From the IMG/VR virus record IMGVR_UViG_2713896908_000007: a stretch of DNA of 64,000 nt. One strand, 5' to 3'. The position numbers and the translations under genes are program-made. This DNA comes from a virus (lineage: Duplodnaviria; Heunggongvirae; Uroviricota; Caudoviricetes). The notes beneath the pieces were generated by a model. The model was not told where the DNA came from and made no database searches. It worked only from the letters and a program-made list of their open reading frames with translations. Shown piece after piece: positions 1 to 64,000 of this stretch. Numbering within the stretch: the stretch's first letter is position 1; every line of letters begins with the position of its first letter.

Positions 1-12248: not shown

Positions 12249-13114
12249 TTAAGTTAATTCTTTCAGCGCCAGTACATGAAATGGCTGAAGCATTTAAGCG
12301 GGTATTCGCAAATGCAGATAATGTGGATGTTGTAGAAAAAACATTTGAAGCAATCCCGGAATTTGACTGCATGGTCAGTGCGGCAAACAGTTTCGGGCTA
12401 ATGGATGGCGGCGTTGACGCTGCCATTACTGCATTCTTTGGTACTCAGTTACAGACACGTGTTCAGAATCATATTCTTCGTGAATATCTTGGTGAGCAGC
12501 CTGTAGGCACTGCATTTGTTATTGAAACGGGGGATAACAACCATCCCTGGCTGGTACATGCGCCAACAATGCGCGTTCCGCTGACCATTGACGGAACAGA
12601 CGCTGTATATAACGCCACGTGGGCTGCTTTACTTGCCATCTTTCAGCACAATAAAAATGCAACGACAGACAGGAAAATAAAGACGGTGGTATTCCCTGCA
12701 ATGGGGGCCGGATGTGGTCAGGTGCCGTTTGAAAGTGTTGCCCGGCAGATGAAGCAGGCATGGGATAACTTTAATAAAAAAACAGAAGCAATTAACTGGG
12801 AATACGCACACTCCCGCCAGTTGGCAGTATTTAATACATGCGCGTACTGCCCGGGTACTCCTGTTTGTCGTTATGCGGATATTAAATATATTGGACTTGG
12901 CGATTACCGGACGTATTGCTTACGGTCGGGGCAGGTATGCATTAATCCTGAACATCAGGTTGATGACGTGCTGACTAATAATCGTTCTCGCCCGGGGGCG
13001 CATATGCATCAGATTAATCCGGTAAAATCCGTAGGTAATATTGCCATTGGCGCACACAGCCACGGAAGGAATATCACCATTGGTGCTCATTCCCATACCC
13101 CACATAAACAATAA
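12245..13114 (+). CDS. macro-domain protein with tail-fibre-like Cys-rich and IGAHxH C-terminus
   Basis: 289-aa ORF, ATGA overlap with fibre gene stop; macro signatures [40 protein letters not shown]-terminal GAHMHQ…IGAHSHG…IGAHSHTPH. Confidence 0.7.
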
Positions 13115-13138
13115 TTCTTTCTCTGATTAGAGGTGAAA

Positions 13139-13717
13139 ATGACTTTCAGAATGAGTGCTGAAGCACAAACCATTCGCGTATTTAATTATCTCGATGGTAC
13201 AAATGAATTTATTGGAGAAAGTGATGCCTATATTCCACCACATACAGGGCTTCCGGCAAACAGCACAGATATTGCTCCTCCTAAGATTCCAGCTGGTTTT
13301 GCCGCTATATTCGACACAACCCGAAACTTATGGAATTTAATAGAGGACCATAGAGGAAAAACTGTTTATCACACTGAAACAGGTGACGCTAAAACTATAT
13401 TTAAATTAGGCGCTTTGCCTGAGGATGTTACGTGCATTCCTCCTGATGATGAGTATCAGAAGTGGAATGGAAATCAATGGGTTACAGACGATGAGGCGAA
13501 GCATCAAGCTCAGATAACCTATGCAAACTCAAAGAAAAATGAGTTGTTAAAGCACGCAAGCGTAGAGATAGCGATCTTACAAGATGCTGTTGATTTATGT
13601 ATTGCAACAGATGAAGAGAAAGTTTTATTAAATGAATGGAAAAAATACAGAGTGCTTGTAAATAGGTTAAATGAAGATGACATCATTCAAATGAAAGTCC
13701 CTGAAATACCAGTTTGA
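13139..13717 (+). CDS. tfa: tail fibre assembly protein (lambda Tfa / P1 U family)
   Basis: MTFRMSAEAQTIRVFNYLDGTNEFIGESDAYIPPHTGLPANSTDIAPP… closely parallels lambda Tfa; ATG 13139 preferred over track GTG 13133. Confidence 0.9.
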   Translation: MTFRMSAEAQTIRVFNYLDGTNEFIGESDAYIPPHTGLPANSTDIAPPKIPAGFAAIFDTTRNLWNLIEDHRGKTVYHTETGDAKTIFKLGALPEDVTCIPPDDEYQKWNGNQWVTDDEAKHQAQITYANSKKNELLKHASVEIAILQDAVDLCIATDEEKVLLNEWKKYRVLVNRLNEDDIIQMKVPEIPV

Positions 13718-13733
13718 TTTATATATTAATAAG

Positions 13734-13770
13734 CCACTGTTGACAGGACTGTTTTACAGTGGTTTGTTTT
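13734..13770 (+). terminator. rho-independent terminator of tail-fibre operon
   Basis: Stem ccactgt/acagtgg followed by tttgtttt. Confidence 0.6.
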
Positions 13771-13771
13771 A

Positions 13772-14920
13772 TTATCCAAACCAATTTTCTAGAACATTTT
13801 CAAATTTATGGGTAACTTGCCACCATAAATAGTTCTCTAATACATATTTCTTTCCGTTATTTGCAATTTGTTCTAATTTTTCGGAGTGTAATGTTTCATA
13901 TATATCACTAGCTAAACTTTCTGGCAACATTGGTTCATTTATATGAAATCCTGTATGGTTATTTTTTACAAATTCAACCATTCCACCTCGAGTGCTAACT
14001 AAAACGGGTTTTCCTGCCCCCATAGCTTCTATAGCAACCATGCAGAACGGTTCTTGAAACTGAGATGGGATTACAACTAGATCGGCTATAGGATAGTAAC
14101 GGTACATATCATCTGGTTTTACCCCGCCAACAAGATGACAACGCGAACCAATAGTTCCAGCAAGTTCCCTTACTTGTTTTTGATATGCAGCTTTTTCTCC
14201 TTTATCTTTATTATTGTAGTCACCAACAACTACAAGTTCTATATTGTCACATGATTTTATCAATTTTTTAAACGCTTGTAATAGTAAAACAGTCCCTTTT
14301 TCAGGGGAGATCCTTCCCGCATAAAAGATAACTTTTTTCTCAGAGGGAATGCCTAAATCTTGTTTTGTTAGCGGGGGTAGCCCTTTATCTAGATTGTGTG
14401 GTTCTGTACCATTAGGAACTATACAAATTTCAGCGTCAGGAAGATGTTTTTCATAAAAATCCTTTAAATACTGACTTGGAACAAGCATTTTCACATTGCT
14501 ATCTAGCCCTTTCGGTGTAAAGGCATTATGCATATGCATTATCATTTTTGCGTCAGGAGCTTTCTCTCTAATTTGACGATAAAGTTTCATGCTGTTATGA
14601 ACAATAATAATGCTATCGTTTGTGATATTGAAATCTTTAGCAATGTTTAACACTCGTTGTGAATATGGAATAGGATCTATTCTGCTCCATTTTTGAAATA
14701 TCCGTTTATAAAGACGGCTAAACCCTATTCTATGGATAGAGCATCGCTCATTAACAATATCTTTTTCTGAGAAACCATCCTCTCGAATGCATGCTATACG
14801 ATTTGGTATTCTTGTTCTCTTTGCGACTTGATATATCCAAGTTTCAACAGCTGCTGCGCCACGAGGTGGTATTGAAAATATTGGTGTAACTGTAAATATT
14901 AATTTGTCAATCATGAGCAA
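13772..14920 (-). CDS. GT4-family (GT-B) glycosyltransferase
   Basis: 382-aa ORF; C-terminal EX7E-type motif region …VSTRGGMVEFVKNNHTGFHINEP…; AT-rich codon usage; TTG start overlapping upstream gene. Confidence 0.8.
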   Translation of the reverse strand: MLMIDKLIFTVTPIFSIPPRGAAAVETWIYQVAKRTRIPNRIACIREDGFSEKDIVNERCSIHRIGFSRLYKRIFQKWSRIDPIPYSQRVLNIAKDFNITNDSIIIVHNSMKLYRQIREKAPDAKMIMHMHNAFTPKGLDSNVKMLVPSQYLKDFYEKHLPDAEICIVPNGTEPHNLDKGLPPLTKQDLGIPSEKKVIFYAGRISPEKGTVLLLQAFKKLIKSCDNIELVVVGDYNNKDKGEKAAYQKQVRELAGTIGSRCHLVGGVKPDDMYRYYPIADLVVIPSQFQEPFCMVAIEAMGAGKPVLVSTRGGMVEFVKNNHTGFHINEPMLPESLASDIYETLHSEKLEQIANNGKKYVLENYLWWQVTHKFENVLENWFG

Positions 14921-15458
14921 CTATCCTCTTATAATCTTTTTCCTTTAAATGTTTTTTTGGGGTTGCGGGAGAGCCCGCATACATTGTATTAGCAGGAACA
15001 TCAGTATTTACAACGCTATTTGCAGCTATAACACTATTGTCTCCTATTTTTACACCTGGTAGCACAGTTGTATTTGCCCCAATCCAAACATTACGGCCTA
15101 TTTTTATTGGAGCGCAAATTGTTTCTTTGGGACGTTTGCTTGGTGTTAGTGGATGCGTGACAGTTGTTAATACAACGTTGGGGCCAATGGCAGAGTTACA
15201 TCCAATATCTATTGTTTTTGCATCGAGAAAAACACAATTTGCGTTAATGAAGACCTTTTTATCAATAATTATATTGCCATTCTCAAAATAAAATGGAGCT
15301 GTTATTGTTGAGTCTTCACTTACTTTAACTCCTGTTTTTTTTAATGTGATTAATTTTTTTCTTTTTGAGATCAAGGTATAATTAAATATATGTCTTGCTT
15401 TCTTTGCTTTCTTTTTTTGAAAAATTATATAGAAATAATATGTTAGCAAATCAAACAT
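14907..15458 (-). CDS. hexapeptide-repeat (LbH) sugar O-acetyltransferase (maltose/galactoside acetyltransferase family)
   Basis: …IGCNSAIGPNVVLTTVTHPL…IGRNVWIGANTTVLPGVKIGDNSVIAANSVV… hexapeptide repeats; Lys-rich N-terminus encoded by A7-A8 tracts. Confidence 0.8.
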   Translation of the reverse strand: MFDLLTYYFYIIFQKKKAKKARHIFNYTLISKRKKLITLKKTGVKVSEDSTITAPFYFENGNIIIDKKVFINANCVFLDAKTIDIGCNSAIGPNVVLTTVTHPLTPSKRPKETICAPIKIGRNVWIGANTTVLPGVKIGDNSVIAANSVVNTDVPANTMYAGSPATPKKHLKEKDYKRIVAHD

Positions 15459-15482
15459 TGTTGTTTTACTTCCATTTAAAAT

Positions 15483-15812
15483 TTAACTATCAAATGTGGC
15501 TCCTATTTCTCGCATTTTGTTAAGTATGATGTTTATTTCATTGCTACCGAGAGAAGTTTGGGCAGCTATGAAAAAAAGTATGTGCAATGACATAGATCTG
15601 TTATTTTCTTTGTTTATATATTTTCTCCACTGGCTATCGCTGCTGACCCCGGCTAGTTCTGCCATTTGATTCCCTGTATACCCAAGCGTTTCTTTGAATT
15701 GACGCAAATCTTGTGATTTGGGGGGGGTGTAGTTGTTTATTAACCTCATATTAAACCCATTATTGGTAAGCTTTCGTTGGTGTAATGGTAGCACCAATGG
15801 GGCTGCTGTCAA
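15483..15812 (-). CDS. small helix-turn-helix protein (putative regulator of the downstream acetyltransferase/GT genes)
   Basis: 109-aa ORF with TTG start (possible internal ATG start giving 88 aa); …LRQFKETLGYTGNQMAELAGVSSDSQWRKY… resembles an XRE-type HTH; AT-rich. Confidence 0.45.
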   Translation of the reverse strand: MTAAPLVLPLHQRKLTNNGFNMRLINNYTPPKSQDLRQFKETLGYTGNQMAELAGVSSDSQWRKYINKENNRSMSLHILFFIAAQTSLGSNEINIILNKMREIGATFDS

Positions 15813-15892
15813 GCGTCTTTTCTTTATAAATATAGGGAGCCATCAAAATCTGACATTAATTATCTATCGAAATATTTTGAATGACTGGTGAG

Positions 15893-15911
15893 AAGTTACT
15901 TTGCATACCAT
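15893..15911 (+). promoter_or_regulatory. candidate late promoter (AAGTTACTT-N4-TACCAT) for lydA-darA operon
   Basis: 9-bp inverted repeat plus -10-like hexamer about 30 nt upstream of the GTG start, which has an AGGAGG RBS. Confidence 0.5.
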
Positions 15912-15939
15912 TACCTCCTGACAACGTAGGAGGGAACTT

Positions 15940-16269
15940 GTGCTTGACACACAGGAATTAGCTCCAGTTGCTATTGCGCTCCTGCTTTCAGTAATTGGTG
16001 GGATAGGCACGTTCCTGATGGATGTCCGAGACGGTCGCCAGTCTGGCAATTTGTTGGGATTGGTTACGGAGATCTTTGTTGCAGTGACAGCTGGCGCGGT
16101 GGCGTACCTATTGGGGCAACACGAGGGCTGGGAGTTATCAATTACGTACTTAATGGTAACGATAGCCAGCAATAACGGTCATGAGGTGATTTCAGGGATG
16201 AAACGAGTGAATATCGATAGCATTCTGAATGTTCTTACAAGTTTGGTGAAAAAGGGAGGCGGGAAATGA
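15940..16269 (+). CDS. lydA: holin-like membrane protein (P1 LydA-like)
   Basis: 109-aa ORF, GTG start with AGGAGG RBS; three hydrophobic segments; position at head of the darA-type operon. Confidence 0.55.
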   Translation: MLDTQELAPVAIALLLSVIGGIGTFLMDVRDGRQSGNLLGLVTEIFVAVTAGAVAYLLGQHEGWELSITYLMVTIASNNGHEVISGMKRVNIDSILNVLTSLVKKGGGK

Positions 16270-16709
16270 TTGGCTGGGGTGTATGCGCTCTTGCGGCAGC
16301 CTTAGCTGATCGCTATTTGCTAAAACGCAAGGACATCACGAATTTAGAGCTTGGTGATGTGGAAATTAAACCGGGATTTATCCGGGTGCCGTTCAAATAT
16401 CGGTCTAAATTCCCGTTTTTGCGCGGTGCAACGGTCAGATATTGGCTCCGTGATGTTCAGAAGCCGACGACAGTGATTGAAGGCGAACAACGTTGCCTGA
16501 CGTCGGCTGAACAGGGCGAAAACAGTGAATGGTTGTACATACCCACTGAATATATGGGTAAAGGAGAACGACTGTGGCATTTCAACGTCATGGTTACGCA
16601 CGGCGACTCGTTCATTAACCCGTTGTATCGGATTTTCCCTGTTACTCAGCAAATCCGCAGAAGTTACGTAATAAATCTCGCACAGGATGTGTCAGATGAC
16701 GAAAAATAA
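16266..16709 (+). CDS. hypothetical protein (P1 LydB-like antiholin by position)
   Basis: 147-aa ORF, ATGA-coupled to the holin-like gene. Confidence 0.45.
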   Translation: MIGWGVCALAAALADRYLLKRKDITNLELGDVEIKPGFIRVPFKYRSKFPFLRGATVRYWLRDVQKPTTVIEGEQRCLTSAEQGENSEWLYIPTEYMGKGERLWHFNVMVTHGDSFINPLYRIFPVTQQIRRSYVINLAQDVSDDEK

Positions 16710-17298
16710 GTATGCAACGGTCGATTTTGACCAGGTTAATGAAAAGGGGCTTAAATCCCTTATCACGGCGATCAATAAAACCGGTGTTACGGTAATTGAG
16801 GTTGACTCCAGCAACCGCGCAACTACGAAAGATGGCGTTAAAGTTAAAACCGCAAAGTTGGTTCTTAACGACGGACAAATTCTTGCTATACAGGTAAATG
16901 ATACTGGCGATATATCGTCTGTGAAACTGAATGGAAAAGCTATTCCTAATGCTCAATCGCCAGATATCAAGACGCTTGGTACCGTCATGGGGCAAGCGGC
17001 CCACAAAAACGCTGCAAAATTCCAGAAATCACTGATCGCCAAAGCTAAACGTGTTGCCAATCCGGTAGACAAGAAACCGGCAGTTAAATCCAACTTTCAG
17101 CGCCTGCAAGAGGCAAAACAGCGGAATGCTCAGGTGGTTGCCGCTTATAAATCCGCGCAGAACTCGGTGTCTTTCAATCAACAGCAGATCACTGATTTGC
17201 GGGCGAAGCTGGATAAGGAGACAGGTCGACTCAATAACGAAAAGGCCAGGAATGGCGAACTCAAACGCCGTCTTAAGCAACTGAAAGCAGGAAATTAA
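16687..17298 (+). CDS. coiled-coil protein (P1 Hdf-like by position)
   Basis: 203-aa ORF (alternative ATG at 16696); local similarity to a segment of the downstream DarA-like protein (…KNAAKFQK… vs …KNSAKFQRAQKKKK…). Confidence 0.45.
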   Translation: MCQMTKNKYATVDFDQVNEKGLKSLITAINKTGVTVIEVDSSNRATTKDGVKVKTAKLVLNDGQILAIQVNDTGDISSVKLNGKAIPNAQSPDIKTLGTVMGQAAHKNAAKFQKSLIAKAKRVANPVDKKPAVKSNFQRLQEAKQRNAQVVAAYKSAQNSVSFNQQQITDLRAKLDKETGRLNNEKARNGELKRRLKQLKAGN

Positions 17299-17299
17299 C

Positions 17300-19219
17300 A
17301 TGGAACAGTTCAATATCAATAAAGGGGTGACGATCAAACCTGGGCTTGACGTGCTTCCCCCGCCAGTGACTGATGATGAATATCGCGCATTAATGGCCGG
17401 TGAGGACCGCTATCTGATGACGGAATCCAACACCCTGGAGGAAATCGAGGCTACGTTCTTCTATGACAAGCCGATCCACTGGTGTGCTACGGATTTACTG
17501 GAGGCGATTAGTTCTACTCGTTTGCAGTTACACCGGACCATGCAGGCATTTGTCCGGGCATTGAACCAGAAGCTGAATGGTACCGGAATCTCTGCGGGGA
17601 GTGATAAAACGGGGGATGTGGCCCAGAGCGGCGCGCGCGCGATCGGCGGCGCTGAAATTGGTCGGGCACGTAACGTTAACGGGCTGCCGGTCCTGCCAGC
17701 CATTATTCCGCTCAGTGATGGTCAGACTATCAGCATTTTGTTTCATAGCCCGACAGCGGAAAACCGGATCACCAATAGCGATACGCTGGTTGCTTTCCAG
17801 TTCTTACTGAATAAAAAAGACGTTACTCACACCGTTGCTCCGATGAGTGGACGTGATATGACGCTGGCGCAGGTCACCATGAAACTTGCCAACCTTGCAG
17901 AGAAAAACTCGGCAAAATTCCAGCGTGCGCAGAAGAAGAAAAAAGCCCTGGTTGATGAAATAACCCAACTACAGGCTGACAGTGACCAGAAAGAGGATGC
18001 CATGAGCGACCTCGCGGATCAGGTGGCAGCGGTAGAAGGCCAGAAGGCAGATCTGGAGCAGAAAATTAACGCGGTTGCTTCGGAAGCGGATTCTCTTTAT
18101 CAAGAAAATGAGCGTTTGCAGGCGGAGATTGAGCAGCTCAATCGCACTGGTGGGCGCGATACCATTGCTCCAACGGGGATGACTGGTGGGCACTCTCGCG
18201 CGCTGACGGATCGCCTTGCCAGTATCAAAAATCGTATGCATATGGACGGGGAAGCGACGCTCAGTAATGGTGCATCAATGAAGCAATTCATTGGGGACGG
18301 CAAAGGGTATGTCCAGTTAACCGATCCGGATGGCAGCGTGTACATGATCAAGGCTAAATCCATACAGGGTGTGGACATGGCAGATGCGATCGGCAAGCTG
18401 TTTAAAGCCTATAAAGCGGGTAACGTATCGGAATATCTGGTCCAACCAGAAGAGCCTAAACCGGAAAACGTCGAACCTGAACCAGCGGAAGATACCGGTA
18501 GCTCTTCGCCTGAACCAGAAGTCTCTGTAGGTGCATATCGATATGCCCTGCAAATGCGTCCGGCGGCCCCAGGCGCGATACCTGAAGGTAACAAAGCAAT
18601 TCTGCCGTGCCCTGATGAAGGTGACCCGTATTATGAATATGCGCGCTACGGCATTGTTACTTACGATACCCCGCTTTCTGATCAGCAAATGAGTGAGTAC
18701 GACCTGAAGTTATTGCCTCGCGAGGATTCTTTCGACTTCCTGGCGAAGACACTTACTAATGGTCCGTTTGGCAAATATGCACAAAAAGCTCTGGAGCTGG
18801 CCACCAGCTCACCAGACGAGTTCCGCGTAATGCTGAAAACTCAGTTTCAAAAAACTTTCCCCAATATTGCGTTTCCGGGGGGCGCAGGCACCGAGAAAAT
18901 GGTGCAGAGCATGATCAATGCATTGCAGGCCGAAGTCGGTGAGATTACTCAACCAGAATCGGCCCCGGAACAGCATGATGAAAAGGTTAGCGAAGCAGAT
19001 GCAGAGGCTAATAAAGCCATTGAATATCTCAATAACGTGATGGATATGCAAAGCACTGACATGGCGGAGATCCGCAACGCCAGGGGCAATGTCAGGGAAG
19101 CGATTGCTGCCCTTCAGGCTGCCGGACGTTTTGATGAAAACGAAGAGCTGGTTAACGGCGCAGCTCGCCACCTGGCTGATCTGCTGGTAGCAATCCAGAA
19201 AGCGGGAGGAGCGGCATGA
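17300..19219 (+). CDS. darA: antirestriction/head internal protein (P1 DarA-like)
   Basis: 639-aa ORF in the operon position and size expected for DarA; central coiled-coil; assignment by synteny from memory. Confidence 0.55.
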   Translation: MEQFNINKGVTIKPGLDVLPPPVTDDEYRALMAGEDRYLMTESNTLEEIEATFFYDKPIHWCATDLLEAISSTRLQLHRTMQAFVRALNQKLNGTGISAGSDKTGDVAQSGARAIGGAEIGRARNVNGLPVLPAIIPLSDGQTISILFHSPTAENRITNSDTLVAFQFLLNKKDVTHTVAPMSGRDMTLAQVTMKLANLAEKNSAKFQRAQKKKKALVDEITQLQADSDQKEDAMSDLADQVAAVEGQKADLEQKINAVASEADSLYQENERLQAEIEQLNRTGGRDTIAPTGMTGGHSRALTDRLASIKNRMHMDGEATLSNGASMKQFIGDGKGYVQLTDPDGSVYMIKAKSIQGVDMADAIGKLFKAYKAGNVSEYLVQPEEPKPENVEPEPAEDTGSSSPEPEVSVGAYRYALQMRPAAPGAIPEGNKAILPCPDEGDPYYEYARYGIVTYDTPLSDQQMSEYDLKLLPREDSFDFLAKTLTNGPFGKYAQKALELATSSPDEFRVMLKTQFQKTFPNIAFPGGAGTEKMVQSMINALQAEVGEITQPESAPEQHDEKVSEADAEANKAIEYLNNVMDMQSTDMAEIRNARGNVREAIAALQAAGRFDENEELVNGAARHLADLLVAIQKAGGAA

Positions 19220-19602
19220 CACTATCAGCTATTGAGTTAATGGACCTCAGCGATAAGTTGGATGCTCTGATGTCCAAAGCTGCTACCGCGAGTGGCATGG
19301 AGTTGCTGGATATCAGCGATGAAATTGACCAGATCATGCAACAGATGGGGTACGGCGCGTCCGGCGGCGGTAGTGGCGAGGAAAAACAACCTTCAGTACA
19401 TGATGGTGTGCCAAAACTGGTTGCTGATTTCCTGGCTGATAAATTCGTCGATCAGAGCACCGATGCATTTATCGGCACCTTGCAGGACTTGAGTCAATAT
19501 GTTGGCACATACATCGACCTGGACCAGGTTAAACAGCACACGGCGGCATGGATAGCCGCCAACATTAAAGAGGCTTCAGGTGTTCGCAGCAACTCTACAT
19601 GA
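19216..19602 (+). CDS. hypothetical protein (P1 DdrA-like by position)
   Basis: 128-aa ORF, ATGA-coupled to the DarA-like gene. Confidence 0.45.
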   Translation: MTLSAIELMDLSDKLDALMSKAATASGMELLDISDEIDQIMQQMGYGASGGGSGEEKQPSVHDGVPKLVADFLADKFVDQSTDAFIGTLQDLSQYVGTYIDLDQVKQHTAAWIAANIKEASGVRSNST

Positions 19603-19663
19603 GCTGTAGTTTTCGAAGATTCTCACAAGTTCATTTCGCGTAGGTATTTATTTAACCATTAAA

Positions 19664-19701
19664 GCCGAATGCGGCGGGCACACCACATTCGGCAATTTTT
19701 T
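19664..19701 (+). terminator. rho-independent terminator of lydA-darA operon
   Basis: Stem gccgaatg/cattcggc followed by aatttttt. Confidence 0.6.
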
Positions 19702-19735
19702 GAAAACTATCAATGAATTAAATAATCAGAGGGGC

Positions 19736-20839
19736 TTATTCCCACTCTTGCAGGAAACGCTGACCGTACTGGTCGGCTACCAGCAGTGCAGCATAAACCT
19801 GATCTGGCGTTGCGCCGCCAGGCATGTTGTGGATGGTTTCACCTTCTGCACATGCCGCTTCTGCGACAATCCGCATTTTCGCCGGGATATCTTCTTTAAT
19901 ATCCAGTTGTGCCAGGGTAATTGGCAGGCCGACAGCATGGCACAGCGCAGCTACGGTTTCGATTTCTTCAACTGGTGCGTTTTCCAGAACCAGTTGCGTC
20001 AGCGTACCGAATGCCACTTTCTCACCGTGATAATAGTGATGCGCATCCGGAATGGCCGTCAGGCCATTGTGCACCGCGTGCGCCGCCGCCAGGCCGCCGC
20101 TTTCAAAGCCCACGCCGCTCAAATAGGTGTTAGCTTCAATCACACGTTCCAGCGCCGGAGTCACCACATGCTGTTCAGCGGCAAGCATCGCTTTTTCGCC
20201 TTCTTCCAGCAGGGTGTTGTAGCACAGTTCAGCCAGAGCCAGTGCTGCCTGAGTACATTTACCGCCCGCCATCGTGGTTGCGCCGCTGCGGGAACAGGCA
20301 CGTGCTTCAAACCAGGTTGCCAACGCATCGCCAATACCCGCCGCTAACAGACGTGCAGGTGCGCCAGCAACAATTTTGGTATCCACAATGACGCGTTCCG
20401 GGTTGTTTGGCAGCATCAGATAACGTTCAAACTCACCATCATCGGTGTAGATAACGGAAAGGGCGCTGCAAGGTGCGTCGGTTGAGGCAATGGTTGGGGC
20501 AACTGCAACAGGAACGCCCATAAAGTGTGCCAGTGCTTTGGCTGTATCGAGGGTTTTACCTCCGCCGATTCCCAGAATTGCGCTACACTGAGCATTCTCT
20601 GCAATACCCCGCAGACGATCGATTTCATTTTGCGAACATTCACCGCCGAACGGGGCAATTTCTACCTCTATTCCAGCATCTTTAAAACTTTTCTCAATAT
20701 TAGTTTGAGCAAAACCTAACACAAATTTGTCACCTACCACCAACCAATGTTCTGCCAGCGGTTTCAGGTATTCACCCAGGCGATTAATGACATCTGCGCC
20801 TTGGATGTATTTACCCGGTGATTGAATGATGCGGTCCAT
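19736..20839 (-). CDS. gldA: glycerol dehydrogenase (iron-containing alcohol dehydrogenase family)
   Basis: 367-aa ORF; N-terminus [30 protein letters not shown]… as in enterobacterial Gld[12 protein letters not shown] nucleotide-binding motif; AAAGGAG RBS; host-like GC content. Confidence 0.9.
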
Positions 20840-20910
20840 AATTGCTCCTTTAGAGATGAGTTATGCTAAATGTTTTGTTATTCCCGGATGACCTTCTGTA
20901 TATATCTTAA

Positions 20911-20929
20911 GTCAACATTATAAGTTGAC
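20911..20929. promoter_or_regulatory. perfect palindrome GTCAAC-N7-GTTGAC upstream of gldA
   Basis: 6-bp inverted repeat with 7-bp spacer, about 75 bp upstream of gldA start; candidate regulator-binding site. Confidence 0.3.
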
Positions 20930-20989
20930 GCCAATATTCCGTAGAAGAGATGTTACTTCGCGAGCAGTATGACTCCATAGGTTTCTGAG

Positions 20990-21008
20990 ACGTTACTTTG
21001 CATATGAT
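20990..21008 (+). promoter_or_regulatory. candidate late promoter (ACGTTACTT-N4-TATGAT)
   Basis: 9-bp inverted-repeat motif plus -10-like hexamer about 135 nt upstream of the 562-aa ORF; a second weaker copy (ATGTTACTT) at 20950. Confidence 0.45.
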
Positions 21009-21142
21009 ATTGCTGAGGCAAATACATTCAATGCCGCATTTTTGTGAGATTTTAAGCCAATCTACATCACCATTAGGTAAGAGTATCTTTTTTTGGTGGT
21101 GATGGCGCAATGTATCAGTGGACAGCATAAGGTGTAACAGGG

Positions 21143-22831
21143 ATGTGTTTGAACGATCATACAGTTATGGCCACCAGCAGCGGCTACATCGGTGTGGCAC
21201 CGTATACCCGCTTGCTATTACATCAGGCATCCGGCATCAAAGATATTATTCACCTGATCAGGCTGCTTTCCCGTACAGATCCCCAGGATGAACAGCTTGT
21301 TCAAGTGCTTGCGCATTTTGTCCGAATGCCTGTTGCCGACGTGAAAAAATGGTGCCGATTATTCGGTATCAGCAATTCGTTACTTCGCGGATTGTTAAAT
21401 CACGCATCCTCCCTTGGGCGCGACGGATTTGATGAGATAGCGCAGGCGATAAAAAACGGAGATATGCCACCAGCTATTGACTGGTTTTCCATTCGCCCAA
21501 CCAGGGTGAAAGCATTCCTTAGTGCGGCGCAATCAGCATCACCATTGGCAGAAATGGTTCAGAGGTTGTCGCTCATATTCACAGATCATACCGCGTTCGG
21601 TGATCTGGCTCTGGACGAGATGAAAGAAGCCTCCATTCAGTGGGCCGCTCAACAAAATGAGGTTAACTCAGACTTCTTGCCAGCATTCAGGAAGGCCGTT
21701 AGTAAAGCGGATGATGCCCGTGGAATTCTGAAGGCATTTAAGGCATTGCAAAGTCGGGTTAATAAACATGTCGGTGATATCGATGGGGTAACGGCGGAAG
21801 GCAGGGATATCCTTAAAGAGCACGGCATAACGCCAGAGTTTATTGATGAGATCAGGACGGATATGCAGCGTGAGGTCGTATCGTCCCTGCAAATTGTAGC
21901 CAGAGCGTTGGCGGATGCTAATCCGAAGAGTGCGGCCATTGTTAACCGGGTTATTGGTGATATTGAAGCATCGGAGGGCATGGGGGCGCTGAAACTCTTC
22001 CTTTCGCGAGCGTTTAATCCTAACGGCAATATTCTCCCTGGCATTATTGGTGAGGCTAAAAGGTATGTCAGTGAAGAAGAACTTGAGCAGCTTGACCAAC
22101 TACTTAAGCGATTCTCATATAACCCGCAGACACGCTGGCAAATGAATCAGCGAAGTATGGGTTCGGTCCACGAGAAAGTGTTATCTGCCATGAACAGTGC
22201 GATCGCAAACTCATCCGTATCTGAAGAAAAAGCTCTTGAGTGGGCCGACTCTTTTATCACGGAAGAAGTGGAAGAAGCCCGCGCTGGACAGAATGGTGGG
22301 ATAGACCTGCGCAAGGAACTTGCTGATATTTATCGCCTGACCGGCGGTAAAATTTCGACCCTATCAAAGATAATTCACCACCAGGGAAGGGCATATGCAA
22401 ATCTTAATGGTATTGTTGCTGTCAATTTGAACGATGAAAATGCAAGCGCACTGTGGCACGAGCTTGGTCATCATCTTGAGTACAGTAACCCTGGTCTGTT
22501 AGAGAAAGCCAGGTCATTCCTGAAGGCCAATGTTGAAGGGGATAAGCCATCTTTCGTTAATATCGGTGGGCGTGGTAAACCTGAATGGTGCTTCAGATCT
22601 CGATTGAGTAATATTTATATGGCGAAGGTATACCCGCCAGCCTCAGTGAGTAACTCCGGGAAAATTCGGCAGAAAGCACCGACTATTTCCAAAACGTCAG
22701 CAACGGAAGTATTCTCTATGGCTCTTCAGTTGTATCATGACAAAGAGGCCGCTGCCGCATCACTGATGAATGGTGACGGATTGCTGGAACTGTTATTAGG
22801 TGTGGCAAAGGAGCTAAATAATGCAGATTAA
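21143..22831 (+). CDS. hypothetical protein with HExxH zinc-metallopeptidase-like motif (possible P1 DdrB counterpart)
   Basis: 562-aa ORF; …NASALWHELGHHLEYS… HExxH motif; own late-type promoter. Confidence 0.55.
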   Translation: MCLNDHTVMATSSGYIGVAPYTRLLLHQASGIKDIIHLIRLLSRTDPQDEQLVQVLAHFVRMPVADVKKWCRLFGISNSLLRGLLNHASSLGRDGFDEIAQAIKNGDMPPAIDWFSIRPTRVKAFLSAAQSASPLAEMVQRLSLIFTDHTAFGDLALDEMKEASIQWAAQQNEVNSDFLPAFRKAVSKADDARGILKAFKALQSRVNKHVGDIDGVTAEGRDILKEHGITPEFIDEIRTDMQREVVSSLQIVARALADANPKSAAIVNRVIGDIEASEGMGALKLFLSRAFNPNGNILPGIIGEAKRYVSEEELEQLDQLLKRFSYNPQTRWQMNQRSMGSVHEKVLSAMNSAIANSSVSEEKALEWADSFITEEVEEARAGQNGGIDLRKELADIYRLTGGKISTLSKIIHHQGRAYANLNGIVAVNLNDENASALWHELGHHLEYSNPGLLEKARSFLKANVEGDKPSFVNIGGRGKPEWCFRSRLSNIYMAKVYPPASVSNSGKIRQKAPTISKTSATEVFSMALQLYHDKEAAAASLMNGDGLLELLLGVAKELNNAD

Positions 22832-23126
22832 AATCGCAGCGCCATTAGGCGGAGATGCAATTATCGAATTTGATGATAATGAAGAAGTTTCCGGGCGTTT
22901 AAGCATTATCTCCGGTGACATTACCGAGGACATGATCGCTGAAGCCATAGCTGGAGCAAATCCCAATAGCTATATGGGATTCGTTAACTCCCTTGATGCT
23001 CCCGCAAGCGATGTTCTCCGAACGCTGCATCTTTACGCTGGCTGGTTTGTTGATTGGCCAGCAGTAGAGGGTGGCGATGAGGACGACGATGATTTCGGTG
23101 ATAATATTAATCAGATTATATTTTAA
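22821..23126 (+). CDS. small acidic protein
   Basis: 101-aa ORF overlapping the upstream stop (coupled); C-terminal EGGDEDDDDFGD acidic tail. Confidence 0.5.
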   Translation: MQIKIAAPLGGDAIIEFDDNEEVSGRLSIISGDITEDMIAEAIAGANPNSYMGFVNSLDAPASDVLRTLHLYAGWFVDWPAVEGGDEDDDDFGDNINQIIF

Positions 23127-23285
23127 CCCATATGAGATATAATCGTTCTAATGGCATAAAGTTAGATTGTTCTTATATTCGACTTTGTGCCATCATTAGG
23201 ACTAATCATTTAGGGGTTCTTTTAGGTAGAAATTTAGCAATACATGTTTAGTATGGCAATATTTTCTAAAGGAGTTAGGTAAAAA

Positions 23286-24164
23286 GTGAAAAGAATTATT
23301 CCTGATAAAAAATGGTTAAAAGAAGAAAGCAGTAAGCGACAAGTGCCATCAGAATGTCCCTATGCAAATTCATATCGATGTCCTAGATATCACGAAAGTG
23401 TTATTTTGTTCTCACAGATGCAAATGATTGATGGCATGTCATATAATAAAGAGAAGGAGTTGAAACAGTTCTGGGAGAGAACCGACCTCTCTTCTTTATG
23501 TAATGGAGAAACCCCGTTGGTCTCAAAAAATGATAAAGGCGGGATTTTCTCTATAGATAATTTCTGTCCAGAAATATCGTTTAGATATTTAGGTTACTAT
23601 GCAGACTATATGCTGAGATACATTGATGAAGATGCTCACACTATAGGGTATGGCATAGCTAAAAGAGATCAGAAAGAAAATGATTGGAAGTATGATTGGT
23701 CCGAGGTCAATGCTGTTTTCTATGAGGATTGTTACCTCTTTGAGAGAGTTAAACAATTCAATAAAGAACTTCATGATAGTTTCTTTAAAAGACTACATCC
23801 GAATATTGTAATGCAAATAAGTAGAATGGATAAGTGTTTGGACTCAAATGACCCAACCGGTGTTTTGCATGCGGCATCTAATATTCTAGAAACAATGGCT
23901 AAAGAAATATTAGATGATCCAAATGTATTAAATAAATCGTTTGGCTCTTTTTTTGAGAAGTTTAAAAAAGAGTCAAAGTTGCCGTTAGGGTTTATTAATG
24001 CAGTTAAAGATATTTATGACTTACGTAATAAAATACCTACTGCTGGTCATGGGGGGGTGGGGATGCCTGGGTTATCTTTATCTGATGCCATAATGATTGC
24101 TGCATCAACAAAGGCTATTGTAGAGATTGAGTACAGAAACATTGATGTGGCTGCTATTGATTGA
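23286..24164 (+). CDS. AT-rich accessory ORF, possible HEPN/Abi-like abortive-infection protein
   Basis: 292-aa ORF, GTG start with AAAGGAG RBS; markedly AT-rich versus flanks; N-terminal CPYANSYRCPRY Cys motif; C-terminal …DLRNKIPTAGHGG… R-x7-H motif reminiscent of HEPN/Abi_C. Confidence 0.5.
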   Translation: MKRIIPDKKWLKEESSKRQVPSECPYANSYRCPRYHESVILFSQMQMIDGMSYNKEKELKQFWERTDLSSLCNGETPLVSKNDKGGIFSIDNFCPEISFRYLGYYADYMLRYIDEDAHTIGYGIAKRDQKENDWKYDWSEVNAVFYEDCYLFERVKQFNKELHDSFFKRLHPNIVMQISRMDKCLDSNDPTGVLHAASNILETMAKEILDDPNVLNKSFGSFFEKFKKESKLPLGFINAVKDIYDLRNKIPTAGHGGVGMPGLSLSDAIMIAASTKAIVEIEYRNIDVAAID

Positions 24165-24204
24165 GCTAATATAGCGAGGTTCCTTTTTGTATCGTTCGAA
24201 TTAT

Positions 24205-24222
24205 CCCCGCCTGTCGGCGGGG
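24205..24222. terminator. GC-rich stem-loop between convergent genes (possible terminator)
   Basis: ccccgcc-tgtc-ggcgggg; no clear U-tract on either strand. Confidence 0.35.
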
Positions 24223-24228
24223 TATAAC

Positions 24229-25011
24229 TTAATCACTTTCTACCTCTTCCGTTGAGTTTTCCAATGCTGCGCGACACAATTTCCTGGCATTGGTTATAGC
24301 CACACTTTTTACCTCATCCGTCATTGTACAGGTAATGTACTGATCGAGTTCTTCAGCTCGGATGATGCTTTTCCCAATCATAAACTCTATTTGCCAGAGC
24401 AGATCGGCATCCATCGTCAGTATTTCAGCCTGGCCTTCTGGGCCTGCGGGGAAGCAAACATAAGACTGTTTGCCCAGGCCGATAACTCGACAACTTGCTT
24501 CAAGAATTGCACGCTTGAGGTCTGACTTTGTAACTGAAACAGGTTGATTTTCACCTGTGATTACGCCGTTGGCATGGACGTGGAAGGGCATGTAGCTTGA
24601 AATTCGCTCTACTTTCCATACGCCAGCAAGCGATCCTTCATGCAGCACAATGGGGGTAACCGCGAGTTTCATCTCACCATATAACTGCTGGCAGATAGCT
24701 GGATTGCTGAATACATCCAAAGGTTCACACTCAAACAGCGGTGCAATCTGCATGAGGTCCATCATGGTCATACCAGGGGTACGAGCAGTAATGAATCTGC
24801 GCATTCCAGTATCCATTGTGCGCCAGATAGCTACACCATGCTTTTTGCTCACTTCTTCAGTAAAGCCAAGGTGGCACATGATGGTTTTTTCGATAGCCAG
24901 ATCAGAGATAGAAACCTTTTCGCCTGGCACGCCATCATTATTGATGGTCACTTCGACACTCTGGCCATTACGTAGGCGGTATTGAATGGTTTTAGTATTT
25001 TGTGCTGTCAT
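24229..25011 (-). CDS. hypothetical protein (P1 IsaA-like by position)
   Basis: 260-aa ORF downstream of ssb on the same strand. Confidence 0.55.
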   Translation of the reverse strand: MTAQNTKTIQYRLRNGQSVEVTINNDGVPGEKVSISDLAIEKTIMCHLGFTEEVSKKHGVAIWRTMDTGMRRFITARTPGMTMMDLMQIAPLFECEPLDVFSNPAICQQLYGEMKLAVTPIVLHEGSLAGVWKVERISSYMPFHVHANGVITGENQPVSVTKSDLKRAILEASCRVIGLGKQSYVCFPAGPEGQAEILTMDADLLWQIEFMIGKSIIRAEELDQYITCTMTDEVKSVAITNARKLCRAALENSTEEVESD

Positions 25012-25208
25012 AGTCTTTTCTCTGCTTAAAAACTGATGTATTGCGCCTTCAGGTTGGTTAGGAATGTTTTCCCACCAGCGAAAGCAATATCTCGGGGTGT
25101 TCTATTCGTTAAAATCGCGTGCCATTGCCAACTTTGGCGTTTTTTAGCGAGTTCGTGCTTTTGTTGGCGCCTGGACCACCGCTTTTCTTTCAGTCGTTTT
25201 TTACACAT

Positions 25209-25697
25209 TCAAAACGGAATATCGTCGTCAAAGTCCATTGGAGGTTCGTTATTGGCATTGCTCTGAGGTTTACCGCCACCGCTGTATTGCTGGTGGTTTT
25301 GAGGTTGGTTCGATTGCCCCCAGCCATTTGAGGACTGCGAATCGTCACGGCGAGTGCCAATCATTTGCATGGTGCCACCCTGGCTGACGATAATTTCCGT
25401 CGTATAACGTTCTACACCGACGTCATCTGTCCACTTACGGGTTTTAAGTTTCCCTTCGATGTAGACCTGAGAACCTTTTCGTAAATACTCACTCGCAATT
25501 TCAGCAAGTTTTCCGAACAAAACGACTTTATGCCATTCTGTTTGCTCTTTCTGTTGGCCCGTTTGCTTGTCGCGCCATGATTCATTCGTTGCGATGCTGA
25601 GTCTTCCGACTGCGCCGCCATTTGGTATATATCTGATCTCCGGGTCTTGTCCCAGGGTACCAATCAGGATGACTTTGTTTACACCGCGTTGTGCCAC
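25209..25697 (-). CDS. ssb: single-stranded DNA-binding protein
   Basis: 162-aa ORF; OB-fold N-terminus [23 protein letters not shown]…, Gly/Gln-rich linker, acidic tip DFDDDIPF. Confidence 0.95.
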
Positions 25698-25716
25698 TTA
25701 TCTTACCTAATAAAAT

Positions 25717-25733
25717 AAATTAATTAGAGCAAT
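25717..25733 (-). promoter_or_regulatory. C1 operator (AAATTAATTAGAGCAAT)
   Basis: 16/17 match to ATTGCTCTAATAAATTT in reverse orientation, 20 bp upstream of ssb start. Confidence 0.6.
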
Positions 25734-25760
25734 AATGTATATCTTTGAAACGTAGCTAAC

Positions 25761-25779
25761 AAGTGATTTGCATTATCCT
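25761..25779 (+). promoter_or_regulatory. candidate late promoter (AAGTGATTT-N4-TATCCT) for lyz
   Basis: 9-bp inverted-repeat motif plus -10-like hexamer about 85 nt upstream of lyz. Confidence 0.45.
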
Positions 25780-25865
25780 GTGCCTTCTAAAGGGATCGAG
25801 TCAGTCGGTATTGGCTGTGAATGGGTGTTTGTCCTGGAGCGTAAAATTTCGCTTATGAGGTCTTT

Positions 25866-26423
25866 ATGAAGGGAAAAACAGCCGCAGGAGGCGGTGCAAT
25901 TTGCGCTATCGCGGTGATGATTACCATCGTGATGGGTAATGGCAATGTGCGAACCAACCAGGCGGGGCTTGAGCTGATTGGTAACGCTGAAGGTTGCCGA
26001 CGTGATCCATACATGTGCCCGGCAGGGGTATGGACTGACGGGATCGGTAATACACACGGGGTAACGCCGGGTGTGCGAAAAACAGACCAGCAAATCGCCG
26101 CTGATTGGGAAAAGAATATCCTGATCGCTGAACGCTGTATTAATCAGCACTTCCGGGGCAAAGACATGCCCGATAATGCCTTCAGTGCAATGACAAGCGC
26201 GGCATTCAATATGGGATGCAATAGCTTACGGACCTACTACAGCAAAGCGCGAGGCATGCGAGTAGAAACATCCATCCACAAGTGGGCGCAGAAAGGGGAA
26301 TGGGTGAATATGTGTAACCATCTCCCTGATTTCGTGAACAGTAACGGCGTGCCCTTGCGAGGTTTAAAGATTCGCCGTGAAAAAGAACGCCAGCTTTGCC
26401 TGACTGGGCTGGTCAATGAATAA
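25866..26423 (+). CDS. lyz: SAR endolysin (T4-lysozyme family), P1 Lyz-like
   Basis: 185-aa ORF; N-terminal Gly/Ala-rich signal-anchor-release segment; E…D…T catalytic spacing (ELIGNAEGCRRDPYMCPAGVWTDGIGNTHG). Confidence 0.9.
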   Translation: MKGKTAAGGGAICAIAVMITIVMGNGNVRTNQAGLELIGNAEGCRRDPYMCPAGVWTDGIGNTHGVTPGVRKTDQQIAADWEKNILIAERCINQHFRGKDMPDNAFSAMTSAAFNMGCNSLRTYYSKARGMRVETSIHKWAQKGEWVNMCNHLPDFVNSNGVPLRGLKIRREKERQLCLTGLVNE

Positions 26424-26670
26424 ACTCCGGCAGCTCCGCCGACTTTCGACAATGAAGTTATCGCTGGCGGCGATAGTTTTTGACTCGATTTTCATGGCGG
26501 TATATGTGCTCAATGAGACGTGGCCACTGGAACCGCTATTATATGCCGGGCTTCGGCTGTGCCTGACATTTTTGAGCATGGCTGCAAGATTGATGCAGCA
26601 GAAAGAAACCGCTTCAGATTGTCCACGCCGTGCGGTGCGCAAATATATGGCACGCAGGCGAAAGCGATAA
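26416..26670 (+). CDS. small membrane protein downstream of lyz (possible lysis accessory)
   Basis: 84-aa ORF overlapping the lyz stop; two hydrophobic segments and basic C-terminus. Confidence 0.45.
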   Translation: MNKLRQLRRLSTMKLSLAAIVFDSIFMAVYVLNETWPLEPLLYAGLRLCLTFLSMAARLMQQKETASDCPRRAVRKYMARRRKR

Positions 26671-26683
26671 TAGTTAACGAGAA

Positions 26684-26709
26684 CCCCGGCAGCCGCCGGG
26701 GTTATTTTT
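26684..26709 (+). terminator. rho-independent terminator
   Basis: ccccggc-agcc-gccgggg followed by ttattttt. Confidence 0.65.
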
Positions 26710-26714
26710 GGTGG

Positions 26715-27734
26715 TTATTTAAATGGATTGATTGAATTATTAAACGTGATGATGCTTGTCTCACACGGTGCCTGGACGTTAGCCGCTTGCGGAACCTCCT
26801 TAATTTTCTTGGTGACAGGCAAGTTGCGTGCTCCAACTTTGATCAGAGATTCGAAAAGTGTGGCAACGATTTTTGCATCACCAGGTTCTTTGAGGCGGAA
26901 TGCGTCTTTTTGGGCGGCGGAGACGAAGATTGGGAGGTTATCCAGTTCGTCTTGCATCGCTGCCAGCACATCATCGCGGATACCCGCTGTTTCCTCCAGC
27001 AAAGCGATTCGCGCTTCAGCATCTGCGATCTTGGCCATTGCTTCGAGGTGGCGGCCCTGGCTTTCGAGTAGTGCAGTTTCCAGTTCTGCCGTACGCTCTG
27101 TCGCCTCCACCATCATTTCCAGTTCAGCCATTTTGCCGTAATGGGATATAACGGCCTGCACTGACTCGTCGGAGTACCCATGCGCCGCCAGGGACTCTGC
27201 CAGTAAGGATTTAGAATCCGCGCTTTCAAACATTCCGGCGCTGGCAGGATGATCCAGGCTGATATAGTTCGGCGTTGTCACATAATCCACACCATGGAAG
27301 CTGGTGGTTACAGCGATTTTCCCGGACTCACGCCCGCCAGTGGCCCAGCTCCAGCCACCAGCTCGGCTTTCGATCATCGCGGCGACAATTTTACCCGGCT
27401 CTGTGTTAAGAATTTCCTGTGTATGGGTAACGATTCCGTTGTCGTCAACAGATATAGCCACTGTGCGGCACGCTGGAACATTGTCGATTACGACCGGGCG
27501 ACCTTCCACCATGATCACGCTGGTTTCTGGTACTTCCAGTTTGCCGGTCAGCTGTCGGCGACCGTGACCGTAATAGCCGAAAAGCTCACCAAGGCGTAAA
27601 CCTTCCTGAGTTTCCTTGCTTTCAAGCATGGTCTTAACCGCGCTTAATACATACTGTCGCCCGTTCTGGCGACCTTTTCGAGCATTGCTATAGAGACAAA
27701 AGCGGTCAGTGACCGTTTTCAAAACATCAGTCAT
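26715..27734 (-). CDS. pro: head morphogenesis protein (protease/scaffold-like; P1 Pro-like by position)
   Basis: 339-aa ORF with C-terminal coiled-coil; lies in the darB-prt-pro-lyz arrangement remembered for P1. Confidence 0.55.
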   Translation of the reverse strand: MTDVLKTVTDRFCLYSNARKGRQNGRQYVLSAVKTMLESKETQEGLRLGELFGYYGHGRRQLTGKLEVPETSVIMVEGRPVVIDNVPACRTVAISVDDNGIVTHTQEILNTEPGKIVAAMIESRAGGWSWATGGRESGKIAVTTSFHGVDYVTTPNYISLDHPASAGMFESADSKSLLAESLAAHGYSDESVQAVISHYGKMAELEMMVEATERTAELETALLESQGRHLEAMAKIADAEARIALLEETAGIRDDVLAAMQDELDNLPIFVSAAQKDAFRLKEPGDAKIVATLFESLIKVGARNLPVTKKIKEVPQAANVQAPCETSIITFNNSINPFK

Positions 27735-29009
27735 TATATTGCCCTCCAGCTACCTTACCTAATGTCTGTTGGTATATTGGCTTTGATAACATTTTCGTCC
27801 GTGTATTCATTTATATACTCATTAGTTTCAATGTATTATATAGAACATGAAGCGTGCCTATAAATATCGATTCTATCCAACTCCCGAACAAACCGAGCTA
27901 TTAGCCCGGACTTTTGGGTGTGTGCGTTTTGTCTATAACAGCCTCCTTCGCTGGCGTACCGATGCATACTACGCACGCCATGAGAGGGTCGGCTATGCAC
28001 AAGCCAGCGCCAAATTAACGGCACTGAAAAAAGAACCAGAATTCGCTTGGCTGAATGACGTTTCCTGCGTCCCCCTCCAGCAGTCTCTGCGCCACCAACA
28101 AACGGCTTTTGCTAACTTTTTCGCCGGGCGTGCTGCATACCCAGTTTTTAAGAGCAAGCGGCATAAACAGGCCGCAGAACTAACTGCCAGCGCATTTAAA
28201 TACCGTGACGGCAAGCTGTACATGGCAAAGAGCAAAGAGCCGTTAGATGTTCGCTGGAGCCGTCCGTTGCCGTCTGCTCCATCCACTGTCACTATCACCA
28301 GGGATGCTGCCGGACGATATTTTGTATCCTGTCTCTGCGAGTTTGAGCCTGTATCACTGCCGATCACCGTTTCCACGGTCGGCATTGATATTGGTTTAAA
28401 AGATTTGTTCGTCACCGATACCGGTTTCAAAACTGGCAATCCTCGACACAACGCTAAATACGCGAAGCGATTAGCAGTGTTACAGCGCAGATTGAGCAAG
28501 AAACAAAAAGGCTCAAAGAACCGCGCCAAAGCACGTTTAAAGGTTGCCCGCCTCCACGCGAGAATAGTCGATTGTCGGATGGATAACCTGCATAAGTTGT
28601 CCCGCAAACTGATTAACGAAAACCAAGTTGTTTGCGTCGAATCCCTTAAAGTGAAAAACATGATCCGTAACCCGAAGCTGTCTAAAGCAATAGCTGACGC
28701 AGGCTGGAGCGAACTTGTACGCCAACTCCAGTACAAAGGAGAATGGGGTGGACGTAGCATTGTCGCTATCGACCAGTATTTCCCTTCTTCCAAACGTTGC
28801 AGCAGTTGCGGCTTCACCATGCAAAAAATGCCTCTTAATATTCGTAAATGGCACTGCCCGGAATGTGGCGCAGAGCATGATCGTGATATTAACGCGGCCC
28901 GTAATATAAAAGCTGCCGGGCTGGCAGTGTTAGCCCTTGGAGAGTCTGTAATTCCTAAGCCGCTTCATGTGGTTTAGGTCGGACTCTGTGAATTGGGAAT
29001 GTTTGCCGT
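27735..29009 (+). mobile_element. IS200/IS605-family TnpB-only element (boundaries approximate)
   Basis: Single tnpB ORF in opposite orientation between two co-directional head genes; no tnpA; ends not resolved. Confidence 0.4.
27847..28977 (+). CDS. tnpB: TnpB (RuvC-like RNA-guided nuclease of IS200/IS605 family)
   Basis: 376 aa; OrfB N-terminus MKRAYKYRFYPTPEQ…; RuvC motifs GIDIGLKD, ESLKV, CPECGAEHDRDINAARNI with CxxC…CxxC zinc finger. Confidence 0.9.
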   Translation: MKRAYKYRFYPTPEQTELLARTFGCVRFVYNSLLRWRTDAYYARHERVGYAQASAKLTALKKEPEFAWLNDVSCVPLQQSLRHQQTAFANFFAGRAAYPVFKSKRHKQAAELTASAFKYRDGKLYMAKSKEPLDVRWSRPLPSAPSTVTITRDAAGRYFVSCLCEFEPVSLPITVSTVGIDIGLKDLFVTDTGFKTGNPRHNAKYAKRLAVLQRRLSKKQKGSKNRAKARLKVARLHARIVDCRMDNLHKLSRKLINENQVVCVESLKVKNMIRNPKLSKAIADAGWSELVRQLQYKGEWGGRSIVAIDQYFPSSKRCSSCGFTMQKMPLNIRKWHCPECGAEHDRDINAARNIKAAGLAVLALGESVIPKPLHVV

Positions 29010-30740
<1,731 letters not shown>

Positions 30741-30773
30741 TTAATTAGAATAATTCGCATCGTGTTTTAACGG

Positions 30774-30792
30774 AATTTAACACTAGTCACTT
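30774..30792 (-). promoter_or_regulatory. candidate late promoter (AAGTGACTA-N4-TAAATT) for prt; near-palindromic, possibly bidirectional
   Basis: Motif in the 75-bp prt/darB divergent intergenic region. Confidence 0.45.
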
Positions 30793-30806
30793 GTTAAGGA
30801 TTACCA

Positions 30807-33800
30807 ATGAACAAGCTATCTATGGGGGTGTTTCGCTGTTCAAGCGTCAGCGAAATATTGAAATATATTAGGGCAATAACATCTCACCGAGCGCCGATTA
30901 AATACGGCGTGGAAAAGGTGGAAGGCAAAAGCTATGACCGACTGCGCCGGGAGGCGAATCAGAAGGCGATAGATTTGCTTAATTCGCTGGTGGACGGCGC
31001 GACACTGACAGATGAACAGCGCCAGATCCTGGCTGGGTACACCGGTGAAGGCGGCATTGGCGGGTCCGTCTCCGAATATTACACACCAAAGCCGATCGCT
31101 GAAGGTGTCTGGGAGATCATGAAGCTCTACGGCGCGGACGTAGGTAACACTCTGGAACCATCGGCGGGAACCGGCGTTTTTAATGAGACAAAACCGGTTG
31201 GTACGGTGATGACCGCGACTGAGATCAGCAGTGTTTCCGGTCGTATAAACCAGTTGTTACACCCGGAAGACAGCGTACAGATTTCCCCGTTCGAACAGCT
31301 GGCTATAAGCACGCCTAACGATTCATTCGACCATGTTGTGGGTAACGTTCCGTTCGGCGGTCGTGATAACACACGCAACATCGATAAGCCTTACGCAGAA
31401 GAAACGGACATGGGTTCTTACTTCATGCTCCGCATGCTGGACAAGATAAAGCCAGGCGGATTCATGTGCGTGATTGTGCCGCCGTCCATTGTTTCAGGTT
31501 CAAACATGAAGCGGTTACGCCTGCGCCTATCACGGAAAGCTGAATTTCTTGGTGCCCACCGCTTGCCTACCGGTACTTTTGACGCAAACGGGACCAGTAC
31601 AGTCGTTGATGTGGTGCTGATGCGCAAACATCCGGCAGAGATGGCTGAGAAAATCCCCCAGGTGGATGAAAGCACTCTTGAATCGGCAAATGTGCTTTGG
31701 CCAACGTTTATTTCAGGCAAGTGGTTTGAAAAGGACGGACGCCGGTTTGTTCATGGTGCCCAGGAAAAGGGCTTCCAGGGGCGTATTGAGGTTCGTGCCG
31801 ACGGGCAGATTGATAACCAGGCTCTTAAAACGAAGCTGATTCATCGTTTCGAAAGTCGTATCGACTGGTCTTTGCTCGATATGGCTGAACCGTCACCGAC
31901 CGCAGATGTTGTTGATGAAGGGGAAATGCGCCTGATTAATGGCGTATGGCAAAAATATGCTGGTGGTCGCTGGATTGAAGCTGATGCTGGTAAGGAGCTT
32001 AAGATTGATGCTGCCAGTTATGGCGCGGATAGCTGGGAGGCTCTTCAGCGTAACCTGACTACAACAGAAGGCCGTCTCGGTATGACATTTACCCAGATGG
32101 CAAATGTCCGCGATAAGTACACCACATCAATCAGCGACGATATGGTGCAGCTGGTGGACTGGATTAACAGCCAGCCTGAAAAATACCGTGAACGCTTGTA
32201 TCGCGGGGCGATGATTGGCCGGATGTTAATTGAATATCAGGACATGAAGGCCGCCGGGCATAGTGCTGAACAAATCGAACAGCAGCGCCTTTCTCTGGTA
32301 TCCCGTTTGCAGGCAGAGATTGATCGCTTTGGTAATCCTGGTCGCGGTCCTATAGCGAAATTGTCGGGGAGCGGTGCGCGCGCCTGGTTTGCTTTCCGTG
32401 GTGCGATTAAGCTGGATGGCACTATTTCTGACGAGCTGACAGGAAAGCTGGTTACGCATGATTCCAGCGCCAGTTATGACTCCACCAGCTATCAGGACAC
32501 CCTGCGTTATCTCTATAGCGATCTTACCCGCGATCCAATCCAGCTCGATGATTTCCGCCTTGCGTTTACCGGCGAACTGCCAGCCAGTGATGAAGAGTTG
32601 CTTAATTTATTGGCCAGCACCCCTGGTATTGCGGTTTCACCGTATGGCGGGATTGTTCCGTTCGCCCGCGCCACCAGCGGCGACATTAACGAGATAGTGG
32701 CTCCAAAACAGGAATTTCTTGCCACACTCCCCGACGGTCCAGTAAAGAACAACGTCCTTAATCAGCTGGCAGCGATCGAAGAGAAGCGCATCAAGACGCC
32801 AGCAGAGAATATCCGGTTTAAGCTCAATAGCCGTTGGTTTGACCGTTCCGTCATTCTGGAATTTTTGCAGGAAAACGGCTATCCGGATCTGCGCTATGTG
32901 CAGTCAGTGCAGCTGGAAGGCGACGAAATGGTTTCTGACACCTATCACGGTGGTGATGGTCTGTTCGTCGGGCACCGATACGGTGTCGTCCAGCGCAAGG
33001 ATAAAGAAACAGGCGAGATCCGCTACGAGTGGGACCGTAAATCAGGTGAAAACGCGACCGGGTTCCCGGCACAGCTGGAAAAGTATCTCAATGGTGCGCG
33101 TATCGGTGGCAAAGATAGCGCGACGGCGAACGGCTACCGCGAGCAGATGGCACTGCTTGAGGACCAGTTCAATAAGTGGATCAAGACGCACGATCGCTAC
33201 GATGAACTGGTTGCCAAATACAACGATGTGTTCAATAGCAATATCCCGTATGAACACTCTGGCGATCCGCTTGGGTTGAAGGGATTAAGCGGTAAGCGCC
33301 AGCCATTTGATTACCAGAATAGCGAGGTGCGCCGACTGTCCGAAGATGGGCGCGGCATCTTGGGCTTCGGCACCGGGCTGGGTAAAACCACGACCGCGCT
33401 GGCGCTTGAGGCGTTCAACTATGAGAACGGTCGCTCCACCCGTACTGCTTATGTAGTGCCTAAATCAGTGCTGGAAAACTGGTATTACGAAGCAAAAGAG
33501 TTCCTGAGTGAAGAGGCATTCAGTAACTACCTGTTCGTTGGTCTTGATGTGCTGATGGATGGCGATCAGATTCGCCAGGTGCCGGTGCTCGACGAGAACG
33601 GTAAACCTGTCCTTGGCGCTGATGGCGCTCCCGTTATGCGCGATGCTCTTAAACTGGCAGATGAAGCCACTATCACAGCAAGGATGAACGCGATTCCGCA
33701 CTCAAATTACCGTGCAGTCGTGTTTACCAAAGAACAATACGCCCGCATTCCGCTACGTGATGACACCGTAGATGAGCATGCACAAGACATGCTTTATGAC

Positions 33801-36581
33801 TTCGTTGCTGCCGGACGTGTGGCCAGCGCAATGGATTCCGACTCCCACCGCAAAGAGGCGGCGCGTCGCCGGGTATTGTCGGAGTATTCAGATACCGGTA
33901 CCGAAAAAGCAGAGAAGTATCCGTACTTTGAGGATATGGGCTTCGACAGCGTGATTGCTGACGAAGGCCACAACTACCGCAATAGCTATAAAAATGGTCG
34001 CGAAGCGTCACAGCTGGCCTATCTGCCCACCAGCGCGGTGGCGCAATCGGCGCGAGATATGGCAATCAAAAACGCGTACCTGATGAAAAAGAATGGCGGG
34101 CGCGGGCCGGTTCTCCTGAGTGCAACGCCAGTCGTTAACACCCCGATCGATGCATACAACATGCTTTCTCATGTTCTGCCGAAGGAATACTGGCAGAAGA
34201 TGGGGATCTACGGTCCTGATGACTTCGTTAAATTCTTCGGCAAGACCAGGCTGGAAACGGTACAGAAAATCAGCGGTGAAGTTGAAGAAAAAATGGCGCT
34301 GGTGGGCTTTGAAAACCTTGATGCGCTGCGCGGCATATTCCATCGCTGGACAACGCTTAAAACAGCGGAAGACGTTAAGGATACCGTGGAGATCCCGGAG
34401 CTGGACGAGCACCAGCAGGATGCACCACTTACTGAAGAACAACTGGCGGCGTATGAAGAATTGCGTCAGCAGGCGGAAGCGGCGGCCAAAGCCAACAATG
34501 GCGTAACGACCTCGGTCAATGAAGACGGCGTGATTGAGCACGAGAAAGCCCGTCCGATCTTCTCAATAATCAGGGATATGGACCGCGTATGTACTGACAT
34601 GGACCTGTACTATCGCCGGATCACCTATCGTTTCCTGCCGGAGTACGCCGATGCGGTGCAGCAGCTGGCGGACAGTTTGCCTAAACAAGCCACCAGCGAA
34701 GACGACGACAGTGATGATTCAATCACGCAGCAATCGCAATACTCCCTGATAGATAAGGGCGAGTTTATTCAGTTGCAGGTTCCGGAAGCGTTCGAGCAGG
34801 AAGTGAATAAGCGCCTGGCCAGGTTTGGCATTGACGAACAGACCGTAACTCACCCCGTTACGCCCAAATACGCGAAGCTGATTGCCACGCTGAAGGAGTT
34901 TTTCCCGGAAGGTAAGCAAATCATCTTCACCGATGAAAAAACGCAGCACCAGAAGCTCAAGCGCATTATCTGCAATGCTCTTAACCTTGAACCTTCAAAG
35001 GTGGGGATACTGAATGCTCAGACGGTTGCCGAGGCAGGTAAAACCGGTAAGAAACTGAAAGCGGTTAAACCGCCGAAAGAGTTACCGGATGAACCAACAG
35101 ATGCACAGATAGCGAAATACAACGAGCAAATGGCTCTGTATGACGCCTATATCGCGCAGCAAAATGAAATGTCGCTGGGCGGGCTGGAAAAGATTGCTGC
35201 CGACTTCCAGGAGGGCCGGACTCCGATCATCATCTGCAACAAAAAGGCAGAGGTGGGTATCAACCTGCATCGAGGAACGACTGACATCCATCATCTGACG
35301 TTGCCATGGACACCAGCCAGTATCGCACAGCGTAACGGTCGCGGTGCCCGAGTTGGCTCCAACCGTGCAAGCGTTCGCGTTCACTACTACTGCGGCAAGG
35401 GTTCTTTCGATGAATACCGACTGAAGACGCTGAAGCGTAAAGCAGGCTGGATCTCCGATATCCTCCGTTCAGATAAGTCAGAAATGGAGAACGCCGACGC
35501 CAACGATATGATCGAAATGCAGATGTATACCGCTAAGGATGATGGCGAACGTCTGGCAATGATGCAGGTTCAAATGGATAAGGCGAAAGCCGCGCAACGC
35601 GCTCGCCAGAAAGAACAGGCTACTATCGACCTTCAGAACTACATCAAGGCGCAGCACGCAGCTGGTGAGGATGTGGAGGTGCTTACCGCTGAATTAGAGC
35701 GAAGCAAAGCGGAACTTGAAAAGACCACCGCCGACGTCGCCAAATTCAAACAGGCGGTAATGGCCAAAGCAGCTGATAACGCAGACTGGAAAGCCCGCTG
35801 GGGTAGCGTCCATCACACAGACCGTACGTTGTTAGCACAGTATCGCGCGTCGTTGAAAAGCGCCATTCAGCGCAAGGCTAATATCTCTCAAGCCATCTCC
35901 CGCTATGAGAAATTATTGAACCGTACTCAGAAGGCCGCGACGGATATCAAACGCCTGCGCCCGCTGGTGGAGGATGCAATAAATAAAGGCATTATGGATG
36001 TTGATCCTGACTTGGTTAACCATGCGAGTGAGTTCCTTGTTATCGGCGATCGCTCATGGCGTGTAGGCCAATACTACGATTGTGCCGGTGATATCGTTCG
36101 CATTAAGTCGCTGGACTTCGACAGCCAGCGCGCAGACGTGGAGATTATCTTTACCTTCAAAGGTACCAAATCGGGTAACTGGGATGTGAAGACGCTGGAT
36201 AAACAGGTTGATGTAACTCCCGATGAAGATGCTGTTATGCAGAAAATCAGTGGTGGCGTCTCCATCGCCGGGATTAACGACATCATTTCCTGTGACGATT
36301 TCTACCGTTTCCAGCAGCGCGGCATGATCAAAATCACTGACTCATACGGCGTTCAGACTACAGAGTCAGGCTATAGCATTGATTTTGTTGGTACCTATAC
36401 GGACCCACTGAAGCATGCGGTTTACCCGGATCGCCGTGACGGCGCGCTGAAGTCGTCAATTGCAAAATGGGTGCTTGGTATGATGTCGGAAGGGAATAAC
36501 CGCCAGATCCGTTCGGCAGAAACATTCCTGGTTGAACTGTTTGGCTCCAATTATGGCGATGGGAGATACGCTATCCCCTGA
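30807..36581 (+). CDS. darB: antirestriction methyltransferase-helicase (P1 DarB-like)
   Basis: 1924-aa ORF; N6-adenine methyltransferase motifs (EPSAGTGVF, GNVPFGG); SF2 helicase motifs (GTGLGKTT, VIADEGH, QRNGRGAR). Confidence 0.85.
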   Translation: MNKLSMGVFRCSSVSEILKYIRAITSHRAPIKYGVEKVEGKSYDRLRREANQKAIDLLNSLVDGATLTDEQRQILAGYTGEGGIGGSVSEYYTPKPIAEGVWEIMKLYGADVGNTLEPSAGTGVFNETKPVGTVMTATEISSVSGRINQLLHPEDSVQISPFEQLAISTPNDSFDHVVGNVPFGGRDNTRNIDKPYAEETDMGSYFMLRMLDKIKPGGFMCVIVPPSIVSGSNMKRLRLRLSRKAEFLGAHRLPTGTFDANGTSTVVDVVLMRKHPAEMAEKIPQVDESTLESANVLWPTFISGKWFEKDGRRFVHGAQEKGFQGRIEVRADGQIDNQALKTKLIHRFESRIDWSLLDMAEPSPTADVVDEGEMRLINGVWQKYAGGRWIEADAGKELKIDAASYGADSWEALQRNLTTTEGRLGMTFTQMANVRDKYTTSISDDMVQLVDWINSQPEKYRERLYRGAMIGRMLIEYQDMKAAGHSAEQIEQQRLSLVSRLQAEIDRFGNPGRGPIAKLSGSGARAWFAFRGAIKLDGTISDELTGKLVTHDSSASYDSTSYQDTLRYLYSDLTRDPIQLDDFRLAFTGELPASDEELLNLLASTPGIAVSPYGGIVPFARATSGDINEIVAPKQEFLATLPDGPVKNNVLNQLAAIEEKRIKTPAENIRFKLNSRWFDRSVILEFLQENGYPDLRYVQSVQLEGDEMVSDTYHGGDGLFVGHRYGVVQRKDKETGEIRYEWDRKSGENATGFPAQLEKYLNGARIGGKDSATANGYREQMALLEDQFNKWIKTHDRYDELVAKYNDVFNSNIPYEHSGDPLGLKGLSGKRQPFDYQNSEVRRLSEDGRGILGFGTGLGKTTTALALEAFNYENGRSTRTAYVVPKSVLENWYYEAKEFLSEEAFSNYLFVGLDVLMDGDQIRQVPVLDENGKPVLGADGAPVMRDALKLADEATITARMNAIPHSNYRAVVFTKEQYARIPLRDDTVDEHAQDMLYDFVAAGRVASAMDSDSHRKEAARRRVLSEYSDTGTEKAEKYPYFEDMGFDSVIADEGHNYRNSYKNGREASQLAYLPTSAVAQSARDMAIKNAYLMKKNGGRGPVLLSATPVVNTPIDAYNMLSHVLPKEYWQKMGIYGPDDFVKFFGKTRLETVQKISGEVEEKMALVGFENLDALRGIFHRWTTLKTAEDVKDTVEIPELDEHQQDAPLTEEQLAAYEELRQQAEAAAKANNGVTTSVNEDGVIEHEKARPIFSIIRDMDRVCTDMDLYYRRITYRFLPEYADAVQQLADSLPKQATSEDDDSDDSITQQSQYSLIDKGEFIQLQVPEAFEQEVNKRLARFGIDEQTVTHPVTPKYAKLIATLKEFFPEGKQIIFTDEKTQHQKLKRIICNALNLEPSKVGILNAQTVAEAGKTGKKLKAVKPPKELPDEPTDAQIAKYNEQMALYDAYIAQQNEMSLGGLEKIAADFQEGRTPIIICNKKAEVGINLHRGTTDIHHLTLPWTPASIAQRNGRGARVGSNRASVRVHYYCGKGSFDEYRLKTLKRKAGWISDILRSDKSEMENADANDMIEMQMYTAKDDGERLAMMQVQMDKAKAAQRARQKEQATIDLQNYIKAQHAAGEDVEVLTAELERSKAELEKTTADVAKFKQAVMAKAADNADWKARWGSVHHTDRTLLAQYRASLKSAIQRKANISQAISRYEKLLNRTQKAATDIKRLRPLVEDAINKGIMDVDPDLVNHASEFLVIGDRSWRVGQYYDCAGDIVRIKSLDFDSQRADVEIIFTFKGTKSGNWDVKTLDKQVDVTPDEDAVMQKISGGVSIAGINDIISCDDFYRFQQRGMIKITDSYGVQTTESGYSIDFVGTYTDPLKHAVYPDRRDGALKSSIAKWVLGMMSEGNNRQIRSAETFLVELFGSNYGDGRYAIP

Positions 36582-37560
36582 AGCAATTCAGGAGAAAATA
36601 GCGGATGCGATCGCCAGAATGCCGGAAAAAACAAACCAGGGGGCTACTCGTAACGGGGATTCTGAACTTGAAGTCACCAATGCCATTTTCGGTACCAATG
36701 AGTTCCGGGCGTCAGATTATGAGATCACCACAGCACAGTTTGGCACCATTGGCATTTACAGCAATAAAGACGAGATCAAGCAGGCAATGGACGCAGCAAG
36801 TGCGCGCATTGCAGCAGAACGGAAAGCCAATCTGAATCATGCAGTCGCCGCGCTGACTCAATCGTGGGTAACAGCAATCAGGGAGGCCGCCACCACAGGA
36901 AAAATCACACCGGCAATTGCGGATGTCGTAAACGACGGCTCTAAATTTATGGATGCCTATCAAATGGATGCGGTGCAGTTGCCATCAGCCTATGGCCAAC
37001 TCAGCTATCGCATGACCTACAACCTGGTATCAATGTTTTCCGACCTTGCCATCCTTGGGCTGGTGGACCTTAACGAGGTTACGCCGGAATTGCTCAGCAT
37101 GCGCAAGAACCATGTGGAGATATTGCACAGAATTAACACGGTACTTTCCGGGCGCACCGATGAAGAGAAACAGGCAGACGCTGATCGGATAAACCTAGCC
37201 CTTGGCAACATCACGGAGGAAGAAATTGCCGCCAGAAACGAGAAACAAGAAGAGTTATCATCAATACAGGGTGATGCCACCAGCATAGCTCAGTCTCTTG
37301 GTCTGAATTATCGCGTATCCACCGCCGACCTGAAGATGATGTACGCACCAAAATTCGCCGCTGGCGAGGTATTTGGGCTTCAGGAAGCCTCAGGCATGAA
37401 AGGCGTTCTTTTCCGTGCGAAAGACGCAATCAAGGCGAAATTCGGCGCTCGCTGGCTGCCAGCGAAGGCGAAGAACAGCGATTTCCCGGGTAACTGGTGG
37501 ATTATCGAGACAAAACACAACGTGGCGGACGTTCTGGCCGTCATCCAACAATACGCATAA
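36553..37560 (+). CDS. downstream ORF overlapping DarB-like 3-prime end (separate gene or frameshifted DarB C-terminal segment)
   Basis: Track ORF 36532..37560 (342 aa, TTG); first ATG at 36553; +1 frame relative to DarB-like ORF with 29-50 nt overlap. Confidence 0.45.
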   Translation: MAMGDTLSPEAIQEKIADAIARMPEKTNQGATRNGDSELEVTNAIFGTNEFRASDYEITTAQFGTIGIYSNKDEIKQAMDAASARIAAERKANLNHAVAALTQSWVTAIREAATTGKITPAIADVVNDGSKFMDAYQMDAVQLPSAYGQLSYRMTYNLVSMFSDLAILGLVDLNEVTPELLSMRKNHVEILHRINTVLSGRTDEEKQADADRINLALGNITEEEIAARNEKQEELSSIQGDATSIAQSLGLNYRVSTADLKMMYAPKFAAGEVFGLQEASGMKGVLFRAKDAIKAKFGARWLPAKAKNSDFPGNWWIIETKHNVADVLAVIQQYA

Positions 37561-37581
37561 CAGGAGCGCCCGGTTCGCCGG

Positions 37582-38034
37582 GTGTCGCATAATATGGCCA
37601 CACTATCTGATACAATAAAACCGAATAAAACATATCTTGAGGCGGTACTCCGTACAGCGTTGTTAGGAAAGACAGAAGACGAATACGTTGATTTCTTCCT
37701 GTCAGGGCTACGCGGGCGATTACTGAAAAATCCCCGCCTGTACCGCAGCTATGGTCCATACTGGCCGGAAATTAAAAAATTATTACTGGAGCGCGGTTAT
37801 GGTAATTTCGGTCGTCTCGTTGACCGTGACGTTCGCAAAATTTACCGTTATGACCGCCCGGCGCTAACACTCATAGCCGCGACGCTCTACAGCCAGGAGC
37901 GTTTTGATAATGGTCAGATATACTCAGCCTGGCATTTACTGCCAGTGCCTGAAGAAGTTGACGACCAGGACTATGAGTTTGAGTCTTACGATTTGGAAGT
38001 TGAAGCCTTGGCACAGGCTGGAGAGAAAACTTGA
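37582..38034 (+). CDS. hypothetical protein
   Basis: 150-aa ORF, co-directional, 21 nt after previous stop. Confidence 0.5.
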   Translation: MSHNMATLSDTIKPNKTYLEAVLRTALLGKTEDEYVDFFLSGLRGRLLKNPRLYRSYGPYWPEIKKLLLERGYGNFGRLVDRDVRKIYRYDRPALTLIAATLYSQERFDNGQIYSAWHLLPVPEEVDDQDYEFESYDLEVEALAQAGEKT

Positions 38035-38279
38035 AAAAGCGATACTACACAGTAAAGCATGGGACGCTACGAGCATTACAAGAGTTTGCTGACAAGCATA
38101 ACGTTGAGGTGCGCAGGGAAGGGGGAAGTAAAGCTCTGCGCATGTACCGTCCTGACGGAAAATGGCGGACGGTCGTCGATTTCAAAACTAACAGCGTTCC
38201 CCAGGGCGTCCGCGACCGGGCATTCGAAGAATGGGAGCAGATCATCATAGATAATGCATTGCTTCTGAATGCTGATTAA
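38031..38279 (+). CDS. lxc: small regulatory protein (P1 Lxc/Bof-like by size and position)
   Basis: 82-aa ORF, ATGA-coupled; P1 Lxc is remembered as 82 aa at this position. Confidence 0.5.
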   Translation: MKKRYYTVKHGTLRALQEFADKHNVEVRREGGSKALRMYRPDGKWRTVVDFKTNSVPQGVRDRAFEEWEQIIIDNALLLNAD

Positions 38280-38290
38280 TGGTTTTGTTT

Positions 38291-38325
38291 CCCGGTATCG
38301 TATTATACCGGGAAATATCTTTTTA
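38291..38325 (+). terminator. stem-loop, possible terminator
   Basis: cccggtat/ataccggg stem; T-run begins 7 nt after the stem. Confidence 0.4.
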
Positions 38326-38327
38326 TA

Positions 38328-38735
38328 TTAACCCGCGGCTGCAATTAGTGCTGACCCAACCGCCAGTGTGGTGACAAGGCCTATAATGACCACTGTCGCT
38401 GTTACCCCTCCTGCAACAGCAGCTCCAGTCTTTGTTTTGGATAACTCTTTCTTTTCTAGAGAAATGATTTCACCCATAGGAATAGACTGGTTGTTAATAC
38501 CATTGATATATTGTGGGGTAACTTTCGATACTGTCATTTCACCTTCGCTACCTGATTTTAACTTGTATTTAATTAGGTCACCAGCATATATCGGCGGCTC
38601 CGTTAAATAATAGGTACTTCTTTCAAGATTTTTCTGCTGTATGTTAACTCCCTGATAAGACTGACATCCACATAACACAAGCGATAAAATTAGCGTTGTC
38701 AGTAATTTTCTTTTGTTTTTTATCATTGCCAGCAC
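38328..38735 (-). CDS. AT-rich lipoprotein with C-terminal Gly/Ala-rich membrane segment
   Basis: 135-aa ORF; signal peptide with lipobox-like LVLCGC; C-terminal AVAGGVTATVVIIGLVTTLAVGSALIAAAG; AT-rich with AT-rich upstream region. Confidence 0.6.
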   Translation of the reverse strand: MLAMIKNKRKLLTTLILSLVLCGCQSYQGVNIQQKNLERSTYYLTEPPIYAGDLIKYKLKSGSEGEMTVSKVTPQYINGINNQSIPMGEIISLEKKELSKTKTGAAVAGGVTATVVIIGLVTTLAVGSALIAAAG

Positions 38736-38860
38736 TCCTTCTCCTTTTCTTTGTATAGCTAAAACACATTATTTATTCTTGTCAAATAGTTTTGAGTTTG
38801 AGAGTGAGGTTTGCGTGACGACGCTCTAAAAGTTGCAGATAGCGGTAAAGATAATTTTAT

Positions 38861-39502
38861 TTACAATATGTTACCTTTTCCGGTAAGTATGCCTTGCGGT
38901 ACTTTACTTTCCCCCATTAGTTGAGTGGCATGAATGATATTAATAAATGACATTAGTTGTGATGAACTCTTATTAACATTTATCTCTCCTGCCATTGCCC
39001 TAATGTAGTCGGCGCTTGCAACGTTGTTATATTCCGTTGCGAAGCAGCATAACAACGTCAGAACGTGCTCTGTCGTTATTTCGCTCCAGTTGATGTTGAA
39101 AAATTCATCGCCTTTTTTGTCATGTTCGGAATCGAAGATGCTTTGGTGGAGGATGTATTTGCCGGATTCCTTGCGCGGTAACTTGATCGCTTTCTGGCGT
39201 TCCAATTCCTTGTAAATCTGCATTGCTTCAATCAGTACCGGCCTGCCGTTCATGAAGGGATCGCGCAACCTTACACGCTGGCCAACTCGACCAGTAATAA
39301 AGCTGTTTTCCTCTTCCACCAGCACGATAAAACCCTTTTCCTCTTTTTCTCGCAATTCGCGCAGCAGCTGGAGTTCCATATCGCGGCGGCGTTCAGGGTA
39401 GCTGGTCCGCTCAGCCATTATCAGCTCGTTATTGATCCATGCAGCAGTCATTGACGCCGGTTTGCCGACGTTCATCGAAACAACGCATATTTTCTTATCC
39501 AT
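38861..39502 (-). CDS. mat: particle maturation protein (P1 Mat-like by synteny)
   Basis: Track ORF extends to 39649 but a late-promoter motif lies at 39633-39651; ATG at 39502 (MDKKIC…) with GGGGG RBS preferred. Confidence 0.5.
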   Translation of the reverse strand: MDKKICVVSMNVGKPASMTAAWINNELIMAERTSYPERRRDMELQLLRELREKEEKGFIVLVEEENSFITGRVGQRVRLRDPFMNGRPVLIEAMQIYKELERQKAIKLPRKESGKYILHQSIFDSEHDKKGDEFFNINWSEITTEHVLTLLCCFATEYNNVASADYIRAMAGEINVNKSSSQLMSFINIIHATQLMGESKVPQGILTGKGNIL

Positions 39503-39632
39503 AGCGCCCCCTACAAAAAAGAAAAGCCACCAGCGGCGGCTTAGCAATACAACTGAAGGTAGCGCCCGGTACTCAGACTGTGCCGTCCATGGAATATTTG
39601 AAAAGGGATCCATCCGTACCGGGCGTGTGATG

Positions 39633-39651
39633 ATTCTGACTGAAGTCACTT
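39633..39651 (-). promoter_or_regulatory. candidate late promoter (AAGTGACTT-N4-CAGAAT) for mat
   Basis: Perfect AAGTGACTT palindrome 40 nt downstream of ref stop. Confidence 0.45.
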
Positions 39652-39691
39652 GTCAGTTGTCAATCATTTATTATTAAAAATAATATATTTA

Positions 39692-40252
39692 TTAGTGCAT
39701 GACGTTTGCCATCTCGTAAGCGTCAGCCAGCAACTCCATCTCTGACTTGTTCAGCAAGGTGAATTCTTTCTTGCCTCCAACCACACCATCGGCATGAACA
39801 GGGACCAGCCAGGGGTATTTTGCTCTTACTTCAGCCGGTGCTGCATGCTGGTGGTGCCATCTACAAAGAGGCAATTGCTTTTTATGACAACCCGGCGCGG
39901 TACGACCGGCGATATGGTGCAGAGACACCTCATTAGATATTACTCCATGCATATAGCAGGCAATGCAGGGGAGAGCGCCAAGAGCATTGGCGATGCGCCG
40001 TTCCTCCGCCGTTGGTGTTCTCCCCTTCAAGCCACGAGATTTTATTTTTACCGCGCTTTTCCGCGTTTTGCTGGCTGGTGGGCGTTCTTTCTGTTTAGCG
40101 ATACGGCGGTCGATAGTATCCCGCATTTTCTGATATTGAGATTCTCGCCAGACCGGATCAGCCAACTTCTCCCGTTGCCGAGCGATCGCTCGTTCTCTGG
40201 CTGCCTTCTGCCACTTACGGTGCTGTTCAATTTTTTGTTCGATTGTTTTCAT
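39692..40252 (-). CDS. ref: HNH-family recombination enhancement nuclease Ref
   Basis: 186-aa ORF; MKTIEQKIEQHRKWQKAARERA… with HNH-type core …SLHHIAGR…CRWHHQ…; position cre-cra-ref-mat as in P1. Confidence 0.85.
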   Translation of the reverse strand: MKTIEQKIEQHRKWQKAARERAIARQREKLADPVWRESQYQKMRDTIDRRIAKQKERPPASKTRKSAVKIKSRGLKGRTPTAEERRIANALGALPCIACYMHGVISNEVSLHHIAGRTAPGCHKKQLPLCRWHHQHAAPAEVRAKYPWLVPVHADGVVGGKKEFTLLNKSEMELLADAYEMANVMH

Positions 40253-40255
40253 AAG

Positions 40256-40283
40256 GTAAAAAAAAGGCGGCCTTTAGGCCGCC
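40256..40283 (-). terminator. hairpin plus U-tract immediately upstream of ref start (terminator/attenuator-like)
   Basis: ggcggcc-ttta-ggccgcc followed on the minus strand by nine T, ending 4 nt before the ref ATG. Confidence 0.45.
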
Positions 40284-40350
40284 AATGATTTCAAAGGAGT
40301 AGGTAATGGCCATGTGTTCGTAGTTGACTCACGCCACCTCTAAATTATAA

Positions 40351-40367
40351 CAACAAATTAGAGCAAT
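40351..40367 (-). promoter_or_regulatory. C1 operator-like site upstream of ref
   Basis: caacaaATTAGAGCAAT; 11-bp core ATTAGAGCAAT conserved. Confidence 0.5.
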
Positions 40368-40473
40368 GATAGCTATTTTATTTATCGCGAATCACATTCT
40401 TTCACTTTGGCACCTATGTGCTATACTCGTTCTTGATTGATTGGATGCGGAATACAAACCCGCTTTTTTGTGC

Positions 40474-40502
40474 AGCCTGGCTCCTTGCCAGGCTTTTTTT
40501 AT
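40474..40502 (+). terminator. plus-strand terminator overlapping the cra 3-prime end
   Basis: agcctggc-tcctt-gccaggct followed by seven T; a weaker hairpin plus T6 lies at 40446-40470. Confidence 0.5.
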
Positions 40503-50173: not shown

Positions 50174-50242
50174 CCTGTCACCTACTGATTAGCCCATGTC
50201 AACTAATCAACGTCGAATATAATACCCTCGATTAAAGAAATA

Positions 50243-50259
50243 GCAATACATTAGAGCAA
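50243..50259 (-). promoter_or_regulatory. C1 operator-like site upstream of lpa
   Basis: caatacATTAGAGCAAT, 14/17, 70 bp upstream of the lpa-like start. Confidence 0.5.
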
Positions 50260-50261
50260 TT

Positions 50262-51305
50262 TTATCTAACGCTCGACGAATGACTTGTGATAGCGCCGAC
50301 TCCAAGCGCGTAATCAAAGAACAATCGTTGATGCATCGCCAGCCTACCGTGCGTCTTCTCCCAATTATCGCGGTCACGCTCAATATCACGCTGGCATGAC
50401 TGGCACAGAGGAATAGCATAAATGTCATGCGCGCATAATCGACTATGACGAACGATATAAGGCGTAATGTGAGCGCCAGCTCCCGCAGCTCCACAGCCAC
50501 AGCATGGACGGGAAGCCACAAAATCCATGTACTCGGGCAATTTTAGCAATTGAAGTTTTGGTATTTTGAAATGCGCCATGCCAGGGTCGGAGTCAACATC
50601 CACAGGGCATACTTTTGCACGCATCGGCGCGGCGCGTTCTTCCATCATCTGAACATATGCTGTAGCGCGATCGTCATACGGGCGAATATCCGCCTCTTTC
50701 AGAGGTCCGCTATCCTGCGTTGCAGCCCTCACCTTATTTATTGATATACGGCAGACTTCTTCCGGCATGAGGTGGATCATGTTGCGCATGAAAGCCCACC
50801 AGCACAGCTCCTGAATACTTAAATCATGACCATCAGAAAGGCCCATTTCCTGACGAGCGACATCCAGTATCCAGTTAACGCGATTATTATGCAGCGTTTC
50901 TTTCAGCTCATTAAAACCACGCATCCGGTAATGATTATCGTGATGCCAGCACAACAACACCGCGCTGTTGTCTCGTTCAGCGTGGACAATATGGTTGTCA
51001 CACCAGCTACGATCTGCGGCCTGGCATTGCCCCTCTTTCCTGCGCAACCACGCCACCAGCGCGTCAATTCCACCAATACGGCGAAACAGTTCATCGCTGT
51101 TAAAAAACGGCTGCAACGCCTCATTTGTTGCCATAGTTTGCTCGGAAACAACGAGGCCGTCGTCCATGTGCTCGATTAACTCACGCGGCACCGGCTCCAT
51201 AATAAATTTACGGCCAGCCTCCACCAGCTTTCTGACTTCCTGATCCACTTTGAATGTGGCGACGCCAAGCTCTTTTTGTACAAAGGGAGTAATTACGGCT
51301 TTCAC
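50262..51305 (-). CDS. hypothetical Cys-rich protein (P1 PdcB-like by position)
   Basis: 347-aa ORF downstream of doc; C-terminal Cys cluster. Confidence 0.5.
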
Positions 51306-51332
51306 ATCACACCTTTCATCACTGATTTGGCT

Positions 51333-51533
51333 TTATCTGCTGCCCGGCATTTTCTGTTTAAGCACAACCATTTCCTGACGGCATAACACAGCAATAGCGG
51401 TCCTGGCACCAATTTGCTTACCAACCAGGTATTGCTTTACCTTGCGGCGACTCACGCCATCAAGAAGCATCTTTAACGCTTCACGGGACAATTTGTTGTA
51501 TTTGCGTGCCATTAATCTACTCCGCAGAACCAT
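51333..51533 (-). CDS. small basic protein downstream of doc
   Basis: 66-aa ORF overlapping the doc 3-prime end. Confidence 0.35.
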
Positions 51534-51897
51534 ACAATCTACGTAACGTGTCGGCGACAGAAGATACAGATATCTCGCCAGTCGCAGCGCCTACAGTAAG
51601 GTCTGCCAGTTCAGGTGAATCAAATACCTGCACCCCGTTACGGCGTAGAAATAGCAGCGCACTGTTTAGCGCGGTACGCTTATTGGCATCATTGAATATA
51701 TGCCCTCTCGCTGTAGCCACCAGGTAGGTGGCGGAGACTTCGAAAAGGTCGGTGATCTCTTCGTAGGCAACTCTGGCCTGAACTCTCCCGATAATGGCCT
51801 CTGCCCTACCCGGATCTGACATTCCCGGCAGGCCGCCGTAGCGGCTTATATTCGCATCATGAAGCGCAATAAGTTCTTCCGGTGATATATGCCTCAT
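51517..51897 (-). CDS. doc: Doc toxin (Fic-domain kinase) of phd-doc addiction module
   Basis: 126-aa ORF matching P1 Doc from memory ([26 protein letters not shown]…); overlaps phd stop. Confidence 0.93.
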
Positions 51898-52118
51898 TAT
51901 CGGTTAACCAGTTCCTTGTTGGTGGAGTCCAGGGTGTCAAACAGGGATGCAAATTCAGCATCCAGCGCCGCTTTTTTGTAGGCTTCGAAAGTGGCCTTGC
52001 TGACAATTACGGCTGATTCACGGCCTCTGCGGATGATTTCAACCTCTTCCCCTGCTTCAACATTATTGAGCACTTCGCTAAGGTTGCCGCGTGCGGTACG
52101 GAAGTTAATGGATTGCAT
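51897..52118 (-). CDS. phd: Phd antitoxin
   Basis: 73-aa [31 protein letters not shown]… (track start 52124 is an upstream GTG). Confidence 0.93.
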
Positions 52119-52124
52119 AAACAC

Positions 52125-52150
52125 CTCGTGTACTCGTTATGTGTACACAA
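52125..52150. promoter_or_regulatory. phd-doc promoter/operator region with GTGTAC(AC) palindromes
   Basis: cgtGTGTACtcgttatGTGTACACaa directly upstream of phd; Phd/Doc autoregulation at palindromic operators is established for P1. Confidence 0.5.
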
Positions 52151-52294
52151 TTATAAACTTCACAAGCATAAAGCACCAGCACTTTGCAGCTTAACAAAAC
52201 TCTAGGCAGGTCATTCGTTGCCTAATATCCGAACTACTAAAGCATCAGAGTTGCTGTAGAATCACCGCCAATTACATAAGCCTGAAATAAGTGG

Positions 52295-53857
52295 ATGAAA
52301 ATGACAAGTATTCAACAACGTGCAGAGCTTCATCGTCAAATCTGGCAAATTGCTAACGATGTCAGGGGTTCGGTCGATGGATGGGATTTTAAGCAATACG
52401 TTCTGGGCGCACTTTTCTACCGTTTTATCAGCGAAAATTTTTCCAGTTATATGGAAAATGGTGATGACAGCATCTGTTATGCGGCACTTGATGACGGCAT
52501 TATTACTGATGACATTAAAGACGATGCCATCAGAACCAAAGGCTACTTCATCTACCCCAGTCAGCTTTTCTGCAACGTAGCGGCGAAAGCAAATACCAAT
52601 GACAGACTGAATGCAGATTTAAATAGTATCTTCGTTGCTATCGAAAGCTCTGCTTACGGTTACCCTTCAGAAGCTGACATCAAAGGTTTGTTTGCTGATT
52701 TTGATACAACCAGTAACCGCCTGGGTAACACCGTTAAGGATAAAAATGCCCGCCTGGCTGCGGTTCTGAAAGGGGTCGAAGGGTTAAACCTTGGTGACTT
52801 CAATGAACATCAGATTGACCTGTTCGGTGATGCCTATGAGTTCCTGATTTCTAACTATGCGGCAAATGCCGGTAAGTCAGGCGGTGAGTTCTTTACACCG
52901 CAGCACGTCTCCAAGCTGATTGCACAACTGGCTATGCACGGGCAGACCCACGTTAACAAAATCTACGACCCGGCCGCGGGTTCCGGTTCGCTGTTGTTGC
53001 AGGCTAAAAAGCAGTTTGATAACCATATCATTGAAGAAGGCTTTTTCGGACAGGAAATCAACCATACGACCTATAACCTGGCACGTATGAACATGTTTTT
53101 GCACAACATCAACTACGACAAGTTTGATATCAAGCTGGGCAATACGCTGACTGAACCGCACTTCAGAGATGAAAAACCGTTTGATGCCATCGTCTCTAAC
53201 CCGCCGTATTCGGTGAAATGGATTGGCAGCGATGACCCGACGCTGATTAACGATGAACGTTTTGCCCCGGCTGGCGTTCTGGCCCCCAAATCCAAAGCTG
53301 ACTTTGCGTTTGTACTACATGCGCTGAACTATCTTTCGGCCAAAGGTCGCGCCGCGATTGTCTGCTTCCCGGGTATTTTTTACCGTGGCGGCGCGGAGCA
53401 GAAAATCCGTCAGTATCTGGTTGACAATAACTATGTCGAAACCGTGATTTCACTGGCACCGAACCTGTTCTTTGGCACCACCATTGCCGTAAATATTCTG
53501 GTGCTGTCTAAACATAAAACGGATACCAAAGTTCAGTTTATTGACGCCAGCGAACTGTTCAAAAAAGAGACTAACAACAACATCCTGACCGATGCCCATA
53601 TCGAAAAAATTATGCAGGTATTTTCCAGCAAGGAAGATGTTGCTCATCTGGCGAAATCTGTCACGTTTGAGACCGTTGTCGCGAATGACTATAACCTGTC
53701 GGTAAGCAGCTATGTGGAAGCGAAAGATAACCGCGAAATTATCGATATCGGTGAGCTGAATGCTGAGCTGAAAACCACGGTCAGCAAAATCGACCAGTTG
53801 CGCAAAGATATTGATGCGATTGTGGCTGAAATTGAAGGCTGCGAGGTGCAGAAATGA
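52295..53857 (+). CDS. hsdM: type I restriction-modification methyltransferase subunit HsdM
   Basis: 520 aa; SAM motif [11 protein letters not shown] and catalytic NPPY (SNPPYSVKW). Confidence 0.95.
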
Positions 53858-55074
53858 GCGAGATGAGTTATCTGGAAAAATTGCTGGATGGGGTTGAGGT
53901 TGAGTGGTTGCCATTGGGGGAAGTCTCAGCCTTAAGAAGAGGCAGAGTTATGTCAAAGGGATATTTAACTGAAAATTTTGGCCCATATCCTGTCTATAGC
54001 TCTCAAACTGCAAATAATGGGAAAATAGGTTCTATCAATACCTTCGATTTTGATGGCGAATATATAAGCTGGACAACAGATGGCGCAAATGCAGGCACTG
54101 TGTTCTATCGAACAGGTAAATTTTCAATAACTAATGTTTGCGGCCTGATTACATTAAAAAGTAAATACCCATTAATCTACAAATTTCTGTTTTACTGGCT
54201 AACAATAGAAGCCAAAAAACATGTTTACTCAGGAATGGGAAACCCCAAGTTAATGAGTCATCAGGTTGAAAATATACCTGTACCAATCCCCTGCCCGGAT
54301 AATCCGGAAAAATCCCTTGCCATCCAGTCTGAAATCGTTCGGATTCTGGATAAATTTACTGAGCTTACAGCTGAGCTTACAGCTGAGCTTACAGCTGAGC
54401 TTACCATGCGTAAAAAACAGTACAACTACTATCTTGACCAGTCGCTAAGTTTTAAAGAGGGTGAGGTCGAGTTGAAAACGTTGGGAGAGATGGGGACACT
54501 TATAAGAGGCAAACGCTTTGTGAAATCCGACATAATTCCCAAGGGAGTACCGTGTATTCACTACGGTGAAATGTATACCCATTACCGCATCTGGGCGGAT
54601 AAAGCAAAATCGTATATCTCTGTTGAATTAGCGTCCAAGTTAAGAAAAGCCTCATGCGGAGATGTTGTTTTTGTCTCTGCGGGTGAAACAATTGCAGATA
54701 TTGGTCGTGGAACAGCCTGGTTAGGCGATGAAGATGTTGTTATTCATGACGCATGTTTTTTCTATAAAAGTTCATTGAACCCCAAGTATGTGGCCTACTT
54801 CTCAAGAACAAATTTCTTCCACGATCAGATTAAAAAATCGATCTCTTCGGGGAAAATTTCTGCCATCAATGCCAAAGGCTTTGAAAAAGTGATTATTCCA
54901 GTTCCTTCACCAGAAGAACAAGCACGCATCGTTGCTTTCTTGGACAAATTCGACACATTGACAAGCTCCATCACCGAAGGCTTACCCCGTGAAATAGAAC
55001 TACGCCAGAAGCAGTACGAGTACTATCGTGATTTACTGTTCAGTTTCCCAAAACCTGAAGCTGTCAGTAATTAA
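53854..55074 (+). CDS. hsdS: type I restriction-modification specificity subunit HsdS (type IC-like with TAEL repeats)
   Basis: 406 aa; two target-recognition halves separated by a central region with three TAEL repeats; ATGA-coupled to hsdM. Confidence 0.92.
54361..54405 (+). repeat. 12-bp tandem repeat (gagcttacagct x3 plus partial) encoding TAEL repeats in hsdS
   Basis: Direct reading; repeat number of this element sets target spacer length in EcoR124-type type IC systems. Confidence 0.85.
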
Positions 55075-55195
55075 TTGACCATTGCTACCGACCGGGCCAC
55101 CTTAACACCCGGTCAGTATATAGACTATTTTTTACACGCTGGAAGTCACCATTAACGCCCTTCCGGCCCTTGCCAGACGGCACAAAGGATACGCT

Positions 55196-58100
55196 ATGAC
55201 TCATCAAACACACACCATTGCTGAATCCAATAACTTTATCGTTCTTGATAAATACATCAAAGCTGAGCAAACAGGCGACAGCTATCAGAGCGAATCGGAC
55301 CTGGAACGTGAACTGATTCAGGACCTGCAAAATCAGGGCTATGAATTTATATCCGTAAAATCACAGTCAGCGATGCTGGCCAACGTTCGGGAACAGCTTC
55401 AGAGCCTCAATGGTGTGATGTTTAATGACAGAGAGTGGCGGCGTTTCACGGAGCAGTATCTGGACAACCCGAGCGATGGCATTCTGGATAAGACCCGTAA
55501 AATCCATATCGACTATATTTGCGACTTTATTTTTGATGACGAGCGACTTGAGAACATCTATTTGATAGATAAAAAGAATCTCATGCGCAATAAGGTGCAG
55601 ATTATCCAGCAGTTTGAACAGACGGGTTCTCATGCTAACCGTTATGACGTCACGATCCTGGTTAATGGTTTACCGCTGGTGCAAATCGAACTAAAAAAAC
55701 GCGGGGTGGCGATTCGTGAGGCTTTCAACCAGATACATCGTTACAGTAAAGAGAGTTTTAACAGCGAAAATTCCCTGTTTAAGTATCTGCAACTGTTTGT
55801 CATTTCTAACGGCACCGATACCCGTTACTTTGCCAACACCACAAAGCGCGATAAAAACAGTTTTGACTTCACAATGAACTGGGCGAAATCAGACAACACG
55901 CTGATTAAAGACCTCAAAGACTTTACCGCTACCTTTTTCCAGAAACATACTCTGCTGAATGTTCTGGTGAACTACAGCGTTTTTGACAGTAGTCAGACGC
56001 TACTGGTGATGCGACCGTACCAGATTGCAGCTACCGAACGAATTTTATGGAAAATCAACAGTTCCTATAAAGCGAAAAACTGGTCCACTCCCGAAAGTGG
56101 TGGCTTTATCTGGCACACCACCGGTTCCGGTAAAACACTGACCAGCTTTAAAGCCGCGCGTCTGGCAACAGAACTGGACTTTATTGATAAAGTCTTCTTC
56201 GTGGTCGACAGAAAAGACCTCGATTACCAGACGATGAAGGAATATCAGCGTTTTTCGCCAGACAGCGTCAACGGCTCGGAAAATACCGCAGGACTTAAAC
56301 GAAATCTGGATAAGGACGATAACAAAATTATCGTCACCACTATTCAGAAACTCAATAACCTGATGAAAGCAGAAAGCGACCTGCCTGTATACAATCAGCA
56401 AGTGGTGTTTATATTTGATGAATGTCACCGCAGCCAGTTTGGAGAAGCACAGAAAAACCTGAAGAAGAAATTCAAACGCTATTATCAGTTTGGTTTTACC
56501 GGCACACCTATTTTCCCGGAAAACGCCTTAGGCTCAGAAACAACCGCCAGCGTATTTGGCCGTGAATTGCATTCATATGTTATTACCGATGCGATTCGTG
56601 ACGAAAAAGTGCTCAAATTCAAGGTGGACTACAACGATGTGCGGCCACAGTTTAAGTCTTTAGAGACAGAAACTGACGAGAAAAAACTGAGTGCGGCTGA
56701 AAATCAGCAGGCGTTTCTTCATCCCATGCGTATTCAGGAAATCACGCAATATATCCTGAACAACTTCCGCCAGAAAACCCACCGTACTTTCCCTGGTTCC
56801 AAAGGTTTTAATGCCATGCTGGCAGTAAGCAGCGTGGATGCTGCAAAAGCCTATTATGCGACGTTTAAACGGTTACAAGAGGAAGCCGCTAATAAATCTG
56901 CAACTTATAAACCGCTGCGTGTTGCGACAATCTTCTCCTTTGCCGCTAATGAAGAACAAAATGCCATTGGTGAAATTTCCGATGAAACTTTTGATACCAG
57001 CGCAATGGACAGCAGTGCTAAAGAGTTTCTTGACGCTGCAATTCGTGAGTATAACAGCTATTTTAAAACTAACTTCAGCACCGACGGTAACGGTTTTCAG
57101 AACTACTATCGTGATTTAGCCCAACGGGTTAAAAATCAGGATATCGATCTGTTAATTGTCGTTGGGATGTTTTTAACCGGCTTCGACGCTCCAACATTGA
57201 ACACGCTATTCGTCGATAAAAACTTGCGTTTTCACGGCCTGATGCAGGCATTTTCCCGCACCAACCGTATTTATGATGCAACTAAAACCTTCGGTAATAT
57301 CGTCACTTTCCGCGATCTGGAACGCTCAACCATCGATGCCATAACGCTGTTTGGTGACAAAAACACCAAAAATGTAGTGTTAGAAAAGAGTTATGCAGAG
57401 TATATGGAAGGCTTTACTGATGCTGCTACTGGTGAAGCTAAGCGCGGCTTTATGGCAGTAGTTGCAGAACTGGAACAACGGTTCCCTGACCCTGCCAGTA
57501 TTGAAAGTGAAAAAGAGAAGAAAGACTTCGTTAAACTGTTTGGTGAATACCTGCGTACCGAGAACATCCTGCAAAACTATGATGAATTTGCCACGCTGAA
57601 AGCCCTGCAACAAATCGATCTTAGCGATCCTGTTGCAGTAGAAAAATTCAAAGCAGAACATTATGTGGATGATGAAAAGCTCGCTGAATTGCAAACAATT
57701 CGTCTCCCTGCTGATCGCAAGATTCAGGATTATCGTTCTGCCTATAACGATATTCGCGACTGGCAGCGCCGTGAGAAAGAAGCTGAGAAAAAAGAGAAAT
57801 CAACCATTGACTGGGATGACGTAGTTTTTGAGGTCGATTTGCTGAAGTCTCAGGAAATAAACCTGGATTATATCCTTGGACTGATTTTCGAACACAACAG
57901 ACAAAATAAAGGCAAGGGCGAAATGATCGAAGAGGTCAAACGCTTAATTCGTTCAAGCCTAGGGAACCGTGCTAAAGAGGGCTTGGTGGTCGATTTTATT
58001 CAGCAAACGAACCTGGATGATTTACCAGATAAAGCCAGTATCATTGAGGCATTCTTTACGTTTGCTCAACGCGAACAGCAACGTGAAGCAGAAGCATTGA

Positions 58101-58312
58101 TAAAAGAAGAAAATCTCAATGAAGAAGCAGCAAAACGCTATATTCGCACGTCTTTAAAACGCGAATACGCCACCGAAAATGGCACAGAATTAAACGAAAC
58201 ATTACCAAAACTTAGTCCGTTGAATCCGCAATATAAAACGAAAAAACAGGCAGTTTTCCAGAAAATCGTCTCGTTTATTGAGAAGTTTAAAGGCGTAGGC
58301 GGAAAAATATAG
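55196..58312 (+). CDS. hsdR: type I restriction endonuclease subunit HsdR
   Basis: 1038 aa; Walker [17 protein letters not shown]-like FDECHRSQ, C-terminal helicase motifs. Confidence 0.95.
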
Positions 58313-58328
58313 CCCAATTCGTGTTTTT

Positions 58329-58356
58329 CTTGCGGGTTCTTAATTAAACCCGCAAG
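58329..58356. other. perfect 10-bp stem-loop after hsdR
   Basis: cttgcgggtt-cttaatta-aacccgcaag; no U-tract. Confidence 0.5.
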
Positions 58357-58391
58357 AGCTCGTGGGGTTCCAAATGGCTAATATACTCCCA

Positions 58392-58478
58392 TTACCCATG
58401 CGCGACGATGCCGCCAAAAGTGATAGAGAACAGCCAGAAATAGATCGCGGCCATAATGATTTTGAATGCCGTGTTCAT
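58392..58478 (-). CDS. candidate 28-aa hydrophobic peptide (MNTAFKIIMAAIYFWLFSITFGGIVAHG)
   Basis: ATG preceded by AGGAG; antisense between hsdR and the following terminator; below the ORF-track size cut-off. Confidence 0.3.
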   Translation of the reverse strand: MNTAFKIIMAAIYFWLFSITFGGIVAHG

Positions 58479-58506
58479 ATCCTCAGCTCCTGTGATTGAT
58501 TGGATA

Positions 58507-58537
58507 CATGCCGCGCCTTGCGGCATGTTTTTATTTT
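58507..58537 (+). terminator. rho-independent terminator downstream of the hsd operon
   Basis: catgccgc-gcctt-gcggcatg followed by tttttatttt. Confidence 0.6.
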
Positions 58538-58559
58538 CACCATCTCTGTTTAAAAATCA

Positions 58560-58576
58560 AGTTTTATTAGAGCAAT
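58560..58576 (-). promoter_or_regulatory. C1 operator (agTTTTATTAGAGCAAT)
   Basis: 15/17 to consensus; overlaps the stop of the adjacent phosphatase-like gene and faces the hsd insertion. Confidence 0.5.
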
Positions 58577-59082
58577 TATTGTTGATAAAGAAGCGCATTT
58601 TCATACTCCCTGACCATTAACGTAAGTACGCCGTGACTCCTGAAAACACGCGCCACTTCAATCTTATCTTCCAGCGCGAACGCAATTTTACTTAGACCAA
58701 TTTTCTTCAGGAGATCAATCTTTGCTGGACCGTCATTTCTGTCATCGGTGGCAGGACGCATAGATAGCAAAGGCTCAGCCCCGTTTGTTACGTGCTTCCG
58801 CAGCCAGGCTCGTGTTTTATCCCTTGCGATCTCACAGCGCCCGGTTACAAACCAGACCGTGTAAACGTTAAATAACTGGCGCACCATATCAATAACTGGA
58901 GTTATGGGAGTATCGGTGTCACAGGCGAGATTAAACTCGTTCCAGTCCTTTGTTAATGCACCTTTACCTGGTGGCGGAAGCAAATGCAGTCTGTCTTCAG
59001 TTGCCTCTGATATTGTTCCATCAATATCAACTATGACGATATACGGACGTTCATGGTGTGCGTGTTGGTTGAAAATACTCAA
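58576..59082 (-). CDS. HAD-superfamily phosphatase-like protein
   Basis: 168-aa ORF; HAD motif I IVIVDIDGT. Confidence 0.55.
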   Translation of the reverse strand: MSIFNQHAHHERPYIVIVDIDGTISEATEDRLHLLPPPGKGALTKDWNEFNLACDTDTPITPVIDMVRQLFNVYTVWFVTGRCEIARDKTRAWLRKHVTNGAEPLLSMRPATDDRNDGPAKIDLLKKIGLSKIAFALEDKIEVARVFRSHGVLTLMVREYENALLYQQ

Positions 59083-59154
59083 ATGCCCTCCTCATTGGAC
59101 GAAAAAAATGCTGGTGGGCGCACTCCACCAGCATTAAAAGTGACACTGTAACTA

Positions 59155-60417
59155 TCAGCGAACGTAAATAGTGCCGCCGTTCTCTTTTTCCCATGCATCG
59201 CTACGTGCATAGCAAACATCGAGAAGTCTTCTTGCCGCTGTTTCCTCTAAACCCAATTCGACAACCAACTGCTCATGACGGCGGGTAACCACATCAAACA
59301 GGGTATGCAACCCTTTAGTTGCCAGATCATCAATGAATTCCGGTTCGAACGGCAGCTCTGCATCTGCCAACATAACCTCTTGCGCCCACTCAACTCGACG
59401 GACCAGTTCCGGGCGGCGGCTTTCCATCTCTTTACAGATCAATTCATGGAAGAACTCTACCCAACCCTCCGGCTGGAACTCGCGGAAAATGGCCAACGGC
59501 TGGAAGTTTGGCATCAACCATTCGTTGATCCGGATATCAATGGCATAGCCCATGTCGCAGCAGAACTGATAAGCAAAGTCCAGCTTAGAAACGATATAAG
59601 GACGCTCGTTATTGAACTCTTTAGGCGATGAGATCCCATAAGCCAGGAGGCGCGGGAAGAAGGAGATTTGCCCTAACGTCGGATGAAGTTTGCTTGCAGG
59701 GAAACGGCGCTCAGTAATGCCATACATTTCCTTCTTGAGCGTCGCAAATTTGGCATTCTCATTAACCAGCGCGGTAACCTCTGCTTTTTTATTAGCAAAT
59801 GCCACGCGCGCTTCGCTTGCATCTTTAATAGTTTTTTTGAGCTGTTGGTTAAGGTCGGCGACCTGCTTACGCAGTTCCTGTCGCTCGCTTTTAGCTTTGT
59901 TATAGCGTTTCTCAAGGTTAAAAGGATCAAGTTTCATGATCTCTTTATATTGAGATTTTAGCGTTGAAATCTGTGAGTTCCGCAGTTCAACCATCGCGGT
60001 CATTTCATTGAGTTTTGTTTCCAGCTCAATGCTTATACGTTCGGCATTATCAGCACGCTGGTTGGCGTCATGCGTCGCATCGTCGATCGCGTCCTGTTGC
60101 TGGCGTTTCAAATGTTCAATTTGCAGCTGAAGCTCTTCAATTTCTTTACCCTTCAGACCGAGATCCAACTGCATATTTTCAGCTGCATCTACCAGGTCGT
60201 TATGGCTATCAGCTTCTGCGTTATAAACATCAATAAGCTGTGCATGGAGCATCTCTGCTGACTGAACCGCATTATCAAAAAAACGAGCTGTGAGGTCATC
60301 ACAACTAACGCGGCGTTGCGCGGCCCGGATGTTCTGGATAATGGCCGGGATACCGGCATTCAGGACATCAGGGATAGATACATTTTCGATTGATTGGTTT
60401 TGTGCTGAAGTGCTCAT
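59155..60417 (-). CDS. hypothetical protein with N-terminal coiled-coil
   Basis: 420-aa ORF; heptad-rich residues about 90-230; no catalytic motif recognised. Confidence 0.55.
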   Translation of the reverse strand: MSTSAQNQSIENVSIPDVLNAGIPAIIQNIRAAQRRVSCDDLTARFFDNAVQSAEMLHAQLIDVYNAEADSHNDLVDAAENMQLDLGLKGKEIEELQLQIEHLKRQQQDAIDDATHDANQRADNAERISIELETKLNEMTAMVELRNSQISTLKSQYKEIMKLDPFNLEKRYNKAKSERQELRKQVADLNQQLKKTIKDASEARVAFANKKAEVTALVNENAKFATLKKEMYGITERRFPASKLHPTLGQISFFPRLLAYGISSPKEFNNERPYIVSKLDFAYQFCCDMGYAIDIRINEWLMPNFQPLAIFREFQPEGWVEFFHELICKEMESRRPELVRRVEWAQEVMLADAELPFEPEFIDDLATKGLHTLFDVVTRRHEQLVVELGLEETAARRLLDVCYARSDAWEKENGGTIYVR

Positions 60418-60651
60418 TTCAAAGTTCCGTATTAGCTTGTTCTTCGGTCATTTTTCCTAAGTATGAAGGTGGAAGGACTACGCAATTTGTATCCAGCCCC
60501 TCACCTATGGCAGCCTGTAAAATTCTGGCTAAGGTGAGCCTCTTGTTGCGATACCTGGTGATGACATGCCTGATACCGCCGGTCGGCGTAACAAAGGCGA
60601 TCAGCCAGTAGTGATATTTCCGTCGGAATGGCCACATAGTGTACCTTGCAG

Positions 60652-60717
60652 ATTGCTCTAATAAAAAACGTGATGAGTGTACATCACGTTTTAAAAATAT
60701 GGAATTATTAGAGCAAT
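60652..60717. promoter_or_regulatory. bipartite C1 operator (two inverted sites flanking a palindrome)
   Basis: ATTGCTCTAATAAAAAA (60652-60668) and reverse ggaATTATTAGAGCAAT (60701-60717) flank the palindrome aacgtgatg-agtgta-catcacgtt; upstream of the 420-aa gene. Confidence 0.55.
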
Positions 60718-60718
60718 A

Positions 60719-61420
60719 TTATTCTGATTCTCGCTCAAAAAATGAGCTGATAAGGGGAAGCCAATCCTCTGACACTTCGCGAGGTCGCGGTTTGCCGTGG
60801 AAAAAGATTATTCGGCAGTCTTTTGGTAATGCCCCATTCCCCCTGGAGTAACGCGCGCTCGCATATTTTGAACCAGGTTCCACAACATCGGCCTTGTAAC
60901 TTACAAACCATCCTGGATACAGATCCTGAAATGCTGGTGTATCATCGCCCATAACCTTCCGTAAGAACCCCTGATCACCCCAGCACTCAGTAGTGACACA
61001 ACGAGAAATCCAACCTTCCGGATCTTGCCAGAATGAACTCCAGATATGCGCTTTAACACTATTTGGTATCCACAGGGCACCGCTGCCACGATATTGTGGA
61101 TGGTAAAAATCCCTAAGCATGGTGAAGCTGGTTGGTGGATGCTCTAGGATTGGGCGTATATCACCGGCAATAACCGTGTCCAAATCCAGATAGAACAGAT
61201 CATCGGTTATATCCGGTCGGAACAACTCGATTTTCGCCCACCAGCCACGGCACTTTTGCCACTGGTTGATCAATGGGACAACTTTGACGCCAGGTACATG
61301 TAAACGCTTCAGGTCTGTCAGGCAAATAATTTCATAGCCTTTTGGCAGTTGATTAACCAGCCACTGCACATCGGAAGCGTTATAGTCACCACCAGAGCGA
61401 AAAACTAAAGCAATCTTCAT
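60719..61420 (-). CDS. hypothetical protein, nucleotide-sugar transferase-like (DxD motif)
   Basis: 233-aa ORF; …[11 protein letters not shown]… DxD-type motif; fold assignment tentative. Confidence 0.45.
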
Positions 61421-62109
61421 GCTGCACCATCACCTTTCACTTTCATCAATGTCAGGTTTCCGCAAAATACGGCACCAGTGTCGATATACTGCTGATTCCA
61501 GAATGTCTTCGGGCTTTTCACCGGAGTGTGACCAAAGATAAAACGATCTGCGCCCGAAATTTCGCCACCAATATCATCCATCGAATCACTGATACGCTCG
61601 CGCGCCCAGACAACGTTGAAAAGCGGCACCTCCTTACCGAATTGGTATTCATTATCCGGATAGTCGGCATGGGCTATAACGATAGTTTCTTGCCCGGTGT
61701 TCAACTCAATGATATAGGGCAGTCGTCTTACCAACTCCACCAGCGCCCTGGCTAATATTTCCTGATCAGCGTCCAGCATGAAGAACCATTGACCGCCATT
61801 CATTAGCCAGTTATTCACGTTGCCATCAGGACTTAACGCATCGAGCATCAACAGCTCATGGTTCCCCACTACTGCCCTGAACCAGGGCATCTGCAATAGT
61901 TCCAGACATTCGACATTTTCAGTACCGCGATCGATAAGGTCGCCGACCGATATCAGTAAATCCTGCGCCGGGTCAAAATCCACACGATGGAGTTCGGACA
62001 TCAGTCTGGTGTAGCAACCATGCAGATCACCAACAACCCAGACATTCCTGTATTTGGTACCGTCGATACGGTGATAAATTGTGGGTGCCATCATGTATTC
62101 TTCAGCCAT
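61417..62109 (-). CDS. Ser/Thr protein phosphatase (PPP/lambda-phosphatase family)
   Basis: 230-aa ORF; metallophosphatase motifs GDLHG, GDLIDRG, GNHE. Confidence 0.85.
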
Positions 62110-62717
62110 TCTTTAAGAGTCATCTGCGGAATACCTCCCATTTTCCCGCATGAAACAACGTCAATCCGTTCACGCGCAGACTGGAATAACAAAGGCAGGT
62201 GACTTAGATTTTTTGGCGTGCCGCCGGAGTGAACGCGTGGTTCTTGTGTAGCGTCAACGCCCACCAGGGCGACATGTTTGAATCCGATATGGAAAGCCAG
62301 GTTCAGAGCACCATATGCACTATTGCCGCTGGCAATTTCATTCTCATCTTCGCAAAGGCCGAAATGTGCGGACCAGCGCCACGCCCACCACTCGGGAGAA
62401 TTCGTATTTTTTGGCTCCGTGCCGCGTTCAGCCACACGACGGAAGCACAGAACGCCATCTCTGACTTCACGTTCTTTAACATCGGGTAGTGCCATGCAAT
62501 AACAAACACCACGGCGACGGCGGCCACGACCAACGCGCCGCATATTGTCTGGGGATGGATCAAGGGTGAAAAAATAAGAAGCGCGGTTAAGCCAGTCGAT
62601 GGCCCCATTGACCGCTATAATCGGCACTCCGCGCGGCGCAACAAAGTTTGCGGCGCTTGGGCCACTGCCGACGATAATAACGCGATCACTGCCTCTAAAT
62701 TTATTCTTGGGAAACAT
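62091..62717 (-). CDS. GSGPS-motif Rossmann-like protein (paralog 1)
   Basis: 208-aa ORF; …[13 protein letters not shown]…[10 protein letters not shown]…; paralogous to the next ORF. Confidence 0.5.
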
Positions 62718-63277
62718 TGAATTGCACTGCTCCTACTTGCATTCAAAATATGTAAATCTGCGTGTTTTTTGCGGGTATCCAGGAACTGCTGTTGCCATTT
62801 TGAAATAGACACCTGCGTTGGATTCCGTAGGGCTTGAGGGTGCGCACCATGCCAATGGAGGCCGTTTTGCAGAGAACAGTCATAACCGACTAATACAACT
62901 ACTTCAGCCCCTGACTCTGCCGCCAGACTGATAGCCTGCGCGCCGCTATTTACCCCTTCAGCTGGTCCACAGTATCGCCTGTACTCCAACGAAAATGATT
63001 TCGCCGCCGCCAGGTTGGCTGTCACTTTGCGGAATCTCCCTTCCGGTATGATGGATCCGTATTGCTTCCACCATGACAAATCACCTGCGTATAAGGCATA
63101 AATGTCATCGAACATCTGCCAGGAATTGTTGACCGCGATGATTGAACAGCCAGTTTTTTCTATAGCAGCACAGTCCTCACGAGTGAGTGACGGACCGCTA
63201 CCGATACAAAAAACCGTCTTAGTCGCCCGGGGCGGTATGTTCATTCTCAGCTGCAAATTCGGCCTCCAGGCGAGCAT
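62615..63277 (-). CDS. GSGPS-motif Rossmann-like protein (paralog 2)
   Basis: 220-aa ORF (possible internal start at 63244); …VFCIGSGPSLTRED…IIAVNNSWQM…; overlaps paralog 1 by 103 nt in another frame. Confidence 0.5.
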   Translation of the reverse strand: MLAWRPNLQLRMNIPPRATKTVFCIGSGPSLTREDCAAIEKTGCSIIAVNNSWQMFDDIYALYAGDLSWWKQYGSIIPEGRFRKVTANLAAAKSFSLEYRRYCGPAEGVNSGAQAISLAAESGAEVVVLVGYDCSLQNGLHWHGAHPQALRNPTQVSISKWQQQFLDTRKKHADLHILNASRSSAIQCFPRINLEAVIALLSSAVAQAPQTLLRRAECRL

Positions 63278-63440
63278 TCATTTCAGCGATTACCGGGTCC
63301 ACTACAGCATCTGTTTCCTGTTCATTACGCGGCATGACCGATGCCAGCGATTCATAATTAACCTTGGATGACACGATTATTCTCCCGATGTTAAGGTGCG
63401 CTACCTCAAAGGACGGCAATGCACTAATTAATTTATTATT

Positions 63441-64000
63441 TTAAGCAGCGGACAACCACTTGTCGCCGTTCAATACATGCTCAATAGCCTCGCCTTTTTT
63501 AAGGCTTATGTATTCCAGGATGGCGGTTATCGCTTGTTCTGCACCATACGCAAGAACGACGTGGTAACCTTCCTCTTTAAGTCTGCGCATCCAAGCGATC
63601 TGCTCTTTCGTCGGGGCTTTACCATTTGGTTCTTTAAGCTCAATTCGCATGCCGTGATAAATGCCACATGCTTTATCGAGACTCATGTCCGGATAGCCTT
63701 TTTTCTGCCCTTCAGCCTTCATTTTCCCGGCGGTTGCTTTTGAACGCTTCCCTCCGTTAGGCGTTGCATGCAACAGCTCATAGATTTCAGGGTGCTTGCG
63801 TTCGAAGTAATCAAAAATGAAAACCTGTTCGAAGTGCTCGCAATTTCCGTCGCGCAGATCTGGGTTCTTTGCCAGTGCTGCAAGTGCCTTCGCATGTGGC
63901 GAAACTTCTTTTACCGGCCCAAGCGATAAGAATGGATCCTTTTGGTTTTTTGGTCTGGACCACCCCTTATTTCTACGCTCACTAAAAGCCTGAAACTCTT
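63441..64000 (-). CDS. VRR-NUC-like nuclease domain protein (5-prime end outside window)
   Basis: Reading frame open to the window edge; …HATPNGGKRS…GQKKGYPDMSL…RIELKEPNGKAPTKEQIAWMRRLKEEGYHVVL… resembles a PD-(D/E)xK VRR-NUC core. Confidence 0.6.
   Translation of the reverse strand, partial: EFQAFSERRNKGWSRPKNQKDPFLSLGPVKEVSPHAKALAALAKNPDLRDGNCEHFEQVFIFDYFERKHPEIYELLHATPNGGKRSKATAGKMKAEGQKKGYPDMSLDKACGIYHGMRIELKEPNGKAPTKEQIAWMRRLKEEGYHVVLAYGAEQAITAILEYISLKKGEAIEHVLNGDKWLSAA

Follow-up and report, generated by a model that had tools for sequence, protein, structure and literature searches.

The window analysed here is a stretch of 64,000 nucleotides from a tailed phage of the class Caudoviricetes (IMG/VR record IMGVR_UViG_2713896908_000007), and the region described below corresponds to that end of a P1-like phage-plasmid which carries cre-c8-ref-mat and lxc-ulx-darB, reversed with respect to the P1 map. 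On one side of the locus, a darB-like gene is located upstream of ulx (37582-38034, plus strand), and ulx is followed by lxc, the gene of the C1 modulator (38031..38279, plus strand; PHROG 2160, 7.8e-57), which is annotated as Lxc in related phages. On the other side lie, all on the minus strand, mat (38861-39502 in a 213-aa form), the conserved part of which spans 38985..39502 (PHROG 1837, 8e-107), ref (39692-40252) and cre (40861-41892). In P1, mat is annotated as a 250-aa form with a start equivalent to position 39613. Upstream of mat, at about 39620-39690, lies a block with the operator Omat and the promoters Pmat/LPmat that is identical to that of P1. The P1 order at this site is mat - res - mod(::IS5) - lxc, and the annotation of P1 confirmed that the locus, as stated in a preliminary description of this DNA, occupies the position of the P1 res-mod genes with lxc and mat as its flanks. 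The 581 bases between these two genes (38280-38860) are 100% identical to the Escherichia albertii plasmids p2RM9976 (IncY) and NZ_CP117651.1. The two ends of the window had no counterpart in the rest of p2RM9976, so that the window may derive from a sister plasmid.

The edges of the exchanged segment were determined by blastn. Homology to P1, RCS47, SJ46 and MH422554 stopped at the lxc stop codon (38279/38280) and restarted at 38985-38991, within mat. An alignment of Mat proteins was invariant up to residue ~172 and variable after this position, the last ~40 residues being specific to the respective cargo. Over its last ~40 codons mat is divergent, and this 3' portion (38861..38984, minus strand), as delimited by the blastn breakpoints and the Mat alignment, forms the right-hand part of the exchangeable segment. 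Of the interval originally proposed (38280-38860), the left edge was maintained, whereas the right edge has to be moved, as the variable segment reaches 38984 within the mat 3' end. The GC content is 0.34-0.41 across 38350-38950 and ~0.48-0.53 in the flanks, in agreement with the AT-rich character ascribed to the gene, and points to a foreign origin of the gene located here. The cassette is absent from P1, P7, RCS47, SJ46 and others, with sharp breakpoints. Foreign base composition together with presence or absence between otherwise collinear phage genomes is characteristic of a moron.

A single open reading frame occurs in the lxc-mat interval, 38328..38735 on the minus strand, if translation is assumed to start at an upstream GTG (135 aa). 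The RefSeq CDS WP_059221999.1, which is identical to the product, starts at the ATG at 38726, so that the gene spans 38328..38726 (minus strand) and encodes 132 aa plus stop. This start agrees with the N-termini of the homologues and is preceded by a Shine-Dalgarno run, AAGGAGAAGGAG (38746-38735). Hence, the initial observation that the lipoprotein gene stands alone between lxc and mat was correct, but the length given for its product, 135 aa, was not. The gene was present as an intact copy in 24/24 carrier plasmids with an amino-acid identity of at least 97.7%, and the alleles differed by a pS of 0.08-0.17 and a pN of 0.003-0.010, resulting in a pN/pS of 0.02-0.10. The existence of homologues, the low pN/pS and the intact copies in all 24 carriers exclude a chance ORF. 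The lipoprotein gene is genuine and conserved, and purifying selection acts on it. The RefSeq annotation is limited to 'hypothetical protein', and literature searches by accession number and topic did not retrieve any publication on the gene.

The region directly upstream (38727..38860, minus strand; 134 bp) is AT-rich and nearly invariant: alleles with 8-17% divergence at synonymous sites show no more than 3 differences here, suggesting constraint on a leader or regulatory region. It was earlier described as an AT-rich promoter region, and it does contain a perfect -35 hexamer, TTGACA (38785-38780), but a sigma-70 scan of the 134 bp on the strand of the gene did not identify an acceptable promoter as a good -10 is missing. 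At the other end of the gene, a terminator scan identified a hairpin with a 13-bp stem followed by a T-run (38286..38317, plus strand). The T-run is on the plus strand, opposite to the lipoprotein gene, and the hairpin probably represents the lxc terminator in a common tail-to-tail arrangement with the lipoprotein gene. In plasmid pEA15_2 the same hairpin follows a remnant of lxc, and it thus moves with the cassette. The lipoprotein gene itself is co-oriented with mat and lies directly downstream of it, and the terminator scan detected no terminator between the two. In P1, mat is repressed by C1 and transcribed late. As the Omat/Pmat/LPmat block is retained and no terminator follows mat, read-through into the lipoprotein gene during the lytic phase is plausible.

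The N-terminus of the protein consists of an n-region with K3, K5, R6 and K7, an h-region (L8-L18) and the lipobox L18-C19-G20-C21, and thus displays the charged n-region, the hydrophobic h-region and the lipobox ([LVI][ASTVI][GAS]C) of a lipoprotein signal. G20 and C21 were conserved in at least 90% of 41 homologues, in which the lipobox is mostly canonical (LSGC, MTGC or LAGC); the proposed lipobox-like signal peptide is therefore well founded. The Cys at position -2 of the lipobox in the window allele is unusual. The C-terminus (residues ~97-132) is rich in Gly and Ala, and the hydrophobicity of its best 19-mer, VVIIGLVTTLAVGSALIAA, is sufficient for a membrane helix, which also bears out the C-terminal membrane segment proposed earlier. 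A juxtamembrane motif, S-K-T-K-T, is conserved. AlphaFold modelling based on the 41-sequence alignment yielded a small beta-barrel of 6-7 strands with a pLDDT >90 for residues ~21-94, followed by a C-terminal helix (~97-131) predicted at low confidence. The core (~23-94) is confidently modelled as an Sm/SH3-like small beta-barrel. According to the model, the barrel begins 2 residues past the lipid-bearing Cys, and the helix begins 3 residues past the last strand. Neither a Foldseek search against the PDB and viral models (BFVD) at E <=0.001 nor a profile search of PDB sequences returned a match. A Gln is present at position +2 of the lipobox, and lysines flank the C-terminal helix on the periplasmic side. 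By the enterobacterial sorting rule, Gln at +2 predicts export to the outer membrane by the Lol system. The predicted topology is therefore ambiguous, as Gln +2 would direct the protein to the outer membrane while the C-terminal helix would retain it in the inner membrane.

Scans against Pfam (E <=1), NCBIfam and PHROG did not identify any family model matching the lipoprotein, and the PHROG matches were confined to the signal peptide; a PADLOC scan returned 0 families at E <=1. When the same scans including PADLOC were applied to 41 close and 20 distant homologues, only signal-peptide or sub-threshold matches occurred. Homologues were found nevertheless: a word-indexed search yielded 5 clusters, a profile search 43 clusters, all from Enterobacterales and of ~135 aa, and an exhaustive HMM search 392 distant representatives at E <1e-3. 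The top-scoring representatives that were inspected displayed a lipobox, a domain of ~70 residues, a motif and a hydrophobic tail that ends the protein. The motif shared by these representatives in front of the tail is E-[KR]-[KR]-[DE]-x-S-x-[GT]-K-T. Invariant or nearly invariant positions are G20/C21, Y40, P44, Y47, G49, D50, Y54 and G107, and the barrel carries a conserved patch of aromatic residues and prolines, YY..PP[LI]Y.GD..Y. The protein is a member of a large, unnamed family of proteobacterial lipoproteins.

Several known envelope proteins resemble the lipoprotein in part. YgdI/YgdR are small enterobacterial SH3/Sm-like lipoproteins, which combine a lipobox with a small beta-barrel as does the window protein, and the SlyB/Pcp-type glycine-zipper lipoproteins of the outer membrane share with it the Gly/Ala-rich hydrophobic segment. 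However, matches to the YgdI/YgdR model (NCBIfam lipo_YgdI_YgdR) were confined to the signal peptide and far below the cut-off, the Pfam glycine-zipper models did not match, and in comparison to SlyB the domain order is reversed, with the barrel first and the hydrophobic segment last. Llp of phage T5 and Cor of phi80/N15/HK022 are outer-membrane lipoproteins with a soluble domain that bind FhuA. The window protein resembles these in being small, phage-borne, equipped with a lipobox signal peptide and predicted to act at the envelope, and the preliminary description had drawn on this analogy. In contrast to Llp and Cor, it has a hydrophobic C-terminal membrane helix in addition to the Sm/SH3-like barrel. 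No similarity to Llp/Cor was detected by PHROG, by tblastn against 50,697 phage records, by the PDB sequence search or by the fold search of PDB and BFVD, so that the analogy has neither sequence nor fold support. The structure of Llp has been reported (PMC9586334), and the PDB was covered by the searches.

A probe of lxc/res matched 559 plasmids from Escherichia, Salmonella, Klebsiella, Shigella and Cronobacter. The lipoprotein gene was present in 24 of these, all from E. albertii, and at least 3 P1-like plasmids of the same species were devoid of it. The cassette was not matched by any of 5,426 complete E. coli genomes, and tblastn of the lipoprotein against the 50,697 phage records did not return any match. 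Within IMG/VR, the same elements were recovered again, along with one relative of 38% identity in a lambdoid-type viral contig. This relative lies upstream of the genes for Q, holin, endolysin and Rz/Rz1 as a separate unit encoded on the opposite strand, a position that is moron-like. Other relatives reside in a variety of contexts: on an IncF plasmid of E. albertii, where virK, lpxM (msbB2-like) and genes for a glycosyltransferase and a deacetylase are the neighbours; on Serratia conjugative plasmids near replication and toxin-antitoxin genes; in islands of Salmonella that have pipD close by and also encode an ABC transporter and AraC regulators; in an SPI-5-like locus of Salmonella adjoining sigE/sopB; and in E. 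coli downstream of an autotransporter of the IcsA/VirG type. Distant members are located in unrelated, ordinary chromosomal neighbourhoods. Among eight genomic contexts checked, no partner gene was conserved across contexts. The only recurrence was that of an ABC-transporter neighbour, in two Salmonella/E. albertii islands.

P1-like elements have a low-GC hot spot at the res-mod site, which has been described as 'variable region 1' (PMC9603915; PMC6906374). Between lxc and mat, RCS47 is empty (39 bp), and MH422554 carries a DUF2971 ORF. The corresponding slot of SJ46, the phage from which the defence system CapRel^SJ46 originates (PMC9712102), holds the gene of a 373-aa RelA/SpoT protein (PADLOC PDC-S33, 7e-87). 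The E. coli plasmid pE2865-1 encodes a SIR2_2 protein with ThsA-like and PDC-S25 matches, and in E. albertii pEA18_2 the slot is occupied by AraC-HTH and EAL genes. Type III R-M and CapRel have been listed among the defences of P1-like elements, and these elements have been found to be notably prevalent in E. albertii (bioRxiv 10.1101/2025.09.12.675607). Thus, the lxc-mat slot is enriched for defence cargo, although non-defensive cargo (AraC+EAL) also occurs. The lipoprotein gene is ordinary cargo of this hot spot: it shares the low-GC locus bounded by lxc (or its 3' remnant) and the mat 3' end, and it is, like the other cargo, a single gene or module exchanged between backbones that are otherwise 96-99% identical. 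Unlike the type III R-M system EcoPI of P1, CapRel^SJ46 and SIR2, which are cytoplasmic and of the nuclease, toxSAS or NADase type, its product is a membrane lipoprotein. It also differs from the cargo of SJ46 and pE2865-1 in that it is not recognised by PADLOC and is confined to E. albertii plasmids.

The absence of res-mod between lxc and mat from the window and from most carriers, at a site where P1 does have res-mod, would be consistent with a lipoprotein that functionally substitutes for a lost type III R-M system, in an either/or exchange at one locus, and the gene had initially been considered as such a replacement. However, type III mod-res directly adjoins the lipoprotein gene in 4/24 carriers, forming a res-lipoprotein junction, and in a fifth carrier res is located ~1 kb from the lipoprotein gene. 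The four plasmids with both modules side by side (pEA15_2, NZ_CP117602.1, CP045689.1 and NZ_CP117591.1) are all from E. albertii, and their mod-res is of the P1 type. The comparison of lxc-mat synteny that had been suggested was run across P1-like elements, and the replacement idea failed, in spirit, under the refuting condition set beforehand: P1 lacks the lipoprotein gene, yet E. albertii relatives pair it with mod-res. In pEA15_2 lxc is followed by mod, res, a 101-bp lxc 3' remnant, the hairpin, the lipoprotein gene and mat. The 5-kb mod-res module thus has on either side a 101-bp copy of the lxc 3' end, and the two copies are direct repeats with 91% identity. Recombination between these repeats would give exactly the junction observed in the window. 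The coexistence of both modules and the lxc repeats bounding mod-res indicate that R-M is gained and lost independently of the lipoprotein gene. R-M and lipoprotein gene are thus separate cassettes, the element in the window being one without the R-M cassette. In addition, other plasmids have R-M together with a slot occupied by SIR2 or AraC+EAL. Taken together, a role of the lipoprotein as a substitute for R-M is highly improbable.

The gene very probably encodes a functional envelope lipoprotein carried as cargo. With regard to its role, we rank exclusion of phages or other mobile genetic elements at the level of the membrane first, on account of the locus context, albeit as a tentative assignment; the CapRel and SIR2 cargo of the slot is circumstantial evidence that the protein may, in a general sense, serve defence or exclusion. 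The explanation we favour as a whole, an accessory lipoprotein cargo gene that protects the lysogen at the membrane, is likewise held with reservation. The gene would be a horizontally acquired 'moron' in a single-gene cargo slot downstream of mat, inside the res-mod hot spot. Lipidation, topology, oligomerisation and the exclusion role are what we infer for its product. Judged from its sequence, the protein would be exported by Sec and lipidated at Cys21, and its compact Sm/SH3-like barrel of ~72 residues would be placed in the periplasm, followed by a C-terminal hydrophobic helix that is rich in small residues ('glycine-zipper'-like). As only 2 and 3 residues connect the barrel to the lipid anchor and the helix, respectively, both would have to reside in the same membrane, with the barrel lying flat on the periplasmic face. 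The YY..PP[LI]Y.GD..Y patch could then bind a partner within the envelope, and the helix could drive self-association or pairing with a membrane protein of the host. The lysogen might thereby be protected at the periplasm or the inner membrane, where competing phages or other DNA on its way into the cell would be excluded, in a mode closer to that of inner-membrane exclusion proteins than to the receptor masking of Llp/Cor. Any exclusion model is weakest with regard to production of the protein in lysogens, as the gene follows mat, which in P1 is C1-repressed and late, and its own promoter region has a poor -10. A more far-reaching version is rather unlikely: that the lipoprotein founds, as its first phage-borne representative, a new class of proteins acting in exclusion or defence at the membrane, in which lipid and glycine-zipper helix act as anchors and the barrel stops the DNA of competing phages or plasmids from entering at the inner membrane. 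Within that reading, the chromosomal and island-borne members of the family might share the exclusion role.

A lysis-associated function would also be in line with the layout of the protein. T1 gp11, a unimolecular spanin of 133 aa, similarly combines an N-terminal lipobox, a beta-rich periplasmic part and a C-terminal hydrophobic transmembrane helix, and the lipoprotein gene follows mat in the same orientation with no terminator between and with the late promoter LPmat conserved, so that a u-spanin-like or lysis-modulating membrane protein could be expressed late by read-through from mat. Moreover, two distant members of the family match the NCBIfam model 'spanin2_2' over nearly the full length, albeit below threshold (27.9/20.8 bits vs. 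a cut-off of 100). However, hhalign against gp11 aligned the signal peptide only (probability 23%), the barrel is devoid of linkers at both ends and hence could not bridge two membranes, and the C-terminus does not have the positively charged cytoplasmic tail of gp11. In contrast to gp11, the lipoprotein gene is located between lxc and mat, not in a lysis cassette, and would not encode the only spanin of the phage. The spanins of P1 are ppfA and mlp (PMC9025707), and p2RM9976, which carries the identical cassette, has kept both genes at 98%, at a site outside the window. The relative in the lambdoid contig is similarly found outside the lysis cassette, which already has Rz/Rz1, and most family members do not occur in phages. 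A role in lysis is therefore improbable, and identity as a T1-type u-spanin was rejected on the signal-peptide-only alignment, the compact barrel and the retention of ppfA/mlp. Still less credible is a decaying remnant or a chance ORF devoid of function: the annotation as 'hypothetical protein' and the missing match to any family model would be compatible with it, but purifying selection, the conserved leader, the confident fold and the broad family with its conserved motifs argue strongly against it.

The main competitor of membrane-level exclusion is an envelope factor of benefit to the host that has no anti-phage role and is associated with lysogenic conversion or virulence, which, on the contexts of the relatives, comes a close second and may be similarly entertained. 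Such a protein would alter envelope robustness, permeability, serum or bile resistance or the interaction with the host, and would be kept for the avian or gut niche of E. albertii. Relatives of 38-55% identity reside in loci of the pathogenicity type (IncF virK/lpxM, SPI-5-like sigE/sopB, pipD and the IcsA/VirG neighbourhood), and the close relatives adjoin virulence-type genes (virK/msbB2, the IcsA-like autotransporter, sigE/sopB in SPI-5) and not defence genes. The 392 distant representatives are spread across Proteobacteria in non-mobile contexts, and their ordinary chromosomal surroundings would fit a general envelope role at least as well as exclusion. The family is absent from phage family libraries, and no homology in PADLOC or PHROG ties it to any exclusion or defence protein. 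The strict host association (24/24 carriers from E. albertii among the 559 plasmids, 0/5,426 E. coli genomes) also favours a benefit to this host. On the other hand, as both a conserved partner gene and a characterised homologue are absent, this assignment is based on guilt by association too. Furthermore, the slot in P1-like elements is enriched for defence cargo, and the host restriction could be merely a consequence of descent within E. albertii plasmid lineages.

Irrespective of the role of the lipoprotein, the mod-res module bracketed by lxc repeats would explain in concrete terms how P1-like elements acquire and lose R-M. Should the lipoprotein turn out to exclude phages or mobile DNA, a membrane-acting protein would join a hot spot of P1 whose known defences have to date been cytoplasmic (type III R-M, CapRel, SIR2), and a first function would be assigned to a widespread, unnamed family of lipoproteins. 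If it is a general envelope factor instead, the gene would represent routine cargo. As the cassette is nearly universal in the P1-like plasmids of E. albertii and absent from those of E. coli and Salmonella, it may serve as a marker of host-specific adaptation.

The slot between lxc and mat, which in the window holds the lipoprotein gene (38328-38726, minus strand), is occupied by other cargo in further P1-like elements (coordinates refer to the comparison loci, designated by L-numbers): a CapRel-type RelA/SpoT gene in SJ46 (L014 1118-2239), an unannotated DUF2971 ORF in MH422554 (L015 1133-2173), AraC-HTH and EAL genes in pEA18_2 (L031 3007-4666) and a SIR2_2 protein beside a type III restriction-modification (R-M) system in pE2865-1 (L032 3010-4314). 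In the E. albertii plasmid pEA15_2 (NZ_CP117656.1, L025), the type III mod-res module has on both sides 101-bp direct repeats of the lxc 3' end (9667-9767 and 14817-14917), which are 91% identical to each other. With mod-res bracketed in this way, homologous recombination offers an easy means of losing or acquiring the R-M module. In E. coli pE2865-1, too, res is followed by this lxc 3' remnant.

Among the P1-like elements compared, residues 1 to about 172 of Mat were invariant, and the last 40 or so (window 38861-38984) were hypervariable, co-varying with the adjoining cargo. Upstream sequence (39503-39649) allows the mat ORF to be lengthened to 250 aa, or to 262 aa from a GTG. By annotation, the 250-aa form is used in P1 and in p2RM9976, a plasmid with an identical cassette, and a 213-aa form starting with MDKKICV in other records.

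The darB-like region of the window (30807-37560) consists of two overlapping ORFs of 1924 aa (30807-36581) and 342 aa (36532-37560), compared to a single DarB of 2255 aa in RCS47 and P1, and spans 6754 nt versus 6768 nt in those two phages. In the PLSDB table, which leaves out pseudogenes, no CDS is listed at this region. The split probably reflects either pseudogene formation by a frameshift or an error in the sequence.

Outside the P1-like elements, the closest relative of the lipoprotein (55% identical) is encoded on an E. coli draft contig (L026 1236-6223), 3' of a gene for a 1376-aa IcsA/VirG-type autotransporter (domains ESPR, VID, AC_1 and Autotransporter) and a 96-aa ORF, all three in one orientation and with IS elements at the flanks. 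The Salmonella relatives (L008-L010 8001-8408; L004-L007) reside in SPI-5-like islands, adjoining sigE/sopB or near pipD, and are accompanied by a Slam-type transporter gene or by an ABC transporter, the latter also neighboring the E. albertii IncF copy. Two distant family members, P0161 and P0080, matched the NCBIfam model NF037951 ('bacteriophage spanin2 family protein') over nearly the full length at 27.9 and 20.8 bits, below its cut-off of 100 bits.

In the E. albertii carriers typed as IncHI1B (L022-L025), icd and an antirepressor gene (immI-type genes) come after mat in the place of ref. In pEA15_2, the prt-lxc interval is devoid of darB and ulx, and a TnpB gene sits between the pro and prt genes. 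Given these differences in gene arrangement, the lipoprotein cassette is retained across differently arranged backbones.

Follow-up and report, generated by a model that had tools for sequence, protein, structure and literature searches.

Does the operon beside phd-doc in this viral genome encode a complete type I restriction-modification system, how does it come to stand there, and is it paired with the antirestriction genes of the same element? The window (the whole 64-kb stretch of DNA analysed) belongs to a P1-like phage-plasmid (Punavirus), most likely of an Escherichia albertii lineage. Of 45 kb, 67-74% aligns to phage P1 (NC_005856) at 96-97.5% identity, P1 proteins are recovered from the window by tblastn, and the backbone is syntenic with P1 through structural, lysis, immunity and maintenance genes, with C1 operators among them. 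Phd-doc, pap, Op88, the C1 operator set and the Dar genes are all shared with P1. The hsd genes very probably make up a complete, intact restriction-modification gene set of the EcoR124 family (type IC), from which we infer its activity and biological role. Features are collected in Table 1.

Table 1. Features of the hsd locus and of related P1-like loci in the window
Feature	Position	Strand	Description and evidence
darB homologue	30807-37557		frame broken
lxc	38031-38276
mat	38870-39613
doc	51517-51897	-	toxin, 126 aa; 100% identical to P1 Doc (tblastn)
phd	51897-52118	-	antitoxin, 73 aa from ATG at 52118; 97% identical to P1 Phd
Left breakpoint	52194/52195		P1 homology stops at humD stop codon, P1 ~87969-87970; blastn of window against P1, alignment
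Type IC hsd cassette	52195-58387	+	~6.2 kb; blastn and alignments against P1
hsdM	52295-53857	+	m6A methyltransferase subunit, 520 aa; match to EcoR124II HsdM
hsdS	53854-55074	+	specificity subunit, 406 aa; constant regions match EcoR124 HsdS
TRD1	53923-54273	+	HsdS residues 24-140
TAEL-encoding 12-bp tandem repeat	54359-54404	+	central conserved region of hsdS; TRF
TRD2	54493-54927	+	HsdS residues 214-358
Candidate separate hsdR promoter	55102-55131	+	TTAACA-18-TATTTT; consensus scan only, 9/12 matches
hsdR	55196-58312	+	translocase-nuclease subunit, 1038 aa; match to EcoR124I HsdR
Right breakpoint	58387/58388		P1 homology restarts at P1 84482, 6 bp upstream of would-be pmgT ATG
Small ORF	58392-58478	-	28 aa, MNTAFKIIMAAIYFWLFSITFGGIVAHG; AGGAG ribosome-binding site
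Intrinsic-terminator-like hairpin, strong	58506-58538	+	10-bp stem with 6 GC pairs, then TTTTTATTTT
C1 operator	58560-58576	-	ATTGCTCTAATAAAACT; 2 mismatches to consensus; homologue of P1 Op88/OpmgT
pap	58576-59082	-	3'-phosphatase homologue; 96% identical to P1 Pap; first conserved P1 gene rightward

The hsd genes and their products

The three plus-strand reading frames have the subunit sizes originally read for them and run without internal stops. The hsdS start overlaps the hsdM stop (ATGA) and a 121-bp gap separates hsdS from hsdR, which is the type IC layout of an hsdM-hsdS unit, a gap and hsdR, with a promoter that is predicted. The assignment to EcoR124-type type IC systems holds on comparison with EcoR124I and EcoR124II (PDB 2w00, 7bst), in which gene order, the lengths of HsdM and HsdR, the HsdS constant regions and the 12-bp TAEL repeat are as here. 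HsdM matches EcoR124II HsdM (7bst_D) end to end (1145 bits, 12 mismatches counted), as HsdR does EcoR124I HsdR (2w00_A, 2259 bits); both are ~97-98% identical to these chains over full length, a likeness that serves as proxy for the subunit-exchange definition of type IC. HsdM of EcoKI (type IA) matches far more weakly, at 66 bits. Curated cutoffs are exceeded for both TIGR00497 (647 bits on HsdM, cutoff 243) and TIGR00348; PADLOC matches are type I MTase, Specificity and REase; and among Pfam domains EcoR124_C is found in HsdR and Methylase_S twice in HsdS.

Disruption of the HsdR catalytic motifs, named in the original prediction as what would speak against it, was looked for, and all motifs are intact. 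HsdR keeps the PD-(D/E)xK nuclease residues D151, E165 and K167, the QxxxY motif as QIHRY at 179-183 (Q179 and Y183 are HsdR motif residues; PMC2475608), and the SF2 motor motifs GSGKT at 310-314 and DECH at 408-411. HsdM has the SAM-binding motif DPAAGSG at 225-231 and NPPY at 302-305. The candidate site between hsdS and hsdR may be hsdR's own promoter, by analogy with the two-promoter organisation of EcoR124. For hsdM, no site in 52195-52294 passed the consensus scan; ~90 bp upstream of the gene are conserved in alignments of cassettes with different flanks, as expected of a functional promoter region.

In HsdS, N-terminal, central and C-terminal constant regions agree in alignment with EcoR124 HsdS (7bst_A), and the two variable recognition domains (TRD1 and TRD2), which lie on either side of the central TAEL repeats, both differ. 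The three repeats noticed earlier form a perfect array by TRF (period 12, 3.8 copies, 100% matches) and by translation, giving three exact TAEL units, (TAEL)3, the number found in EcoR124II; that copy number determines spacer length, as had been supposed, is documented (PMC3874165). Both TRDs are unrelated to those of EcoR124I/II for GAA and RTCG, so specificity differs from that of EcoR124I/II. Each TRD was compared alone with all PDB chains (E<=1) and gave only chance matches among solved structures, and therefore no half-site is transferable to this HsdS. Many E. coli HsdS alleles with other TRD2s share this TRD1 at 98% identity or more, and its sequence is found in the TRD2 position too; for TRD2, identity is 97-100% to the corresponding domain of alleles whose TRD1 differs. 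The whole protein is identical to RefSeq WP_148880112.1 at 405/406 positions, with A403 here against T. A literature search found no usable E. albertii methylome.

Reasoning from the family, hsdM and hsdS would be translationally coupled and their products would form an M2S methyltransferase for a bipartite target that is specified by both recognition domains of HsdS, with half-sites held by the (TAEL)3 coiled-coil spacer one bp further apart than by a (TAEL)2 allele. HsdR, made from its own promoter, would join to give R2M2S, an ATP-driven DNA translocase that would cleave DNA lacking the modification at a distance from the target. Within a lysogen, unmodified phages and plasmids coming in should be restricted, and the DNA of host and element marked.

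The slot between phd-doc and Op88

The cassette sits where P1 has a 3.5-kb segment (P1 84483-87969) containing pmgT, pmgU, pmgV, upfM/N/O, hot, lxr and humD. The comparison with P1 upstream of phd, suggested with the original prediction, places the break in homology at the humD stop codon. According to the P1 record, homology with the upstream flank of EcoDXXI reaches its limit at this left coordinate, and homology with the downstream flanks of EcoDXXI and R124/3 at the right one; relative to P1, the breakpoints of the EcoDXXI and R124/3 loci are identical to those here (phd-doc to P1 87969; Op88-proximal from P1 84482). Loci of this kind, with hsd flanked by P1 DNA, were described by Tyndall et al. 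(1997, Mol Microbiol 23:729), and the present one has their phd-doc upstream, Op88 region downstream and fixed breakpoints. In EcoDXXI and R124/3 the P1 homology ends after a few hundred bp, whereas here it extends into a whole P1-like genome; the replicon of EcoR124 is the conjugative plasmid R124, and here it is a P1-like phage-plasmid.

On the left, the distance of ~175 bp given for the start of the hsd operon from phd-doc is 176 bp when taken between the phd and hsdM ATGs, and the -10/-35 of P1 Pphd map by homology to ~52150-52178. On the right, a C1 operator does lie near the hsdR 3' end where it had been placed. It overlaps predicted pmgT promoters; Op88 controls pmgT in P1. The window holds 12 C1-operator-like sites where chance would give 0.26. 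The sole ORF remaining downstream of the Op88 promoter is the 28-aa ORF, nearly invariant in an alignment of P1 and three hsd-bearing plasmids; NZ_CP043218 lists a 44-aa hypothetical protein for it, and the P1 record leaves it without annotation. The strong hairpin between this ORF and the operator is conserved in P1 and, with its T run on the plus strand, may mark where the hsdR transcript ends. Another hairpin, at 58327-58360, was rejected as a terminator, having no downstream T run on either strand. Between the Op88 promoter and hsdR no recognisable terminator was found. That the promoter fires antisense into the hsdR 3' end on prophage induction we hold to be very improbable; if it did, the switch from lysogeny to lysis would bring restriction down with it, which would protect progeny DNA that replicates fast and is under-methylated.

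P1 carries its own restriction-modification genes elsewhere, the EcoP1I type III res-mod pair between mat and lxc. These had been reported absent from the present element, correctly so at the P1 locus. P1 Res has no tblastn match in the 64-kb window, to which the res-mod and gene searches apply (the element has ~35 kb more outside), and P1 res-mod DNA gives by blastn just one 34-bp match there, adjoining lxc. As the gap between lxc and mat is ~590 bp and Res is without a match, the P1 res-mod slot is empty.

Dar genes and alternative readings

The element had also been read as holding both a type I weapon and a type I shield, that is, with type I restriction and DarB-type antirestriction deliberately combined and functionally linked. 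It does encode a darB homologue, and hdf, darA, ddrA and ulx are full length. Dar shields P1 DNA from several type I systems, according to two reports (PMC12707154; PMC12810830). In a survey, all P1/D6-group phage-plasmid sequences examined had the Dar genes, save ddrB in most D6, and many of the P1-like ones had defence systems. Against such a pairing, the set of Hdf, DarA, DdrA, DdrB, DarB and Ulx is incomplete here: a 14-bp deletion in darB, within 36540-36580, throws the reading out of frame beyond residue 1918 of 2255, and DdrB, an aid to the loading of DarB into the capsid, retains only residues 448-995, a gldA-bearing insert having replaced the 447 N-terminal ones, with the gldA/ddrB junction within 19580-21200. 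The darB frameshift is no common allele, since the 30-mer across the deletion junction has 0 matches in IMG/VR (5 for the intact version) and 615/615 PLSDB darB matches carry the extra 14 bp; it is either a lesion confined to this element or an error in the assembly. The Dar targets documented in the literature consulted, PMC12810830 included, are EcoB/EcoK (type IA) and EcoA/StySA, EcoA being type IB, and no type IC data were found there. Dar acts solely in cis, on packaged DNA (PMC12707154), and so neither conflicts with nor complements a resident restriction-modification system. P1 itself pairs Dar with type III restriction-modification, which makes co-carriage the norm and not a special design. 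The linked weapon and shield we regard as very unlikely, and partial loss of the DarB branch speaks against seeing design in the joint presence of hsd and dar.

Damage to darB and ddrB, together with the lack of a consensus hit upstream of hsdM in the scan, could be taken to mean that hsd is itself decaying cargo, silenced, or active as a methyltransferase only. Such a restriction-deficient state is most unlikely given the three full-length ORFs, the intact catalytic motifs, the closeness to the characterised EcoR124I/II, the upstream region conserved across flanking contexts and an identical HsdR protein on five E. albertii contigs. How the complete gene set that we favour reached the slot is a more evenly weighed matter. 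The cassette may have taken the place of the P1 pmgT-pmgU-pmgV-upfM/N/O-hot-lxr-humD block, with breakpoints as in EcoDXXI and R124/3. The proposal that it replaced C1-controlled genes is right in that it occupies the place of C1-controlled P1 genes. Alternatively, hsd was ancestral in the slot and the P1 block came later, or alternative cargos recombine at fixed flanks. The slot is indeed a recognised variable region (region 8 of P1-like plasmids; PMC9603915), its configurations coexist (hsd alone, humD-hot next to hsdM, the full P1 block), and in alignments the right breakpoint and the left cassette end are constant across contexts. Op88 and its predicted promoters, however, would have only the 28-aa ORF to transcribe before reading into hsdR in antisense, and therefore look like what is left of an operon that formerly included pmgT; the GC content of the cassette (0.40-0.47) is also slightly lower than that of its flanks. 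Neither point is decisive, and we judge the reverse or exchange history somewhat unlikely. In P1, pmgT, pmgU and pmgV are dispensable (PMC9024508).

Related loci and distribution

The same locus architecture, TRD pair and (TAEL)3 are found in E. albertii pEA16-1_1 (NZ_CP117651.1) and E. coli pET6.1-IncY (NZ_CP043218.1), the former 100% identical over both junction probes and the gldA/ddrB region. Both differ from the present element in having T at HsdS residue 403 and in being without the darB 14-bp deletion. A 402-aa HsdS allele (P0001, carried for example by GCA_020417445.1) with TRD1 and TRD2 100% identical to those here has one TAEL unit fewer, (TAEL)2, and occurs in the same context (pacB-...-doc-phd / hsdMSR / pap) in P1-like contigs; the example of EcoR124I and EcoR124II suggests that its half-sites would be the same, with a spacer one bp shorter. 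A single TRD pair that occurs at this P1-like locus with either two or three TAEL units makes a natural counterpart of the spacer switch between EcoR124I and EcoR124II.

Among PLSDB plasmids, 483 carry at least 80% of 51400-58700; the phd/hsdM junction occurs in 709 plasmids and the hsdR/Op88 junction in 258. The arrangement is already known, an ordinary type I set in a known variable slot shared by hundreds of plasmids; given the work of Tyndall et al. with the P1 GenBank annotation, the published slot, the PLSDB plasmids and the RefSeq HsdS, it is not novel. The locus accordingly has little weight as a discovery and is a clean example of an established pattern, in which P1-like phage-plasmids house the enterobacterial hsd genes of the EcoR124 family in an exchangeable slot, probably also the source from which these genes spread. 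In many conjugative plasmids the right flank is only ~84 bp long.

The hsd operon and its family

The original prediction of hsdM, hsdS and hsdR is confirmed: three uninterrupted ORFs of the predicted subunit sizes were found (table below). The hsdM stop and hsdS start codons overlap as ATGA, and a 121-bp gap containing a promoter-like site (55102-55131) separates hsdS from hsdR. Identification as an EcoR124-type (type IC) system is likewise supported, by matches to PDB chains and by Pfam, NCBIfam and PADLOC. HsdR matched EcoR124I HsdR (2w00_A) over residues 1-1038 with 2259 bits. HsdM matched the EcoR124II M protein (7bst_D) over residues 1-520 with 1145 bits and 12 substitutions (~97.7% identity), whereas EcoKI (type IA) HsdM scored just 66 bits. 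The NCBIfam models TIGR00497 and TIGR00348 both score far over cutoff. No catalytic motif of HsdR, whose disruption would have counted against the prediction, is disrupted: the nuclease residues (D151, E165, K167), the QxxxY motif (Q179, Y183; PMC2475608) and the motor motifs (GSGKT, DECH) are all present, as are DPAAGSG and NPPY in HsdM.

HsdS aligns with the EcoR124 S subunit (7bst_A) over its full length, but the two are identical only in the constant regions (N-terminal, central and C-terminal); both target-recognition domains (TRDs) differ from those of EcoR124.

Coordinates of features in the window
Feature	Position	Strand	Description
gldA	19736-20839	-	glycerol-dehydrogenase gene, host-type, in ~1.6-kb insert
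ddrB remnant	21143-22831	+	P1 residues 448-995 alone retained
darB	30807-37557	+	homologue of P1 darB, frame broken
doc	51520-51897	-	100% identical to P1 protein
phd	51900-52118	-	97% identical to P1 protein
hsdM	52295-53857	+	uninterrupted ORF, 520 aa
hsdS	53854-55074	+	uninterrupted ORF, 406 aa
TAEL element	54359-54404	+ (in hsdS)	perfect 12-bp array, three TAEL units
hsdR	55196-58312	+	uninterrupted ORF, 1038 aa
Small ORF	58392-58478	-	28 aa, hydrophobic, MNTAFKIIMAAIYFWLFSITFGGIVAHG, AGGAG ribosome-binding site
Hairpin	58506-58538	+	strong, intrinsic-terminator-like
C1 operator	58560-58576	-	homologue of P1 Op88/OpmgT

HsdS alleles

Counting the 12-bp array gave the three TAEL repeats originally predicted. 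In the EcoR124 enzymes the number of units sets the spacer, two producing N6 in EcoR124I and three producing N7 in EcoR124II; EcoDXXI and EcoPrrI also have three (Loenen et al. review, PMC3874165; table in PMC12707154). The exact 406-aa HsdS is absent from a collection of 15 billion proteins. WP_148880112.1, encoded on Escherichia coli pET6.1-IncY and E. albertii pEA16-1_1, shares both TRDs and the count of three TAEL units, and is set apart by a single substitution (A403T). Another allele, P0001, has both TRDs 100% identical to those of the window but two TAEL units, and so provides a natural EcoR124I/II-like pair for this specificity; its context is also that of the window (pacB-pacA-lpa-pdcB-pdcA-doc-phd, then hsdMSR, then pap).

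Neither TRD is like any solved S subunit. In the 120 nearest cluster representatives, both TRD1 and TRD2 are repeatedly combined with different partners (41 apiece at ≥90% identity), and TRD1 is found at the second position in some alleles. Such shuffling of domains is ordinary among type I S subunits. The P1-like plasmid NZ_CP062902.1 encodes a 413-aa HsdS whose second (C-terminal) TRD is TRD1 of the window, which shows that TRDs swap positions.

Probable replacement of P1 genes

Large parts of the window align to P1 at 96-97.5% identity; the P1 proteins Cre, Ref, Mat, Lxc, Ulx, Hdf, DarA, DdrA and Pap were recovered, and 12 C1-operator-like sites were counted where chance predicts 0.26. The window is a P1-like phage-plasmid. 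The start codons of phd and hsdM lie 176 bp apart, close to the predicted spacing. P1 homology ends at 52194 (P1 87970, the humD stop codon) and restarts at 58388 (P1 84482, 6 bp ahead of the pmgT start). Between these points P1 carries pmgT, pmgU, pmgV, upfM/N/O, hot, lxr and humD (3.5 kb), none of which occurs in the 64-kb window. The homologue of Op88, which in P1 overlaps predicted pmgT promoters, is present. These breakpoints and the retained operator support the proposal that the hsd module replaced C1-controlled genes. P1 single-gene knockouts of pmgT, pmgU and pmgV had no plaquing defect (PMC9024508). The P1-type type III res-mod is missing, as predicted, the slot between lxc and mat being empty. 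The lxc-mat spacing is ~590 bp (38277-38869), where P1 has the 6-kb res-mod plus IS5.

The arrangement was already known, since the P1 GenBank record marks the same breakpoints: P1 87969-88647 is annotated as 98% identical to DNA upstream of the EcoDXXI hsd locus, and 84263-84482 and 84399-84482 as 96-98% identical to DNA downstream of EcoDXXI and R124/3 hsdR, so that the limits of P1 homology at those loci are exactly the window's. In PLSDB, 483 plasmids contain at least 80% of 51400-58700, and the phd/hsdM and hsdR/Op88 junctions are intact in 709 and 258 plasmids, respectively. The arrangement also recurs in two phages on deposit, vB_EcoM-673R5 and phi456. Some variants keep humD and hot beside hsdM, and the left end of the cassette (~90 bp upstream of hsdM) does not differ between contexts with and without them. 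In NZ_CP062902.1 (2292-9422) humD and hot lie between phd and hsdM, which shows mosaicism of the slot. Because the arrangement of the hsd system is already known and its genes nearly match plasmid genes annotated in RefSeq, its interest and discovery value are low.

Just past the C1-controlled Op88 promoter, the 28-aa ORF is the sole ORF left. Its sequence is almost unchanged among P1, whose record does not annotate it, and hsd-bearing plasmids, and ~84 bp of it make up the P1-derived stub that is annotated after hsdR in R124/3. The minus strand has no terminator-like site from this ORF to the hsdR 3′ end, so we speculate that induction could give antisense transcription into hsdR. The hsdR transcript could stop at the plus-strand hairpin. 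The cassette's right end also has, 15 bp past the hsdR stop codon, a perfect 10-bp inverted repeat (CTTGCGGGTT...AACCCGCAAG, 58327-58360) with no T run downstream on either strand.

Dar genes

The original prediction paired a type I weapon with a Dar shield. This functional pairing is not supported: darB is frameshifted, ddrB has lost its N-terminal half, and co-carriage of Dar and R-M is general. Compared with P1, darB has a 14-bp deletion near 36561 (36540-36581) that puts it out of frame beyond residue 1918 of 2255 and splits it into ORFs of 1924 and 342 aa. The deletion is shared by none of 615 P1-like plasmids in PLSDB, and its junction 30-mer has no match in IMG/VR, against five for the intact sequence; it is therefore either an assembly error or a pseudogenising lesion private to this element. 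DarB inhibits EcoK/EcoB, and DdrB helps DarB incorporation (PMC9024508); the DarB branch of this element is probably defective. Protection against EcoA and StySA comes from DarA and Hdf (PMC12810830), and we found no type IC data among published Dar targets. Co-carriage is the rule, as P1 itself carries Dar along with an R-M system, and in a recent survey all P1/D6-group phage-plasmid sequences had the Dar genes, except that most D6 ones lacked ddrB, and many of the P1-like ones had defence systems.

The gldA insert (19580-21185) stands where the ddrB 5′ half was (P1 residues 1-447), a metabolic gene sitting inside an antirestriction gene. PLSDB has 16 plasmids with this arrangement; the 10 among the matches listed are all E. 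albertii P1-like plasmids, pEA16-1_1 being 100% identical, and the window therefore probably comes from that lineage. Elsewhere, between the cre-side region and the portal gene, where P1 has no counterpart, a TnpB-like ORF of 376 aa (27847-28977, plus strand) has IS605 OrfB and Cas12f1-like TNB domains.

Follow-up and report, generated by a model that had tools for sequence, protein, structure and literature searches.

A 28-codon reading frame between pap and hsdR, on the minus strand of the 64,000-nucleotide stretch of DNA analyzed here (the window), is probably a genuine gene for a small inner-membrane protein. Sequence comparison suggests that it belongs to the backbone of the P1 phage-plasmid, that it is expressed early under repression by C1, and that its product crosses the membrane once.

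RESULTS

A Small ORF with a Predicted Transmembrane Helix

The small ORF (58392..58478, minus strand; 28 aa and a stop, MNTAFKIIMAAIYFWLFSITFGGIVAHG) was defined from sequence and translation. It starts with an ATG at 58478, ends with a TAA at 58394-58392, and is preceded by the ribosome-binding site AGGAG (58491-58487), with the ATG 8 nt further on; frame and Shine-Dalgarno (SD) motif had been reported in a sequence-only reading of this DNA and are present as described there. The best 19-aa Kyte-Doolittle window of the peptide scores 2.1 and its GRAVY value is 1.30. One transmembrane (TM) helix is predicted, and the peptide found in the window and in P1-type DNA ends 3 residues past this helix. 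The earlier proposal of a small hydrophobic peptide or small membrane protein fits this TM-grade stretch and the conservation of the frame described below. When we searched both strands of the entire 64-kb window, we found five ORFs of 15-60 aa with a strong SD-like motif and an ATG, and the 28-aa ORF is the sole one among them with a TM-grade hydrophobic stretch. We consider it more than a chance occurrence, since it is alone in combining an SD motif with TM-grade hydrophobicity in 64 kb and its frame is also kept in distant relatives.

A longer frame of 44 aa starts at ATG 58526. We rejected this start, which has no SD motif and lies within the hairpin where the transcript is predicted to begin, and upstream of which the frame is closed in the Cronobacter phage JK004. 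The 44-aa extension has no counterpart in JK004, and the 28-aa start is the one common to the relatives; comparison of the sequences thus identifies the ATG behind AGGAG as the correct start. The 44-aa form is annotated in SJ46 (as 'membrane protein') and in some RefSeq plasmids, and the ORF is labeled 'hypothetical' or 'membrane protein' in some database records.

The ORF Lies behind the C1 Operator Op88/OpmgT

The window is a P1-like phage-plasmid. Its pap-hsdR spacer is shared at 100% identity with an Escherichia albertii plasmid; hits extend to about 900 plasmids of E. coli, Salmonella, and Klebsiella, the full-length ones at 93-97% identity, and to P1, P7, SJ46, and RCS47. Window positions 58388-58575 align with P1 84294-84482, the pap-pmgT intergenic region, at 95-96% identity. 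The P1 record AF234172 annotates the C1 operator OpmgT (formerly Op88) and the predicted promoters P1pmgT and P2pmgT there. We looked for a CDS at the pap-pmgT spacer in the P1 and P7 reference records and found none annotated. In P1, the TAA of the small ORF is located 9 nt ahead of the pmgT ATG; this short gap and the position behind Op88 make the small ORF the first reading frame of a C1-controlled unit.

Upstream of the small ORF, on the same strand, lies pap (58576..59082, minus strand; ORF list and P1 annotation), which encodes a HAD-type 3'-phosphatase. Its end is overlapped by the C1 repressor operator ATTGCTCTAATAAAACT (58560..58576, minus strand), which we assigned by alignment and consensus as the homologue of P1 Op88/OpmgT and which has two mismatches to the consensus ATTGCTCTAATAAATTT of this 17-bp asymmetric operator. 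We observed 12 operator-like sites in the window, compared with 0.26 expected by chance, and a C1-type operator is kept in all distant relatives. The P1 annotation, mapped by alignment, places a sigma-70-type promoter, the equivalent of P1pmgT, at 58533..58560 on the minus strand. It consists of a -35 hexamer TTGATT (58560-58555), which shares a base with the operator (the last base of the latter), a 16-bp spacer (17 nt in P1), and a -10 hexamer GAAAAT (58538-58533), and it scores 8/12 in a promoter scan. In most relatives, a TTGxTT -35 hexamer and an A/T-rich -10 region are readable at a similar distance. Transcription would start near 58526, judging from the promoter position. The locus thus displays two features of the C1 regulon, namely a consensus match adjoining a sigma-70 promoter and orthology to the P1 operator OpmgT, and the sequence evidence strongly supports the assignment of the small ORF as the first cistron of an early unit repressed by C1 at Op88/PpmgT.

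The Reading Frame Is Conserved between Lineages

Searches with two different anchors yielded 111 P1-type loci, all but one of which (110) have an intact frame. A second sample, drawn via the neighboring Pap protein and hence unbiased with respect to the spacer, has an intact frame in 64 of 66 loci. The P1-type sequences contain 9 synonymous and 11 nonsynonymous events (pN/pS 0.34; binomial p = 0.018 against Nei-Gojobori site fractions, a value that would weaken with transition bias allowed for). Common variants are synonymous only (GCG>GCA is found in 45/110 loci), and the amino-acid variants are all rare. The least variable stretch of the P1-type alignment comprises the leader and the first 15 codons. 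The signal of selection on the frame from P1-type DNA alone is modest. A word-indexed protein search with the 44-aa form returned relatives at ≥92% identity only and showed variable C-termini.

More distant relatives were found in the JK004 genome and by protein searches. In JK004 (gene_94 region; its Pap is 74% identical), a C1 operator, a hairpin, the sequence CCAATCAATCACCGGAGC, and an ATG lead into a 53-aa ORF with the same N-terminal pattern as the P1-type peptide. The protein searches returned seven 53-aa forms and one 48-aa form (P0021-P0027 and P0034), mostly on contigs of 30-94 kb, and all relatives share the gene order pmgQ-pmgR-pmgS-(pap)-operator-hairpin-leader-ORF-next gene. Homologous small ORFs, a search for which had been suggested along with the sequence-only reading, thus do exist in the databases and occupy the same syntenic position. 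Genes beyond the next, Ren-like gene are typical early accessory genes in these relatives. Three further searches yielded nothing more distant: a Pap search of genome contigs returned just two near-identical loci, a search of viral contigs with the JK004 Pap returned P1-type loci only, and blastn of the JK004 region against plasmids returned P1-type DNA only, at about 72% identity. A match to the JK004-specific leader pattern in another contig (L094) lies inside a structural gene, and we discarded it as a chance hit.

Comparison of the seven 53-aa genes gives a median dN/dS of 0.29 (21 pairs); the ORF frame alone is stop-free in all seven, and each of their stop codons overlaps the next ATG. 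The tail is the best-conserved part in this clade (dN/dS about 0.06-0.3). Between P1-type DNA and the 48-aa form (L207), codons 1-25 show 12.5 synonymous differences over 15.7 sites and 11.5 nonsynonymous differences over 59.3 sites (pN/pS 0.24), and the differences at codon positions 1, 2, and 3 number 7, 3, and 14, respectively (Fisher p about 1e-5 to 1e-4). Alignments reveal that Met-1, Lys-6, Ala-11, and Trp-15 are invariant across all forms. A profile search recovers the P1-type peptides with E values of 1e-7 to 1e-4 among 1.84 billion representatives and of about 1e-8 to 1e-5 in a 5.8-billion set. Only 9 of the 1.84 billion representatives reach E ≤ 1e-3, and one of these (P0035) is repetitive and looks unrelated. 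By these searches, the ORF family is confined to P1-like elements. The comparison between lineages is the decisive evidence for conservation of the frame, and it strongly supports purifying selection on the reading frame. Lack of such conservation in related sequences, named beforehand as an argument against a gene, is not what we find: the frame is kept in P1-type DNA as well as in the distant relatives.

We considered whether the conserved element could act at the RNA or DNA level only, as a leader hairpin with terminator, as an operator, or as a recombination boundary, with the ORF being incidental. Hairpin, operator, and leader are clearly under selection, and codons 1-15 in P1-type DNA are as conserved at synonymous sites as elsewhere. 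Between lineages, however, third positions diverge freely while the amino-acid pattern and the frame are kept, the opposite of what constraint on RNA or DNA would predict, and we regard this explanation as highly improbable.

A Conserved, Probable 5' Hairpin Precedes a Ribosome-binding Site Predicted to Be Accessible

Terminator scanning and folding identified a hairpin, CATGCCGC-AAGGC-GCGGCATG, at 58506..58528 that can form on both strands. On the plus strand, the hairpin (z -4.9) is followed by TTTTTATTTTC, with a T-run at 58529-58538, and the site has the makeup of a Rho-independent terminator, a G+C-rich hairpin followed directly by a U-tract. It is the only terminator-like site (58506-58538) found in a scan of 58100-58800 and the first one downstream of hsdR. 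A plus-strand terminator had been recognized at this locus before and is indeed present, but its attribution to hsdR is not supported: the site is ancestral P1 leader sequence. The 5' region of the ORF had likewise been described as overlapping a hairpin; this applies to the 44-aa start only, the hairpin being located in the leader, 28 nt upstream of the 28-aa ORF.

Every lineage has a hairpin at this position, starting a few nucleotides past its -10-like hexamer, but the sequence differs. Its arms are CATGCCGC/GCGGCATG in P1, GGCCGC/GCGGCC in JK004 and L204, AGCCGC/GCGGCT in L206, GGCAGTCAC/GTGACTGCC in L200, GGCGGTCGC/GTGACCGCC in L201, GGGCAC/GTGCCC in L203, and AAGGCCAC/GTGGCCTT in L207. 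Several of the differences between lineages are compensatory double changes, and of the five single-sided changes, four retain pairing in the sense RNA as G-U and give an A-C mismatch in the antisense one. The antisense T-run is restricted to P1-type DNA, where it is the complement of the A-rich -10/start region. Its position relative to the predicted promoters suggests that the conserved role of the hairpin is probably that of a 5'-terminal stem-loop of the sense mRNA. We conclude that termination of hsdR transcripts by the leader hairpin would be an add-on in the hsd arrangement.

The hairpin is followed by the leader CCAATCAATCAC (58487..58503, minus strand), defined by conservation and folding, and the SD motif AGGAG. 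A leader core CCAATCAC(A/C)GGAGC is kept from P1-type DNA to most relatives while its flanks diverge; L206 and L207 carry substitutions just ahead of GGAGC. In folds of all lineages, leader and SD are unpaired or weakly paired downstream of the hairpin, leaving the SD accessible. Taken together, the alignments strongly support conservation across lineages of an operator, promoter, hairpin, leader, and SD ahead of the ORF.

The ORF Ends at the Border of a Variable Region

In the window, the small ORF converges with hsdR (55196..58312, plus strand; ORF list and RefSeq annotation of near-identical plasmids), a type IC gene of the EcoR124 family and the last gene of an hsdMSR cassette. The cassette is inserted in inverted orientation between phd/doc and pap, in place of pmgT..humD, a replacement that about a quarter of related elements share with the window. 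The convergent arrangement noted in the sequence-only reading is therefore real but secondary, since the hsd cassette has replaced the genes that originally followed the ORF; with pmgT..humD gone, the small ORF is the sole cistron that is left of its unit here. The interval corresponds to 'variable region 8' of P1-like phage-plasmids (PMC9603915), and the end of the ORF coincides exactly with the border of this region. Past the stop codon, about 59 loci continue with pmgT, 22 with hsd, and a few with something else. The AF234172 record notes that the spacer is 96% identical to sequence downstream of the EcoDXXI hsd locus and also mentions similarity to R124/3.

Directly after hsdR, sequence inspection and folding reveal a stem-loop of 10-11 bp (58328..58357, both strands; arms 58328-58338 and 58347-58357), as had been described, with a folding energy of -20 to -21 kcal/mol and z values of -3.8 (plus strand) and -5.1 (minus strand). 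We rejected this stem-loop as a terminator, as there is no U-tract on either strand. It is part of the hsd cassette and accompanies hsdR into IncF plasmids: those that harbor this cassette carry window positions 58313-58471, that is, the stem-loop and the ORF minus its first two codons, the ORF copy being cut by an IS1 end.

The main rival to a small membrane-protein gene, although in our estimate an unlikely one, holds that the 28-codon frame is a relic: of an ancestral gene of about 50 aa, only the N-terminal stretch with the TM helix would be left. The frame would then survive only because a conserved promoter/leader block, bordering a recombination hot spot, contains it, and the peptide itself would be functionless; translating it would do no more than hold ribosomes on the leader for coupling or anti-polarity. 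P1-type DNA indeed lacks the hydrophilic tail, which is under the strongest constraint in the 53-aa relatives; the ORF ends at the border of variable region 8; the sequence past its stop varies by lineage; and in several natural variants the 3' end, and hence the C-terminus, is replaced or disrupted (P0009-P0014, P0017, P0019, P0020, P0029, P0030, and P0032). The overlap of the stop with the next ATG in the relatives fits a coupling role, the promoterless and start-less IncF fragment persists passively beside hsdR, and zero nonsense changes among about 20 events is not significant at such low diversity. The comparison with L207, however, reveals saturated synonymous and low nonsynonymous divergence over the TM codons, a pattern that would not be expected of a frame that merely needed to stay open and that counts against a relic. 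In addition, the nonsynonymous variants in P1-type DNA are all rare while synonymous ones reach 45 of 110 loci, and most of the recombination junctions map at or past the stop codon rather than within the frame. A functional small membrane protein thus remains our preferred reading.

The Locus Is Not Supported as a Type I Toxin-Antitoxin System

The sequence-only reading had likened the locus to type I toxin-antitoxin (TA) systems, a view that our analysis leaves unsupported. In such a scenario, which we consider quite improbable, the ORF would encode a membrane-damaging peptide whose translation is blocked by a plus-strand RNA covering the SD and start codon. The blocking RNA would end at 58506-58538 and could be a dedicated small RNA or, in the window plasmid, the hsdR 3' UTR. 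The peptide itself has the expected properties, being hydrophobic, shorter than 60 aa, and endowed with a single TM helix. A canonical plus-strand terminator is located just upstream of the SD in P1-type DNA (though P1 has no plus-strand gene there), hsdR read-through in the window must cover the ORF in antisense, and it is the leader and the first 15 codons that vary least in P1-type DNA. The best plus-strand candidate for the antisense RNA promoter whose search had been suggested, however, scores 8/12, with a 15- or 19-bp spacer and without an extended -10, and the 48- and 53-aa lineages have neither its CATAAT hexamer nor the antisense T-run. Most single-sided changes in the stem preserve a G-U pair in the sense RNA and disrupt the pairing in the antisense one. 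Nor did we find a structured 5' UTR masking the ribosome-binding site: the leader amounts to only about 48 nt and the SD is not occluded in any lineage. The ORF is not a self-contained module but the first cistron of an operon behind a C1 operator.

Family searches gave no indication of a known toxin or antitoxin RNA. The 28- and 44-aa forms have no matches in Pfam, NCBIfam, or PADLOC, a PHROGs scan of the ORF returned only phrog_27041 (E = 0.16), and models of Hok, Ldr, Ibs, TisB, and other toxins do not match the ORF. An Rfam scan revealed no Sok, Sib, or Rdl, and its plus-strand matches are sub-threshold and no better than chance (GcvB at 15.8 bits compared with a gathering score of 42).

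DISCUSSION

Our analysis favors a small, early membrane protein that P1-like phage-plasmids express from a C1-repressed promoter. In the lysogen, C1 bound at 58560-58576 would hold the promoter shut; upon infection or induction, the promoter would fire at about 58526. The resulting mRNA would open with a stable 5' stem-loop, probably protecting the transcript, followed by the unpaired CCAATCAATCAC-AGGAG leader, from which the 28-aa peptide would be translated starting at ATG 58478. The peptide may insert as a single TM helix with Lys-6 at the cytoplasmic face and, early in the lytic cycle, bind or disturb a membrane component of host or phage; by analogy to small regulators, binding to a larger membrane protein appears to be the most likely mode of action. 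In the relatives, the 48-53-aa forms with their hydrophilic tail would be translationally coupled to the next gene, and the P1-type peptide is a TM-only version. Transcripts of hsdR in the window would have to run through the ORF in antisense to arrive at the leader hairpin, whose plus-strand side resembles a terminator.

This last arrangement allows for a more far-reaching proposal, which we rate as a very long shot: in hsd-carrying plasmids, the TM-only peptide could be a membrane-active host-takeover or toxic factor, and hsdR and the ORF could work as an antisense pair that links induction to restriction-modification. Any leaky expression of the peptide in the lysogen would be silenced by hsdR transcripts that read through as far as the leader-hairpin terminator and end there. 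On induction, the PpmgT transcript would meet no terminator, as the hairpin at 58328-57 has no U-tract, and would enter hsdR in antisense and lower restriction during lytic growth. If true, prophage induction would be linked to the control of a type I restriction-modification system.

A literature search that included the exact peptide sequence found no mention of the ORF in the papers covered, and we found no paper, family, or structure that would give a function, and we found no expression data for it in the literature. The ORF, as a small membrane-protein gene, is a minor new addition to the small membrane proteins of phages, not a toxin-antitoxin discovery. P1 is among the most used and best annotated phages, yet the opening frame of its Op88-controlled early operon is missing from the reference records. 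Including the ORF would correct the annotation of P1 and of hundreds of P1-like resistance plasmids, some of which call the over-extended 44-aa form. The ORF also provides a compact test case for early phage micro-proteins at the membrane, and the block of operator, promoter, 5' hairpin, and leader marks the expression platform that borders variable region 8, a hot spot for cargo. Its practical weight is modest: CRISPRi data list P1 pmgT-V as non-essential, so that the transcription unit is dispensable for plaque formation, and the family does not extend beyond P1-like elements.

Comparison with known systems places the ORF as follows. Type I toxins such as Hok, TisB, IbsC, LdrD, ShoB, DinQ, and ZorO resemble the peptide in being shorter than 60 aa and in having a single hydrophobic helix, and in the window plasmid the likeness extends to a convergent transcript that overlaps the ORF. 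They share no sequence relation with the ORF, however, which is repressed by a protein, C1, and resides in an operon, and for which we found neither a gene for a dedicated antisense RNA nor an occluded SD nor a long, structured 5' UTR. E. coli AcrZ, MgrB, MgtS, KdpF, and CydX are single-helix inner-membrane peptides of 20-50 aa that bind larger membrane proteins. The ORF peptide has no homology to them and, in contrast, is phage-encoded and repressor-controlled.

5'-Terminal stem-loops of the type found in the ompA 5' UTR stabilize mRNA. The stable hairpin ahead of the small ORF is alike in that a few nucleotides at most separate its start from the predicted 5' end and in that the ribosome-binding region behind it is unpaired; it differs in that the P1-type hairpin also forms a plus-strand terminator. 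The 48-53-aa proteins share with the P1-type form the synteny, the operator, the start hairpin, the leader core, the SD spacing, and the N-terminal TM helix. The 53-aa relatives, however, have a conserved hydrophilic tail of about 25 aa (SFKPDANMRASRHLGNLSASYDCDQQ) and L207 has another tail, whereas the P1-type peptide has none. In these relatives, the stop codon overlaps the start of the next gene, a winged-helix, Ren-like one, whereas no gene follows the ORF in the window. The P1 Op88/OpmgT-PpmgT region is the same locus, with which the window shares the C1 operator, the predicted promoters, and the ORF sequence; P1 continues with pmgT..humD, whereas the window has the inverted type IC hsdMSR cassette in their place.

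Results

The 28-aa hydrophobic reading frame between hsdR and pap (58478-58392, minus strand) has been called from different start codons. In RefSeq (WP_257187432.1) and in the record of SJ46 it appears as a 44-aa form (window 58392-58526, minus strand; 6143-6277 and 1505-1639 in the related loci L001 and L004), whose ATG lies inside the leader hairpin, lacks a Shine-Dalgarno sequence and opens an N-terminal extension that is not conserved in the distantly related Cronobacter phage JK004. The 44-aa annotation is probably an over-extended start call. The opposite error is found in JK004 itself, where the call for gene_94 begins at an internal ATG and, at 38 aa, is too short. In the P1-type pap-to-pmgT alignment, the leader and codons 1-15 of the ORF (window about 58434-58505) form the least variable part, with almost no synonymous variation; even the coding 3' end of pap varies more. 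Chance, a recent sweep or exchange, and an added constraint at the nucleotide level are all possible explanations.

In one distant P1-like contig (L207), pap is absent and pmgS is followed directly by the operator-promoter-hairpin-leader-ORF block (L207 2835-3000); the block is thus independent of pap. The window contains 12 C1-operator-like 17-mers (0.26 expected), located at 25717, 30861, 40827, 42388, 42472, 42936, 45604, 50244, 58560, 60652, 60701 and 63418. The two sites at 60652 and 60701 probably correspond to Op86a/b, the pair upstream of pmgR.

Many recombination and insertion junctions map to the 3' end of the small ORF, either at its last few codons or inside them (window 58392-58395 and the equivalent sites of related loci; proteins P0009-P0014, P0017, P0019, P0029, P0030 and P0032). 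Downstream of the C-terminal AHG, lineages differ, continuing into pmgT, hsd, a DUF551 fusion, an IS1 end or other sequences. On its left side, 'variable region 8' of P1-like phage-plasmids (PMC9603915) is bounded by the end of the small ORF. In the clade with 53-aa homologues, the small ORF overlaps the next gene by ATGA. The product of this coupled gene (L093 3733-4047; L201 3159-3473) is a 104-aa winged-helix protein, which matches MarR_2 just over the cut-off (28.5 bits) and PHROG 142, 'Ren-like exclusion protein', with E = 1e-5.

Immediately 3' of hsdR we find a strong stem-loop (window 58328-58357). Read on the plus strand, it comes after a T-run; read on the minus strand, it is followed by an A-run. 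An intrinsic terminator is therefore ruled out in both directions; the element may stabilize a 3' end or serve the hsd cassette as a site for a protein or for recombination. The stem-loop recurs on IncF plasmids (R124-type, e.g. pM629-2-NDM5), where the same type IC hsdR is followed by a P1-backbone fragment (window 58313-58471, corresponding to L089 3001-3159) that also carries the small ORF without its first two codons and is cut by an IS1 end (GGTGATGCTGCCAACTTACTGAT). The presence of this fragment, with its truncated ORF, behind hsdR suggests that the IncF hsd cassette originated from a P1-like plasmid; this similarity is already recorded in the P1 GenBank entry.

What the first reader, a model, noticed from the sequence alone, without database searches (positions are those of the whole stretch)
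58576..64000. C1-operator-controlled enzyme cluster at the right edge: two phosphatases, a GT-like protein, two GSGPS paralogs and a VRR-NUC nuclease
Seven co-directional genes are preceded by the bipartite operator: a HAD-like phosphatase, a coiled-coil protein, a DxD nucleotide-sugar-transferase-like protein, a PPP Ser/Thr phosphatase, two paralogous Rossmann-like proteins with a GSGPS motif (DUF115/MptE-like?) overlapping by 103 nt in different frames, and a VRR-NUC-type nuclease. Some probably correspond to P1 backbone genes (P1 is reported to encode a protein phosphatase). The combination of sugar/nucleotide-handling enzymes with a nuclease under repressor control could be a nucleic-acid or protein modification pathway. 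The overlap may mark an ancestral fused gene or a frameshift.
Basis: partly seen in the sequence, partly recalled or inferred. Interest (0 to 1): 0.45.

Follow-up and report, generated by a model that had tools for sequence, protein, structure and literature searches.

The report
Phage P1 sugar-transferase gene cassette
This is the already-sequenced pmgM-to-pap stretch of a phage P1-type genome, but three of its "function unknown" genes (pmgO, pmgP, pmgQ) prove to be a sugar-chain-building cassette shared by many unrelated phages, which probably uses the bacterial sugar Kdo and has an unknown target.

Summary
Window 58388-64000 is 97.6% identical to phage P1 (pap, pmgS, pmgR, pmgQ, ppp, pmgP, pmgO, pmgN, pmgM). 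All genes lie on the minus strand, and pmgM is cut by the window end.

- HAD phosphatase, PPP phosphatase and a DxD glycosyltransferase.
- Two GSGPS paralogs that overlap by 103 nt.
- A VRR-NUC nuclease.

The cluster is not one operon behind one operator. There are nine genes in at least three units, with Op83 before pmgN-pmgQ, the bivalent Op86a/b before pmgR-pmgS, and Op88 downstream of pap.

Only pmgO-pmgP-pmgQ form a conserved functional unit. They are adjacent in P1-like, lambdoid, sipho-, podo- and jumbo phages. Natural single-chain fusions exist (O+P, P+Q, Q+P, Q+P+methyltransferase). PmgP folds like the Maf and CstII CMP-sugar transferases, and PmgQ folds like GT8/GT77 retaining transferases.

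Four P1-like relatives carry kdsB (CMP-Kdo synthetase) nearby, which points to CMP-Kdo as donor. The acceptor is unknown; I favour virion proteins over LPS.

The pmgO/pmgP overlap is conserved, with pmgP in the -1 frame and its ATG inside a pmgO Cys codon. A programmed frameshift is not supported.

ppp, pap, pmgM and pmgS are lineage-specific neighbours. Published knockouts of these genes show no plaque defect.

The parts
63441..64000 (-). pmgM (VRR-NUC-type nuclease), 5' end cut by the window edge (7 codons missing). It belongs to the upstream Op82 unit and is not part of the sugar cassette.
   Evidence: Translation is intact to the window edge. Pfam VRR_NUC scores 22.0 bits against a cut-off of 23.8, and phrog_5702 (Holliday junction resolvase) gives 3.5e-26. 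A PD...ELK motif is readable in the sequence.
63418..63434 (+). C1 operator Op83 (Oppp), in front of pmgN-pmgO-pmgP-ppp-pmgQ
   Evidence: AATGCACTAATTAATTT, 3 mismatches to the consensus. Same position as the annotated P1 operator.
63219..63374 (-). pmgN, a small ORF (51 aa) of unknown function that overlaps the annotated pmgO start by 59 nt
   Evidence: P1 annotation; phrog_2350. Essential by CRISPRi but not by deletion.
62615..63277 (-). pmgO, a Maf/GT42/MptE-like putative CMP-sugar transferase and paralog of PmgP. The C-terminal ~18 residues are a non-conserved tail.
   Evidence: phrog_4603 1.2e-73. Family alignment with invariant GPS, N50, SG, GYDCS and H141/H143/H146. hhalign against the PmgP family gives probability 98.1%.
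62615..62717 (-). 103-nt pmgO/pmgP overlap. pmgP is in the -1 frame and its ATG (62717-62715) sits in the pmgO Gln187-Cys188 codons (caA TGt). An A_AAT_TTA heptamer lies at 62702-62696.
   Evidence: Sequence. The same architecture occurs in 17 of 18 distinct junctions, while a heptamer occurs in only 7 of 18 and is not conserved in position. The downstream RNA fold has z = -0.82.
62091..62717 (-). pmgP, a Maf/GT42/MptE-like putative CMP-ulosonic-acid (probably CMP-Kdo) transferase and the most conserved member of the cassette
61417..62109 (-). ppp, a lambda-type Ser/Thr protein phosphatase. It is a sporadic insertion between pmgP and pmgQ.
   Evidence: Pfam Metallophos 57.7 bits. NCBIfam PRK11439 gives 9e-82. 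Present in only some P1-like relatives. Non-essential.
60719..61420 (-). pmgQ, a GT-A retaining glycosyltransferase of GT8/GT77 type with a DLD motif and a C-terminal HGxPRP motif
   Evidence: Model with pLDDT 94.3. Foldseek top hits are AgtA 6mw5, glycogenin, GlyE and LgtC. The profile against PDB gives AgtA at 1.6e-06. Invariant D79, D81, H208, G209, P211 and P213.
60652..60717 (.). Bivalent C1 operator Op86b (60652-60668, +) and Op86a (60701-60717, -), which controls pmgR-pmgS
   Evidence: Identical to the annotated P1 operators OpmgRb and OpmgRa.
60419..60637 (-). [quoted passage not shown]
   Evidence: P1 homology. Deletion phenotype reported in PMC9024508.
59155..60417 (-). pmgS, a 420-aa protein with a central coiled coil; non-essential, function unknown
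   Evidence: phrog_1660. Only weak coiled-coil matches. No PDB sequence match.
59107..59135 (-). Terminator-like hairpin (11-bp stem followed by TTTTT) between pmgS and pap
   Evidence: Pattern scan only.
58576..59082 (-). pap, a HAD-superfamily phosphatase of the PNKP-phosphatase type with a DIDGT motif
   Evidence: Pfam HAD_PNKP 46.7 bits. phrog_415 gives 2e-56. In relative L090 its start overlaps the stop of kdsB.
58560..58576 (-). C1 operator Op88 (OpmgT). It lies downstream of pap and in P1 controls pmgT, which is replaced here by the hsd locus.
   Evidence: ATTGCTCTAATAAAACT; P1 annotation.

Best explanation
The region is the pmgM-pap segment of a P1-type phage-plasmid. It holds nine minus-strand genes in at least three C1-repressor-controlled units, all silent in the lysogen and switched on in lytic growth. 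It is a mosaic, not one pathway.

The one coherent functional module is pmgO-pmgP-pmgQ, a cytoplasmic glycan-building cassette:
- PmgO and PmgP are two diverged paralogs with the Maf/CstII (GT42)/MptE-like nucleotide-binding fold. I infer that they transfer a CMP-activated ulosonic acid, most likely Kdo.
- Kdo is favoured because CMP-Kdo is the only such donor in E. coli K-12 (established knowledge) and because related phages bring their own kdsB.
- PmgQ is a GT8/GT77-like retaining GT-A enzyme, which would add a hexose from a UDP-sugar.
- The three probably work as a complex. Their genes overlap or abut, and in other genomes they are fused into one chain.

The acceptor is not shown. I favour a phage virion (head) protein made late in the cytoplasm, for two reasons. 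In several siphophages the cassette sits inside the capsid and connector gene block. Cytoplasmic enzymes expressed only during lytic growth can do little to LPS that is already in the outer membrane.

ppp, pap, pmgM, pmgN, pmgR and pmgS are neighbours with other roles. pmgR acts in head completion.

Shown: identity with P1, operators, folds, motifs, paralogy, synteny, fusions and kdsB linkage.
Inferred: transferase activity, Kdo as the sugar, complex formation and the acceptor.
For: Identity and regulation:
- P1 identity and annotation.
- Operators.

Enzyme families:
- A PmgO+PmgP superfamily profile has CstII as its top PDB sequence hit, with the GNGPSL and ITSG...GID motifs aligned.
- The PmgQ model (pLDDT 94.3) matches GT77 and GT8 retaining transferases.

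Gene linkage:
- pmgP and pmgQ are adjacent, usually with pmgO, in about 25 diverse loci. These include lambdoid phiNP-type prophages, Ochrobactrum and other siphophages, a podo-like phage, EP_H11 and jumbo phages.
- Fusion proteins exist: PmgO+PmgP (P0053), PmgP+PmgQ (P0223, P0292), PmgQ+PmgP (P0305), PmgQ+PmgP+methyltransferase (P0270) and methyltransferase+PmgP (P0309).
- Extra partners elsewhere are further glycosyltransferases and SAM or TylF-type methyltransferases.

Donor:
- kdsB (TIGR00466, 270 bits against a 155 cut-off) lies in the adjacent pmgR-pmgS operon of four P1-like relatives.
- kdsB occurs in only 6 of 50,697 phage records.
- E. coli WaaZ, a Kdo-adding core enzyme, belongs to the same MptE-like superfamily.

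Acceptor and phenotype:
- The cassette lies between portal or capsid genes and head-tail connector genes in L008/L094, L096, L098, L105 and D3.
- Deletions of pmgO, pmgP, pmgQ, ppp, pap and pmgS give no plaque or anti-restriction defect, which fits a dispensable decoration.
Against: - There is no biochemical evidence for any activity.
- PmgO and PmgP score below the Pfam gathering threshold for MptE-like (21-23 bits against 34.6).
- Direct similarity to WaaZ is not significant (hhalign probability 8-14%).
- kdsB is absent from P1 and from this window, and it lies in the neighbouring operon rather than inside the cassette.
- P1 virion glycosylation has never been reported. The P1 virion proteome paper did not look for it.
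- In P1 and lambdoid phages the cassette is not inside the head gene block.
- The closest E. coli analogues of both enzyme types (WaaZ, WaaJ/WaaO) are LPS-core enzymes, which favours the rival acceptor.
Confidence: 0.6

Rival explanations
1. The same three-enzyme cassette acts on the host envelope rather than on the virion. It would add Kdo and a hexose to nascent LPS inner or outer core during lytic growth. That would alter or truncate the core, which carries the P1 receptor glucose, and so limit superinfection or loss of progeny on cell debris.
For: - E. coli WaaZ is MptE-like (E 6.9e-07), and it sits beside the GT8 core enzymes WaaJ and WaaO in the waa operon.
- PmgQ aligns to WaaJ and WaaO over the DxD and HxxGxxKPW motifs.
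- kdsB linkage fits an LPS sugar.
- All hosts of the cassette are Gram-negative.
- From my own knowledge: WaaZ overexpression truncates the outer core (Frirdich et al. 2003).
Against: - In many phages the genes are tightly packed in late structural operons, and in P1 they are repressed in the lysogen. This is therefore not lysogenic conversion, and late cytoplasmic enzymes cannot change LPS already in the outer membrane.
- Similarity to WaaZ, WaaJ and WaaO holds only at superfamily level.
- The top structural neighbours of both enzymes act on proteins or protein-linked glycans (Maf, AgtA, glycogenin, GlyE).
Confidence: 0.2
2. PmgO and PmgP are not glycosyltransferases. Instead they are MptE/thiamine-pyrophosphokinase-like kinases that (pyro)phosphorylate a small molecule or a sugar, and only PmgQ transfers a sugar.
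For: - The only Pfam family hit is named after MptE.
Against: - The only PDB sequence-profile hits are CstII sialyltransferases.
- Partners and fusions are glycosyltransferases and sugar-type methyltransferases.
- kdsB supplies a CMP-sugar, not a kinase substrate.
Confidence: 0.1
3. One reading: all seven enzymes form one repressor-controlled pathway that modifies nucleic acid (phage DNA or RNA), with the nuclease and the phosphatases taking part.
For: - Pap resembles the phosphatase domain of polynucleotide kinase-phosphatases.
- Ppp has weak matches to Pnkp-type phosphoesterases.
- PmgM is a VRR-NUC nuclease.
- All are under C1 control.
Against: - The genes fall into at least three transcription units.
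- ppp, pap and pmgM do not co-occur with pmgO/P/Q outside the P1 lineage.
- There are no base-modifying enzymes.
- Single deletions leave plating on restricting hosts unchanged.
- From my own knowledge: P1 DNA is not known to carry sugar modifications.
Confidence: 0.04
4. The database annotation is right: these are morphogenetic (structural or assembly) proteins of the P1 head or sheath (pmg = putative morphogenetic; hdm and sht in P7).
For: - P1 and P7 annotations.
- pmgR is needed for head completion.
- The cassette lies in head gene blocks of other phages.
Against: - pmgO, pmgP, pmgQ, pmgS, ppp and pap deletions plate normally.
- None of them is mentioned among the virion proteins of the proteome paper.
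- PmgP and PmgQ have confident enzyme folds.
Confidence: 0.05
5. The pmgO/pmgP overlap is a programmed -1 ribosomal frameshift site that yields a PmgO-PmgP fusion protein.
For: - pmgP is in the -1 frame in 17 of 18 junctions.
- A canonical X_XXY_YYZ heptamer (A_AAT_TTA) lies in the pmgO frame at 62702-62696, and heptamers occur in 7 of 18 junctions.
- A natural in-frame fusion exists.
Against: - The heptamers differ in sequence and position. They are absent from 11 of 18 junctions, including the closest 70%-identical relatives.
- There is no significant downstream RNA structure (z = -0.82).
- pmgP has its own conserved ATG and an upstream GGAG.
- A slip at this site would delete the conserved PmgO C-terminal LEAVIA helix.
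Confidence: 0.08

Closest known systems
Phage P1 pmgM-pap region (NC_005856.1, 78850-84293) and its P7/SJ46/RCS47 equivalents
   Same: 97.6% nucleotide identity over 5.6 kb. Gene order, overlaps and all four C1 operators are the same.
   Different: About 2.4% substitutions. To the left of pap, the P1 genes pmgT-pmgV, upfM-O, hot, lxr and humD are replaced by a type IC hsdMSR locus, as in vB_EcoM-673R5.
Maf flagellin glycosyltransferases (MAF_flag10/DUF115; PDB 5mu5) and GT42 sialyltransferases CstII and Cst-I
   Different: PmgO and PmgP are bare ~200-aa catalytic cores without Maf's acceptor-binding domains. They score below the Pfam threshold. They occur as an overlapping paralog pair, and activity is untested.
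E. coli WaaZ (LPS core enzyme linked to addition of a third Kdo)
   Same: Same MptE-like superfamily. A Kdo donor is plausible for both.
   Different: No significant direct similarity. WaaZ is 283 aa and chromosomal, and it acts on LPS.
GT8/GT77 retaining GT-A glycosyltransferases (AgtA, glycogenin, GlyE, LgtC, WaaJ/WaaO)
   Same: The PmgQ fold, the DxD motif and the C-terminal HxxGxx(K/R)P motif.
   Different: No Pfam GT8 hit for the P1 protein. TM-scores are about 0.57. PmgQ is shorter (233 aa). Donor and acceptor are unknown.
Mycobacteriophage virion glycosylation cassettes (Freeman et al. 2023, from my own knowledge; alluded to in PMC11256854)
   Same: Non-essential phage glycosyltransferase genes, with or without methyltransferase genes, near structural genes. 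They are thought to decorate capsid or tail proteins.
   Different: The enzyme families, host group (actinobacteria against proteobacteria) and sugars all differ. Here glycosylation of virions is only inferred.
Prophage O-antigen conversion modules (gtrABC, D3 iap/wzy/oac; from my own knowledge)
   Same: Phage-borne sugar-modifying genes.
   Different: Those modules are expressed in the lysogen, act in the membrane or periplasm, and contain membrane proteins. pmgO/P/Q are soluble, repressed in the lysogen and lie in late or lytic operons.

Membership tests
Phage P1 backbone region pmgM-pap | High nucleotide identity and identical gene order with P1 | tested here: met
   97.56% identity over 5,615 nt with 3 small gaps. 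All nine genes are intact.
Phage P1 backbone region pmgM-pap | C1 operators Op83, Op86a/b and Op88 at the annotated positions | tested here: met
   Four sites with 2-3 mismatches to ATTGCTCTAATAAATTT. They are identical or near-identical to the P1 sites. C1 binding itself was not tested.
MptE-like / DUF115 / Maf / GT42 superfamily (PmgO, PmgP) | Pfam PF01973 score above the gathering threshold | tested here: not met
   PmgP scores 21.0 bits and PmgO 23.0 bits against 34.6. Some family members pass, such as P0260 at 44.1 bits and P0053 at 44.6 bits.
MptE-like / DUF115 / Maf / GT42 superfamily (PmgO, PmgP) | Characteristic fold | tested here: met
MptE-like / DUF115 / Maf / GT42 superfamily (PmgO, PmgP) | N-terminal GxGPS nucleotide loop and central SG...G-x-D motif | tested here: met
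   These residues are invariant in both families and align to CstII GNGPSL and ITSG...GID.
MptE-like / DUF115 / Maf / GT42 superfamily (PmgO, PmgP) | CMP-sugar-dependent transferase activity and a catalytic His | not testable with these tools
   Conserved His residues exist (PmgP H173; PmgO H141, H143, H146). Their equivalence to CstII His188 was not established.
GT8/GT77 retaining GT-A glycosyltransferases (PmgQ) | GT-A fold with a DxD metal/nucleotide-sugar motif | tested here: met
   Model pLDDT 94.3. Foldseek gives 5e-09 to AgtA and about 1e-07 to glycogenin and LgtC. D79 and D81 are invariant.
GT8/GT77 retaining GT-A glycosyltransferases (PmgQ) | Pfam Glyco_transf_8 above threshold | tested here: not met
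   The window protein has no Pfam hit. A homolog gives 13 bits against 24.3. The profile against PDB reaches AgtA at E 1.6e-06.
PPP-family Ser/Thr phosphatase (Ppp) | Metallophos domain and the GDxHG / GDxxDRG / GNHE motifs | tested here: met
   57.7 bits against 21.5. GDLHG, GDLIDRG and GNHE are readable in the translation. NCBIfam PrpA-type scores 274 bits, below the equivalog cut-off of 326.
HAD phosphatase, PNKP-phosphatase type (Pap) | HAD_PNKP domain above threshold and the DxDxT nucleophile motif | tested here: met
   46.7 bits against 27.6. D-I-D-G-T is at residues 19-23. The substrate is unknown.
VRR-NUC nuclease (PmgM) | Pfam VRR_NUC above threshold | tested here: inconclusive
   22.0 bits against 23.8. 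A PD...E-L-K motif is present, and phrog_5702 gives 3.5e-26.
Programmed -1 ribosomal frameshift site | Conserved slippery heptamer plus a downstream stimulatory structure | tested here: not met
   A heptamer is present here but in only 7 of 18 junctions, and at different positions. The downstream fold has z = -0.82.

The most novel reading that the evidence does not exclude
Phage P1, and hundreds of other phages of Gram-negative bacteria that carry the pmgO-pmgP-pmgQ cassette, decorate their own virion proteins with a short Kdo-containing glycan. The glycan would be built in the cytoplasm by a PmgO/PmgP/PmgQ complex from host or phage-made CMP-Kdo. This would be the first virion glycosylation system in a classical coliphage, and the first protein-linked use of Kdo by a virus of bacteria.
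Probability: 0.3. Interest if true: 0.75.

Novelty: new variant of a known kind. Interest (0 to 1): 0.5.

Why it matters
The sequence itself is ordinary. It is a textbook phage whose genes were named twenty years ago.

What is not in the databases or in the papers I could search is the link between three of these "putative morphogenetic" genes:
- They form a mobile, fusion-linked glycan-synthesis cassette found from P1 to jumbo phages.
- They have a specific, testable donor (CMP-Kdo).

If the acceptor is a virion protein, surface glycosylation of phage particles would extend from mycobacteriophages to model coliphages. That has consequences for immune recognition, for phage therapy and for receptor interactions. 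If the acceptor is LPS, this would be a new lytic-phase way of remodelling the host surface.

Either way the question is directly testable, because clean delta-pmgO, delta-pmgP and delta-pmgQ P1 mutants already exist (PMC9024508).

Tried and rejected
Searches that led nowhere:
- Single-sequence and family-profile searches of PmgO and PmgP against PDB sequences gave nothing usable. Only the merged superfamily profile reached CstII, and weakly.
- BLASTP of PmgO against PmgP was marginal (E 0.004). My first hhalign run was an artefact of the fused P0053 in the alignment and was repeated without it.
- Direct comparison with E. coli WaaZ, WaaJ and WaaO showed superfamily-level similarity only.
- I could not model the fused P0053, because MAFFT aligned the PmgO homologs onto the PmgP half. 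I modelled PmgP alone instead.
- The viral-contig scan with the PmgO alignment returned only near-identical P1-likes. The genome-contig scan failed with the alignment and gave two loci with P0038. The afdb50 fold library was unavailable.
- One family search failed on a coordinate error.
- PmgS has no PDB or informative family match.

Ideas tested and rejected:
- A programmed -1 frameshift is not supported.
- Pap as a KdsC-like Kdo-8-phosphate phosphatase remains speculation only. The kdsB-pap coupling is seen in L090, but in L117 kdsB is followed by ssb.

Literature:
- The Acinetobacter KdoT paper proved irrelevant, because KdoT is a GT-B enzyme.
- Searches for phage Maf/DUF115 or for phage kdsB in P1-like elements found nothing on this cassette.

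Full report
WHAT IS THERE

Window 58388-64000 aligns to phage P1 (NC_005856.1, 78869-84482, reverse complement) at 97.56% identity with three 1-nt gaps, all of them outside the coding sequences. All genes are on the minus strand:

| Gene | Window coordinates | Note |
|---|---|---|
| pmgM | 63441 to beyond the window end | 7 codons missing, otherwise intact |
| pmgN | 63219-63374 | |
| pmgO | 62615-63277 | |
| pmgP | 62091-62717 | |
| ppp | 61417-62109 | |
| pmgQ | 60719-61420 | |
| pmgR | 60419-60637 | |
| pmgS | 59155-60417 | |
| pap | 58576-59082 | |

To the left of 58388 the P1 homology stops. A type IC hsdM-hsdS-hsdR locus (52295-58312) occupies the place of P1 pmgT...humD. The P1 record itself notes this junction.

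The C1 operator consensus ATTGCTCTAATAAATTT has 12 matches in the window at up to 3 mismatches, against 0.26 expected by chance. Four of them lie in the region, at the positions of the annotated P1 operators:

| Operator | Coordinates | Strand |
|---|---|---|
| Op83 | 63418-63434 | + |
| Op86b | 60652-60668 | + |
| Op86a | 60701-60717 | - |
| Op88 | 58560-58576 | - |

CHECK OF THE OBSERVATION

- Pap is a HAD phosphatase of PNKP-phosphatase type (46.7 bits; DIDGT motif).
- Ppp is a PPP/Metallophos phosphatase.
- PmgO and PmgP are weak MptE-like/DUF115 matches with a GSGPS loop.
- PmgM is a marginal VRR-NUC match with a PD...ELK motif.
- PmgQ has a DLD motif.

The 103-nt overlap is exact.

The wrong points are the gene order, the gene count and the operator placement. 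The genes run right to left. There are nine genes, not seven. A terminator-like hairpin (59135-59107) separates pmgS from pap (pattern match only).

WHAT IS KNOWN EXPERIMENTALLY

- Single in-frame deletions of pmgN, pmgO, pmgP, pmgQ, pmgS, ppp and pap in P1 give no plaquing or anti-restriction defect.
- A CRISPRi screen agrees, except that it calls pmgN essential and misses pmgR (PMC10695390).
- The "putative morphogenetic" labels in P1, and the hdm (head morphogenesis) and sht (sheath) labels in P7, are therefore not supported for the enzymes.
- I found no paper in the held library that assigns a function to pmgO, pmgP or pmgQ.

THE CLUSTER IS A MOSAIC, WITH ONE REAL MODULE

- D6, a diverged P1 relative, keeps only ppp in this region.
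- HMMs built from the three families were run on about 33 diverse loci. They show pmgP next to pmgQ, usually preceded by pmgO, in many phage types:
  - P1-like elements.
  - The Citrobacter rodentium lambdoid prophage phiNP, between the lysis genes and terminase.
  - Ochrobactrum and other siphophages, between the portal or capsid genes and the head-tail connector genes.
  - A podovirus-like contig.
  - Coliphage EP_H11.
  - Jumbo phages such as XacN1.
- The slot between pmgP and pmgQ varies: empty, ppp (only in P1 and a subset of its relatives), a second GT-A enzyme (Nucleotid_trans), or a SAM-dependent methyltransferase.
- A related PmgO-only variant pairs with a ~280-aa protein and a methyltransferase. 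It occurs in Hafnia prophages and in phage D3, where it lies among the head-tail connector genes.
- A profile search of 1.84 billion representatives found 616 PmgP-family clusters. Among them are single-chain fusions:

| Protein | Domain order |
|---|---|
| P0053 | PmgO+PmgP |
| P0223, P0292 | PmgP+PmgQ |
| P0305 | PmgQ+PmgP |
| P0270 | PmgQ+PmgP+Methyltransf_23 |
| P0309 | Methyltransf_24+PmgP |

Conserved adjacency across unrelated phages, together with fusions in several orders, is strong evidence that the three proteins act in one pathway and probably as a complex. pmgM, pmgS, pmgR and pap accompany them only within the P1 lineage.

WHAT THE ENZYMES ARE

PmgQ:
- The model has pLDDT 94.3.
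- Its best solved neighbours are retaining GT-A transferases of GT77 and GT8: AgtA 5e-09, then glycogenin, GlyE, LgtC, WbbM and LARGE1.
- The family profile reaches AgtA by sequence at 1.6e-06.
- The DxD motif and a C-terminal HGxPRP motif, which aligns with the C-terminal GxxKPW segment of AgtA, glycogenin and WaaJ, are invariant.

PmgP:
- The model has pLDDT 94.4.
- Foldseek gives MptE and then CstII.

PmgO:
- It is a full-length distant homolog of PmgP (hhalign probability 98.1%, E 1e-13).
- A merged PmgO+PmgP profile has CstII as its top PDB sequence hit (E 0.023). The GNGPSL loop and the ITSG...LSGID segment of CstII align to the invariant motifs.

Both paralogs keep their own sets of invariant residues, so both look active. 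On fold alone, a CMP-sugar transferase and a pyrophosphokinase cannot be told apart. The partners decide it for me: further glycosyltransferases, TylF- and Methyltransf_23-type methyltransferases, and kdsB.

THE DONOR

Four P1-like relatives (L090, L117, L106, and L100, the last possibly degenerate) carry a cytidylyltransferase downstream of pmgS in the neighbouring operon. The L090 protein is a KdsB equivalog:
- TIGR00466 scores 270 bits against a cut-off of 155.
- It matches solved KdsB structures at 1e-72.

kdsB is rare in phages, at 6 of 50,697 records. CMP-Kdo is the only CMP-activated ulosonic acid in E. coli K-12 (established knowledge). The host enzyme linked to adding a third Kdo, WaaZ, also belongs to the MptE-like superfamily (E 6.9e-07), although it is not specifically similar to PmgO or PmgP.

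I therefore infer CMP-Kdo as the donor for PmgO and/or PmgP, and a UDP-hexose for PmgQ. P1 itself would rely on the host KdsB.

In L090 the pap start overlaps the kdsB stop, which prompted the idea that Pap is a KdsC-like phosphatase. In L117 kdsB is followed by ssb, so this stays speculation.

THE ACCEPTOR

The acceptor is the open point.

For a virion protein:
- The cassette is packed inside the head gene block of several unrelated siphophages, with gene junctions of a few nucleotides.
- It is expressed only in lytic growth, under C1 control in P1 and from late operons elsewhere.
- The closest solved relatives act on proteins or protein-linked glycans (Maf, AgtA, glycogenin, GlyE).
- Its loss is tolerated.

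For LPS:
- The nearest E. coli counterparts of both enzyme types are core-biosynthesis enzymes (WaaZ, WaaJ/WaaO).
- All hosts are Gram-negative.

Against LPS: soluble enzymes made only during the lytic cycle cannot alter LPS that is already exported.

My estimates are about 0.35-0.4 for virion proteins, 0.2 for LPS or another envelope glycan, and the remainder for something else.

THE OVERLAP

pmgP is in the -1 frame relative to pmgO in 17 of 18 distinct junctions, with overlaps of 4 to 109 nt. In the P1-like and lambdoid lineages the pmgP ATG is formed by the last base of one pmgO codon and the first two bases of the conserved Cys codon (xxA TGY).
- The overlap is therefore an old, conserved arrangement, not an error.
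- The last ~18 residues of P1 PmgO are a non-conserved tail.
- An A_AAT_TTA heptamer in the pmgO frame (62702-62696) would allow a -1 slip into pmgP.
- Such heptamers occur in only 7 of 18 junctions, at different places. They are missing in the closest 70%-identical relatives. The downstream RNA is no more stable than shuffled controls (z = -0.82).
- pmgP has its own conserved start and an upstream GGAG.

I reject programmed frameshifting as the explanation, though it is not excluded as a minor event.

VERDICT

The object is the known P1 pmgM-pap region.

A nucleic-acid target is unlikely.

The new content is a comparative-genomic and structural case that pmgO-pmgP-pmgQ is a widespread phage glycan-building cassette, probably using CMP-Kdo. 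All activities and the acceptor remain to be shown. The mutants needed to test this already exist.

Noticed in passing
window 52295-58312 (+), junction at 58388: A type IC restriction-modification locus replaces the P1 segment humD-lxr-hot-upfM/N/O-pmgV/U/T between phd/doc and pap. It comprises hsdM 52295-53857, hsdS 53854-55074 and hsdR 55196-58312 (with an EcoR124_C domain). P1 homology resumes right after the stop of a small ORF. The best full-length match is phage vB_EcoM-673R5.
   Followed up: partly
window 58392-58478 (-): An unannotated 28-aa hydrophobic ORF (MNTAFKIIMAAIYFWLFSITFGGIVAHG) has an AGGAG 8 nt upstream. It lies just downstream of operator Op88 and a hairpin (58506-58528). 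It is identical in P1, where it sits immediately before pmgT. It could be a small membrane peptide under C1 control.
   Followed up: partly
window 59107-59135 (-): A strong terminator-like hairpin (11-bp stem, 6 GC pairs, followed by TTTTT) lies in the 72-nt gap between pmgS and pap. pap may therefore be expressed by read-through or separately from pmgR-pmgS.
   Followed up: no
L090 10658-11425; L117 7186-7974; L106 7647-8402; L100 7757-8353: P1-like relatives that lack ppp carry a phage-borne kdsB (CMP-Kdo synthetase) downstream of pmgS. kdsB is otherwise found in only 6 of 50,697 phage records.
   Followed up: yes
L174 (Escherichia phage EP_H11, OP688485) 6001-6609: The deposited annotation has no gene where the pmgP homolog lies, apparently because it overlaps pmgO. 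In the Citrobacter locus L007 the gene caller also truncated pmgP to an internal GTG. In vB_EcoM-673R5 pmgP matched in two pieces, which may indicate a frameshift.
   Followed up: partly
L176 (phage D3, NC_002484.2) 4837-5555 and 6894-8289: The PmgO-like match in D3 spans two annotated ORFs (orf6.5 and orf7), which suggests a mis-split gene. Together with orf12 and the orf13 methyltransferase, it lies among the head-tail connector genes. This is the same trio as in a Hafnia prophage (L091).
   Followed up: partly
window 63219-63277 (-): The annotated pmgO start overlaps pmgN by 59 nt. Homologs of PmgO begin about 11-17 residues further in, so the true pmgO start may be Met12 (63244).
   Followed up: no
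L089 10098-10646: In one group of P1-like relatives a 3'-5' exoribonuclease (Rv2179c-like) gene sits between pmgS and pap, at the place where other relatives have kdsB.
   Followed up: no
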